Source: Synechococcus sp. (GTDB taxonomy: Bacteria; Cyanobacteriota; Cyanobacteriia; Thermostichales; PCC-7336). From it: a DNA stretch of 41,230 nucleotides. The translations under genes were made by a program, and so were the position numbers. How positions within the stretch are numbered: the stretch's first letter is position 1; each line of letters begins with the position of its first letter. Shown here piece by piece: positions 1 through 41,230 of the stretch. The notes under the pieces were generated by a model. That model searched no databases and was not told where the DNA came from. It was given only the letters and a program-made list of their open reading frames with translations. The stretch lies in contig JBFRWD010000163.1 in the NCBI GenBank assembly GCA_051439425.1, forward strand, positions 1 to 41,230, written 5' to 3'.

Positions 1-904
1 CCGTCGGTTGGAATTGACCGGCCCGCAACATCGACACATCAAATTGGTCGATGGTCATTTCTCGCGGGCCGCGCATTTGAGACACATCGGTATTGAGAAA
101 GTCCACTGCGACGCGATGGGGATTGAAAACGCGTCGGGTAGAGACGTTGACGGGGCCACTGGTGCGAATAAAAAATCCGTCGTTTGTGGTCTCGATGCTC
201 AGAATATGGGTACGTACGGAAGAAGCCTGAGTGGCATTGTTGCGAGATGCCTCTCCTTGAACAATCCTACTTGGCTCAGCATTGACAGGTGGTGAAGTCG
301 GACCTGGAGCCCGAGCAACTGGAGGAGAAGATGCGGTTTGGGTGGAGCTGTACTGAACGGGGATGAGTAGTTGGACGGCCCACCGCTCCGGCGATGCAGT
401 GAGCAGTTGAAACTCCTGTTGAGTGATGGGTTGCTCCGGATCGATATCCATCACCAGTCGGGCGATATCGGGGCTGAATTGGCTGAGGCGGATCGATCGC
501 ACTCGACCGGAATATTGCTGCGGCTCTTCCCTTTGACCCAATCTGACATTGGGTAGATCGATAACGATGCGTGAGGGATTCTCTAGCGTGAAAAGGCGCG
601 GGCGGGTTTGTCCCTGAGTGGTGAGATCTAAGCGCCCGAGAACAGGGTTGTAGGTCCAGCTGTGCAAACGCACTGGCTCGGCTTGAGCGATGAGTGGTGG
701 AGTCTTTCCTGCTGAAGACTGCGAGTCTTGAGACTGAGCAATCTGAGCAAATGCAGCAGGAGCAATTGCCAACGGCACTACAGCACCACCCATGCCCATT
801 AAGACACCACCGATAAATAGCCACCAACAAGTCCAGAGCATCCACCATTGGTGGAATGTGGCTAGCAGGGTGCATTGAGACACTAGAACCGGTAGTCGCT
901 TCAT
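1..904 (-). CDS. AMIN-domain protein, probably N-acetylmuramoyl-L-alanine amidase (AmiC-like); 5' part only, runs off the window
   Basis: Not in the ORF track (no stop in window). Manual translation from ATG 904: MKRLPVLV..., hydrophobic leader ending APAAFA, then two AMIN-like segments (RLFTLENPSRIVIDLPNVRLG...VRSIRLSQFSPDIARLVMDI and RVFNPHRVAVDFLNT...LRAGQFQPT). Catalytic domain not visible. Confidence 0.75.
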   Translation of the reverse strand, partial: MKRLPVLVSQCTLLATFHQWWMLWTCWWLFIGGVLMGMGGAVVPLAIAPAAFAQIAQSQDSQSSAGKTPPLIAQAEPVRLHSWTYNPVLGRLDLTTQGQTRPRLFTLENPSRIVIDLPNVRLGQREEPQQYSGRVRSIRLSQFSPDIARLVMDIDPEQPITQQEFQLLTASPERWAVQLLIPVQYSSTQTASSPPVARAPGPTSPPVNAEPSRIVQGEASRNNATQASSVRTHILSIETTNDGFFIRTSGPVNVSTRRVFNPHRVAVDFLNTDVSQMRGPREMTIDQFDVSMLRAGQFQPT

Positions 905-1240
905 CACCACACCTTCAGCTTGGCGCTCCTTCTCAATGAAGGAAGCGGTATATTTACGGCTTACGAGGATCGGATCGATCTGTGAGTAATGGCGAACCGT
1001 ATCGTCTCCCGTAACCTTTCAAAGGGAAGAACGCCAAAATCTTCACATTGACGAGATCGCACATTCAGGGCTTGTCGCTAGATTTCTCGCTGGTTCACAA
1101 CTGCCGCCACCTGTCTCTGCTCTTGGAGTATTTGCGCGAGTTGGCTTGCCCAGGCGAACTTCACTAACCTTGACCTCTACCCGCCCCCGTTCTGGACTGC
1201 CACCGAGTCTATACTTCAACCGACAGCGAGCATCAGGGGA

Positions 1241-1274
1241 TTGACACAAAAAAGATAAGTTATAACATAACTTA
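1241..1274 (+). promoter_or_regulatory. sigma70-like promoter with overlapping proteobacterial-type Zur box (copy 1)
   Basis: TTGACA 1241-1246, 16 bp spacer, TAACAT 1263-1268. Perfect inverted repeat TAAGTTAT-AAC-ATAACTTA 1256-1274 matches the GTTAT-N3-ATAAC core of proteobacterial Zur boxes. Conserved at 22230-22260. Confidence 0.8.
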
Positions 1275-1309
1275 GTCGTACAGTTCATGGCTCGAATGGC
1301 GAGGTGAAC

Positions 1310-1714
1310 ATGGGTAGGCGAGCTAACGAAACGCAATCAGAGGTACTGGCAGTTCTACGTGGCCATCGTGGCCCGCTGTCTGCCTATGACGTGATCGGGG
1401 AGTTGCGTCAGGTCAGTCCGAAAATCGCACCGCCAACGGTTTACCGAGCGCTGGAAGCGTTGGCCGGACGAGGGCTGGTTCATCGTCTTGAATCGCTGAA
1501 GGCCTTCATCGCCTGCAAGCATAACGAATGCCAACATGCGTCGATCTTCGCAATCTGCGACGAGTGCGGCACGGTCGAGGAACGCTTTTCACCTGACTTG
1601 TTCGAGGAGCTTTCCCGCATTGCGGGGCAGTCTGGATTCATCTCGACGCGCCACGTCATCGAACTCCACGGTCTTTGTGCCTCATGTGGTGGAACGGGAG
1701 ACAACCTGGCATGA
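1310..1714 (+). CDS. zur: Fur-family Zn uptake regulator Zur, proteobacterial type (copy 1)
   Basis: SAYD...APPTVYRAL...VHRLES...C..H..F.ICxxCG.VEE...E.HG.CxxC motifs; GAGGTG RBS before ATG 1310. Confidence 0.88.
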   Translation: MGRRANETQSEVLAVLRGHRGPLSAYDVIGELRQVSPKIAPPTVYRALEALAGRGLVHRLESLKAFIACKHNECQHASIFAICDECGTVEERFSPDLFEELSRIAGQSGFISTRHVIELHGLCASCGGTGDNLA

Positions 1715-1818
1715 ATTCGCGTCGCAGACAAAGCCTGAGGCTTCTGATGCTTGGTGCTATCCACCGGATGACCGGTGCCTCATGGGTTGTGGCAGCGCTC
1801 TTGGCTGGGTTTTACTGA
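1711..1818 (+). pseudogene. Truncated copy of the 44-aa small membrane ORF
   Basis: MNSRRRQSLRLLMLGAIHRMTGASWVVAALLAGFY*; TGA replaces the TGG (Trp) of the intact copy at 22697-22831. Confidence 0.7.
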
Positions 1819-1940
1819 GCAATCTCCATGCCGGGAACCGATGACCACGTCCCGTCGGTCGATACGTTATTCGTTCACCCTAATTTAGCTTCCATGAGCT
1901 AGTTTTATCTCTGTTCAATCCACTGATTCTTGGTGTTTTT

Positions 1941-2960
1941 ATGACATCCTCAACAGCAGAATTGGCCGTCAAACGAGGAATGCCCATCACTATCATTACC
2001 GGCTTTTTGGGCAGTGGAAAAACCACTCTTTTGAATCATATTTTAAGCAACAAGGAAGATTTGAAAGTTGCCGTTTTAGTGAACGAATTTGGTGACATCA
2101 ACATCGATAGTCAGCTTTTGGTATCGACAGAGGAAGATATGGTGGAACTCAGCAATGGCTGTATTTGCTGCACCATTAATGATGGCTTAGTCGATGCGGT
2201 TTATCGAGTAATGGAACAGGGTGTCGATTACTTGGTGATTGAAACCACAGGCGTTGCCGATCCACTGCCAATTATCCTGACGTTTTTAGGTACCGAGCTG
2301 CGGGAACTGACCAGCTTAGATTCCATTATTACGATGGTGGATTCGGAAGCATTTACACCCGATCACTTTGAGAGTGAAGCGGCTTTAAAACAAATCATGT
2401 GTGCCGATATCGCGATTTTGAACAAAACGGATCTAGCGTCTTCCGAGCAATTAGAGCAACTGGAGGCCTATATTGGCGAGATGAAAGAGGGGGCCAGAAT
2501 TCTTCATAGCCAACAAGGTCAGGTGCCATTGCCACTCATTTTAGATGTTGGTTACAACAACCCTCAGGCTTACGCCGAACTGGTGCAGGAGGAAATCGAG
2601 CAAACAGAACACGATCGCGAACATCACCACGAGCATCATCACGAACACGAGCATCATCATCACCATTCATCCCATCTTGCTAATGATGGCTTTGTGTCTA
2701 TTGCGTTTGATAGCGATCGCCCATTTCAGCTCGGAAAGTTTGAACACTTTTTACAGGAACTACCTCAAGATGTATTTCGAGCCAAGGGCATTCTCTGGTT
2801 TGAAGAAAGTCCTCTCCGCAACATCTTCCAATTGAGTGGGCCCCGCTTCAACTTGGAAGGGGAAGAATGGCACACGCCACCCCGAAACCAGCTTGTTCTT
2901 ATCGGACGACATCTCGATACCGAACAGATACGGCAACATCTGACCAATTGCCTCGCCTGA
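1941..2960 (+). CDS. COG0523/CobW-family G3E GTPase metallochaperone with His-rich insert
   Basis: GFLGSGKTT, NEFG, GCICC, ETTGVADP, NKTD, His-rich stretch EHHHEHHHEHEHHHHH, CobW_C RAKG. Confidence 0.95.
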   Translation: MTSSTAELAVKRGMPITIITGFLGSGKTTLLNHILSNKEDLKVAVLVNEFGDINIDSQLLVSTEEDMVELSNGCICCTINDGLVDAVYRVMEQGVDYLVIETTGVADPLPIILTFLGTELRELTSLDSIITMVDSEAFTPDHFESEAALKQIMCADIAILNKTDLASSEQLEQLEAYIGEMKEGARILHSQQGQVPLPLILDVGYNNPQAYAELVQEEIEQTEHDREHHHEHHHEHEHHHHHSSHLANDGFVSIAFDSDRPFQLGKFEHFLQELPQDVFRAKGILWFEESPLRNIFQLSGPRFNLEGEEWHTPPRNQLVLIGRHLDTEQIRQHLTNCLA

Positions 2961-3074
2961 TATGCGGTCTTTCAGTCTCACTGTCGGGGACGAAAGACAG
3001 GCGGTTGCACCGCGATCGTTTAATCAAAAATGACTGAATTGATTGACTCGTTTTTCAATTACCCACAGGACCCC

Positions 3075-4535
3075 ATGGATCTCGTCCTCTACAACACCTT
3101 GACACGTCACAAAGAGCCATTTGTGCCGATCGATCCCGCTCGGGTGATGATGTATTGCTGCGGTGTGACGGTGTATGACGATTGCCACCTAGGTCATGCC
3201 CGTTCCTACATGGTTTGGGATGTACTGCGGCGGTATCTGCAATGGCGAGGCTACACGGTGCACTACGTGCAGAACTTTACGGATATTGACGACAAGATTC
3301 TGAATCGCGCTAGGGCGGAAGGGACGACGATGCAGGCGGTCAGCGATCGCAACATTGCGTCTTACTTTCGCGATATTCGGCGGCTTAATATTCTTGATGC
3401 CGATGACTATCCCCGAGTGACAGAGAATATCCCCGCCATTCATCAACTGATTCAGGCGCTAGAACAGAAAGGATATGCCTATGAAAGCGATGGCGATGTC
3501 TACTATGACGTCCGGCAGTTTGTGGAGTATGGAAAACTCTCTGGACGGCAGCTTGAGCATATGCAAGCAGGTGCGGGGGGGAGAGTGAATGCCGAGGCTA
3601 AACACCAAAAGAAGCGCGATCCGTCCGATTTTGCCTTATGGAAAACTGCGAAACCGGGTGAACCTGCATGGGAATCCCCTTGGGGAATGGGCCGACCAGG
3701 CTGGCACATCGAATGCTCGGCAATGATCCGGGCACGTTTGGGCGAAACGATCGACATTCATGGAGGTGGAGGCGATCTGGTATTTCCACACCATGAAAAC
3801 GAAATTGCTCAGTCAGAAGCAGTGACCGGACAACCGCTCGCTCGCTACTGGTTGCACAACGGCATGGTGACAGTGGGGGGAGAGAAGATGTCCAAATCAC
3901 TGGGAAATTTCACCACGATTCGCGCCTTGCTAGATGGGCAATGGGCTGACTATCCACACCCCGTCGATCCGATGGCGATTCGTCTATTTGTTTTGCAAGC
4001 TCACTACCGCAAACCACTGGACTTTACCCCAACGGCGATCGCAGCCGCTGAGAAGGGCTGGCAAACATTACATGCCGCATTAACTACAGAATTGCCGTCC
4101 AATGAGCTACCTGTAGATGCTCTAGATGCTAAAGCAGTCAGACGGTTTCAATCTGCGATGGATGATGACCTCAATACTGCCGCTGCGTTGGCGGTTCTGT
4201 TTGAATTGGCTAAGTCGATTCAGCGAGAGGTGAACCGAAGAACTCATCAATCAACTCAGAACCTATCGAATCGGCAACTTAGCCTCACATGGCAAACGTT
4301 AAACCAGCTAGCCCGCACCCTTGGGCTGGAGGCCGATCGAGACTCCCCAGCCTCCTCATCTAATTCGTCATTAGATATTGATATTGCTTGGGTAGAGACG
4401 TTATTGCACCAACGCCAAGCCGCACGACAGGAGAAACGCTACGCCGAGAGCGATCGGCTTCGTGCCGAATTACAAGCTGCGGGCATCGCCGTTGTGGACC
4501 TTCCCGGTGGCAAAACGGAATGGCATCGTGCCTAG
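3075..4535 (+). CDS. cysS: Cysteinyl-tRNA synthetase (start probably ATG 3075; track gives 3030)
   Basis: LYNTLT, CGVTVYD..HLGH, DFALWK, GRPGWHIECS, DIHGGG.DL.FPHHENE.AQ, KMSKS. Confidence 0.96.
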   Translation: MDLVLYNTLTRHKEPFVPIDPARVMMYCCGVTVYDDCHLGHARSYMVWDVLRRYLQWRGYTVHYVQNFTDIDDKILNRARAEGTTMQAVSDRNIASYFRDIRRLNILDADDYPRVTENIPAIHQLIQALEQKGYAYESDGDVYYDVRQFVEYGKLSGRQLEHMQAGAGGRVNAEAKHQKKRDPSDFALWKTAKPGEPAWESPWGMGRPGWHIECSAMIRARLGETIDIHGGGGDLVFPHHENEIAQSEAVTGQPLARYWLHNGMVTVGGEKMSKSLGNFTTIRALLDGQWADYPHPVDPMAIRLFVLQAHYRKPLDFTPTAIAAAEKGWQTLHAALTTELPSNELPVDALDAKAVRRFQSAMDDDLNTAAALAVLFELAKSIQREVNRRTHQSTQNLSNRQLSLTWQTLNQLARTLGLEADRDSPASSSNSSLDIDIAWVETLLHQRQAARQEKRYAESDRLRAELQAAGIAVVDLPGGKTEWHRA

Positions 4536-4697
4536 GCAAATACTGGCTCTATGAACACGTAACTGCCGCTGAGTGAACACAACGTTTTCTCGAAGCCACG
4601 CGTTTGACTCCAGCAGCAGCATAAATGTGGAACATTCCAATCAAAAAGATTATTACTCTCATCTCTTCAGTGTCTTTAGTGATTCGAGTCAGCTAGC

Positions 4698-5822
4698 ATG
4701 AGCCAATCCCAAGTGAAACAGTCCTATGACGTTGCGATTGTTGGTGCCGGGGCTGCAGGCATCGGCTGTGGCGTTGTGCTCAAAGGGCTGGGTCTAGAAC
4801 GCTTCACAATTTTAGACAGACACCAGGTTGGAGCTTCTTTCAGTCGCTGGCCTGAAGAGATGAACTTCATCACCCCATCATTTCCAAGCCACGGTTTTGG
4901 ACTCCTCGATCTGAATGCTGTGACCTTGAAGACTTCGCCTGCGATCGCTTTTCGGCAAGAGCACATCAGTGGCAAGCAATACGCCCAGTATCTGCAAATC
5001 GTTGCCGATCACTTTGAGCTGCCGATTCAAACTGGAGTTGACGTAAAAGGCGTCGATTCGTTGTCCCAGGGGGGCTTTCAACTCCATACTTCCGCTGGAG
5101 ACATCCGCACACAATTTGTCATCTGGGCCGCCGGGGAATATCAATATCCCAAGCTCAATCCGTTTCCAGGTGCAGAACACTGCATCCACAACGCTCGAAT
5201 TCGCTCCTGGACGGATCTAGAAAGCGACGAATTCATCATAATCGGCGGCTACGAAAGTGGCATGGATGCGGCAGCCAATTTAGTAGCGTTGGGAAAGAAA
5301 GTCGGCGTGCTCGATCGCAACGGAGCCTGGGCCGATCTCGACACGGATCCTAGCGTGTCTCTATCGCCCTATACCCTGCAGCGTCTGGCATTTGTTTATC
5401 GCACAGGTCGCTTGGACTTGGTGAGCGACGTCACCATTGAAGAAGTCAAACCTATCCGCGATGGTTACGCAGTCTACAGCGAAGATCGGAAGTGGACGAC
5501 AGCCCATCCCCCCATTCTATGTGCGGGGTTTGACACCAGTTTGAAGCAGATTGCTCCCTTATTTGATTGGTCCAAGGGCTACGCTGCCCTGACTGAAGAC
5601 GATGAATCCACTCTCACCCCTGGTCTTTTTGTGGCGGGTCCTTCTGTACGCCACGGGGATTTGATTTTTTGCTTCATCTACAAGTTTCGTCAGCGCTTCG
5701 CAGTGGTGGCCAATGCGATCGCAAACCGCCTTCAACTCGATACCTCTCCACTAGAACACTACCGCCAGGCTGGCCTCTTCCTGGACGATCTCTCCTGCTG
5801 CAGCAACGACTGTATCTGCTAG
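4698..5822 (+). CDS. NAD(P)/FAD-dependent oxidoreductase with Cys-rich C-terminus
   Basis: GAGAAG FAD motif, second dinucleotide motif IGGYESG, C-terminal DDLSCCSNDCIC. Confidence 0.88.
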   Translation: MSQSQVKQSYDVAIVGAGAAGIGCGVVLKGLGLERFTILDRHQVGASFSRWPEEMNFITPSFPSHGFGLLDLNAVTLKTSPAIAFRQEHISGKQYAQYLQIVADHFELPIQTGVDVKGVDSLSQGGFQLHTSAGDIRTQFVIWAAGEYQYPKLNPFPGAEHCIHNARIRSWTDLESDEFIIIGGYESGMDAAANLVALGKKVGVLDRNGAWADLDTDPSVSLSPYTLQRLAFVYRTGRLDLVSDVTIEEVKPIRDGYAVYSEDRKWTTAHPPILCAGFDTSLKQIAPLFDWSKGYAALTEDDESTLTPGLFVAGPSVRHGDLIFCFIYKFRQRFAVVANAIANRLQLDTSPLEHYRQAGLFLDDLSCCSNDCIC

Positions 5823-5996
5823 CACGTTCAGAATTTTGAATTCTCGTACTCAACCCAAACCGATAACCAGTTGCAATCCGCTATGGAGAGTTTGCTAGCC
5901 TAAGCCCTTTGCAAGTAAGGACGTCAACTGTCTCCACACTCCAAACCTTACAGCGGCTTCTCACATGACTCCGACCTTCTAGCTTCCCCCTCCAAC

Positions 5997-7643
5997 ATGT
6001 CCAGCACTATCCCCACTCACCGCACCACCCTCCTCATTGGCAAAGAGAGCACCGGTAAGTCGGAGCTAGTAGCGGCACTCACCGGCAAATCCCCAACCAG
6101 CAAGAACATTCAGGGCTCCACCCTGGCCTGCGAAATCTATCGCACCGGTGCAGATACCTTTATCGACACTCCAGGCATTCTCTTTCGCTCTGATACCGCC
6201 ACCACTCGCTTAGCCCTGATGCAACTTCAGGCCCATGACACTATTTTGTTGTTAGCGAAAGCGACCCACATTGATGATGACCTGGCGGACTTGCTACCCC
6301 TAGTGACCGGGAAACAAGGGCTGGTGGTCGTCACCTTCTGGGATAAAGTATTGCCTTCTGACTTTACCCAGCAGGTCCTAAGCTGTTGGGAGCAAACCTC
6401 CCAGGTCAGGTTTATTCCTGTGGATGCCCGTCATTTAAGCCAGGGACAACGCCAGCAGATTCTAGAAGCCTTGCAGACTCCAGCCCCCTTTCCACGGCAA
6501 TGGCAACCGATTCTGGCGAGCTGGCGGATCGAGCCTACACCTACCTGGTTGGAGCATCCCCGCTGGGGTGGCTTGCTGGCCATCCTTTTGTTACTGTTGC
6601 CTGCGGTCATTGCCGTTTGGGTCGCCAATGGAGTCGCGGGCATGCTCGATCCACCGCTCCAAACTGGTTTAGCCCCTCTGGTCAATTTCCTATCCCAGGC
6701 CCCATCGTTGCTAGAGGCGATTTTGATTGGCCGCTATGGCTTAGTCACAATGGGACCGCTGTTATTTGTCTGGGCGGTGCCTACGGTAATTCTGTATGCC
6801 CTGTTTTTAGGTGCATACAAGGCCAGCGGGTTGGTGGAACGCATTACCGTGGCCCTGCATCCGCTCCTGAGACCTTTCGGTCTATCCGGGCGAGATCTGG
6901 TGCGGGTAATTATGGGATTTGGCTGCAATGTGCCAGCCGTAATTAATACTCGCGCCTGTTCCAGTTGTTCCCGGCAGACCTGTGTGAGTGCGATTGCCTT
7001 TGGCTCCGCCTGTTCCTACCAGTTCGGCGCCACCTTGGGGGTCTTCAGCGCCGCCAATTTGCCTAGTTTAGTTGTGCCCTACCTGGGCTACTTAACCTTG
7101 ACCACTCTGATCTACACCCGTTTGATTGCGCCTAAAGCAGCCCGTTCCTCCCATAACGCCCTGATGATTGAACGGCGCACATTTTTGGAAGTGCCCCGTT
7201 GGTCAGCTATCTGGCGTGAAACTCAAGGTACCCTCGGCCAGTTTTTCTCCAATGCGATTCCCATCTTTTTAGCGATTACGATCGTCGCCTCAATGTTGGA
7301 CTGGTTTGGCCTCATCACTGCTCTAACGAGATGGATTAATCCCCTGATGGGACTGTTTGGCCTGCCTCCAGAAGCAGCTCTACCCGTTATCTTGGCCTCA
7401 ATCCGTAAAGACGGATTGCTGCTTTTTGCCGAACCGGCAACTCTGGCTGTGCTGACGCCGCTGCAGATTTTAACCGGAGTGTATCTGGCTGGAGTATTGC
7501 TGCCCTGCCTGGTGACGGTGCTGACCATCGCCCGCGAACAGTCGGCGCGGTTTGTGGTGGGGCTGATGGCTCGGCAGGCGATCGCCGCGATGTTTTTTTC
7601 AATACTTCTAGCCTGGGTAGGCAATGGGTTGCGACAGCTCTAG
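5997..7643 (+). CDS. Compact FeoB-like protein (P-loop GTPase + Gate-type membrane domain)
   Basis: G1 GKESTGKS, G2-like NIQGST, G3 DTPG, G4-like TFWD; membrane part with GFGCNVPAV..TR and LLPCLVT, resembling FeoB Gate motifs. Confidence 0.82.
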   Translation: MSSTIPTHRTTLLIGKESTGKSELVAALTGKSPTSKNIQGSTLACEIYRTGADTFIDTPGILFRSDTATTRLALMQLQAHDTILLLAKATHIDDDLADLLPLVTGKQGLVVVTFWDKVLPSDFTQQVLSCWEQTSQVRFIPVDARHLSQGQRQQILEALQTPAPFPRQWQPILASWRIEPTPTWLEHPRWGGLLAILLLLLPAVIAVWVANGVAGMLDPPLQTGLAPLVNFLSQAPSLLEAILIGRYGLVTMGPLLFVWAVPTVILYALFLGAYKASGLVERITVALHPLLRPFGLSGRDLVRVIMGFGCNVPAVINTRACSSCSRQTCVSAIAFGSACSYQFGATLGVFSAANLPSLVVPYLGYLTLTTLIYTRLIAPKAARSSHNALMIERRTFLEVPRWSAIWRETQGTLGQFFSNAIPIFLAITIVASMLDWFGLITALTRWINPLMGLFGLPPEAALPVILASIRKDGLLLFAEPATLAVLTPLQILTGVYLAGVLLPCLVTVLTIAREQSARFVVGLMARQAIAAMFFSILLAWVGNGLRQL

Positions 7644-7851
7644 ATTGTCAAAAGATGCGATGAATATGATTCTTATTTTGAGGTTTGGTTGTGCAGTGTG
7701 CGATGCACCGCGAACGACCGCCTCCAATCTCGTGCCACCCTCAGGTGAACCAAGCCGAATATTGGGACCAAATTCAGGATGTGTCTCCCAAAAAACGACA
7801 TACAGACTAGAACAACTAACTGCAGTTGAGTGAGATCTGAATGTGCAGAAC

Positions 7852-9781
7852 CTATGCCCTGAGTAACCGCAATCCATTCAGCGTTACCAGCAGTGTTGAG
7901 CCTTCATGGCCCAGCACTCCAGCCGGTAGAGTAAGTTCTCCCCAAAAATTAGCTACCATCAACAGGGCAATTGAGGTCAACGCCAGGGTGATGTTTTGCT
8001 GGATAATGCGTTGTGATTTTTTGCCGATGCGAATGGCCTGATCCAACTTGTCCAGACGATCTGCCATCAGCACAATGTCAGCAGTTTCTAACGCCACATC
8101 TGACCCAGCCCCACCCATGGCAATGCCGACCGACGCCTGAGCCAGAGCAGGGGCATCGTTGATGCCGTCTCCCACCATTGCTACCGTATGGTACTTATCC
8201 TGCAGGTTCTGAATGGCGGTGACTTTGTCCTCCGGCAATAAATCTGAGTAAACTTCATTGATGCCGATGCTGTGGGCAACAGTCTGCGCGGTGACCGCAT
8301 TATCCCCAGTGAGCATGACAGTTGCTGGAATACCCATTTGTTTTAGTTTGCTCAATAAACCCGCAGCTTGGGGACGCACCCGATCGGCTACCGCCAATAG
8401 CCCGACGATCTGCTGATGCTGGACGACCCAGACGATCGTTTTCCCCTCACTTTCAAGCTGTTGTCCGGCCTGGAATAGAGAAGTATCAATCGGGTCAGCC
8501 AGATCGTCCGAGACATAAGCAAGCTTGCCAGCGCGCGTGAACGCCCTTCAGTACCCCCACGATTCCCTGACCCACGTCAGCCTGAACAGCATCCATGGGC
8601 AATAAAGGAATGTTCCGCTCCTTTGCCGTTTGCACAATGGCTTGGGCAATAGGATGCTCTGAATAGACTTCCAGAGAAGCGATGATTTGCAACACTTGTT
8701 CTGATTGAAAAGCCGGTGCCGCCACCAGGTCACTTACTTGCAGAATCCCGGTTGTGAGGGTTCCAGTTTTATCAAAGGCAATCGCTTTTACCCGACCGAT
8801 AGTTTCTAGCTGGGCTCCGTCTTTGAACAAAATCCCTTGTCGTGCCCCCCGGGCAATGCCCGATAGCAAGGTCGGCATGATCGACGCCATCAGGGCACAG
8901 GGAGAGGCCACTACCAGAAAAATCAGCGCCCGGTAAATCGTCATTTCCCAACTCCAACCCAGGAGCAGGGGTGGCACCAGAGCCAGGACCAGACCTGATA
9001 CTACGATCAATCGGGCATATCCCCGCTCAAACCTTTCCAAAAATTGCTGGGAAGGGGGCTGGCTGGTTTTTGCCTGTTCAACCAGCCGAATCACTCGCTG
9101 AATCAGACTGCTTTCCGGCGGTTTGTGTAATTCCACCGTAAGTGCACCGCTACCGTTGATAGTGCCTGCAAACACTTCATCCCCTAGGGACTTTTCCACA
9201 GGAATCGACTCTCCCGTAATCGGGGCCTGGTTAATGGTGCTGTGGCCCGTTCTAATCAGCCCGTCGATGGGAATGAGTTCCCCGGGTTTCACAAGAATAC
9301 GATCTCCCACCTGCAAATCCTGAGTTGCCACCACCTGTTCCTGCCCTGGCAGCAATCGCCGCGCCGTATCTGGCGTCAGCTGCATCAAACTGCGAATATT
9401 TCGTTCGGTGCGGTGCATGGCAATGGTTTCTAAAGCACCACTAAAAGCGAAAATCAAGATGAGTACGGCCCCATCCACCAGCAGGTAAAACTGCCGCTGC
9501 CATAGCCCCAGTACTGCTGCCCCCACTGCCGCAATAATCATCAACAGGTCTACATCTAGTTCATGCTCTTGCCATAGAGTGGTCAGCCCCTCGCAAGCAC
9601 TCTCGTAGCCCCCGATCGCGTACCCGGCCAACAGTAGCGCGATCCCCAGCCCCACCCAACTCTCCTGCAGTGCCAACCCTCCCAGCAATGTCAACCCGGC
9701 GCACAGCATCGCTGCCAGCACCTCTGGATGGATATGTCTCCAGGAAAACACTCGCTTTCGCACCCTCATTACCAAGGCCAT
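7852..9781 (-). pseudogene. coaT: P1B-4 (Co/Zn) exporting ATPase, CoaT-like, split by a frameshift near 8530-8537
   Basis: TGES, SPC, DKTGTLT, SEHP in the 5' ORF; TGDN, GDGINDAPAL, HEGST in the 3' ORF. The 3' frame is open from ...GKLAYVSDD...EGKTIVWV...; likely start ATG 9781. Confidence 0.85.
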
Positions 9782-9811
9782 CAATCGAATCCAGCATTTT
9801 AGAGCCCCCTG

Positions 9812-9843
9812 AGCGTAAAGGTTGACATTGATGTTAATGTCAA
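9812..9843 (-). promoter_or_regulatory. MerR-type operator/promoter of coaT
   Basis: Inverted repeat TTGACATT-N6-AATGTCAA (9822-9843); minus-strand TTGACA, 20 bp spacer, TACGCT (9817-9812): the over-long spacer typical of MerR promoters. Confidence 0.88.
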
Positions 9844-9847
9844 GGAC

Positions 9848-10951
9848 ATGCTTACGATAAAAGACCTCACTCAAGCCGTCGGCCACGGCACCACCCCCCG
9901 CATGGTGCGGCACTACCACCAGATTGGGTTGTTGCCTCAACCCAGGCGTTCTGAGGGCAACTACCGCCTCTATACAGAAGTCGATGTGCAACGGCTAAAG
10001 GGGATTGTGGCGTTGAAACAACAGGGATTTCAATTGGCCCACATTAAGCAGATGCTGGACGCTCGGTCAGCAGCACCATCTGAGACGCTGGTTGGGCAAC
10101 TGCAGCAGCACTACCAGGTCGTCCTACAGCGCTTGACTCGGTTGCGCCAGACGGCCATTGCCCTGGAGGGGGTGATTGGGCGGGACCAGTCTTGCCAGTC
10201 GGTGCAGGCGGAGGCTCTGGCCCATTTACGACTATTGGACGTGGATGCGCAAACGGCCCAAACCCTGGCGGATGAACTCTGGCAACAACTGGATGAGGCG
10301 GCCGCTCATCATCCCGAAAATTTTCAGGAGTCTCTGCAACAGTTGTTACCCGATCTCTCTCGGCGTCCTGAAATTGAAGCCGATGTGTTGTCTCACCTGG
10401 TTTTGACCTGTGGTGATGTGGCTTTGGCTGCCTTTGTTCGGTTTAGCTCAGACGCGATCAAAGCAGCCCGCGAGTCTTTATCTACTGGTTGCAAGGTGAT
10501 TGGGGATATTCCTGCTGTGGTAACCAGTCTGGATCGGGTGCGTCTCGACCATCTGGGGTGCGACTGGCATACACTGATGGACGATCCCCATGTGATTAGT
10601 GCTGCCGATGCAGAGCAGGCTTTCTGGCAAGACACCAACTGGAAGAGACAACTGCAAGATTTGGGAGACGATAACATCTGGGTTGTCGGCTATGCCCCTT
10701 CGGTACTGATAGAACTTTGCAAGGCTATTGAAGCGCAGCAGTTGAAGCCAGCCCTGGTGATTGGTCTACCTATTGGATTTAGCCATGCCCCTGCTGCGAA
10801 GCGACAATTGATGCAGCTTAAGGTGCCCTACATCACCACTGAAGGAGCGGTTGGCGGTGGGTTAATGGCAGCTGTGGCGTTGAATCGGCTGGCGGCTTCC
10901 TTAATAGAGAAGCCTGACTGTCATTGTTATTTGCAGGAGGTGCGGGCTTGA
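9848..10951 (+). CDS. coaR: MerR-family regulator fused to a precorrin isomerase (CbiC/CobH)-like domain, CoaR-like
   Basis: MerR HTH (RMVRHYHQIGLL..RSEGNYRLY), CbiC-like LVIGLPIGF..A..AK..L and GGG..AA..LN, C-terminal CHC; divergent from the P1B-4 ATPase. Confidence 0.9.
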   Translation: MLTIKDLTQAVGHGTTPRMVRHYHQIGLLPQPRRSEGNYRLYTEVDVQRLKGIVALKQQGFQLAHIKQMLDARSAAPSETLVGQLQQHYQVVLQRLTRLRQTAIALEGVIGRDQSCQSVQAEALAHLRLLDVDAQTAQTLADELWQQLDEAAAHHPENFQESLQQLLPDLSRRPEIEADVLSHLVLTCGDVALAAFVRFSSDAIKAARESLSTGCKVIGDIPAVVTSLDRVRLDHLGCDWHTLMDDPHVISAADAEQAFWQDTNWKRQLQDLGDDNIWVVGYAPSVLIELCKAIEAQQLKPALVIGLPIGFSHAPAAKRQLMQLKVPYITTEGAVGGGLMAAVALNRLAASLIEKPDCHCYLQEVRA

Positions 10952-11101
10952 ATAGCCCGTAGCGGTAATTTTGCTAGTTTCAGTTCATAAGCACGCATGG
11001 ACTAAAATAATTACCTTTTTTATCGATCGTTTCCGGCCATAATCTCGCAAAGCTTCCTACGAAGTGATGATTTCCCAATACTTCATCTTTTTTGTTTGGA
11101 G

Positions 11102-11263
11102 TCAGCTAAATCCTTTCCCTTGGGTAGTTTCCCTCCACACTAGTACCTCCCCTTGGTAACCACTAGCAACAATCGCCCCTCCTGAAGGGTTCCAAGCGAG
11201 GCAAGAGAATCCGGCGGATGCATCTTCAAGGACTTGGGTCAGACGACTAGCTTGTTGATGCCA
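11102..11263 (-). pseudogene. Remnant 3' end of the WD40 gene (direct repeat of 18916-19074)
   Basis: Translates WHQQASRLTQVLEDASAGFSCLAWNPSGGAIVASGYQGEVLVWRETTQGKGFS* versus WHKASRLTQVLEGAAAGFSCLAWNPSGGAIAAGGSRGEVLVWKETTQGKGFG*. Confidence 0.92.
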
Positions 11264-11394
11264 GTCCAGAGAAACTAATACCCCTGCGGATATCGAGCCA
11301 GGCCAACTTTTAAAGCTGGCTCAATTCATTTATTGTGCAAGTGTTACCCATGTTAACTAAGAGTTAAACCGTGCCAATGTCCGCAGTGGTGTGG

Positions 11395-12192
11395 TCACTG
11401 TTTTACATTGCATTGTTGGGCATTGCCCCATGCTTTTGGAGAGGTCCCGTGGTGTTTGCGGAACTGGCGGATGAAGTAACCTGGATCGGTGTAACCACAG
11501 GCTGTGGCGATCTTATTGATAGAGCAATCGGACTGGGATATGAGGTGGCGAGCTTGAGCCATTCGTCGGGTGACGATCCACTGCTTGACAGTTCGGCCAG
11601 TTTGACTTCGGATTAAACTCGTTAAATAGGCAGGGGAATACCCAGCGATATTTGCGACATCTTCAAGCCGAATGGGCTGATGAAAATGTTCCTCGATGAA
11701 TTGAAATACAGGATCGAGGTGTGGGTGATTTGGGAAAATATAGTTCACCCCAGATTTGTCGGGGGCATGACCGGGCTGAGTAGGCGTTAGTGCGGTAGTT
11801 CGATGCGGCTTGTTCAACCTAGAGTACCTGCGTAAACGGGCAGCGATCGCTCCCAAGAACTGCTCGATTGTGCAGGGTTTAACCAGATAATCGTCTGCTC
11901 CTAAATCCATACCGATTCGTAGTTCGGACATAGTTGATTTAGCCGTCAGGAAGATAAAAGGGATATTTTCGGTTGCTTCCGATTGGCGTAACGATGAGAG
12001 TACTTGGTAACCGTCAATATCCGGCATCATGATGTCGCAAACGATTAAGTCCGGAGTATGCTGTTGAGCGAGATGCAATCCGTCAGACCCACAGCTAGCC
12101 CCCAAGGTCTGAAAGCCCTCAAAAGATAAGCAATTCAAAAAAAGCTTTCTCGTTTGGGCTTCGTCGTCAACGATGAGTATTGTTTGAGTCAT
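11395..12192 (-). CDS. Response regulator: receiver + AraC-type HTH
   Basis: ILIVDDE, PDLIVCDIMMP, FLTA, DDYLVKP; C-terminal LEDVA..AGYSPAYL and IATACGYTDPGYFIRQFRK..G.SP. Confidence 0.93.
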   Translation of the reverse strand: MTQTILIVDDEAQTRKLFLNCLSFEGFQTLGASCGSDGLHLAQQHTPDLIVCDIMMPDIDGYQVLSSLRQSEATENIPFIFLTAKSTMSELRIGMDLGADDYLVKPCTIEQFLGAIAARLRRYSRLNKPHRTTALTPTQPGHAPDKSGVNYIFPNHPHLDPVFQFIEEHFHQPIRLEDVANIAGYSPAYLTSLIRSQTGRTVKQWIVTRRMAQARHLISQSDCSINKIATACGYTDPGYFIRQFRKHHGTSPKAWGNAQQCNVKQ

Positions 12193-12382
12193 CTTATGAA
12201 GAGGCTTGTCTGTTAGTCTCTAACATACAAGCTGGCATTTTGTACGACTGATTGTTTACTCAGGCTGAAGAAGTTTCGTACCCGTCTCTGTAGTGAACTC
12301 TCTGAGAGGGATTGAAGTAGTGTAATCAGTTACTGTTTTCCATACACCATCCTGGTTTCGCTAAGGGCTAATTTTGTAGTTA

Positions 12383-13678
12383 TTGACATTGAATACGGCA
12401 ACGGAACAAGGCACGGAAACAACGGAACAAGGCATGGAAACACCAGATGCCCCCAGTGCCTTTGAGATGCAGTTAGGCGATTGGACATTGAATTCCCAAA
12501 CTCCCACCGAAAAACAACTGGAGATTTTGCGGCAGGAGCATCAGCTGATTCTGAATTCAGTGGGAGAAGGGGTATACGGCCTAGACATCAATGGGAACGT
12601 CACCTTTGTCAATCCAGCGGCAGCAGAGATGATTGGATGGGATATGGCCGATTTAATTGGTCAATCCATGCATGCCGTACTACATCACTCTCACAGTGAC
12701 GGTACGCATTACCCTCGCGAAACCTGCCCAATCTATGCGGCATTTAAAGATGGAGCTGTCCGCCGAGTTACAGACGAAGTGTTTTGGCGTAAGGATGGTT
12801 CGTCATTTCCGGTGGAGTACATCAGCACTCCGATGCGAGACGAGCAGGGAGGATTAGTCGGCGCTGTTGTTACCTTTCGCGACATTACCGAACGTAAGTG
12901 GGCAGAAACCGTGCTGCACCAAGCCAATGATGCATTAGAGCTGAAAGTGCAAGCTCGCACGGCTGAACTGTTTCAGGCCAACCAGAAATTACAGGAGTTG
13001 AACGATCGCCGATCGCGGTTTGTCTCTATGGTTTGTCACGAATTCCGCAATCCGTTAAACAACATTGCATTATCGGTTTCATCCCTACAACGATACGAGA
13101 AACAGCTCGCCACAGCCCAGAAACAGGATTATCTAGAGTCAATCGCCGTAAACATTAATCGTATGTCATCAATGCTCGATGACATTTTGACGATTGGCCG
13201 AATTGAAGTGAAAGGATTGAGTCCTACCCCTCAACCGATCGATCTCGTATCCTACTGCCAAGAACTCCTTGTAGAGTTACGCGAAACGACCCATCGCACG
13301 TTTCAGTTCAACTGTCGCCATTCCAAGCTGATGGTGGCTCTGGATAACCAGCTATTGCGCTCGATTTTGATCAACCTCTTAGATAACGCCATTTCTTACT
13401 CTCCCGAGCGTAGTGAAATTCAGCTCAAGCTATCGCGGCGCAAGCAGATCGTCACGCTTCAGGTCACCGATCGTGGTTTAGGGATTCCCGATGCCGAAAA
13501 GCCTCTGTTGTTCGAACCATTTCATCGGGGTCGCAATGTCAGCAATATTCCGGGGACGGGATTGGGACTGAGTATCGTCAAGCAATTTGTGGAATTGCTG
13601 AAAGGAACAATCGCCGTAAACAGCACGCTTGGAGTCGGTACTACATTTGTTGTGCGCATACCTCTGTCTGACTCTTGA
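12383..13678 (+). CDS. Soluble PAS-domain sensor histidine kinase (start uncertain: TTG 12383 or ATG 12434/12467)
   Basis: PAS (GEGVYGLD..G..TFVNPAA...RDITERK), H-box HEFRNPL, N-box NLLDNA, D.G.GI, FEPF.RG, GTGLGL; no transmembrane segment. Confidence 0.93.
   Translation: MTLNTATEQGTETTEQGMETPDAPSAFEMQLGDWTLNSQTPTEKQLEILRQEHQLILNSVGEGVYGLDINGNVTFVNPAAAEMIGWDMADLIGQSMHAVLHHSHSDGTHYPRETCPIYAAFKDGAVRRVTDEVFWRKDGSSFPVEYISTPMRDEQGGLVGAVVTFRDITERKWAETVLHQANDALELKVQARTAELFQANQKLQELNDRRSRFVSMVCHEFRNPLNNIALSVSSLQRYEKQLATAQKQDYLESIAVNINRMSSMLDDILTIGRIEVKGLSPTPQPIDLVSYCQELLVELRETTHRTFQFNCRHSKLMVALDNQLLRSILINLLDNAISYSPERSEIQLKLSRRKQIVTLQVTDRGLGIPDAEKPLLFEPFHRGRNVSNIPGTGLGLSIVKQFVELLKGTIAVNSTLGVGTTFVVRIPLSDS
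12399..12440 (+). repeat. 21-bp tandem duplication at the 5' end of the kinase gene
   Basis: CAACGGAACAAGGCACGGAAA / CAACGGAACAAGGCATGGAAA. Confidence 0.9.
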
Positions 13679-13737
13679 GCTTTTGCCCAAGGGCTCTCAG
13701 ACTGGAGGTAGCATTGCAGAGCACTTCACCGTAGCAG

Positions 13738-13779
13738 TTCGAAAAAAAGTCCTACTTTTTCGAAAAAACATCCAATTAC
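13738..13779 (+). promoter_or_regulatory. Candidate AraC-type tandem operator upstream of cynA
   Basis: Direct repeat with 21 bp period: TTCGAAAAAAAGTCCTACTTT / TTCGAAAAAACATCCAATTAC. Confidence 0.5.
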
Positions 13780-14168
13780 TTGGTGTGTAATGCCTGGTAA
13801 TTTAGCAAGCATTACATCTCGGCAATATCTTCTTTCTGCCTGTGACTGTTTACTTGTCAGAAAGGTAGCTATTTACTTCTGGGCACGCTGAGACTTCTAC
13901 TGCTGATGTAAGAGCAACTAAGGCATTATTTTTTTTTCGACGGCGAATACTTTAAAGTATAGAAATAGCCTGAGCTTTACAAATAAAATCAGAACATTTT
14001 CTCCTGATTGCTTCAGTCAGGGTAGCTAACGTTTACATTACTCTTGAGATGTAAATAATTGTATTTTCCTTTGATTGTAGATTTCTTGAAATCGTATCTT
14101 TGGCGACAAAAATGTTTTTCAATCTCGCATCTAATAGCATTTAGACTGAAAAGAAGGCTTCCGAAACT

Positions 14169-15809
14169 ATGCTATTGAGAAGATCGGGTAGTTCGCTCAA
14201 AGGTAATGATGCATCGGCGTATAGTGTCGAAAGGGTCCAGTCTTTCGAACAGGCATGCATTATTTGCGGCGGCGCCCACTTGTCTCAAGACCACTGGGAG
14301 TTTATGCAGTCGATGCCTGCAGATCCCGTCGATATGGTTGACGATCTTGCCAAGATGGGAGTGTACAAGTCGGAGGCATTTAATGTTGCTGATGCCATCA
14401 GTCAGGCTGAAGTCAGGAAGCAGCTCTTCTTGGCAATGGCATCGAAAGGCGATCCGAAACGGGAAAAGCTGATTTTAGATTTGGCTCGTCTTGCCGGTGG
14501 GTTAGACCAAGCTTTTGCGGCGGCCTTTGGTCCTCAAGCCGGTAATTTCTTCGGAGATGCTCGGCGGACGAGTGATTTTACTCGGCGACAATTTATTAAA
14601 AGCATTGCGGCTGGAGCAGCGATGCTTGCCCTTGCAAACTGCGGTTCGTCTCCCGATCAATCTCAAACTCCCGATCCAGAGCCAGAAGCCTCTGCTCCTG
14701 TCAACTTAGAGAGGACAGACCTCAAGATTGGGTTTATTCCGATCACCTGCGCATCACCGATCATCATGTCGGAGCCACTGGGGTTCTATCAAAAGCATGG
14801 CTTGAATGCTGAAGTTGTGAAAATGCCCAGTTGGGGGGCGGTACGGGATTCGGCGATCGCTGGAGAATTAGATGCATATCACATGCTCGCCCCGATGCCG
14901 ATCGCGATGACACTGGGGTTGGGTTCTAGTCCGTTTGGCGTCAAGCTAGCCAGTATCGAGAATACCAACGGTCAGGCAATTACCATTGCCAATCGCCACA
15001 AAGGTAACGTTAATGGCCCCGAAGACTTCAAGGGATTTGTACTGGGTGTGCCCTTCCCCTACTCGATGCACAACCTACTGTTGCGCTACTACTTGGCAAC
15101 TGGTGGAATCGATCCAGATCGAGATGTGACGATTCGGCCTGTACCGCCGCCCGACAGCATTGCCCAATTGGTTGCGGGTGACATTGATGGATACTTAATG
15201 CCCGATCCGTTTAACCAGCGGGCAGTGTTTGAAGAAGTGGGCTTTATCCATAAAATCACCAAAGAGTTCTGGCCCGGCCATCCCTGTTGCGCATTTGCGG
15301 CCAGCGATGAGTGGATTACGGCGAACCCCAATACCTTCCGCGCCCTGAATAAATCCATCATTGAGGCTGCAGGATATGCAAGCCAGTCGGAAAATCGAGT
15401 GGAAGTGGCCCAGGCAATTTCCGGACGAGCGTTTCTGAACCAGCCACCGGAAGTGGTTGAAGCCGTCTTGACAGGCAAGTTTGATGATGGGAATGGCAAC
15501 ATACGCGAAGTTCCCGACCGGATCAACTTCGACCCTTACCCGTGGCAGAGCTTTGCCAATTGGATTTCATCGCAATTGGTGCGCTGGGATTTACAGGGGG
15601 ATGGTAAAGCTGCAGTGGAAATTGAAGGCAATTACAACGAAGTTGGTACGGATATCTTCCTCACCGACCTAGCCCGAGAACTCGCTACAGAGCTGGGACA
15701 AGCTCCCCCTGATGAAATTTACAGAATTGAGCAGCTGGCTTACGACGAGTTCGATCCAGAAAATCCAAGTGAATATATCCAAGCTCAGATCGATAAATAC
15801 GGTTTGTAG
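14169..15809 (+). CDS. cynA: Cyanate ABC transporter substrate-binding protein (NrtA/CmpA family) with long N-terminal extension
   Basis: LKIGFIPITCASP, W..VRD, HML.PMP, ENTNGQAI, YSMHNLLLRYYLA, GHPCC; in operon with cynS. Confidence 0.88.
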   Translation: MLLRRSGSSLKGNDASAYSVERVQSFEQACIICGGAHLSQDHWEFMQSMPADPVDMVDDLAKMGVYKSEAFNVADAISQAEVRKQLFLAMASKGDPKREKLILDLARLAGGLDQAFAAAFGPQAGNFFGDARRTSDFTRRQFIKSIAAGAAMLALANCGSSPDQSQTPDPEPEASAPVNLERTDLKIGFIPITCASPIIMSEPLGFYQKHGLNAEVVKMPSWGAVRDSAIAGELDAYHMLAPMPIAMTLGLGSSPFGVKLASIENTNGQAITIANRHKGNVNGPEDFKGFVLGVPFPYSMHNLLLRYYLATGGIDPDRDVTIRPVPPPDSIAQLVAGDIDGYLMPDPFNQRAVFEEVGFIHKITKEFWPGHPCCAFAASDEWITANPNTFRALNKSIIEAAGYASQSENRVEVAQAISGRAFLNQPPEVVEAVLTGKFDDGNGNIREVPDRINFDPYPWQSFANWISSQLVRWDLQGDGKAAVEIEGNYNEVGTDIFLTDLARELATELGQAPPDEIYRIEQLAYDEFDPENPSEYIQAQIDKYGL

Positions 15810-15841
15810 CCCTCAGCTGATTAAGGTCCTAGGTTTCAAGA

Positions 15842-16666
15842 ATGACAACGAGTCAAGAGATTTCGTCACAAATGCCAGCTCAAAAGAAAGTTGAGCTGGG
15901 TGAAAATACCAAAGCATCGCTAATTTTCCTTCTGTCTCTGGGGCTGCTGCTCCTGTTCTGGGAACTCAGCACGAAATGGTCGGATGGCAGAGGCATGCCA
16001 CCTGCTTCTTTGACCCTAAAAGAGCTGTGGTGGTGGCTAACTCACCCCTTTTTCGACAATGGTCCCAATGATTTGGGCATTGGTTGGAACTTGTTGATTA
16101 GCCTGCGCCGTGTTGCTATTGGGTATATCGCTGCATCGGCGATTGCCGTTCCGATCGGGGTGTTAATCGGAATCTCACCGATTGCATCTAAAGCCTTCAA
16201 TCCCTATATCCAGTTGCTGAAACCGGTGTCCCCTCTGGCATGGTTGCCGTTAGGGCTCTACATCTTTAGGGATTCAGAGAAGACCGGTGTCTTCATTATC
16301 CTAATCAGCAGTATCTGGCCGACTCTCGTGAATACGGCCTTTGGTGTTGCGAATGTAAGCCAGGAATATCTAGATGTTGCAAAGACCCTGGGGGCTTCAC
16401 GATTACGCACCATTCTTAAGGTGATTGTGCCTGCCGCATTGCCCAATATTATGTCTGGCCTGCGCATCAGTATGGGAATCTCCTGGCTGGTGATTGTGGC
16501 AGCAGAAATGCTGTTGGGAACAGGATTGGGTTACTTCATCTGGAATGAATGGAATAACCTGTATCTTCCCAATATTTTGGTGGCAATTTTCGTGATTGGT
16601 TTAGTGGGTCTTATTCTCGATCAGATCTTTGCTTTGCTCGAAAACTTAGTCTCATTTGGGCGGTAA
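15842..16666 (+). CDS. cynB: Cyanate ABC transporter permease (NrtB family)
   Basis: GPNDLGIGW...SLRRV..G, LKPVSPLAWLP, GLRISMG..WLVIVAAEML. Confidence 0.9.
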   Translation: MTTSQEISSQMPAQKKVELGENTKASLIFLLSLGLLLLFWELSTKWSDGRGMPPASLTLKELWWWLTHPFFDNGPNDLGIGWNLLISLRRVAIGYIAASAIAVPIGVLIGISPIASKAFNPYIQLLKPVSPLAWLPLGLYIFRDSEKTGVFIILISSIWPTLVNTAFGVANVSQEYLDVAKTLGASRLRTILKVIVPAALPNIMSGLRISMGISWLVIVAAEMLLGTGLGYFIWNEWNNLYLPNILVAIFVIGLVGLILDQIFALLENLVSFGR

Positions 16667-16671
16667 CAATC

Positions 16672-17565
16672 ATGAATACTGCTGTTGGCGCTTCTCCCTC
16701 GAACATGGTTATGGATACGTCTCCCAATGCTCATTTGAGCTTGCGCCATGTCTCGAAAGTTTTTCCGGGTAAACGCGGGTTTGGGCTGTGGCCCTCGCGC
16801 AAGAAATCCCCTGACTTTGTGGCGATTGACGACATTAGTCTGGATATCGAGCCGAATACATTTGTCACCATTATTGGCCCTTCTGGTTGCGGTAAATCGA
16901 CCCTGCTCAACATCGTTAGTGGCTTGAGCCAAGCGTCTTCAGGCAGTGTCCACATGGATGGGCAGCCTATTACCGGCCCTGGCCCCGATCGCGGCATGGT
17001 GTTTCAGAGCTATGCCCTGATGCCCTGGATGACTGTGGCGGAAAACATCGATTTTGCTGTTGCCACGGTGTATCCCAAGTTGACGGCGGCAGAGCGTCTC
17101 AGGGTGGTGCACGACAACATCCATTTGGTGGGGTTGACGGGGGCTGAGAAGAAGCACCCTCATGAACTGTCTGGGGGGATGCGTCAGCGGGTCGGCATTG
17201 CTCGTGCGCTAGCGATCAATCCAAAGGTACTGCTGATGGATGAGCCGTTCGGTGCGCTGGATGCCCTGACCCGTGGATATCTCCAAGATGAGATTGAGCG
17301 GATTTGGGAGCAACATCGCAAGACGGTCATCATGATTACCCACAGCATTGATGAGGCTCTGTTGCTGTCCGATCGGATTGTGATGATGAGTCGCGGTCCG
17401 GCGGCCACAATTGCTCGTGTGCTGGATGTTCCCTTTCCCCGACCACGCGATCGCTCAGCAGTTGAACACCATCCCGACTATCTGCCCCTCAGAACCGAGA
17501 TGGAAGAGCATCTGTACCGCGAAACCCGCGTTGTCGAACAGGCTCGCGTGCGAGCAAAAAGTTAG
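16672..17565 (+). CDS. cynD: Cyanate ABC transporter ATPase (NrtD family)
   Basis: GPSGCGKST, LSGGMRQR, LLMDEPFGALD, ITH. Confidence 0.9.
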   Translation: MNTAVGASPSNMVMDTSPNAHLSLRHVSKVFPGKRGFGLWPSRKKSPDFVAIDDISLDIEPNTFVTIIGPSGCGKSTLLNIVSGLSQASSGSVHMDGQPITGPGPDRGMVFQSYALMPWMTVAENIDFAVATVYPKLTAAERLRVVHDNIHLVGLTGAEKKHPHELSGGMRQRVGIARALAINPKVLLMDEPFGALDALTRGYLQDEIERIWEQHRKTVIMITHSIDEALLLSDRIVMMSRGPAATIARVLDVPFPRPRDRSAVEHHPDYLPLRTEMEEHLYRETRVVEQARVRAKS

Positions 17566-17695
17566 TGCTAGCGATCGATCGCGTCCCTGCAACATGCCGA
17601 GCTTTGACATAGTCGCTTGGCATTGCCCATCTGTCCGAACCTAAGCTCGGGCCGAACCCAAGTTTGAATCGATTTACGAAAGGAGTGATTAACTC

Positions 17696-18139
17696 ATGGC
17701 TATCGCAGAAATTACCGAGAAGCTACTTGCTGCTAAAAAAGCGAAAGGACTGACCTTTGAAGATTTAGAGAAAGTGTTGGGATGTGACGAAACTTGGATT
17801 GCTTCGGTGATTTACCGGCAAGCCAGTGCATCTCCAGAGGAAGCTAGTAAGTTAGTTGCAGCGCTGGGTTTACCGGAAGAGATGGGTGAAATCCTGACCG
17901 TTCCTCCCTTGAAGGGTGGTCTAGATCCCGTCATTCCCACCGATCCGCTGATCTATCGCTTTTATGAGGTGATGCAGGTTTACGGTATGCCCATGAAGGA
18001 TGTGATTCACGAGAAATTCGGGGATGGCATCATGAGTGCGATCGACTTCACCATTGAGGTGAATAAAGTGGAAGATCCAAAAGGCGATCGCGTTCAAGTG
18101 GTAATGTGTGGAAAATTCCTACCTTATAAGAAGTGGTAG
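17696..18139 (+). CDS. cynS: Cyanase (cyanate hydratase)
   Basis: [39 protein letters not shown]. Confidence 0.97.
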
Positions 18140-18164
18140 GACTGTTGAACGTTCCTGATTTTTG

Positions 18165-18192
18165 GGAGGCCGAGTATACGTACTTGGCCTCC
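18165..18192 (+). terminator. Stem-loop after cynS
   Basis: GGAGGCCGAGTA-TACG-TACTTGGCCTCC; weak U tail. Confidence 0.65.
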
Positions 18193-18340
18193 TTCAGTTC
18201 AATAATGGTGCTTTAAAATTAGAACCTTTTATTGATTATTCGCGGCAAAAGTTAACCTATTTTGCAAGCAGGATTTTTATCGGGTATGAGATAGAACTAA
18301 GTATTCGATTCACCGAAGACCGTTAGTTTTCTCTTTTGCT

Positions 18341-18814
18341 ATGACGACTGAATCAAAACCTCCATTTCCCCCCTTTGATACTGCAGCTGCGGCTAAAAAA
18401 GTTAGGCTGGCTGAGGATGCATGGAATAGCCGAGATCCTGAGAAGGTTGCCCTCGCCTATACAGTCGATAGTGTGTGGCGAAATCGGGCTGAATTTATTC
18501 ATGGTCGCCAACAAATTGTAGAGTTTCTAACTCGAAAATGGAGTAAAGAGCTTGACTATCGATTAATCAAAGAGCTGTGGTTGGCAGATGGTAACCGAAT
18601 CGCTGTTCGCTTTGCTTACGAATGGCACGACGATGCCGGTTTTTGGTTCCGGGCATACGGGAATGAGAATTGGGAATTTGATGAATTTGGGCTAATGAAG
18701 CGCCGAATTGCCAGTATTAATGATGTCCCAATCGCAGAAAGCGATCGGAAATATCACTGGCCGCTGGGTCGACGACCTGACGATCATCCAGGATTGTCAG
18801 ATTTAGGGTTTTAG
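18341..18814 (+). CDS. DUF1348 (NTF2/SnoaL-like) protein
   Basis: PPFPPF...[41 protein letters not shown]. Confidence 0.9.
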
Positions 18815-18915
18815 CCAATCAAACATAAGACTATGAATGATCCGAGGTAAAACTGTTGGCCCCCCTGCAATCGATCTGCCGATCTAGGGAAAGAGAATCG
18901 AGTCCGGATTCCTTC

Positions 18916-19986
18916 CTAGCCAAATCCTTTCCCTTGAGTGGTTTCCTTCCACACCAGTACCTCCCCTCGGCTACCACCAGCGGCAATCGCCCCTCCTGAA
19001 GGGTTCCAAGCGAGGCAAGAGAATCCGGCAGCGGCACCTTCAAGGACTTGGGTGAGGCGACTCGCTTTATGCCAAAGGCAAAGCCAGCCATCTTCGGCGA
19101 CGGAGGCCAGCAGGAGTGACTGGGGTTGGAACGCGATTGCTCTGACCATTCCTTGATGCAAGTCCAATACCTGGGCATTCCAGCCAACTGACGGGTCGCG
19201 GTCTTTTGTCCAGACAACAACGTCTTCACCACTGATAGAAGCTAAGAGGGGGGCATCACCAGTTTTTTTGCGCATTGACCAGGCAAGCTGCCGGATTTTG
19301 CCCGGAAAGCCCTGCATGCGCCAGGGGTGGGGATGGTCCTCCTCCCAAACCACGAGGGAGCGATCGTTACAACCAGAGGCAAGGTAGAAGCCATCGGTTG
19401 ACCAGGCGATCGCTCCACTGGCACCTCCGATCTCTTGCACGGTTGGGTCATCGTCCCAATCGCTTCGCTGCCAGGTTTGAATACTCTGATTTCCGCTGAG
19501 GGAGAGGCGATTGCCCTGCGGGTGCCATGCTAAATCGAGCACCGAGGAGAACTCGAAATTTAGGGTGGCGATAACCGATTGGGTGGCGGCATCCCACAGC
19601 TGGGCATAGCGCCCAAGGTTGAAGGCGAGTTCGGGATGTTGGGGATTCCATTGCAGGCGATCGATCCAAGCACGCTCATGCTCTAGAGTTGCGAGCAAGA
19701 TGGGTGTACTGCCATCCAGTCGCCAGATCCACACGGTTCCCGACTGACCCCCTGCCGCCAGAAAAGCACCATTGGCGGATATTGCCAATGCATCCACCGA
19801 TTCTCCCTGCGCCACCTGCAACAGGGTCATTTCACCCGTATTCTTGTCGAACCGCGCCACCTCTCCTGCGGCGGAACTGGCGAACAGCCATGCTCCGTCC
19901 GGTGACCAGGCGATCGCCGTCACGTAATCCGACAATGTCGTGTTCCACAGGGGTTTGAAAAGTTTCTGTCTATTAGATTTCGGCAT
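18916..19986 (-). CDS. WD40-repeat protein (start ATG 19986 or TTG 19995)
   Basis: Repeated AWSPDG/WNPQ/WHPQG/WSTDG/FQPQ blades; directly downstream of cobW. Confidence 0.9.
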   Translation of the reverse strand: MPKSNRQKLFKPLWNTTLSDYVTAIAWSPDGAWLFASSAAGEVARFDKNTGEMTLLQVAQGESVDALAISANGAFLAAGGQSGTVWIWRLDGSTPILLATLEHERAWIDRLQWNPQHPELAFNLGRYAQLWDAATQSVIATLNFEFSSVLDLAWHPQGNRLSLSGNQSIQTWQRSDWDDDPTVQEIGGASGAIAWSTDGFYLASGCNDRSLVVWEEDHPHPWRMQGFPGKIRQLAWSMRKKTGDAPLLASISGEDVVVWTKDRDPSVGWNAQVLDLHQGMVRAIAFQPQSLLLASVAEDGWLCLWHKASRLTQVLEGAAAGFSCLAWNPSGGAIAAGGSRGEVLVWKETTQGKGFG

Positions 19987-20082
19987 GGGCGGCAATCACA
20001 AGTCTTCTACCCCCAGGATTGTTGCTGGGTTAGGTATCGCTCTAAAGCACCATTTGGGACCTATCTAAGATTCCAAATGGCA

Positions 20083-21069
20083 TTAATAGCTCACCACACA
20101 AGCCCGAAAGTCTTCCGCCAGGTTCATTTGCTCTAGATCGCGACCGATGAAAACCAGTTCATTCTTGCGGGACTCGTCCGGTTTCCAGGGACGATCCTGA
20201 CGACCATCAAACAGCATGTGCACCCCCTGAAAAACGAAGCGGTGGTCTTCTCCGGCAATGTTGAGGATGCCTTTCATCCGAAAAATATTTGGACCATGTT
20301 CGCGTAGGAGTTGGCTGAGCCAATCGTTGAGCTTATCGCCATCCAGTTCCCCCGACTCAACCAGGGCCACAGACCCCACGGTTTCGTCATGCTCGTGCGC
20401 TGCTTCGTTGAGAAACTCAGGGTCGATTTGCAGTGCGTTATTCAAGTCAAACGCTTGAACTCCCAACAGGGCATCCATTTCGATTTGCGCGTCGCGGGTG
20501 CGGTGGATTTTAGCAATCGCATTCATCCCACGAATCCGCTGCTCCAGTTGAGCTAGCTCTTCCTCCGTCACGAGGTCAACCTTATTCAGCAAAATCACAT
20601 CGGCAAAAGCAATTTGCTCCACGGCTTCTTCCGCTTCCCAGTGCTGCCAAATGTGACGGGCGTCTACCACAGTCACCACAGCATCCAACTGAGCTTTTGC
20701 CTGTACCTCGTCATCCATAAAGAAGGTCTGAATGACTGGAGCTGGGTCTGCCAACCCTGTCGTTTCAATCACTATATTATAGAACTTGTCGCGCCGCTTC
20801 ATTAAGTTTCCAATGATTCGAATCAGGTCGCCTCTCACCGTGCAACAGATGCAGCCGTTATTCATCTCAAAAATTTCTTCATCCGCATCCACCACCAACT
20901 GGTTGTCGATACCCACTTCGCCAAATTCATTCACAATGACCGCCACCTTCTTGCCATGTTCGTAAGTCAGGATGCGGTTCAATAACGTTGTTTTCCCAGC
21001 TCCTAGGTAGCCAGTAAGCACGGTCACAGGCACCGTTGTGTTGTCGGTGGGATTGATGGCCGCAACCAT
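20083..21069 (-). CDS. COG0523/CobW-family GTPase without His-rich insert
   Basis: GYLGAGKTT, NEFG, GCICC, ETTGLADP, RMKG, QGVH; AGGAG RBS before ATG 21069. Confidence 0.95.
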   Translation of the reverse strand: MVAAINPTDNTTVPVTVLTGYLGAGKTTLLNRILTYEHGKKVAVIVNEFGEVGIDNQLVVDADEEIFEMNNGCICCTVRGDLIRIIGNLMKRRDKFYNIVIETTGLADPAPVIQTFFMDDEVQAKAQLDAVVTVVDARHIWQHWEAEEAVEQIAFADVILLNKVDLVTEEELAQLEQRIRGMNAIAKIHRTRDAQIEMDALLGVQAFDLNNALQIDPEFLNEAAHEHDETVGSVALVESGELDGDKLNDWLSQLLREHGPNIFRMKGILNIAGEDHRFVFQGVHMLFDGRQDRPWKPDESRKNELVFIGRDLEQMNLAEDFRACVVSY

Positions 21070-21092
21070 ATGCAACTCCTAAAGGTTGGCGA

Positions 21093-21117
21093 ATGAGATT
21101 GATACTCACTATCTCAT
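21093..21117 (-). promoter_or_regulatory. Candidate cyanobacterial-type Zur box upstream of cobW-WD40
   Basis: ATGAGATTGATACTCACTATCTCAT contains TGAGATT-G-ATACTCA, a 7-1-7 near-palindrome resembling TGA(T/G)AAT-n-ATT(A/C)TCA. Confidence 0.55.
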
Positions 21118-21227
21118 CCAACCGAGTAGGTTGACCCAACCCTTTGTTAAATTGCAAGCATTTTAATTTCAATGAGTTCACGCTAAAAAGCGCTACCGTA
21201 ACCAAATTCTGTATCAGGCTATTTTTC

Positions 21228-22142
21228 TCAGGTTTGGAAAAACTCTAGAGCAATATGACCCACATCAGCCGCATATTCTTCATATACCCCCAAGGTGCCG
21301 GAGACGCGCTGTTCTTGAATATGGGGCAGTGCTGTCAGGGCTTCCATCTCTGCTTTGGATTTTGGGGGAGCTTGCTCCGGGACGATCGCTTGCACGGGCA
21401 TGGAGAGCGATCGCCCCACCTCCAGCCATTCCTCCCGATCGCTCATTGGATCTAAACCCGCCGTGACAAAGGCGGCGGGGGCAAACCGGGCACCGGGTTG
21501 CTGAGTGATTTGATGTTTTTGGGTTATGAAGTCTGGCGTCAGTTTCTCTCCATCGACATACACATGTCGCTGGTACATCCACTTCAAAAACGCGGGGTGA
21601 GTGTTAAGCGAATAAAGTACTTGTCCTAACAGGGGCGATCGCACCAGATTTCTAGCTCCGTTAGCCACAACACTCGGTGCCCCCATCGCTTTGAAGGGAC
21701 CTTTCCAGGTGGGAGCAACGAGCAACAGCTTCGAGCACAGGCCGGGCTGACGGTGGGCTAGGTGAATGGCATACCCTGCCGCATGGCCAGCAGCGACTAT
21801 TGCCAGAGGATGAGGGCAGCAATCGCGCACAAAATCTTGAAGTAACTGCTCGTAGAGCGAGCGATCGTAGTGGACTCGGGGGCGATCAGACTCTCCAAAC
21901 CCTAACCAGTCCAGAGCAATCACTTGAAAGTGAGGGGAGAGAATCTGGGCAATGCCTGCTAGTTCGGTGCGGCTGGAAACAGTGCTGAAGGCAGGCAGCA
22001 ATAACACCGGAGAGCCTTGTCCTAGGATTTCATAGGCAATACTGAGCGATTGCCCTTGGTAGAGCCAGCTATAGGACTGGCGTTGAATGCTGATGGAAGT
22101 CAGAGAGGCCATTGGCTCTACCATTTTGAACTCCATAAACAA
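21228..22142 (-). CDS. Alpha/beta-fold hydrolase-like protein (cyanobacterial type; start uncertain)
   Basis: PVLLLPAFSTVSS, ALDWLGFGESDRP, AAGHAAGY in place of GxSxG. Confidence 0.85.
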   Translation of the reverse strand: MFMEFKMVEPMASLTSISIQRQSYSWLYQGQSLSIAYEILGQGSPVLLLPAFSTVSSRTELAGIAQILSPHFQVIALDWLGFGESDRPRVHYDRSLYEQLLQDFVRDCCPHPLAIVAAGHAAGYAIHLAHRQPGLCSKLLLVAPTWKGPFKAMGAPSVVANGARNLVRSPLLGQVLYSLNTHPAFLKWMYQRHVYVDGEKLTPDFITQKHQITQQPGARFAPAAFVTAGLDPMSDREEWLEVGRSLSMPVQAIVPEQAPPKSKAEMEALTALPHIQEQRVSGTLGVYEEYAADVGHIALEFFQT

Positions 22143-22229
22143 TGTTCAGAGACTATATTCAAGACTGGGACAGCCTCTAGGCAAATTGGAACTAGTGTTC
22201 GCTCAGAGGTAGTAAGGAACATTTAGAGA

Positions 22230-22260
22230 TTGACACGTAGAAGGTAGGTTATAACATAAC
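22230..22260 (+). promoter_or_regulatory. Promoter with proteobacterial-type Zur box (copy 2)
   Basis: TTGACA 22230-22235; GTTAT-AAC-ATAAC 22248-22260; same spacing as copy 1. Confidence 0.8.
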
Positions 22261-22298
22261 GAATGCATGCCGTTCATTGCTCAAATAGCAAGGTAAAT

Positions 22299-22700
22299 AT
22301 GGGTAGGCGAGCAAACACAACACAATCGAAGGTATTAGCGGTTCTGCGCAGTCATCACGCCCCACTGTCGGCCTATGACGTGATCGGGGAGTTGCGTCAG
22401 GTCAGTCCAAAAATTGCGCCGCCAACAGTTTACCGGGCACTGGAAGCATTGGCCGGACGAGGGCTAGTTCATCGTCTTGAGTCGCTGAAGGCCTTCATCG
22501 CCTGCCAGTATGACAGGCGTCAGCATGCGTCGATCTTCGCAATTTGCAATAACTGTGGCGCGGTGGAAGAGAGCTTAGCACCTGACTTGTTCGAGGAGCT
22601 TTCCCGCGTTGCGGGGCAATCCGGATTCACCTCGACGCGCCACGTCATCGAACTCCACGGCCTTTGCGCCTCATGTCAAACGGGAGACATCTCGACATGA
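22299..22700 (+). CDS. zur: Zur, proteobacterial type (copy 2)
   Basis: About 83% aa identical to copy 1 by manual alignment (111/134); heads the Zn ABC operon. Confidence 0.9.
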   Translation: MGRRANTTQSKVLAVLRSHHAPLSAYDVIGELRQVSPKIAPPTVYRALEALAGRGLVHRLESLKAFIACQYDRRQHASIFAICNNCGAVEESLAPDLFEELSRVAGQSGFTSTRHVIELHGLCASCQTGDIST

Positions 22701-22831
22701 ATGGACCTCGCAGACAAAGTCTGAGGCTTCTGATGCTTGGGGCTAGCCACCGGATGCTCGGTGCGTCACTGGTTGTAGCAGCGCTCTGGGCTGGGTTTTA
22801 CTGGGCGACCTCCATGTCGGGGGGACGATGA
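22697..22831 (+). CDS. 44-aa small membrane protein, below the ORF-track cutoff
   Basis: MNGPRRQSLRLLMLGASHRMLGASLVVAALWAGFYWATSMSGGR*; ATGA overlaps with both the zur stop and the znuC start. Confidence 0.8.
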   Translation: MNGPRRQSLRLLMLGASHRMLGASLVVAALWAGFYWATSMSGGR

Positions 22832-23568
22832 ACCACGCCATCGCATTCAAAAACCTCACGCTGGGTTACGATCACCAGCCGGCCGTAATTCAACTTCAAA
22901 CCGAAATTACTGAAGGTAGCCTGACCGCCATTGTCGGACCGAACGGCGCAGGCAAATCCACCATGTTGAAAGGTATTGTCGGCACGCTTTCGCCGCTCTC
23001 CGGGCAGGTGTCCTTCGGGACGATCGATCGCGCCAATATTGCCTATCTGCCACAACAATCAGAGGTCGATCGCGCCTTCCCAATGTCCGTGGTCGATCTC
23101 GTCGCGATGGGGCTCTGGCGTGAGGTTGGCCCCTTCGGCAGCCTCGGACGCACCTACCAGGCGCGCATTGCCGAAGCAATCTCGGCTGTGGGGTTGGAGG
23201 GCTTTGAGGCGCGCGCCATCGGAGCATTGTCTGGCGGGCAACTGCAGCGCGCTCTTTTCGCTCGTCTCTTGCTGCAGGATGCGAGTCTCGTGTTGCTCGA
23301 CGAACCCTTCACCGCGATTGATGCCCGCACGATGGTCGACTTGATCGGCGTTGTCACTCGCTGGCACGGTGAGGGGCGTACGATTCTAGCCGTGCTGCAT
23401 GACTTCGATCTAGTTCGCGCACATTTTCCCCGAACGCTGATGCTGGCACGCAAACTTGTCGCCCACGGGCCAACAGAAGCCGTTCTTACCGCTGAGAACC
23501 AGTTCCGCGCCCGCCAAATGTGCGAAGCCTGCGACGGTCCGCCGCATACGTGCGGTAGGAGTGCCTAA
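22828..23568 (+). CDS. znuC: Zn/Mn ABC transporter ATPase (ZnuC/AztA-like)
   Basis: GPNGAGKST, YLPQ, LSGGQLQR, LLDEPF; C-terminal CEACDGPPHTC. Confidence 0.88.
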   Translation: MNHAIAFKNLTLGYDHQPAVIQLQTEITEGSLTAIVGPNGAGKSTMLKGIVGTLSPLSGQVSFGTIDRANIAYLPQQSEVDRAFPMSVVDLVAMGLWREVGPFGSLGRTYQARIAEAISAVGLEGFEARAIGALSGGQLQRALFARLLLQDASLVLLDEPFTAIDARTMVDLIGVVTRWHGEGRTILAVLHDFDLVRAHFPRTLMLARKLVAHGPTEAVLTAENQFRARQMCEACDGPPHTCGRSA

Positions 23569-24443
23569 TGATTTGGGAAGCTCTTATTACCCCCTTCGCC
23601 GATTTCGGCTTCATGCGGCGCGCCCTGCTCGGCTGCATCGCGCTCTCGGTCAGTTCCACGCCAGTGGGCGCCTTCCTGATGCTTCGGCGCATGAGTTTGA
23701 CCGGGGATGCCATGGCGCACGCAATCTTACCCGGCGCCGCTGTTGGCTATCTTGTGGCGGGCCTCTCGCTCGGCGCCATGACGACTGGCGGGGTAATTGC
23801 CGGCATGGCAGTAGCGTTGCTGTCGGGCTTTGTCTCGCGCGCGACTGCGCTGCGTGAGGATGCCAGCCTTGCCGCCTTCTACCTGATCTCGCTTGCGCTC
23901 GGTGTGCTGATCGTCTCGACCCGAGGCAGCAATGTGGATTTGATGCACATACTCTTTGGCACGGTACTGGCACTCAATGACGCAGCGTTGATCCTGCTTT
24001 GCTCGATCGCGAGCCTCACCATTTTCACTCTTGCACTTTTTTTCCGACTGCTGGCGATCGAATGCGCCGATCCACAATTCCTGCGCTCTGTGAGTGGGCT
24101 CAGTGCGGTAACGCATTTCACCTTTCTCACGCTGGTCGTGCTAAACCTTGTCGGCGGTTTCCACGCCCTCGGCACGTTGATGGCAGTCGGAATCATGATT
24201 CTGCCTGCCGTGGCGGCGCGGTTTTGGAGCGCCAGCATTGGCGGACTGATCGGGGTGGGTGTGGCTGTTGCCATGCTTTCAAGCCTGAGCGGCCTGTTGC
24301 TCTCCTTCCATTACAGCCTGCCGTCCGGGCCGGCGATCGTCCTCATGGCGGGTATTGCCTACGGGGTGTCGCTGGTGCTCGGACCAAATGGCGGCCTTGT
24401 CGCGCGCAGACTCTCCCCTCGCCCTCAACGAAATCTAAATTGA
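23568..24443 (+). CDS. znuB: Zn/Mn ABC transporter permease (ZnuB/AztB-like)
   Basis: FMRRAL, RRMSLTGDAMAHAILPG, DLMHILFG, LPSGPAIV. Confidence 0.9.
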   Translation: MIWEALITPFADFGFMRRALLGCIALSVSSTPVGAFLMLRRMSLTGDAMAHAILPGAAVGYLVAGLSLGAMTTGGVIAGMAVALLSGFVSRATALREDASLAAFYLISLALGVLIVSTRGSNVDLMHILFGTVLALNDAALILLCSIASLTIFTLALFFRLLAIECADPQFLRSVSGLSAVTHFTFLTLVVLNLVGGFHALGTLMAVGIMILPAVAARFWSASIGGLIGVGVAVAMLSSLSGLLLSFHYSLPSGPAIVLMAGIAYGVSLVLGPNGGLVARRLSPRPQRNLN

Positions 24444-24462
24444 AACCTCTAAAGAGACCATC

Positions 24463-25521
24463 ATGACTACTCGCAAAAAAATCCTACTAAAAACTGCAGC
24501 TGCCTTTGTAGCCTCGTGCTTCGTCGCCCCAATAACAGCACTGGCAGACGAGCCAATCCCCGTGGTTGCCACGTTCTCCATTCTGGGCGACATGGTGGAA
24601 CGCATTGGCGATGAGCACGTGGCCGTGACAACGCTAGTTGGCCCCGGAGGTGACGCTCATGTTTACCAGCCAACCCCGGCTGACGCCCAGGCCGTGCAAG
24701 GTGCTGAGGTTATGGTTGTCAACGGCCTAGAATTCGAGGGATGGCTTGACCGTCTTGCAGAAGCAGCGGAGTTTGACGGCGCGTTGGCCGTAGCTACCAC
24801 CGGAGTTGATGCGATCTCCTCAGAAGATGAGCACGGTGATGAGCACGACGAGCATGCCGAAGAAGACCATCATGACGAGGATGGTGAATTACACACCGAA
24901 GAAGACCATCATGACGAGCACGAGGAAGACCATCATGACGAGGATGGTGAGTTACATGCCGAAGAAGACCATCATGACGAGCACGAGCACGGTGCCTTTG
25001 ACCCTCATGCTTGGTTGAGTCTGGAGAACGCTGTAATTTACGTCGATAACATCACCGCTGCTCTTGCTAAGGCAGATCCCGAGAATGCTGACATCTTTTA
25101 TGAAAACCGCGCGGCCTATGTGGAGGAGATTGAAGCCCTCGACGCAGATATCCGTGCCATGATCTCTGCCTTGCCCGAGGACAGGCGCACTGTCGTTACC
25201 TCTCATGACGCGTTCCAATACTTCGGCAGCGAGTACGGCGTGATGTTCCTTGCGCCGCAGGGTATTAGTACCGAAAGCGAGGCTTCGGCGCAGGACGTGG
25301 CCCGTCTGATCGAGCAGATGCGTGCTGACGATATCCCCGCAGTATTTATGGAAAACGTTGCCGACCCGCGTTTGTTAGAACAGATTGCGGACGAAACCGG
25401 CGCTAGCATCGGCGGAACGCTCTATCCTGAAGCGCTTTCTGAGGCGGACGGTCCAGCTGCAACCTACCTCGATCTGATGCTCCATAACGCTACGACTCTG
25501 TCCACAGCGCTCGGATCGTGA
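24463..25521 (+). CDS. znuA: Zn ABC transporter substrate-binding protein with His/acidic loop
   Basis: Signal peptide, VVATFSILGD, DAHVYQPTP, NGLEFEGW, DPHAW, TSHDAFQYF. Confidence 0.92.
   Translation: MTTRKKILLKTAAAFVASCFVAPITALADEPIPVVATFSILGDMVERIGDEHVAVTTLVGPGGDAHVYQPTPADAQAVQGAEVMVVNGLEFEGWLDRLAEAAEFDGALAVATTGVDAISSEDEHGDEHDEHAEEDHHDEDGELHTEEDHHDEHEEDHHDEDGELHAEEDHHDEHEHGAFDPHAWLSLENAVIYVDNITAALAKADPENADIFYENRAAYVEEIEALDADIRAMISALPEDRRTVVTSHDAFQYFGSEYGVMFLAPQGISTESEASAQDVARLIEQMRADDIPAVFMENVADPRLLEQIADETGASIGGTLYPEALSEADGPAATYLDLMLHNATTLSTALGS
24862..24987 (+). repeat. 63-bp tandem duplication in the ZnuA His loop
   Basis: Units 24862-24924 and 24925-24987; GAAGACCATCATGACGAG occurs four times (EDHHDE x4). 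Confidence 0.92.
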
Positions 25522-25560
25522 TCCCCGGCCACTTGGAGAAATAGCACTGCAATCTCAGGG

Positions 25561-25598
25561 ACCCTCCCCAACCCTTCTCCCAATATGGGAGAAGGGGG
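25561..25598. repeat. REP-like short palindromic element
   Basis: ACCCTCCCCAA then CCCTTCTCCCA-ATA-TGGGAGAAGGG hairpin, between convergent genes. Confidence 0.6.
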
Positions 25599-25658
25599 CA
25601 AGAGATTCAGCCTAAGAATTGCGTTACGCTCTAAGGCAAATATTCCGATTGAGCCACG

Positions 25659-25686
25659 ACTCCCACCAGGATTTTTCCGTGGGAGT
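25659..25686 (-). terminator. Stem-loop right after the protease stop
   Basis: ACTCCCAC...GTGGGAGT. Confidence 0.5.
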
Positions 25687-25687
25687 A

Positions 25688-27034
25688 TCAAGCATATTCA
25701 AACGCAGAACTATTCAATCCCTGATTGCCCAAACCATTAATGACGGCAATGAGTTCGTCCCTCTGGCCACCTGGCTTATCAATGAAGAGACCTCTTCCGT
25801 TAGGCGCTCCTTGGGGCACGCTACCTAAGCGATACTTAAAATTACCGCTAAGTTGAATGACATCTCCCTGGGAGCGGTTGAAGTCTCTCACATGTGCGAA
25901 ATCATTTGTACCGGTGGTGCTTGACTTGCCATCGTCATAGAACGATCGGCCCTTGTTGCCGAGCATAAATCTATCTTTGCCCCACCCACCTCGCATAACA
26001 TCTTTCTCCCCTCGACCATTCCAGGTTCCCACTAATCGATCGTTGCCAGCCCCGCCATCCAACGTATCGGAGCCAGGGCCACCAAACAGCGAGTCGTTCC
26101 CGCCTTTGCCTTGCAAGTTGTCGTTGCCCTGGCGGCCATAGAGCTGTTGATTGGAATTACTGCCAATCAGGCGATCGTTTTGACGAGTCCCATTGAGGGT
26201 CGATTGGTTGTTTGGATTGGCAGGAGGCTTTGGCGAAGAACCTAAAGGCTTAACCGAGCCTCTCCCCGAGCCATAGGCTCTCCGAAGAGTTTGAATATCG
26301 TCTGCCAACAAATCCGCAGCATTAATTCCCGAAAAGCGGTTCTTGATCGTTGGATTCATGATGGCGTCCACACCTCCAACATGATTCAGACCCAGAGCAT
26401 GTCCAAGCTCGTGCAGGACTGTCTCGACAAAGAGTCCTGGTCTCCAGTTTTCGTTGTCAAAATACATATCCCCTCCGATGGATACAGATTCCGCAGGGAA
26501 ATATGCTCTGGCAAGCGTTCCGCCATTGCCGTCGATGGTGTCGCGATGAAATCGCAGCTTAGGTTCGTTACCGGCACGCGTAAACTCACCATTGCGCGCC
26601 CTCGTGAGTAAGACTTTACCGCTGGCCCCAGAATCGGCCCTTTCGACAAAATCAATGGGAACGTACTTTGCAACAACCGAGAAGGCCTTTTCGACAGAGG
26701 CCCTGATTTCAGACTTCGATAATCCCTTAATACCGTTTAAAAAACCGTCGGAAAGACTGTATGTCAAGGTAAATTTCTTACCCTTCCCTCCAGGCTGGTT
26801 CCACAGGGTACGAAACGAACCGCTTTCAGAAGCAGGATTATTCCCAAGAGTCGATAATTCCTTTTCCCCTCGGGCACAACAGGAGTTGCAGCCGCATCCA
26901 AGGCTATGACTAGAAAGGCTAATAGACTTAGGAATTCTCCCTGAAGATTTCTTGAGCACTTCCACAGACTGACCTTCTCTCAAACTCCACTCCCTGGCAC
27001 AAACTCTGCAACTTACGAACGCAGATCGGCTCAA
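25688..27034 (-). CDS. M10 (matrixin/serralysin-like) Zn metallopeptidase with RTX Ca-binding repeats (start uncertain)
   Basis: DG.GGTLARAYFP, GD.YFD..E.W, HELGHALGLNH, Met-turn AIMNP, GGxGxD repeats. Confidence 0.9.
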   Translation of the reverse strand: MSRSAFVSCRVCAREWSLREGQSVEVLKKSSGRIPKSISLSSHSLGCGCNSCCARGEKELSTLGNNPASESGSFRTLWNQPGGKGKKFTLTYSLSDGFLNGIKGLSKSEIRASVEKAFSVVAKYVPIDFVERADSGASGKVLLTRARNGEFTRAGNEPKLRFHRDTIDGNGGTLARAYFPAESVSIGGDMYFDNENWRPGLFVETVLHELGHALGLNHVGGVDAIMNPTIKNRFSGINAADLLADDIQTLRRAYGSGRGSVKPLGSSPKPPANPNNQSTLNGTRQNDRLIGSNSNQQLYGRQGNDNLQGKGGNDSLFGGPGSDTLDGGAGNDRLVGTWNGRGEKDVMRGGWGKDRFMLGNKGRSFYDDGKSSTTGTNDFAHVRDFNRSQGDVIQLSGNFKYRLGSVPQGAPNGRGLFIDKPGGQRDELIAVINGLGNQGLNSSAFEYA

Positions 27035-27325
27035 CTGCTTGGGAAACTGCAGTCAAAAATGAAGTCTGGGTTCGTTTTGAAAATTAATCTTAAGAAGTAA
27101 AACAAATGCAAAGGCACAGATCCGTTGAAATAAAGACACCCGAACCAATCTGCAGGTAAGAGGGCCGTCCAGAGCACAAATCCCGACAACAATTTCTACC
27201 AAATTTGATGGCCGAGGCTTTCGCGGTCCGAAGCAAGGCTCGAATGACATCTCTCAGGGAAATTGGCGAAGTTCAACACAAGGTAACACTCAAGGTGAAG
27301 CGGAATGAGCTGTTCTTCGATTGAA

Positions 27326-27353
27326 GGAAGCAGTGTAACAGTTACACACTTCC
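27326..27353 (-). terminator. Hairpin downstream of the DUF937 gene
   Basis: GGAAG-ca-GTGTAAC-A-GTTACAC-a-CTTCC. Confidence 0.45.
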
Positions 27354-27366
27354 CGCGGAGACAGCA

Positions 27367-27897
27367 CTAACGGCTTTGCACGTATCTCCCGGCCATAATC
27401 AACATGTCATTGATGTCTGTATCGCCATCTCCATCGGCATCTAAAAACGAACTGAGTACCGAGTTGCTGGCCAATCCATTGCCAGTAGTATTCTCCTGAC
27501 CTGTCTGCAGTAGGTTCATGACCAGCGGAATAGCAACGGGAAGCATCTGCATAATGACCGACGGATCCAAACCAGTCTGCGCAGCAGCTTCTTGAGCCAA
27601 TTCTTCTTGCTGTTCGCCGCTCAACAGCGCACTTACGACTGTTTCATCGGGCTGGGTACCGCTAAATTGCTGCACCAGATTCATAACGGTGTCATCACCA
27701 TCTGCTTGACGACGCTGCTGCAAACTAGATTTTAGATAGCGGCCTGCTAGCGCCATAACCATCTGCGAGCTTGACTGATTGCTTGTCCCTTGACCGCTAA
27801 GCTGACTCACGGCCTGAAGTATGCCCCCTAACTGATTGCTAGATGCTTGCTGATTGGGGTTTGTAATAGCACTCGCGACCAAGTCAAATAAACTCAT
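27367..27897 (-). CDS. DUF937-like protein (cyanobacterial)
   Basis: MSLFD...AI.NPNQQAS, TGLD...I..MLP..PLV.NLL, FLDADGDGDTDI.D. Confidence 0.75.
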   Translation of the reverse strand: MSLFDLVASAITNPNQQASSNQLGGILQAVSQLSGQGTSNQSSSQMVMALAGRYLKSSLQQRRQADGDDTVMNLVQQFSGTQPDETVVSALLSGEQQEELAQEAAAQTGLDPSVIMQMLPVAIPLVMNLLQTGQENTTGNGLASNSVLSSFLDADGDGDTDINDMLIMAGRYVQSR

Positions 27898-27984
27898 CTT
27901 TGCTGTTATCAATGCACTGGCAGTGAATGTACCACCCTCTCACCAGAAGGGGTTTGGCTTCGAACAATCTTCTGCAGATTGTCA

Positions 27985-29190
27985 TCAATCCGCCAAGTCT
28001 TCATTATTACTGTCACCCACTTCATTACCACTCGCTCGATCGTCAACACCATCCATGTGAGTCAACGTTGATTCACGATCGGCAGGGTCGCTCATTGGAC
28101 TCGGCAACTGCTGTGGGACGTCTGCGCCCGCAAGGTTTTGTGATGAGTTTTCTGCTAGTACCGGTTCAAGTCCACTATGCTGCCATCGATCGAGCACGTC
28201 GAGTACAACCACCTCTTTAATCCAAACTTGCATAACTGCAGCTAGAGGTAGGGCTAGGAATAGTCCTAAAAAGCCAAAAAAACTGGCAAAGAATAATTGG
28301 GCAAGCAAGATAAATCCAGGCAGTAGAGCAACTTGTCGTGACATGACCACTGGAGTTAGCACGGCACTTTCAACGTTCTGCAAAATGACGTACAGAATGA
28401 CAACTCCGATCGCTTTAAGCGGATCGACCGTAAGAGCAACCACGAGGGGAGGCAACACACTTAAGGTGGGGCCGATGTTGGGGATGAAATTCAGAATGCC
28501 GGCGATCGTGGCATGGGCAAGCACAAGTGGTACCCCAATCAGCCACAATCCCACGGCACTGAGGCTGGCAATAAAAATCGAGTTGATCGCAACACCAGTA
28601 CTCCATCCCCTCAATGCCCGATCGCACTGTTTGAGGATGTAGCGAATGCGAAGCCGATAAAACGCCGGAAAAATTCGCACAAAAGCATCCACATACGCAC
28701 TGGGATTCAGGAGCAGCAAAATTGTGAGAATAACCACCAGAAAAATGCTGATGGCAATATTGAGCGAGCTATTCAGAAACATCAACGACTGGGTTACAAA
28801 CTGAGTCGTTTGTGGAGACAGAGTATTGAACAAATCGCGTAAGTTTGGCAATTCGACTTCAGTGGGAAAGCGCTCTACTAACCGATCCGCTAATCCCTGA
28901 ACTTCCCCCAGCCCTTCTGGTATTAATGTCACGAGTTGGGCAATCTGCTCGATTAGAGGTGGAAACACCAATAGCCCGAGCAAGATCAAACCGAACAGAA
29001 CGGTCAGAAAGGCGATCGCGACTGAAGGGCCTCGCTTCCATCCGTACCGTTGTGGAACCCGCGCCAGTGTATCGATAGCTACTGCCAAAGCAATTCCAGC
29101 AAACAGCAGCATCATCAACTGCCGTACCTGCCAGAGCAAGTAGATCAACGTACACAGGGCAATCAGACCAGCCCATTGTGCAATCTTCAT
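27985..29190 (-). CDS. AI-2E (PerM/UPF0118) family transporter
   Basis: LNFIPNIGP, QNVES..LTP.VM, G.LGLFLALPL. Confidence 0.92.
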   Translation of the reverse strand: MKIAQWAGLIALCTLIYLLWQVRQLMMLLFAGIALAVAIDTLARVPQRYGWKRGPSVAIAFLTVLFGLILLGLLVFPPLIEQIAQLVTLIPEGLGEVQGLADRLVERFPTEVELPNLRDLFNTLSPQTTQFVTQSLMFLNSSLNIAISIFLVVILTILLLLNPSAYVDAFVRIFPAFYRLRIRYILKQCDRALRGWSTGVAINSIFIASLSAVGLWLIGVPLVLAHATIAGILNFIPNIGPTLSVLPPLVVALTVDPLKAIGVVILYVILQNVESAVLTPVVMSRQVALLPGFILLAQLFFASFFGFLGLFLALPLAAVMQVWIKEVVVLDVLDRWQHSGLEPVLAENSSQNLAGADVPQQLPSPMSDPADRESTLTHMDGVDDRASGNEVGDSNNEDLAD

Positions 29191-29428
29191 CCGGCTCCCT
29201 ATTGGTCAGACTCTGCCTTTATTAATAGGTGAATTTTATTGATTCGGGGAGCCATGCGAGTAATCCTCCTCCAATCTGCACACATGCCTAGAGGAATCAA
29301 GACACTTGCTTGCAACAGTGGAGATAGCTTAGGTGCAACGAAAGGGCTGGTTGGTAGCGATCGCCACGCAACGGACAAACAGGAGACAGAATGCGAAACG
29401 TACGGAGCTAGTTAGCCTGAGTACGTTA

Positions 29429-29610
29429 GCCCTGAAGCACATCAGATTCACCCGAAAAAAGAGACCTACGGCTATTGGCAACGAGACGAGCAACAGCGAC
29501 AAGCGTTCCGAATCCAACTGTCAACCCTGACACCAGAGCAGGTGGTGTGTGCCGATGAATCAGGCATGGATAATCGGGCAGATTACCGCTACGGTTACGC
29601 CTTTAAAGGG
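29429..29610 (+). mobile_element. IS630-family transposase remnant
   Basis: ALKHIRFTRKK, then -1 frame across A6G (29455-29461): ETYGYWQRDEQQRQAF...VVCADESG.DNR..YRYGY..KG, typical of the IS630 frameshift junction and first catalytic Asp (DESG). Confidence 0.8.
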
Positions 29611-29742
29611 GACCAACCATGTTCTCAGATCAAGCAAGCGTGAAGGAGCTTCAACGACACCATCAGAAAATAGGTGCTTTGTCTAACAGAAATCAGAGAC
29701 ATATAGAATTGTTTTAGTCTTCGGCTGCTGTAGTTCGTCGAT

Positions 29743-31170
29743 ATGCACAAAAGTCATTTGCCTGTGTTTATTTTTGGGGTCTCAGGTGCCACATGGAAGG
29801 TACTAGATCCCATGCTGAAAGCTGGCCAACTTCCCAATCTCCAGAAGTTGTGTGAACAGGGGAGTTTAGGGACGTTACTCTCTGTGCGTGCTGAAGGAGA
29901 CAAGCACTACAGACCCCAGGTGGCATGGCCCACGATTGCAACCGGAACGCACCCAACAAAACATGGAGTCACCCGTTTCTTCCATACGGCAAACGATCTC
30001 AAGGTTCCTGCCCTTTGGGATAAGTATCTGGAACAGGGATATCGCATTGGATTGTACGGATGGCCTATGACTTGGCCTCCCCCCCACGTGAATGGATTTA
30101 TTATTCCGTCTCATCACGGTCGCGATTCTCAAACTTGGCCGCCAGATCTTGCCTCAATCAAAGCATTAGATAGATGGCAACAATCTTCGGAAAGAGATGG
30201 CAAATCGATTACGTCTGCTTCAAAGGCATCCCGTATATTAACGAGCTTGGTCCGCAATGGATTACAGCCAAAAACCACCTTAGCCATAGGAAAATTATTA
30301 GCTCAATTCATAGCTTCAGGATCGGTGGAGGAAAAATCCCTCCTTTTAAGACATATAAAACTTGAAATTAGCACAGACTTTTATCTAAAACTATTCAAAC
30401 AATACCAGCCAGACTTTAGTTCGTTTGTGACATTCCTAGCAGATTTAAGTTCGCATCGTTGTTGGTGTTACTATAAGCCCGAAGTTTATCCAAAACAAAC
30501 GACTCCTTCTTCATCTTGGCTAAGTCATTCTATTGAAGAGGCTTACAAAAGAATCGATCGCTGCATGGGGCGAATTCTGTCAGCTATTCCTTCAGACTCC
30601 ATTGTTGCTTTTATTTCAGAGCATGGTATGTCGCCGGAGCCGGTGTCTGCTGAAGTGGGCTCTAGTCGGTATGTCATCAAGGGAAAAAAGCTAGCAGAAC
30701 TTGTCGGCTTGAGTGAATCACTAGAAGCTTGTCCTGTCGCCCGTTGGATAGCGTTTCGACCAAAATCAGCAGCTCGAACCACTGCAGATATGGCCAAACG
30801 ATTTAAAAATATAGTCGTTGCCGAGAGCAAACTACCTCTGTTTCAAGTATACCATCACCGTGATGAGATCGTTGTTAAATTCAAAATAGATCGAAATATT
30901 CCTACGTATCAGCAAGGAGATCTTGAAAAACTGACTATTCTCTACGAAGATAAGCGCCTTCCATTTCTGGAGATTGCCCGTCCACTTGGGCCCTGCCGTT
31001 CAGCAATGCACGATCGAGAAGGGGTAGTCATTCTTCGCGGCCCAGGAATTAAGTCTAACTATCATATTCAGAATAGTACATTAGTGGATATTTTTCCGAC
31101 AATTTTAAAAGTAACAAATATGCCCTCTCAAGACGGTCTTGAAGGTAAAGTTCTTGACGTATTCCTTTAG
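29743..31170 (+). CDS. Alkaline phosphatase / type I phosphodiesterase superfamily protein
   Basis: GATW..LDP....G.LPNL, AW.TIATG..P.KHGV, SEHG, H...G...L.GPGI, L.DI.PTIL. Confidence 0.8.
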   Translation: MHKSHLPVFIFGVSGATWKVLDPMLKAGQLPNLQKLCEQGSLGTLLSVRAEGDKHYRPQVAWPTIATGTHPTKHGVTRFFHTANDLKVPALWDKYLEQGYRIGLYGWPMTWPPPHVNGFIIPSHHGRDSQTWPPDLASIKALDRWQQSSERDGKSITSASKASRILTSLVRNGLQPKTTLAIGKLLAQFIASGSVEEKSLLLRHIKLEISTDFYLKLFKQYQPDFSSFVTFLADLSSHRCWCYYKPEVYPKQTTPSSSWLSHSIEEAYKRIDRCMGRILSAIPSDSIVAFISEHGMSPEPVSAEVGSSRYVIKGKKLAELVGLSESLEACPVARWIAFRPKSAARTTADMAKRFKNIVVAESKLPLFQVYHHRDEIVVKFKIDRNIPTYQQGDLEKLTILYEDKRLPFLEIARPLGPCRSAMHDREGVVILRGPGIKSNYHIQNSTLVDIFPTILKVTNMPSQDGLEGKVLDVFL

Positions 31171-31190
31171 GCAAACTCACTTTATTGATT

Positions 31191-31880
31191 ATGAAGCATA
31201 AGAAGTTAATGGTTACTGGGTGTGGCCGCAGTGGGACGAGATATGTAACAACCTTACTCAGACTAGTTGGAGTGAAAGTCAGGCATGAACATATCGGAAA
31301 AGATGGCATTGTGTCTTGGTGTGGTGCCGTTGAAACTGAGGTTGTACCTTGGGGTGACTCAATTGCTGGCATTCAGTTTGAATATATCTTTCATCAAGTT
31401 CGTCACCCATTAAAGGTGATCGATTCTTTATCGACGTTCAATGATAGATCTTGGGATTTTATTTGTCGCCATACTCCCTGCACGATGGATGACTCGATAC
31501 TAATACGTAGCGCCAAATACTGGTATTTCTGGAATATTATGGCTGAGGAGAAGGCGAGCATTTCTTATCAGATAGAAAACCTTCCAGTATTATTAAGCAT
31601 TTTCAATAATCATCTAGAACTTAACAAGTCGCTTGATTTTTTGGAGACGCTACCGAGATCTATCAATACGAGAAATTATGGGAAGCTAGTTCATTACTAT
31701 GAGGAAATATGTGACATTTTTTGTGTACCCCCTAATCCGAAAGTACAGAAAGTCTTGTCCAAGAAACCTCCTGTAGACATTGAATTGAACCGAGGCTTCA
31801 CATGGAATGACTTGAAAGGCATAGATTCTGATTTGCATGACAGAATCAGAGAGAAAGCACAAGAGTATGGCTACGATTAA
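31191..31880 (+). CDS. Sulfotransferase-like protein
   Basis: TGCGRSGTRY (5'-PSB-like) and HQVRHPLKVIDS (3'-PB-like). Confidence 0.65.
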   Translation: MKHKKLMVTGCGRSGTRYVTTLLRLVGVKVRHEHIGKDGIVSWCGAVETEVVPWGDSIAGIQFEYIFHQVRHPLKVIDSLSTFNDRSWDFICRHTPCTMDDSILIRSAKYWYFWNIMAEEKASISYQIENLPVLLSIFNNHLELNKSLDFLETLPRSINTRNYGKLVHYYEEICDIFCVPPNPKVQKVLSKKPPVDIELNRGFTWNDLKGIDSDLHDRIREKAQEYGYD

Positions 31881-32087
31881 GCGCGCATGGGGAATCGATT
31901 GACATATATCCTGCCAACAATTGCCTCATTGATATTTTGATGGTGCAGATTGTGCAATATGACAGATGCAGAGACTTTACTTTAGCAAACCTCTATAAGC
32001 CTAGAAGCTGATGATAACGTTATTCTCTACAAAGCGAGAACACAGCTGTAAGAACTCTACCTAACGATTTTTATAATATACAGCCTT

Positions 32088-32354
32088 TCAGTGGGTATAT
32101 GAAGTAAGTCTGGCGAAGGTATTGTTTTGCTCTCTATCGTGAAGCATCAATTGTTGTGTAGCCTCCAAAAAGAGGAGCCCTCCTAGAATTAATATTCTCT
32201 TTACAGACTTACTGTGTTTGGGCATTTTCAGAAAAATGTACTTCACAGACGGCAGAGCTGGAAAAATAAAATACTCAAACAATAGTGTTTTAGGCCCCAT
32301 TTGTGCAAGGCACTTTTCTTCCACAACTAAATCTTTGAGTGAATGAATGCTCAA
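32088..32354 (-). pseudogene. Possible degraded sulfotransferase fragment
   Basis: KYIFLKMPKHSKSVKRIL...HDRE loosely resembles a Sulfotransfer_2 N-terminus; stops in all frames downstream. Confidence 0.3.
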
Positions 32355-32931
32355 GCTGATTCAGTATGACTTCTCTGAAATCAAGTAAGCTCATTCTCAC
32401 GTCAAGCCACTAATGCGTTGGCTTATACGACTCTAGTTCCCAAATGCCCGAACCGGATGAGAAACAAGCATATAAGTCTAGTATGCGATCGCTCTATTAG
32501 AGCTGCGTTGTAGAGTAAATCTTATAATATCTCTAGACCTTACCAGGACTGACCATAAGGGAATCCCTCTAATAACATACAAAAAAACTGAAACCCTTAT
32601 GGGGCAAGAGGTAAAAAATCGTTTACAAATTAGCTGCTAGTCCCATTTTTTACTTGACACTGATCGTTCTTCTCTGTGAGAATATAGCATGAATCATCTA
32701 GGTTACCCTAGTGAAAGCAAACGTTTCTTGCGGGAAAAGCTTGCTTTGAATCGTTGTGGTCATTGGTGCTACTTCATTTGGAGTAATGACCTTTGCGACT
32801 AAGTGCGAACATGCTGTCCTTTTTTTCTCCAGGCTAAGTATCATCCTGGAGTATATTTGAATCGCGTTTTCTACTCTTTTAGATAAGTTTTAAACGTCGC
32901 CTCTTAATATGTCTTTTATAGGGGGTTAGAA

Positions 32932-33384
32932 ATGAATCTACTGCTTGCTTGTACATCTGGGGGTCATTTTTCAACCATGTATAGGCTGAAGGCGTTCTGG
33001 GAACAGCACGAACGCGTATGGGTTAGCGACCCTCGTTGTAACATCAAACATTTGGATCGATACAATGAAAAAGTCTACTGTTTGCCCTTTCAAGCTCCAA
33101 GAGATTTATATGCACTCTTGCTAAATATCCCCCGCATATTTTTAATTGTACTAAATGAGAACCCCGATTTGGTCATTTCAACAGGTGCAAGTCTGGCAGT
33201 TGGATTTGCTATAGTATCCAAACTATTTTGGAAAAAATTCATTTATATAGAAAGTTTATCTCGCAGTACAGATCTTAGTTTGTCAGGAAAGCTGGTTTAC
33301 TATCTGGCCGATGAATTCTACGTGCAGCACCCGAGTCTATGCGAGAAGTACCCTAGAGCAAAGTTTAAAGGTTACGTCCTTTGA
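32932..33384 (+). CDS. Alg14/PssD/Cps14F-like glycosyltransferase subunit
   Basis: CTSGGH, PDLVISTGASLAV, IYIES..R...LSLSGKLVY..AD.FYVQ. Confidence 0.9.
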   Translation: MNLLLACTSGGHFSTMYRLKAFWEQHERVWVSDPRCNIKHLDRYNEKVYCLPFQAPRDLYALLLNIPRIFLIVLNENPDLVISTGASLAVGFAIVSKLFWKKFIYIESLSRSTDLSLSGKLVYYLADEFYVQHPSLCEKYPRAKFKGYVL

Positions 33385-33500
33385 TAGCGTTCGTATTGAG
33401 TTAGTCTGAACGCTCTAAGCATGATCGTTTGCATTCAATATGTAGTTAAGACATTCAATGGCCTATTTCTTTCTTAGATTCTCTGACTAATTGAACATTA

Positions 33501-33992
33501 CTAATCTCCATAAAAACGATTCAAGTGATCGGCTAGCTTCTCTTCACCAAAAAGAGTTCCGTTAAACCGCTGTGGAGGTTGAACGATATACTTTTCTAGT
33601 TGTTCAGATGTTGTACAACTGACTATTCCGTAGCGCTTGACTAAATTAGCAAATAGAACTTGATGGTTGTCGATGTGCTCTTCGTAGCGACTCTGCCTCG
33701 GCACAATAACAAAGCGAGCTGAGCGGTTTGCCAATTCAATCGTTAGTCCTTGACCGGCATGAGAAATAATAAGATCGGATTCTTGAAAAAGTAGCTGCAT
33801 CTCCTCTCGCGGTAGGAAAACGGAAACTCCCACCCAAGAATGGCATTGAATTGAGCCTGGCACTGGAGTGCTGCCATGCTGTATGAATAAGCCAACTTCT
33901 TCTGTAATCAAATCTTTCTCAATATAAGTACTTATCCATTCCAGTAAACGGGGATATGGATAAGGACAAGTTCCAAGAGTCACCAGTATCAT
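33501..33992 (-). CDS. Alg13/PssE/Cps14G-like glycosyltransferase subunit
   Basis: MILVTLGT...Y.RL, IQHG, IISHAGQG, IVPR...EEHIDNHQ. Confidence 0.9.
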   Translation of the reverse strand: MILVTLGTCPYPYPRLLEWISTYIEKDLITEEVGLFIQHGSTPVPGSIQCHSWVGVSVFLPREEMQLLFQESDLIISHAGQGLTIELANRSARFVIVPRQSRYEEHIDNHQVLFANLVKRYGIVSCTTSEQLEKYIVQPPQRFNGTLFGEEKLADHLNRFYGD

Positions 33993-34619
33993 TGCCTTTC
34001 ATTTCCTAGCTTAATCTCAATTAGAATTAAGCCCGAGTAAATAATATTAGTTTCGCTGAAAAGAAAAGATGCCTAGCAATTCACTATCAAAGCCAGTACG
34101 CTGGAAAGTCTTAGTATCATAATACGTCGTATATTCATCGTCATCCTAGTACCTCACAGTATAAAAGGGAAAACCTTAATCAGTATAAACAAGATCTCTC
34201 TGTATGAGATTAAACACCTCTGCTTCCAGCCCTATACGTATAATGAGGATTCATTCTGACTGGCTCAGTGTTTTGGAGAGTCGCGATAAGTACAGTAAGC
34301 GGATAGTTTGTTGTGACTGCACTCTAGCTCCGCAAGAAGAGTATAGTTAAATACAGTATTCGCTGTTGTTGCTAGAGAACGAATTCCATTTTCAATCAGG
34401 TTAAACGTAGCTGAAGTAGTCTCGATGTTACGGCCACGGCTATACCAAATGCTAGGTAATTACGTCGAGATTCTCTCTAGCTGCTGATGTCCATTTATAT
34501 CGATTGAAAGTCACGTCCGATTTCAGACGTATTAGGATTTCTGATATCATCCCTAAGTCCTTTTGTCTTGGCTATGACATAAACTGCAACAGTTCCAATG
34601 GGTTTGAGCATACTAAGAA

Positions 34620-35489
34620 CTATTTAAAAAGATAAGACCATTCTGTATCCGAAAACATATCCTTTAGCTCAGAATAATTAGATATCACTTCGGATAGCGC
34701 GCGTTTTTGTTGTATGCAAGTGTGTACCTCTAAGTCTAGAGGTGAAACTCCAATGAAATTTTGAATTCTTTTCAAGCTGTAGTTCATATCGCCGACAACT
34801 TCTTCATAGCTAATTCTCAGCATTTGATTGTTTTTGCATCGATCAAGAGTATATAGATCTAGTTCCTTACGACGCTCGAATGCTTTCAGGCACTTTTTGA
34901 AGTCAAGCCTTACATTTTTTTCTTTTCGATTGATCGTTTGCTTTTGTGCAACACTATTCCCTTTTCTGACACCCCAAACACCTGTTTCTCTCGCTAAGAC
35001 ATAGGACGTATAGTAAGCGAGCAGATCGTCTCGAGTTAGATGGATGATTTTAATATCAGGGTGAGATTCGATCCATTTCCAAACCGATAGCATATTTGGA
35101 AAATCAAGTTGTTCGGGAAACAGCTTAAATCCCATAGCTTTGATGTCATCAGGATAACCTGCAAATATCTGTTTCTCAAGGAAGTCAATAGGGTATTGCT
35201 TTCGAAAATAATACATCTTCCTAGAGCGATCGTCATACCCTTCTTGTTTAAACTGGACAAACCAAGGCAGAAATATTTCAGCGAATCTGAAAACGTTTGG
35301 ATGCTTCTGTAAGGTATTGATGACTACTGATGAGGCAGATCGATAATGAGAAATAAGGATAAACTTCTGGTAGTCCTTATTATTACCTCGACATCGATCT
35401 GGAATGTCTACCGATTTAGATGGATCTAGGTTTGAATAGAAGATTGCTTCTTCGACTGTTTCATATATTGACCTAATAATGTTTTTCAT
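34620..35489 (-). CDS. Sulfotransferase (NodH/Stf0-like)
   Basis: RSASS...TL..HP......EIF, GFKLF, KIIHLTR.DLL..Y.S...A..TG.W, ISYEE, I.NY.EL. Confidence 0.8.
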   Translation of the reverse strand: MKNIIRSIYETVEEAIFYSNLDPSKSVDIPDRCRGNNKDYQKFILISHYRSASSVVINTLQKHPNVFRFAEIFLPWFVQFKQEGYDDRSRKMYYFRKQYPIDFLEKQIFAGYPDDIKAMGFKLFPEQLDFPNMLSVWKWIESHPDIKIIHLTRDDLLAYYTSYVLARETGVWGVRKGNSVAQKQTINRKEKNVRLDFKKCLKAFERRKELDLYTLDRCKNNQMLRISYEEVVGDMNYSLKRIQNFIGVSPLDLEVHTCIQQKRALSEVISNYSELKDMFSDTEWSYLFK

Positions 35490-35720
35490 TGGCCTCTATT
35501 GACGATCGGACTTTTTCTTTAAGTATAACTTTTGTTGCAGCAATGGAATCCTTTTGGGCCAATCAAAATATGAATGGAGTGCTACTCGTAAAGGCTATGA
35601 ATAAAAGAACTAGAGCTACACTCTCTACTTTTACAGGCTCTCTAGAGGCGAAATAATGACTGAAACTTATGACATTCTTTCTTGTCAAATTTACATATTC
35701 ACTGGCGACTCTCCGACGCA

Positions 35721-36413
35721 TTAGGTCACCGGCAACCCGCTGAGGAATTCTGCCTGAATTGTTTCAGCGTGTTTAACGATTTTCTTATACCAACGTAGGG
35801 TGATTTCCTTTTGTTCCCGTTCCGATAGCTGCCAATTTAAGGATGATGCTCTCAATTTACGGGTGAGGTCGTATAGGCAAATGGCGGCGCTCACCGATAG
35901 GTTAAAGCTCTCGGTGAAGCCGTACATAGGAATAGCCAAAGCGCGATCGGCGTGTTCTAGAGCATAGTCGCTAACCCCCTCTAACTCGTTACCGAAGACT
36001 AATGCGACTTTGTCGGTGACATCCACATTAGGAAGAAGAGTACTATTCGTATGCGGTGTCGTGGCGTAGATGGTGTAGCCCTCTGCTTGTAAGCGATTGA
36101 AGCAGACCTCGGTGTTATTAATTCCGTCCTGTTTTCGGTAGCGAATCAGATCCACCCACTTGGAGGCTCCTCGGGTTACCGCTGGGTTCACATCATACTC
36201 GTAGCGGTTTTCGACCACATGGAAGTCTTGAACCCCATAGCAATCGCAACTACGGACAACAGCACTAGCATTATGTGGCTTTAATATATCTTCCACCACC
36301 ACCGTGATGTGTCGTGTCCGTTCTGCCAGCACCTCAGCCATGCGATCGCGCTTGTGTTCTGTCACAAATTGCGCAAAAAACTCAAGTAAGGCATCTAAGG
36401 TGCGATCGTCCAT
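35721..36413 (-). CDS. trmH: SpoU/TrmH-family tRNA 2'-O-methyltransferase
   Basis: PHNASAVVRSCD, GASKW, VFGNELEGVS, IPMYGFTESFNLSVSAA. Confidence 0.88.
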   Translation of the reverse strand: MDDRTLDALLEFFAQFVTEHKRDRMAEVLAERTRHITVVVEDILKPHNASAVVRSCDCYGVQDFHVVENRYEYDVNPAVTRGASKWVDLIRYRKQDGINNTEVCFNRLQAEGYTIYATTPHTNSTLLPNVDVTDKVALVFGNELEGVSDYALEHADRALAIPMYGFTESFNLSVSAAICLYDLTRKLRASSLNWQLSEREQKEITLRWYKKIVKHAETIQAEFLSGLPVT

Positions 36414-36532
36414 AAGGCTTTGGTAGCGGCAAGGCTATCAGTAGAAGCTGGCAGAGGGATGGGCTTTAAGCATAAAACAGTTCGGATCCTTCTTGGCATT
36501 TTGCCTCAAACGGCTTGCAGCATGTTGTACCG

Positions 36533-37321
36533 CTACTTCAGTCCCATAACTAAGCAAATTGCAGAAATTACTGCGCAAATTGCTGCCCCAAAGAGAAAGG
36601 CTTTTCCTGATTTTCCAGCGTCTTGCTGCAGTTGTTCTTCACTTTTAACGCTAACAATCATTGGGCCATTGGCAGGTTTCTTGATGGCGAGTTGATGCAT
36701 GCTTCCTGAGGCTTCACCCAATACGTAAATGTCGCGATTCGTAGGAATCACCTCTTCAGTAAATCGATACCCAAGTGTTCTGGAACCGCCGCCAAGATTA
36801 AATCCACCAATGTTGATATCTAAATTGAAGCTGCCCATTGATAGCCTCGATCGCGCTGAGCCCTCCGGCTCAAACCGTTCTACAACTTTCTCGGCGATGA
36901 GTTGAGCCCCTTCGGGACGCACTTGGATTTTGCCGGTGGTGTCTTGCACGAAGAATGGAAGCGATCGCTTATTTTGAGATACGGTCTGGCTACGGGTACG
37001 AGTCGTCCGACGACGATTTCCGTCAGAATCGGTTTCATAGTCCTCCTCTTCATATTCCCGTTCCACTTTCATGGAGTAGTAGACGCATTCCATCTGGCTC
37101 AGCTCCGAAACCAAAGGATTGTCTGCTACGACTGTTCCTTTTACTTCCGTCAGGTACGACAGCGCACTACCACTTAAGTCACTGGCCATTGATTCCAAAA
37201 ATTCGACGGTGGACGTCTCGGTCGCCGCCATTAAGCCCGCCCGCTTCTTTGCTCTGGTGGCTCCGTATGCCAGCCCTGCCGCTATCAGCACGAAAATGCC
37301 TGCCGCAATCAACCAACCCAT
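36533..37321 (-). CDS. GIDE-domain membrane protein
   Basis: N- and C-terminal TM helices, PL.SELS...CVYY, F.V.D.TG.I.V.P, GYRF.E.VIP....YVLG. Confidence 0.75.
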   Translation of the reverse strand: MGWLIAAGIFVLIAAGLAYGATRAKKRAGLMAATETSTVEFLESMASDLSGSALSYLTEVKGTVVADNPLVSELSQMECVYYSMKVEREYEEEDYETDSDGNRRRTTRTRSQTVSQNKRSLPFFVQDTTGKIQVRPEGAQLIAEKVVERFEPEGSARSRLSMGSFNLDINIGGFNLGGGSRTLGYRFTEEVIPTNRDIYVLGEASGSMHQLAIKKPANGPMIVSVKSEEQLQQDAGKSGKAFLFGAAICAVISAICLVMGLK

Positions 37322-37486
37322 AGTGACTCGAAATCAACAGCCGTTCTGGAGCAACTGTGTCAAAAATTTGGCCAATTGGGACTGAACAATCGCGGTTCTC
37401 AACGAACTGCAATAGTTGTCAAAATAATCCGAGGCGATCGCAGAGTCATGTATAGTCCCGAGCCAATCGTTATTCCGCCCGACGGC

Positions 37487-37996
37487 CTAAAACAACTCTC
37501 CCTGCAGGCTGGGAAGGATGGGGCGTTCTTGTTGATAGAGCTTCTGCTTCTCGACCTCCGGCATTTCAATGCTGTACCACCAGCGCTTCAGTTCTGGCAC
37601 AAGTTGCACCCAGCTCAACACTTTCGGCTCGGCGACCCCTTTGTGATTGAGCAGCTCCACCACGTAGCAAGCAGAGTGCTTACCCGCAATGTCGGGAATG
37701 AGGCGCTTACCAATGCGACGCCAACTGGGCTGTTTGCCGCGCCAATCGAGGGAGCAACTGGGCCACGGTAGCTGCTCGCGATCGTAGAGCAAACACACCG
37801 GGCCACCAACAACTCGATAAATAAACTGACCGCCAGGACTGGCAAAGACATCTCCATCCTTGAGCAGCTCGCTCCCGAGCTGGCGGCGAGATTTGTAGTT
37901 GTGCTGCAAGCACACACTTTTTGCACGCAACCGTTTGGAGGGAAACGCCGGAAGCTTTGGCGAAAAGTAGCTCAACCAGTCTGGCTTTGCAGTCAT
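37487..37996 (-). CDS. Hypothetical protein (likely start ATG 37996)
   Basis: 169-aa ORF co-oriented with neighbours, with a Trp-rich core (YDREQLPWPSCSLDWRGKQPSWRRIG). Confidence 0.65.
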   Translation of the reverse strand: MTAKPDWLSYFSPKLPAFPSKRLRAKSVCLQHNYKSRRQLGSELLKDGDVFASPGGQFIYRVVGGPVCLLYDREQLPWPSCSLDWRGKQPSWRRIGKRLIPDIAGKHSACYVVELLNHKGVAEPKVLSWVQLVPELKRWWYSIEMPEVEKQKLYQQERPILPSLQGELF

Positions 37997-38219
37997 GGGT
38001 GGGTTCTCTGACGAGCTGCGAGTGTTGCCGTCCAATTGGTAGTCCCTCAGAACCGGTGGAAGTGCGCGTTGAGTGCTGGCAAAAATGTCACAGCAAATTG
38101 AGGAAAGCAAAGAATGCCTGGGAAGCCGATATGCGTAAGCTACTACAGATTGTTCACACGGTCACTCTGCTCGCAACTAAACAATCCTCTCGCGGGGATG
38201 TTTCTTTCCGGGCAACAGT

Positions 38220-38684
38220 TTATTCTTCGGAGTCTTCAACGCAGCCTCCCCCCATCCCCGCCACGCAGATTCTGGGGACAGCGCCGTACACAATACCTGC
38301 CGCGATCGCCACAAGTGCGACAGCCATAGCAGTAGTTATCAACGGGTTACCGGACTGCTGGGGGCGAGGGTTGGGGTCGAACCGAGCATCAATAATTTGT
38401 TTGGCGACCTTTAAATCAAGATTGCGATGCTGGCGCAGCAGCTTTATCGCCTTTAGTTTTTGTCCGGATCGAATTGCTGCTAACACATCCTCAGGTAAAT
38501 CATCATCGTTTGCAGGCGTCGTGTGGCTAACTGGGAGTGAGAGGTCGAGTTCAAACGTGTCTACGTGTAACTTGGCCTCTGACAGACTGATTCCCCACTG
38601 ACTTCGCAGCAACTTAATCGCTTCAATGTTTCGACCTGCTGCGATCGCAGCCACAACATCGGGAGGAAGTTCGGAGGAAGGCAC
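38220..38684 (-). CDS. Protein with two L7/L12 C-terminal-like helical repeats and a C-terminal TM helix
   Basis: IAAGRNIEAIKLLRSQWGISLSEAKLHVD and IRSGQKLKAIKLLRQHRNLDLKVAKQIID. Confidence 0.7.
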   Translation of the reverse strand: MPSSELPPDVVAAIAAGRNIEAIKLLRSQWGISLSEAKLHVDTFELDLSLPVSHTTPANDDDLPEDVLAAIRSGQKLKAIKLLRQHRNLDLKVAKQIIDARFDPNPRPQQSGNPLITTAMAVALVAIAAGIVYGAVPRICVAGMGGGCVEDSEE

Positions 38685-38765
38685 GAGCGTCTCTACTAAA
38701 ACAATGAGTTTGCAGAAGAATTGAAAAATGGTCGAGAGAGAGCTGGTTTTAACATGAGAAATCGC

Positions 38766-39065
38766 TTACTCCTCAGCCCAATCCAGAAAGATCGTTAGCA
38801 GTTCCTCCAAATTCTCTGGACCACAGAAACCACAGAACTTCTGCTTTTCCACTTCGGCGGATAGCCAATCATCCTTTGACTCTCGCTGGACAAGCAGCTT
38901 AGAAAATTCCTTGTCAACTAACTCAGTTTCTAGCAGATCGATGTGAAGCGACCAGCCAGGATTGTCGAGAGTTCCGATAGAGACACCGTAAAAGTGCTCC
39001 CAATCATCGTTGCAATGGCCCAGATACCACGCCTGCAATTGGCTCAGCACGCTGATTTCACTCAT
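38766..39065 (-). CDS. Imm53-like immunity protein
   Basis: LQAWY..HCNDDWEH.YGVSI.TLDNPGW.L.IDL, ...GP.NL..LL.IF..W. Confidence 0.85.
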   Translation of the reverse strand: MSEISVLSQLQAWYLGHCNDDWEHFYGVSIGTLDNPGWSLHIDLLETELVDKEFSKLLVQRESKDDWLSAEVEKQKFCGFCGPENLEELLTIFLDWAEE

Positions 39066-39074
39066 CGGAATTAG

Positions 39075-40409
39075 CTACGTAATCGACGGTAGATAGTTCA
39101 CCAATCCAGGGAAGGCGATAATCAAGGCCAAAATCACAAGCTGCAGCGCAATAAACGGTATCACCCCTCGATAGATATTGCCCGTCGTGATTTCTTTGGG
39201 AGCAACACCGCGCAGATAAAACAGAGCAAACCCAAATGGCGGCGTTAAGAATGACGTCTGCATATTGGCACCGATAATCACCCCGTACCACACCAAGCCA
39301 CTCAAGCCATAGAGTTGTTCGGCAATGGGAGCAAACAGCGGCACAACAATAAAGGCAATCTCGAAAAAATCGATGAAAAAGCCCAACAAGAAAATCGTTA
39401 GCATGCTAACCAGCAAAAAGCCCACCTGGCCTCCTGGAAGCTGAGTCAGCGCGTCGTAAATAAAGCGATCTCCCCGCAGTCCTCGAAATACCAGGCTGAA
39501 GGCTGTCGACCCAATCAGAATAAACATCACCATGCTGGTGGTGCGCAGCGTACTGTCGCACACCTGACCCAAGCTTTTCCAACTCAGCTCGCGGTTAAAC
39601 AGCGCCAACACCACAGCCCCCATCGCCCCCAAAGCTCCCGCTTCCGTGGGGGTAGCAATACCAAAGAAAATACTGCCTAAGACTAAAAGGATGAGAGTCA
39701 GTGGCGGAATCATCACCCGCACCACCTTGACCAGCAATTCTCCCCCTCTCACCGCCAGGAGCTCGGCAGGGAGGGGCGGCACCATATCGGGACGGGCAAT
39801 CGAGATGACCACGATATGAGCAATAAATGCCCCAGCCATCAACAAACCGGGAATGAAAGAACCAATAAATAGATCGCCGACCGAAATACCTAGTTGATCG
39901 GCCAGTACCACCAGCACAATGCTGGGTGGGATGATCTGTCCTAACGTGCCCGACGCTGCGATCGCTCCCACCGATAAATCTTTGTTGTAGCCGTAGCGCA
40001 ACATGGTGGGCAGCGAGATTAACCCCATCGTCACCACCGTGGCCGCCACCACCCCAGTCGTAGCAGCCAGCAGCGCCCCTACGACCACAACGGCGATCGC
40101 CAATCCTCCCCGAATGCGACCGAACACCTGCCCCATTGTCTCTAGCAGGTTTTCAGCAATGCCAGATTTTTCCAGCATCGCCCCCATAAAGATGAAATAG
40201 GGAATGGCCAGCAGCGTGAAGTTATTCATGATGCCAAAAATGCGTTGCGGCATTGCCGTCAGCAAAATCGGATCGAAAATATCCATGCCGATACCGATCA
40301 GGCCAAACAAAATGGCCACCCCCCCTAGCGAGAAGGCCACCGGATACCCCAACGACAGCAGGAATAATGCTCCGACAAACATGGCCGGTCCCAACCATTC
40401 AGCGATCAT
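39075..40409 (-). CDS. dctM: TRAP transporter large permease
   Basis: G.PVAF.L, LLAIP.FIFMG, GTLGQIIPPS, FLTPPFG. Confidence 0.93.
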   Translation of the reverse strand: MIAEWLGPAMFVGALFLLSLGYPVAFSLGGVAILFGLIGIGMDIFDPILLTAMPQRIFGIMNNFTLLAIPYFIFMGAMLEKSGIAENLLETMGQVFGRIRGGLAIAVVVVGALLAATTGVVAATVVTMGLISLPTMLRYGYNKDLSVGAIAASGTLGQIIPPSIVLVVLADQLGISVGDLFIGSFIPGLLMAGAFIAHIVVISIARPDMVPPLPAELLAVRGGELLVKVVRVMIPPLTLILLVLGSIFFGIATPTEAGALGAMGAVVLALFNRELSWKSLGQVCDSTLRTTSMVMFILIGSTAFSLVFRGLRGDRFIYDALTQLPGGQVGFLLVSMLTIFLLGFFIDFFEIAFIVVPLFAPIAEQLYGLSGLVWYGVIIGANMQTSFLTPPFGFALFYLRGVAPKEITTGNIYRGVIPFIALQLVILALIIAFPGLVNYLPSIT

Positions 40410-40990
40410 GCGTCACCCCCTGGCAGAGAGGAGTCCGATACCTCTTCTGAGGGGAATTCCGGCTCGGTGGGGCGATCGCCCGTCAAAATGGCCAAATTCT
40501 TGATGGCTTCGGAGATGCCCTGAGCAATCAGCGTGACAAAGCTAAGCAAAATCACTGTCTTGATGGGATAGCGCGGTAGCCCCCCGGGGTCGGGGGAGTT
40601 TTCCCAAATGCGCCAGGAGGCCCACACCCATTTCCACGAAAAGATGAGAACGAGTGTGGAGAAGGGCAATAGGAACAGCCCTGTGCCAATCAGCTCCGCT
40701 AGAGCTTTGCGCTTGCCCCTCCAGCGGGATTGGAAGACATCCACCCGCACGTGACCGTTGCGCTGCAGGGTGTACGCTGCCCCCATCAAAAACACCACGC
40801 TAAACAAGTACCACTGGGTTTCGATCAGGGAATTGGAGCTGAGATTCCGTCCCACTGCTTGGCCGATGTAGCGACCGAACACGTTCCAGCAGCCCACACC
40901 AATGGTGATAAATACCAACCAGCCGGCTACTCGACCGATGACGGTATTGATCCGATCGATCCAGCGGGACAGGGCAAGCAATTTATCCAC
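40406..40990 (-). CDS. dctQ: TRAP transporter small permease
   Basis: Four TM segments, ETQWYLFS, GHVRVD, SPDPGGLP. Confidence 0.92.
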   Translation of the reverse strand: MDKLLALSRWIDRINTVIGRVAGWLVFITIGVGCWNVFGRYIGQAVGRNLSSNSLIETQWYLFSVVFLMGAAYTLQRNGHVRVDVFQSRWRGKRKALAELIGTGLFLLPFSTLVLIFSWKWVWASWRIWENSPDPGGLPRYPIKTVILLSFVTLIAQGISEAIKNLAILTGDRPTEPEFPSEEVSDSSLPGGDA

Positions 40991-40993
40991 GCA

Positions 40994-41230
40994 CTACCCC
41001 TGATTGACGAAACTAGAGAAGCTGAGTTCGTTGATGCGGTTCCAACCGTACACCTCGTCGCGGAAGGTCTTCCATTGGTCGTACACTTCCTTGAAGGTGG
41101 CATCTTCGCTGGCGTTCTGTTCGTAAATCTCGAATGCTGCCGTTTGGGCCGCCTGCATGATCTCGTCGCTGTAGCGAGTCAACTGCGTTCCTTTGTCCAC
41201 CAGTCGCTTCAGCGCCGCTCCGTTCAGGGC
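40994..41230 (-). CDS. dctP: TRAP substrate-binding protein, C-terminal part
   Basis: Open to the window edge: ALNGAALKRLVDKGTQL...FKEVYDQWKTFR; directly upstream of dctQM. Confidence 0.85.
   Translation of the reverse strand, partial: ALNGAALKRLVDKGTQLTRYSDEIMQAAQTAAFEIYEQNASEDATFKEVYDQWKTFRDEVYGWNRINELSFSSFVNQG

Follow-up and report, generated by a model that had tools for sequence, protein, structure and literature searches.

The window analysed here, a 41,230-nucleotide stretch of DNA from a Synechococcus sp., carries on its + strand a series of genes in the order zur1, a COG0523 gene, cysS, and then the genes of a flavoprotein (P0001) and of a compact FeoB-like permease (P0002). An earlier note on this DNA had described both ORFs, the LSCCSNDCIC tail of the flavoprotein, the Cys motifs of the permease, and the zur-cobW-cysS context; all of them were found, at the coordinates below.

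1241-1268, + strand: promoter-like site TTGACA-16-TAACAT upstream of zur1, overlapping the Zur-type box
1259-1271, + strand: Zur-type box GTTATAACATAAC, inside the palindrome TAAGTTAT-AAC-ATAACTTA
1304-1714, + strand: zur1, Fur-family repressor of the Zur type (Pfam FUR, 6.8e-13)
1941-2960, + strand: COG0523 (CobW/ZigA-type) GTPase gene, with a GCICC motif and a His-rich stretch (Pfam cobW 7e-56, CobW_C 2.3e-24)
3030-4535, + strand: cysS paralogue, cysteinyl-tRNA synthetase (TIGR00435, 546.6 bits, cut-off 340)
4641-4662, + strand: decayed remnant of a cyanobacterial Zur operator, at the place of TGATAATGATTATCA in relatives (upstream alignment, five relatives)
4698-5822, + strand: flavoprotein P0001, 374 aa (Pfam Pyr_redox_3, PF13738, 1.8e-97)
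5796-5819, + strand: CCSNDCIC tail of P0001, four cysteines, CC-x3-C-x-C
5997-7643, + strand: permease P0002, compact FeoB-like GTPase/permease, 548 aa (Pfam Gate, MMR_HSR1)
5997-6491, + strand: G domain of P0002, about residues 1-165
6564-7640, + strand: membrane domain of P0002, about residues 190-548
6924-7013, + strand: cysteine cluster of P0002, C310, C321, C324, C329, and C339 (GFGC...TRACSSCSRQTC...GSAC)
7506-7508, + strand: C504 of P0002
18916-22142, divergent from the second zinc locus: alpha/beta hydrolase, second COG0523 gene, and WD40 gene
22248-25521, + strand: second zinc locus, with a Zur-type box, zur2, and znuCBA
22263-22700, + strand: ORF of zur2, probable start 22299, in the second zinc locus
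22828-25521, + strand: znuCBA, in the second zinc locus

The gap between cysS and the P0001 gene is 163 nt, and that between the P0001 and P0002 genes is 175 nt. The best NCBIfam model for zur1 is Zur PRK11639, at a score below its cut-off (108.4 bits vs 167). Zur1 is 84% identical to zur2, and no relatives at ≥80% identity were found outside the window's own taxonomic family. The COG0523 GTPase (1941-2960) also scores under the cut-offs of the ZigA and CobW models. The other cysS of the genome, on contig C24, is 52% identical to that of the window, and the other Fur-family genes, on C117 and C20, are Fur-like and PerR-like in appearance. A P1B ATPase gene neighbouring the pair is frame-shifted in this window.

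Conservation and spread of the gene pair

Of 80 loci taken from other genomes, 73 have the flavoprotein gene as the immediate upstream neighbour of the permease gene, both on one strand, with a median gap of 59 nt. Five of the remaining seven loci have no room upstream, one (L068) is devoid of a flavoprotein gene, and one (L087) has it downstream. Among 41 related genomes, the two genes are adjacent in G000, G001 (two copies), G021, and G027, and neither is found in 36; in G037, the matches are limited to fragments of the flavoprotein and to a FeoB-type sequence of 24% identity. A plasmid collection holds 540 and 531 records for the two genes, with near-identical genus tallies. The flavoprotein and permease genes are inherited and placed as one unit, and the joint conservation expected by the earlier note is borne out both by gene order and by joint presence and absence in related genomes.

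The pair is found in cyanobacteria, Bacillota, enterobacteria, and haloarchaea, and in ~500 Klebsiella plasmid records. Cultured carriers are Leptolyngbya PCC 7375 and PCC 6406, Crocosphaera, Acaryochloris, Paenibacillus, and Haloferax gibbonsii. Although widespread from cyanobacteria to archaea, its members bear only generic names in databases, in some cases "ferrous iron transport protein B". In the freely accessible literature, no paper was found that assigns a function to the flavoprotein-permease pair.

The flavoprotein and the permease

P0001 harbors the Rossmann motifs GAGAAG and GGYESG, for FAD and NAD(P)H, and terminates in ...DDLSCCSNDCIC. Its four-Cys tail is kept in 70 of 71 readable orthologues, is invariant in the protein alignment (A3), and is shared by the proteins of cyanobacteria, Paenibacillus, and Klebsiella and by PDB entry 3d1c. 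The latter, a "flavin-containing putative monooxygenase" deposited without assigned function, is a P0001 orthologue (3d1c_A, E 5e-78) that matches over its full length (residues 8-374 vs 3-369), including the ...SCCxxxCxC end (C-terminus SCCEVSCTC). The predicted model of P0001 (mean pLDDT 69.9, below 50 in the tail), derived from a shallow input alignment of 67-90% identity, is too poor for a fold search, and the sequence match to 3d1c is therefore relied on. The next-nearest structures are those of Bdr/YpdA (7a76, 7a7b), with a profile E of ~1e-13 over nearly the whole length. These bacillithiol disulfide reductases are the nearest characterised relatives of P0001 and share its two-Rossmann, low-molecular-weight TrxR-like build, but P0001 is a relative and not a member of their family (TIGR04018, 69.5 bits for a cut-off of 339.9). 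Bdr is not known to have a four-Cys tail, and the organisms that carry the pair are mostly not known to make bacillithiol.

Two other flavoproteins invite comparison. Mercuric reductase (MerA) is an NAD(P)H flavoenzyme that takes up a thiophilic metal ion with a flexible ...LSCC... motif at its C-terminus. The parallel with it, drawn in the earlier note, holds for the C-terminal tail and fails for the enzyme class: the best Pfam match of P0001 is Pyr_redox_3, Pyr_redox_2 reaching just 28.1 bits, no dimerisation domain is matched in Pfam, and the sequence contains no CxxxxC redox-active disulfide motif. A MerA-type class I enzyme is ruled out on these grounds; P0001 is assigned by sequence to the Pyr_redox_3/Bdr-like two-Rossmann flavoproteins, and its likeness to MerA is limited to the tail. 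Furthermore, zinc cannot be reduced. CzcO (COG2072) of B. subtilis is, like P0001, a flavoprotein of the Pyr_redox_3 type whose gene is paired with that of a divalent-metal transporter, and one database source labels a P0001 relative "CzcD-associated flavoprotein CzcO". CzcO is encoded in Bacillus subtilis beside CzcD, a zinc/cadmium CDF exporter of a family different from FeoB, whose induction follows metal excess rather than starvation.

P0002 displays the motifs GKESTGKS, DTPG, GFGCNVP, RACSSCSRQTC, GSACSYQ, and LLPC. It is matched in Pfam by Gate, in two stretches (6.9e-15), and by MMR_HSR1 (4.9e-9), and has relatives in 134 clusters (50% identity) at E ≤1e-30. It shares with FeoB a TEES-type N-terminal G domain with the G1 GxxxxGK[ST], G2 Thr, and G3 DxPG signatures, as well as two Gate motifs and the GFGC, C-S-x-Q, RKD, and P-C motifs. 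Within G1-G4, residues G15, G20, K21, P59, and D116 are invariant among 50 sequences, and T42, D57, G60, and T113 are kept in ≥90% of them; G4 reads T-F-x-D, in contrast to the N-M-x-D (N-x-x-D) of FeoB. Scores fall below the curated FeoB cut-offs for FeoB_N (18.7 bits vs 27), PRK09554 (36 vs 683), and TIGR00437 (88.9 vs 315.65), the last match being confined to residues 194-474. Proteins of the P0002 type are ~545 aa long, against 650-700 aa in three aligned canonical-length FeoB relatives, and the helical S (GDI-like) domain of ~100 residues present in these three is a gap in P0002. The distance from P-loop to gate amounts to 272-320 residues in 38 compact relatives and to 397-436 in the three canonical ones.

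The AlphaFold2 model of P0002 (mean pLDDT 91.1, pTM 0.88) exhibits a mere 30-residue linker (160-190) between the G and membrane domains. A Foldseek search against the PDB pairs the G domain with structures of Era and of NFeoB, superposing it on the latter (such as 3ss8, 3i8x, and 8vwn), and the membrane part with 4pb1, a concentrative nucleoside transporter. No full-length FeoB structure is among the matches, so that the membrane domain is comparable to the nucleoside transporter only. Cysteines are kept among 50 diverse relatives at positions C310 (50), C321 (48), C324 (43), C329 (42), C339 (49), and C504 (49). The three canonical-length FeoB relatives also possess C310, C339, and C504, whereas C321, C324, and C329, which form an extra C-x2-C-x4-C triad, are found in none of them. 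The conservation of the P0001 tail and of the P0002 Cys motifs in the alignments indicates that they are not due to chance.

No FeoA (PF04023) was found at E ≤0.01 in the 96%-complete genome, in line with the absence of feoA noticed earlier, and the same search detects it in 12 of 14 reference genomes. Nor does the genome contain a FeoB that passes the TIGR00437 cut-off. The Feo system has FeoA as a partner and is under Fur control, whereas P0002 has a flavoprotein partner and, in relatives, a Zur-type operator. Judging from its sequence, P0002 is a distinct compact branch of the FeoB superfamily and not an ordinary FeoB. The earlier note had also set it apart, and this view is upheld by the sub-cut-off scores, the missing helical domain, the missing FeoA, and the three extra conserved cysteines; structure prediction, which it had suggested as a check, agrees, with an NFeoB-like G domain and a 30-residue linker where the S domain is expected.

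Zinc-related context and regulation

The box TGATAATNATTATCA, a match to the Anabaena Zur-binding sites in the supplements of PMC10957091, is present at ≤2 mismatches before the flavoprotein gene in 59 of the 69 loci whose upstream DNA is long enough (24 perfect, 25 with one mismatch, 10 with two); the other 10 have no box at this threshold. In the same loci, it also precedes COG0523 (14), ZnuA (6), HisI (5), cysS (3), ThrRS (2), and HemB genes. A COG0523 gene lies ≤700 nt from the pair in 14 of 80 loci, and a COG0523, cysS, or znu gene is present in 44 of 80, and in 23 of the 36 loci of at least 15 kb. Klebsiella, Paenibacillus, and Acaryochloris have predicted Zur operators ahead of the pair. 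In a Klebsiella plasmid, GTTATGTTATAAC stands 21 nt before the flavoprotein gene, within an island comprising thrS, carbonate dehydratase, folE2, dksA, COG0523, zigA, hisI, and two Fur-family repressors. A Paenibacillus plasmid carries a COG0523-rpsN-flavoprotein-permease operon headed by a perfect TCGTAATTATTACGA, and in Haloferax the order is flavoprotein-S14-permease-hisI, with a divergent COG0523 gene. In relatives, predicted Zur operators stand before the pair, and its surroundings include COG0523 genes, znuABC, and back-up zinc enzymes; the link to COG0523 and Zur boxes advanced in the earlier note is found by the neighbourhood survey in different phyla as well as in archaea.

Zur-regulated COG0523 islands with back-up zinc enzymes, including the Klebsiella plasmid pLVPK cluster, are described by Haas et al. 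(2009) in the passages drawn on here (PMC2770081), where Zur-regulated CysRS paralogues are said to keep their zinc ligands. The present loci resemble these islands in their COG0523, CysRS, ThrRS, HisI, FolE2, DksA, carbonic anhydrase, and ribosomal paralogue genes and in their Zur boxes. As far as the text of PMC2770081 was covered, "FeoB" occurs 0 times in its main text and "oxidoreductase" is confined to the background section, and its passages mention neither the flavoprotein nor the FeoB relative. In PCC 7002, a "FAD-dependent oxidoreductase", G0132, is Zur-regulated (PMC4628125).

In this window, the promoter-like site upstream of zur1 is the sole + strand match of its kind in 900-8000, and none of the intergenic stretches yielded a terminator-like site on the + strand. 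The 13-mer of the zur1 box recurs at 22248-22260 before zur2 and at the Zur-island site of the Klebsiella plasmid, and differs at one position from the core of GAAATGTTATA-N-TATAACATTTC, the E. coli consensus given in PMC4219657. At ≤2 mismatches, GTTATNNNATAAC yields 9 matches in the window vs 11.6 expected; just the two perfect matches are meaningful. A match at 1866, before the COG0523 gene, was dismissed as evidence.

The operator remnant upstream of P0001, read by eye, deviates at 4 of 14 specified bases in both possible registers; a sister genome keeps the same operator with 1 mismatch. The cyanobacterial box is not matched at ≤3 mismatches in the window. The whole genome contains 14 matches at ≤2 mismatches, none of them on this contig, and those that were followed precede genes for formamidase, a GGDEF protein, riboflavin synthase, and folE (260 nt away). 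The pair is probably transcribed from the zur1 promoter by read-through, under an enterobacterial-type Zur box. The gaps of 163 and 175 nt leave room for promoters of its own and the operator is unrecognisable, so that the expression of the pair may here be zinc-independent. The zinc control proposed in the earlier note is supported by the predicted Zur operators of relatives and by the Zur-type box at zur1, but not by the pair's own operator in the window, which is decayed. The window would represent a case of regulatory rewiring, with the cyanobacterial operator lost and the pair now behind a lineage-restricted Zur paralogue with an enterobacterial-type box.

A candidate zinc uptake module and competing explanations

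High-affinity zinc uptake in prokaryotes is mainly ensured by ZnuABC/AdcABC, ZIP carriers, and metallophore systems. The pair is probably a kind of zinc uptake system. Its best explanation as a whole, to which we give an even chance of being right, is a zinc-starvation module importing Zn2+ with a thiolate hand-off by the flavoprotein; import and hand-off are both steps that we infer. When zinc becomes scarce, Zur would leave its operator, allowing the co-expression of a cytoplasmic NAD(P)H/FAD flavoprotein with a four-Cys tail and of a compact FeoB-superfamily permease. The latter has an N-terminal GTPase and lacks the helical S domain, and six conserved cysteines line its Gate-type membrane domain. 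The permease would import Zn2+, or another thiophilic divalent cation, via this thiolate-lined path, gated by the GTPase. The flavoprotein may act as a Bdr-like disulfide reductase keeping the permease thiolates and its own tail reduced, and the tail would take the metal at the cytoplasmic face and deliver it to CxCC-motif COG0523 chaperones, which would provide for clients, the co-encoded CysRS among them. The copy of the module in this genome has been relocated behind zur1-COG0523-cysS and no longer has an operator of its own. Against this explanation, the genome already has znuCBA; moreover, zinc being redox-inert, the need for a flavoenzyme partner is not obvious.

A bolder version, which we consider doubtful, makes the pair a redox-assisted, GTP-gated thiolate relay for zinc, a third importer class beside ZnuABC-type ABC transporters and ZIP/ZupT carriers. 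Zn2+ would be caught by a five-to-six-cysteine site in the FeoB-derived permease, too tightly for passive release. The four-Cys tail of the NAD(P)H flavoprotein, cycling between dithiol and disulfide, would pull it off and hand it directly to COG0523 chaperones, and the module would travel between bacteria and archaea on plasmids, including large Klebsiella plasmids. If the zinc uptake explanation is true, a FeoB-derived GTPase-coupled permease with a flavoprotein would constitute a new zinc uptake route and the first clear role of a flavoenzyme in handling a redox-inert metal, and the module would be a candidate upstream zinc supplier for COG0523 chaperones. The solved orthologue structure (3d1c) and the cultured carriers make it directly testable.

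The metal might also be another one. Under zinc scarcity, the permease could import Fe2+, Mn2+, Co2+, or Cd2+ for zinc-independent or cambialistic back-up enzymes, the flavoprotein protecting the thiol-lined path. The permease is a FeoB relative that has C310, C339, C504, and the RKD motif in common with canonical-length FeoB relatives, and Zur islands are rich in alternative enzymes (folE2, dksA, S14 paralogues), some of which use other metals. We nevertheless hold this to be unlikely: the operators ahead of the pair are of three lineage-specific Zur types, with no Fur box among them, the extra Cys triad would render the site more thiophilic than that of FeoB, the Anabaena FurA consensus differs from the pair's box (quoted in PMC4005646), and the neighbours CysRS, HisI, and ThrRS retain zinc-dependent chemistry (passages of PMC2770081). 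Distinctly unlikely is that the pair handles a thiol/disulfide compound or a zinc-thiolate chelate, the permease moving the compound and the flavoprotein binding or releasing zinc through redox chemistry. Such a role would suit Bdr/YpdA-like enzymes, which reduce a low-molecular-weight thiol disulfide, and a membrane domain of the nucleoside-transporter fold family (Gate domain, 4pb1). However, neither the 80 loci nor the plasmid islands hold biosynthetic genes for such a compound beside the pair, the cysteine-rich hairpin motifs of the permease look like a metal site, and the carriers (cyanobacteria, enterobacteria, Bacillota, and haloarchaea) differ in their low-molecular-weight thiols.

Two further explanations were weighed. 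In this genome, it could be a relic, decaying or no longer zinc-regulated after its relocation, as the operator at 4 mismatches, against 1 in the sister genome, and the frame-shifted P1B ATPase gene would suggest. This is quite improbable, both ORFs being intact and 87-90% identical to the sister copies, with all conserved cysteines, G motifs, and the tail retained, and the pair being co-directional behind a Zur-type box and promoter. Finally, an ordinary ferrous-iron FeoB standing by chance beside an unrelated oxidoreductase would agree with the automatic name "ferrous iron transport protein B" of some sources. It is already disfavoured, and very improbable indeed, in view of the TIGR00437 and FeoB_N scores (88.9 vs 315.65 bits for the former, sub-cut-off for the latter), the missing helical domain of ~100 residues, the genome search that found no FeoA, the fixed gene order in 73 of 80 loci, and the Zur boxes of relatives.

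Gene order and distribution of the pair

Five co-directional genes occupy the + strand of window 1-7643, the last two forming the pair of a cysteine-tailed flavoprotein (P0001) and a compact FeoB-like GTPase/permease (P0002).

Genes of window 1-7643
1304-1714, + strand: zur1; Pfam FUR, best NCBIfam model Zur PRK11639, under its cut-off
1941-2960, + strand: COG0523/CobW-type GTPase gene; GCICC motif, His-rich stretch
3030-4535, + strand: cysS; TIGR00435 546.6 bits, over its cut-off
4698-5822, + strand: flavoprotein P0001, 374 aa; Pyr_redox_3 1.8e-97; C-terminus DDLSCCSNDCIC
5997-7643, + strand: P0002, 548 aa; N-terminal small GTPase (GKESTGKS, DTPG) and Gate-type membrane domain

The motifs cited for both proteins in the earlier note are all present in the translated ORFs, and ORF and profile matches bear out its placement of the pair 3' of zur, a cobW-type gene, and cysS on one strand. 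Its statement that feoA is missing also holds: the window's genome (4.8 Mb, 96% complete), with one copy each of the P0001 and P0002 genes, yields no FeoA at E≤0.01, in a search that detected it in 12 of the 14 reference genomes used as control, and no FeoB over the TIGR00437 cut-off. No recognisable feature was found in the intergenic gap at 5823-5996; it measures 175 nt, where the relatives have a median of 59 nt (best 80 of 128 loci). The cysS and flavoprotein genes are 163 nt apart.

The genome has another cysS, at contig C24:632-2095, with which the cysS of this row shares 52% identity. Since the row's copy keeps CGVTVYD, GWHIECS, and HHENE, which we take to be the zinc-ligand motifs of CysRS, it is an additional enzyme that depends on zinc rather than a replacement that works without it.

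A one-genome-per-species scan returned 128 stretches encoding a P0002 relative, of which the best 80 were kept as loci, nearly all cyanobacterial, with one labelled Chloroflexia and one Gracilibacteria. The flavoprotein gene lies directly upstream of the permease gene on the same strand in 73 of these 80 (tblastn with the window's proteins); the seven exceptions are five contig ends without room, L068, without the gene, and L087, where it is downstream. Among 41 related genomes, the window's included, P0002 relatives (71-100% identity) are present in four, namely G000, G001 (with two copies), G021, and G027, and P0001 relatives are confined to the same four, adjacent to a P0002 relative each time. 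Neither gene was found in 36 others, and G037 is described below. The earlier note named a lack of joint conservation as a refuting condition; both surveys show the two genes conserved together.

The plasmid collection gives nearly identical genus tallies for the two proteins: P0001 matches 540 records and P0002 531, with 499 and 498 in Klebsiella, 20 and 20 in Escherichia, and 2 and 2 in Haloferax, respectively. The pair is an accessory, mobile two-gene module.

Genome G037 harbors two flavoprotein gene fragments (C1:3883272-3883974, 60-69% identical) and no compact permease; a 24%-identical FeoB-type match lies elsewhere, apart from the fragments. The fragments are probably a decayed copy of the module.

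The compact permease and its flavoprotein partner

Searched in full, the representative proteins contain 134 clusters of P0002 relatives at E≤1e-30, rising to 559 at E≤1e-10; the full-length relatives are 520-580 residues long, with identities down to 27%. In 50 diverse relatives, G15, G20, K21, P59, D116, C310, R470, K471, and D472 are invariant, and T42, D57, G60, and T113 nearly so; cysteine is kept in 50 of them at position 310, 48 at 321, 43 at 324, 42 at 329, and 49 at both 339 and 504. In the confident AlphaFold2 model (mean pLDDT 91.1, pTM 0.88), 30 residues link the G domain to a helical membrane domain, in which the short helices 311-320, 323-336, and 340-352 have the cysteines at their ends. 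A Foldseek search places the G domain close to NFeoB and Era, and the membrane portion close to 4pb1, a nucleoside transporter; full-length FeoB structures were not among the matches.

A rival reading takes P0002 for a plain FeoB. Three cysteines, C310, C339, and C504, are common to the family and to three canonical-length relatives. Proteins as long as a canonical FeoB (650-700 residues) match P0002 over residues 180-545 only (~1e-28), and the three differ from the family in having NMxD in place of TFxD, none of C321, C324, and C329, and a helical domain of ~100 residues that follows the G domain. Among 41 full-length representatives, 38 are compact and 3 long, and the exact C-x2-C-x4-C spacing is found in 27 of the 38 and none of the 3. 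P0002 also falls under the curated FeoB thresholds. It is a member of the FeoB superfamily on a separate branch, in keeping with the distinction from ordinary FeoB drawn in the earlier note.

The flavoprotein ends in ...DLSCCxx[DE]CxC in 70 of 71 readable orthologues, the lone exception looking frame-shifted; tails from farther afield read DLSCCGENCKC (Paenibacillus) and DCCADDDCAC (Klebsiella). A full-length orthologue has been solved, PDB 3d1c (5e-78, C-terminus SCCEVSCTC), deposited as a "flavin-containing putative monooxygenase". Among solved structures, the Bdr/YpdA bacillithiol disulfide reductases (~1e-13) rank behind it, and TrxR-like ferredoxin-NADP reductases come third. Because both are nearer than the Baeyer-Villiger monooxygenases, sequence kinship favors a chemistry of disulfide reductase type rather than oxygenation. 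The predicted model of P0001 was poor and was set aside. A MerA-type enzyme, suggested by the likeness of the tail, was rejected on the sequence and Pfam matches of P0001.

Zur boxes and zinc genes around the pair

A blind count of short palindromes 5' of the flavoprotein gene brought out TGATAAT-N-ATTATCA. This 7-1-7 box is present at ≤2 mismatches in 59 of 69 loci (24 perfect, 25 with one mismatch, 10 with two) and absent at that threshold from the other 10, the 69 being those with at least 160 nt upstream among the best 80 of 128, with the start codon defined tolerantly. In most loci, it begins 41-55 nt before the start codon. It equals the Zur-binding sites of Anabaena alr3242 (TGATAATCATTATCA) and all3515 (TGATTATGATAATCA) (PMC10957091 supplements) and is distinct from the FurA consensus, AAATAAATTCTCAATAAAT (PMC4005646). 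At ≤1 mismatch, 134 occurrences are found across the best 80 of 128 loci (1.14 Mb), followed by the flavoprotein gene (38), COG0523 genes (14), and cysS (3); Pfam, run on 47 of the 78 other downstream ORFs, identifies, among others, ZnuA (6), HisI (5), ThrRS (2), SufE (2), OprB porins (2), HemB, and MetH. This set is the known cyanobacterial Zur regulon, as far as the table of PMC6103462 presents it. A COG0523 gene lies ≤700 nt from the pair in 14 of the best 80 of 128 loci, and between its two genes in the Chloroflexia locus.

Outside these loci, Paenibacillus cellulositrophicus carries a perfect palindrome, TCGTAATTATTACGA, at the head of a COG0523-rpsN-flavoprotein-permease operon and a one-mismatch copy 5' of rpmG; we take this palindrome to be the Bacillus Zur consensus. 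An Acaryochloris plasmid has a Zur box 49 nt before the pair, with zigA and four Fur-family genes around. Plasmid pHG2 of Haloferax gibbonsii has a COG0523 gene divergent from a row made up of the flavoprotein, an S14 paralogue, the permease, a hypothetical gene, and hisI. In Klebsiella pneumoniae, an IncFIB/IncHI1B plasmid carries the pair between two groups of genes: thrS, carbonate dehydratase, folE2, dksA, COG0523, and a Fur-family repressor on one side, and zigA, hisI, and another Fur-family repressor on the other. The flavoprotein gene on this plasmid is preceded at 21 nt by GTTATGTTATAAC, which departs at a single position from the core of the Zur box reported for E. coli, GAAATGTTATA-N-TATAACATTTC (PMC4219657). 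A Zur-regulated cluster on plasmid pLVPK was described by Haas et al. 2009 (PMC2770081), without mention of the pair in the available part of that paper.

The pair is thereby shown to lie under Zur-type operators in three bacterial lineages and beside zinc-starvation genes in archaea. Co-occurrence with COG0523 genes and Zur boxes across phyla, in line with the earlier note's candidate zinc-starvation system, is seen in cyanobacteria, Klebsiella, and Paenibacillus, with COG0523 also beside the pair in Haloferax.

Two further associations occur in these regions. A WD40 beta-propeller gene is regularly found 3' of the COG0523 gene in zinc islands, often with an alpha/beta hydrolase gene:
18916-22142, - strand (window): WD40 and COG0523 association; also in loci L033, L037, L050, L054, L057, and L079
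SufE genes with a Zur box 5' adjoin runs of three COG0523 genes (L057:1524-1985 and L065:266-715).

Regulation in the window and proposed function

At the operator position, the window reads ...ATCAAAAAGATTATTACTCTCATC..., with 4 mismatches in either register, and the sister genome TGAGAATGATTATCA, with 1; the window's contig has no 7-1-7 box at ≤2 mismatches. The rival reading that regulation has been lost in this genome would fit this decayed operator. The sole + strand promoter-like site within 900-8000 (TTGACA-16-TAACAT, 1241-1268), however, overlaps a perfect GTTATAACATAAC at 1259-1271, before zur1, and + strand terminator-like matches all fall inside ORFs. The identical 13-mer recurs at 22248-22260, 5' of zur2 (22299-22700; 84% identical to zur1) and the following znuCBA (box-to-znuCBA span 22248-25521), from which the hydrolase, second COG0523, and WD40 genes are divergent, and again in the Klebsiella island. 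Zur1-type proteins at least 80% identical are found in only five genomes, all of the window's own taxonomic family; other cyanobacterial matches show ~30% identity. Zur1 and Zur2 look like a lineage-specific or acquired type of Zur, to which control of the region's zinc genes may have passed. Because the operator has decayed, the only promoter and box stand at zur1, the box is repeated at zur2, and Zur1 is lineage-restricted, the zinc genes of the window appear, judged from sequence, to be wired in this lineage to a separate Zur whose box is of enterobacterial type, the pair now probably being the tail of the zur1 operon. A search of sequencing runs turned up no RNA run that contains the stretch.

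The pair is co-inherited and combines a conserved GTPase and a Cys-lined membrane domain with a reductase-like flavoprotein that ends in a four-Cys tail. When zinc is limiting, the permease would import Zn2+ via a thiolate-rich site gated by its own GTPase, and the flavoprotein, using NAD(P)H, would keep the permease thiols and its own tail reduced. The tail would take the zinc ion and, through ligand exchange, deliver it to COG0523 chaperones at their CxCC motif; these chaperones may in turn supply clients, the co-encoded CysRS among them. The cargo might instead be another metal, or a thiol compound or chelate; the Zur-type operators and zinc-gene neighbors favor zinc over another metal.

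No functional description of the flavoprotein-permease pair was found in the literature searched. The pair was met there only once, where the annotation of an SCC-like region of Staphylococcus haemolyticus tabulates an oxidoreductase and then "feoB" (PMC3637587). Database names for relatives of both proteins are generic. Both the FeoB superfamily and the Zur regulon have been described before, unlike the paired system and its chemistry.

Downstream of the pair, two - strand ORFs (7852-8397 and 8495-9991) each encode part of a P1B-type heavy-metal ATPase. Because these are in different frames, the gene is frame-shifted or mis-assembled; the two matching pieces in sister genome L047 share one frame. 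Divergent from it, 9848-10951 (+ strand) encodes a MerR-type DNA-binding domain fused to a CbiC (precorrin-8X methylmutase-like) domain. The ATPase and this fusion recur together in loci L046 and L057, and presumably resemble the cobalt sensor CoaR and exporter CoaT of Synechocystis.

Follow-up and report, generated by a model that had tools for sequence, protein, structure and literature searches.

Introduction

Cyanate serves bacteria as a nitrogen source and is also toxic, and it arises from the breakdown of urea and carbamoyl phosphate. Escherichia coli (CynR with cynTSX) and Pseudomonas (CynF with cynABDS) encode a dedicated regulator beside the cyanase genes, which are induced by the substrate; CynR is of the LysR type and CynF of the sigma-54-dependent type, and both are one-component regulators. 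Two-component systems of related architecture have other roles: the regulator of the scytonemin system of Nostoc punctiforme is a receiver-AraC protein, and PhoR, which works with PstSCAB-PhoU, has a cytoplasmic PAS domain and no extracellular sensor, and controls uptake of its nutrient. In cyanobacteria, control of the nitrogen-assimilation genes, cynABDS among them, is generally attributed to NtcA, a global regulator; an iModulon study places cynABDS under NtcA, and the table of a 2026 review lists no regulator but NtcA for them. Here we describe a cyanobacterial cyanate locus with an adjoining two-component pair, for which an undescribed pathway sensing cyanate or a related ligand had been predicted.

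Results

Organization of the locus

The window, that is, the whole 41,230-nt stretch of Synechococcus sp. DNA that was analyzed, contains a divergently transcribed regulator gene and kinase gene upstream of cynA-cynB-cynD-cynS-DUF1348 (14169–18814, plus strand). Domain and profile matches located every gene of this arrangement where the original prediction had placed it.

11104–11253, unstranded: left copy of a 150-nt direct repeat, a stray WD40-gene 3' end, 90% identical to the WD40 3' end at the related locus L001
11395–12192, minus strand: response regulator, 265 aa, a receiver domain followed by an AraC-type double helix-turn-helix
12383–13678, plus strand: soluble histidine kinase, 431 aa, with a variable N-terminus, one PAS domain, HisKA/DHp and HATPase_c
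14169–15809, plus strand: precursor of a cynA-like substrate-binding protein, 546 aa, NMT1_2
15842–16666, plus strand: cynB-like ABC permease (TIGR01183, 213 bits, cut-off 209.05)
16672–17565, plus strand: cynD-like ABC ATPase (TIGR01184, 330.3 bits, cut-off 291.8)
17696–18139, plus strand: cynS, cyanase (TIGR00673, 210 bits, cut-off 113.3; NF002773, 215.7 bits, cut-off 150)
18341–18814, plus strand: DUF1348 protein with an NTF2/SnoaL-like fold (PF07080, 2.2e-65)
18916–19995, minus strand: WD40 gene, whose 3' end is the right repeat copy
18918–19067, unstranded: right copy of the 150-nt repeat, within the 3' end of the WD40 gene

The permease and ATPase are NrtB- and NrtD-type subunits of the nitrate/cyanate/bicarbonate ABC transporters, and the cynS product matches both Pfam cyanase domains. 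CynA belongs to the CmpA/NrtA family (NMT1_2, 2.6e-75; NrtA 2g29 and CmpA 2i48 at about 1e-48); a specificity for cyanate is suggested by a single feature, the operon that it shares with cynS in 61 loci. The protein begins with an N-terminal domain (residues ~24–135), followed by a twin-arginine pair (R139-R140), a lipobox (L155-A-N-C158) and the NMT1_2 binding domain (180–418). The N-terminal domain, of about 110 residues, carries C30-x2-C33-x3-H37-x4-H42 and is conserved in every cyn-linked CynA; because it precedes the twin-arginine/lipobox export signal, it would remain on the cytoplasmic face of the membrane. An Atlas look-alike search with this domain gave best scores of 0.76 and 0.75, under the lead level.

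The cyn block had also been described as repeat-bounded, and the region's longest direct repeat does flank it, in two copies that are 88% identical. A simple inversion was rejected as an explanation of how the window's gene order arose, since the orientation of the stray WD40 fragment does not fit. An Rfam search of 10900–19100 at E ≤ 1 returned three weak, irrelevant matches, and thus no sign that the long cynA leader contains a riboswitch or other known RNA.

Conservation of the linkage

Linkage was assessed in the best 80 loci of 371 kinase relatives in species-level cyanobacterial genomes. All 80 belong to related thin filamentous cyanobacteria or to Acaryochloris, and common descent therefore accounts for part of the linkage; Acaryochloris marina MBIC11017 and Nodosilinea nodulosa PCC 7104 are among the carriers of the cluster. 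A regulator homologue (53–78% identity) is divergent from the kinase gene in 79 of the 80 loci, and a cynA homologue of at least 50% identity is present in 69, with cynB in 65, cynD in 65 and cynS in 61. Of the 11 loci that lack cynA, nine extend less than 700 nt past the regulator gene, leaving 69 of 71 informative loci linked to cyn genes. Absence of this linkage from other genomes had been set beforehand as a result that would overturn the prediction; instead, the pair and the cyn genes occur together in two gene orders, with cynABDS after the regulator gene in 67 loci, and after the kinase gene in the window and L001. At one locus (L013), a binding-protein gene follows the regulator gene, and a second paralogue is present.

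The two informative loci lacking cyn genes differ from each other: L016 has ureA, ureB, ureG and ureD behind the regulator gene and keeps DUF1348 together with the upstream site described below, while L054 has no such site and a different ABC transporter. Among the relatives, DUF1348 lies behind cynS in 28 loci and separately in 17.

Response regulator and sensor kinase

The regulator is a receiver-AraC protein by its matches to Response_reg (9.9e-27), HTH_18 (4.2e-22) and HTH_AraC (in two stretches), and residues D9, D10, D53, T83 and K105 can be read from its sequence. Its partner is a class I histidine kinase (HisKA, 2.1e-15; HATPase_c, 1.3e-27), whose translation may instead start at the ATG of residue 18 or of residue 29. 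H219, the H-box histidine of the DHp helix, lies in VCHEFRNP and is invariant in 24 sequences; all phosphorelay residues are intact in both proteins. The kinase's peak 19-residue hydropathy is 1.3, indicating that it has no membrane helix and is soluble. Its core (residues 194–428) best matches NF045595, the scytonemin sensor kinase, over profile positions 399–635, and at 247.9 bits against a cut-off of 865 it falls outside that family. The predicted structure has a long DHp helix (169–237) followed by an alpha/beta domain, and a fold search with the whole-kinase model returned only generic PAS kinases, such as VicK/WalK, YF1 and HK853.

The PAS domain (residues 46–177; nt 12518–12913), for which the domain match spans residues 54–168, is more constrained than any other part of the kinase, with a mean column identity of 86% compared to 66% for the whole protein. 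The His/Cys motif that had been noted is present in it:

12671–12736, plus strand: His/Cys stretch of the PAS domain, kinase residues 97–118, HAVLHHSHSDGTHYPRETCPIY

Across 66 sequences, H97, H101, H102, S103, Y110 and C115-P-I-Y118 are invariant, and H104 and H109 vary, even among cyn-linked kinases. In the models, the stretch forms a short helix (96–99), a strand (101–104), a loop and the start of a helix (116–123). H97, H101, H102 and C115 fall in the part of the fold that makes up the cofactor pocket of other PAS domains, and might here bind heme or a metal. The PAS-only model (pLDDT 86.7) has the heme sensors FixL and DosP and the flavin-binding LOV and NifL domains among its nearest folds, and these matches are generic (TM-score 0.59–0.75 across the matches listed, identity 16–27%). 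PDB sequence searches, whether run with the kinase or with a PAS profile, yielded no solved relative carrying the motif, so that a cofactor cannot be assigned.

The motif had been offered as a pointer to cyanate, and this part of the prediction did not hold. Searching 1.84 billion representative proteins with the PAS profile gave 189,045 matches, the top of which is dominated by multi-PAS proteins; of the 150 best-scoring proteins, 87 contain HH[ST]-x8-14-CP, often two or three times per multi-PAS protein. The motif therefore characterizes a PAS subfamily of very large size, shows no specificity for cyanate, and provides no chemical tie between the sensor and cyanate. What stands of the prediction is the linkage of the pair to the cyn genes, joined by the conserved site described below; full-text literature searches found no published account of cyanate control by a kinase and an AraC-type regulator.

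A conserved site upstream of cynA

A bipartite direct repeat of the form AAGTCCTA-N13/14-TRRTCCAA is conserved upstream of cynA in both gene orders. The window has the following elements:

13742–13803, plus strand: candidate regulator-dependent cynA promoter, two repeats and an extended -10
13747–13754, plus strand: repeat 1, AAGTCCTA, of the site upstream of cynA
13768–13775, plus strand: repeat 2, ACATCCAA, 21 nt from repeat 1, start to start
13795–13803, plus strand: extended -10, TGGTAATTT, 19 nt after repeat 2

When the window and L001 were both left out of matrix training, the site at 13742–13778 was the single outlier in the 41-kb window, facing cynA. It scored 25.6 bits, whereas the next best position in the window scored 11.6 and the best of 20 shuffles 17.0. 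Both strands of the 1.31 Mb of loci contain 85 matches of at least 16 bits. These comprise 66 sites before cynA, a count that is partly circular because 60 of the cynA sites formed the training set, and, from outside that set, 12 before free-standing DUF1348 genes and five behind regulator genes at contig ends; two lie elsewhere. Twelve of the 17 separate DUF1348 copies have a site of their own, and DUF1348 is probably a member of the cyn regulon. Three cyn-linked loci (L014, L017 and L045) score below 16 bits. Weak matches to the site also occur upstream of rbcL.

The geometry of the site is fixed: the repeat spacer measures 13 nt in 23, 14 nt in 41 and 15 nt in two of the 66 sites, and TGnTAnnnT begins exactly 19 nt past repeat 2 in 44 of them. 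AraC-family activators usually bind direct repeats two helical turns apart and adjoining the -35 region. The window's candidate promoter, as read from its sequence, fits the class II layout of AraC-type activator sites: two direct repeats whose starts are about 21 nt apart lead up to a weak promoter, and the second of them borders its -35 region (13775–13780, three of six consensus matches). Repeat 2 of the window deviates from the consensus at three of eight positions, and the site lies 422 nt upstream of the cynA ATG, farther than in most relatives, with consensus-like promoters nearer cynA. A scan for consensus promoters and terminators did no better than shuffles (promoters, 11 versus 8.8; terminators, 13 versus 9.1). 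The word first guessed as the site, TTCGAAAAAA, is repeated 21 nt apart in the window and was rejected, being found in only two of 69 upstream regions; it is the overlapping AAGTCCTA/TCC repeats that are conserved.

NtcA-activated promoters carry GTA-N8-TAC centered near -41.5, upstream of a TAN3T -10. As originally noted, this box does not occur upstream of the window's cynA: there is none in 11–19 kb, all five matches in the window being at 29–35 kb, and by sequence the cynA promoter is not of the NtcA-activated type. Relatives have GTA-N8-TAC in seven of 69 cynA upstream regions, at varying positions. In 26 of 79 relatives, the regulator and kinase genes have an exact match between them, which is absent from that interval in the window. 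Nitrogen control in those relatives may therefore be exerted one level higher, with NtcA placed above the pair and not at cynA.

Discussion

Proposed mechanism and alternatives

We consider it likely, judging from sequence, that the pair is a dedicated two-component system that activates cynABDS and DUF1348 for cyanate use from the candidate repeat site. The soluble kinase would detect a cue in the cytoplasm with its one PAS domain, autophosphorylate at H219 and pass the phosphate to D53 of the regulator. A regulator dimer would then bind the direct repeats AAGTCCTA and ACATCCAA, which start 21 nt apart and are centered at about -59 and -38 from a presumed start near 13810, at a promoter with an extended -10 and a weak -35. 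Binding would turn on cynA-cynB-cynD-cynS-DUF1348, whose products would import cyanate and break it down to CO2 and ammonium. We infer that the regulator binds at this site, that it activates transcription and does not repress it, and that cyanate is the signal; given a real regulatory link, cyanate itself as the cue is a conceivable outcome that we place just short of an even chance.

It is conceivable, and a rather less likely prospect, that the pair controls the cyn genes while the kinase senses another cue, such as redox state, oxygen, a gas, a metal or carbon-nitrogen balance through a cofactor in the His/Cys pocket, or the state of the transporter. The occurrence of H-x3-HH[ST]...C(P) in most of the best 150 representative matches, and its repetition in multi-PAS proteins, would suit such a general role, as would the resemblance of the modeled PAS to FixL, DosP, LOV and NifL; however, these fold matches are generic, at 16–27% identity, and no solved structure carries the motif. 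A kinase with no membrane or periplasmic part, together with the conserved extra domain that CynA carries ahead of its export signal, toward the cytoplasm, is compatible with transporter control, for which the control of PhoR by Pst/PhoU is a precedent. On the other hand, regulators adjoining a single uptake and breakdown operon usually sense its substrate. A related proposal, which we rate as a slim chance, is that the N-terminal domain of CynA is a co-sensor, so that the kinase reads external cyanate indirectly through the CynA precursor; the domain, as a signal anchor or a cleaved membrane fragment, would report CynA synthesis, export or ligand state to the PAS domain.

The regulator might also be a repressor that covers the -35 region until released by a signal, since repeat 2 (13768–13775) adjoins the -35 position and such geometry can block RNA polymerase. 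We regard this as improbable, because the extended -10 with a -35 matching at three of six positions looks typical of activator-dependent promoters. Slightly more doubtful still is the possibility that another factor binds the direct repeats, the pair regulates something else, and their adjacency is inherited synteny. Every locus falls within one broad cyanobacterial lineage, L016 and L054 retain the pair without cyn genes, and the matrix scan found no copy of the site between the regulator and kinase genes of the window, giving no sign of autoregulation. WD40 and CobW genes also recur as neighbors (15 and 16 of the 80 loci, respectively), but cyn adjacency is found in 69 of 80, and the cyn genes stay adjoining despite their inverted position relative to the pair. 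Moreover, the site suits an AraC-family binder, no other gene of that family than the regulator is conserved at the locus, and L016 has kept DUF1348 and its site along with the pair. Activation of the cyn genes by the adjoining pair thus remains our preferred reading.

Significance

If this reading is correct, a conserved phosphorelay and a defined DNA site would add a substrate-level control for cyanate, and the kinase would be a candidate for the first cyanate-responsive histidine kinase. DUF1348, a family of unknown function, would gain a place in a cyanate regulon. The promoter and regulator form a testable pair that could become an inducible switch for filamentous cyanobacteria, and the kinase offers a functional handle on the very large PAS subfamily marked by H-x3-HH-[ST]...C-P, for which the PDB sequence search found no solved structure.

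Comparison with known systems

Compared to CynR and CynF, the window has a kinase and receiver-AraC phosphorelay, a DUF1348 gene that appears to be co-regulated, and no carbonic anhydrase gene. The pairing of a PAS kinase with a receiver-AraC regulator is an architecture shared with the scytonemin system of Nostoc punctiforme; however, the sensor part of the window kinase differs (one PAS domain, 431 aa against a 637-position profile), and so do the targets. The kinase also resembles PhoR with PstSCAB-PhoU, although no PhoU-like gene is present at the locus and any coupling to the transporter would be hypothetical. Closest in gene content is the NtcA-dependent cynABDS of Synechococcus elongatus PCC 7942, which encodes the same CmpA/NrtA-type binding protein, permease, ATPase and cyanase; in contrast to that operon and to the NtcA-dependent cynS of Synechocystis PCC 6803, the window has an AraC-style repeat and an adjoining two-component pair.

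Gene content of the block

Open reading frames and family scans matched, gene for gene, the content set out in the original prediction, including the divergent pair upstream of the cyn genes:

11395-12192 (-): response regulator, 265 aa, receiver domain and AraC-type double helix-turn-helix
12383-13678 (+): histidine kinase, 431 aa, one PAS domain, HisKA and HATPase_c, divergent from the regulator
14169-15809 (+): binding protein, CmpA/NrtA family (cynA)
15842-16666 (+): permease (cynB), above the curated cut-off for the nitrate/cyanate transporter family
16672-17565 (+): ATPase (cynD), above the curated cut-off for the same family
17696-18139 (+): cyanase (cynS), above both cyanase cut-offs
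18341-18814 (+): DUF1348 protein

The cyn genes lie on the kinase strand, with a gap of 490 nt between the kinase and cynA. Phosphorelay residues, as read from the sequence, are intact in both the kinase (H219) and the regulator (D9, D10, D53, T83 and K105), and a hydropathy analysis of the kinase found no hydrophobic stretch of membrane-spanning length. The kinase reading frame carries a 21-nt tandem duplication (12399-12440, 95% identical) at its 5' end, upstream of the start in most homologues; translation probably begins at the ATG of residue 18 or 29.

Linkage of the pair to cyn genes in other genomes

Leptolyngbya-like cyanobacteria, Nodosilinea, Phormidesmis, Halomicronema and Acaryochloris together encode more than 120 close relatives of the kinase, at 63-91% identity. 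Scanning species-level genomes with an alignment of 24 of these relatives returned 371 stretches, the best 80 of which (L001-L080) were analyzed, each with flanking sequence of up to 10 kb, gene content being assigned by tblastn with the window's proteins at a threshold of at least 50% identity. The regulator gene was divergent from the kinase gene in 79 of the 80, the exception having its kinase at a contig edge. We found cynA in 69 loci, cynB in 65, cynD in 65 and cynS in 61, and nine of the 11 loci without cynA stop less than 700 nt past the regulator gene. Among loci with enough flank to be informative, the pair was therefore linked to cyn genes in 69 of 71, a count that covers the best 80 of the 371 relatives and to which shared descent contributes because all loci belong to one broad lineage. 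Co-location of the pair with cyn genes, noted in the window, thus extends to other genomes. Other neighbors were much rarer (WD40 genes in 15 and CobW genes in 16 of the 80 loci).

Two layouts were observed. In 67 loci cynABDS is behind the regulator gene on the same strand; in the window and in L001, the locus closest to it, cynABDS is behind the kinase gene. At locus L013, a binding-protein gene sits behind the regulator where the contig ends, and there is a second paralog. The only true exceptions with sufficient flank were L016 and L054. L016 lacks cyn genes, carries ureA, ureB, ureG and ureD behind the regulator gene (427-3014, -), and keeps the conserved site described below ahead of DUF1348 only. 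L054 lacks both the site and cyn genes, and has a small ORF, a TPS-domain protein and a different, NMT1-type ABC transporter in that position (1880-8773, -).

A conserved site ahead of cynA and DUF1348

Word counts picked out AAAGTCCTA in 37 of 69 cynA upstream regions. Alignment on this word gave a bipartite direct repeat, (A)AAGA-AAGTCCTA, then 13 to 15 nt, then T(G/A)(A/G)TCC(A/G)A, as a candidate target of the regulator. An extended -10 element (TG-n-TA-nnn-T) follows 19 nt past the site, at exactly this distance in 44 of the 66 sites scoring at least 16 bits. A weight matrix built from 60 sites, with the window and L001 left out, found one outlier in the 41-kb window, at 13742-13778 (+) with 25.6 bits; the runner-up scored 11.6 bits, and the top score in 20 shuffled windows was 17.0 bits. 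The elements in the window are:

13747-13754 (+): repeat 1
13768-13775 (+): repeat 2
13795-13803 (+): TGGTAATTT

The repeats would be centered near -59 and -38 of the predicted start. A pair of direct repeats spaced by two helical turns and abutting the -35 region is the layout typical of AraC-family activators, and the response regulator is the only AraC-family gene kept at the locus.

Across 1.31 Mb of loci, 85 matches scored at least 16 bits: 66 were ahead of cynA, 12 were ahead of a DUF1348 gene set apart from the operon, and five were directly behind a regulator gene where the contig ends, the last two groups being outside the matrix training set. The remaining two precede rbcL in rbcL-rbcX-rbcS clusters (L017, 16379-16417; L043, 12269-12307) at 18.1 bits, near noise, and may reflect chance or shared ancestry. 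This distribution indicates that the site accompanies cynA and DUF1348 instead of the genes for the regulator or kinase, and so marks a small candidate regulon.

At about 360 nt, the A+T-rich leader from the predicted promoter to the cynA ATG (13804-14168) is unusually long; it has no Rfam match and contains consensus-like promoters (e.g., 14032-14059). It is common to the window and L001 only; the site is much nearer cynA in most other loci.

Conserved proteins of the candidate regulon

DUF1348 is behind cynS in 28 loci and set apart in 17. Twelve of the 17 separate copies have their own bipartite site (L010, L013, L015, L016, L018, L021, L023, L025, L031, L032, L067 and L076), suggesting that DUF1348 behaves as a regulon member. 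Its solved structure, 2imj, is of a function-unknown protein, and the papers found to name DUF1348 concern fungal genes only, two dealing with cercosporin resistance in Cercospora and one with Fusarium oxysporum.

CynA begins with a conserved domain of about 110 residues bearing C30-x2-C33-x3-H37-x4-H42 (window 14169-14642, residues 1-158), followed by helical-looking conserved blocks such as AFAAAFGPQAG-FF, and preceding a twin-arginine motif (R139-R140) and a lipobox cysteine (Cys158). It also occurs in 66 distinct CynA sequences from the 80 loci and in 269 proteins of a large protein collection, the 120 listed being binding proteins of 448-574 aa; searches of Pfam and the PDB gave no match. 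A folded conserved domain ahead of an export signal is odd, and a shorter, 498-aa cynA gene call would split the Cys/His motif. DUF1348 and this domain are two further conserved parts of the system.

Nitrogen control and the signal sensed

The absence of the NtcA-type box GTA-N8-TAC near cynA, noted originally, was confirmed, with none between 11 and 19 kb of the window, the regulator-kinase intergenic region (12193-12382) included. NtcA is the sole regulator given for cynABDS in a 2026 review table, and an iModulon study assigns cynABDS to an NtcA module. Among relatives, an NtcA-type box occurred in seven of 69 cynA upstream regions, at scattered positions. Exact boxes (e.g., GTATAGGGTGATAC) occupied a consistent place in 26 of 79 regulator-kinase intergenic regions, including L040, L044, L060, L061 and L069, compared to a shuffled mean of 6.8 and maximum of 13, an excess inflated by the close kinship of many of these genomes. 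In this box-bearing subclade, to which the window does not belong, NtcA may control the two-component genes themselves, giving a circuit with two tiers.

Conservation within the kinase is highest in the PAS domain, with a mean column identity of 86% (66 sequences) versus 66% for the whole protein (24 sequences). The His/Cys peptide noted originally in the PAS domain corresponds to kinase residues 97-118; H97, H101, H102, S103, Y110 and C115-P-I-Y118 are invariant, while H104 and H109 are not. A PAS-only structure model was confident (pLDDT 86.7), and its closest solved folds (CPS_1291, PA0861, LOV domains and the heme sensors FixL and DosP, 16-27% identity) are ordinary PAS domains; PDB sequence searches found no solved relative carrying the motif. 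A PAS profile matched 189,045 of 1.84 billion representative proteins. HH[ST]-x8-14-CP was present in 87 of the top 150 matches, often in two or three copies per multi-PAS protein. The motif, in full H-x3-HH-[ST]-x2-(D/N)G-x2-Y-P-x3-C-P, is thus characteristic of a very large PAS subfamily, to which the profile assigns 8,813 representatives at E<=1e-30, and is no signature of cyanate; it often recurs in tandem, in proteins as long as 4,799 aa (search proteins P0242-P0390). It may bind a metal or heme or play a structural role. Cyanate is the most economical candidate signal for the kinase, because the candidate regulon comprises one pathway of uptake and breakdown, a tentative choice that could quite well be wrong.

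Origin of the block and its surroundings

The block is bounded by repeats, as had been proposed:

11104-11253 (no strand): left copy of a 150-nt direct repeat, 88% identical to the right copy
18918-19067 (no strand): right copy, the 3' end of the adjoining WD40 gene

A repeat of the target gene's end flanking the block would be the trace expected from single-crossover integration of a circular piece carrying a fragment of that gene. Block G+C (0.45-0.53) is lower than that of the flanks (0.54-0.57). Window and L001 DNA are 89-90% identical from the kinase through CobW and 71% over the regulator gene, and L001 is without the left repeat copy. All of the module, or its left part at least, seems to have arrived by recombination from a relative.

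The genes around the block suggest a neighborhood devoted to zinc or metal economy, with two CobW/ZigA-like GTPases, a MerR-CbiC fusion protein and a ZnuABC-type transporter (1941-2960, 9848-10951, 20083-21075 and 22828-25521). A P-type ATPase appears split across two reading frames (7852-8397 and 8495-9991, -), with the E1-E2 ATPase and the start of the hydrolase in one and the remaining hydrolase in the other, reflecting either a frameshift/pseudogene or a sequencing error.

Comparison with known systems

The pair is probably a dedicated two-component system for the cyanate genes. No description of two-component control of these genes was found in the portion of the full-text literature covered, which leaves most subscription journals outside its scope; in PMC13505874, cyanate-type and two-component-type terms are present but unrelated. 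Within those bounds the proposal of an undescribed cyanate two-component pathway held for the dedicated pair and the lack of a printed description, and failed where it leaned on the His/Cys motif. The scytonemin kinase model gave the best score for the kinase core, far below its cut-off, and the pair is therefore related to the scytonemin-type pair but falls outside that family. Both CynR of E. coli and CynF of Pseudomonas act as one-component regulators; the system described here would be a classical phosphorelay that has an AraC-type output and a defined cis-element and is newly assigned to cyanate genes.
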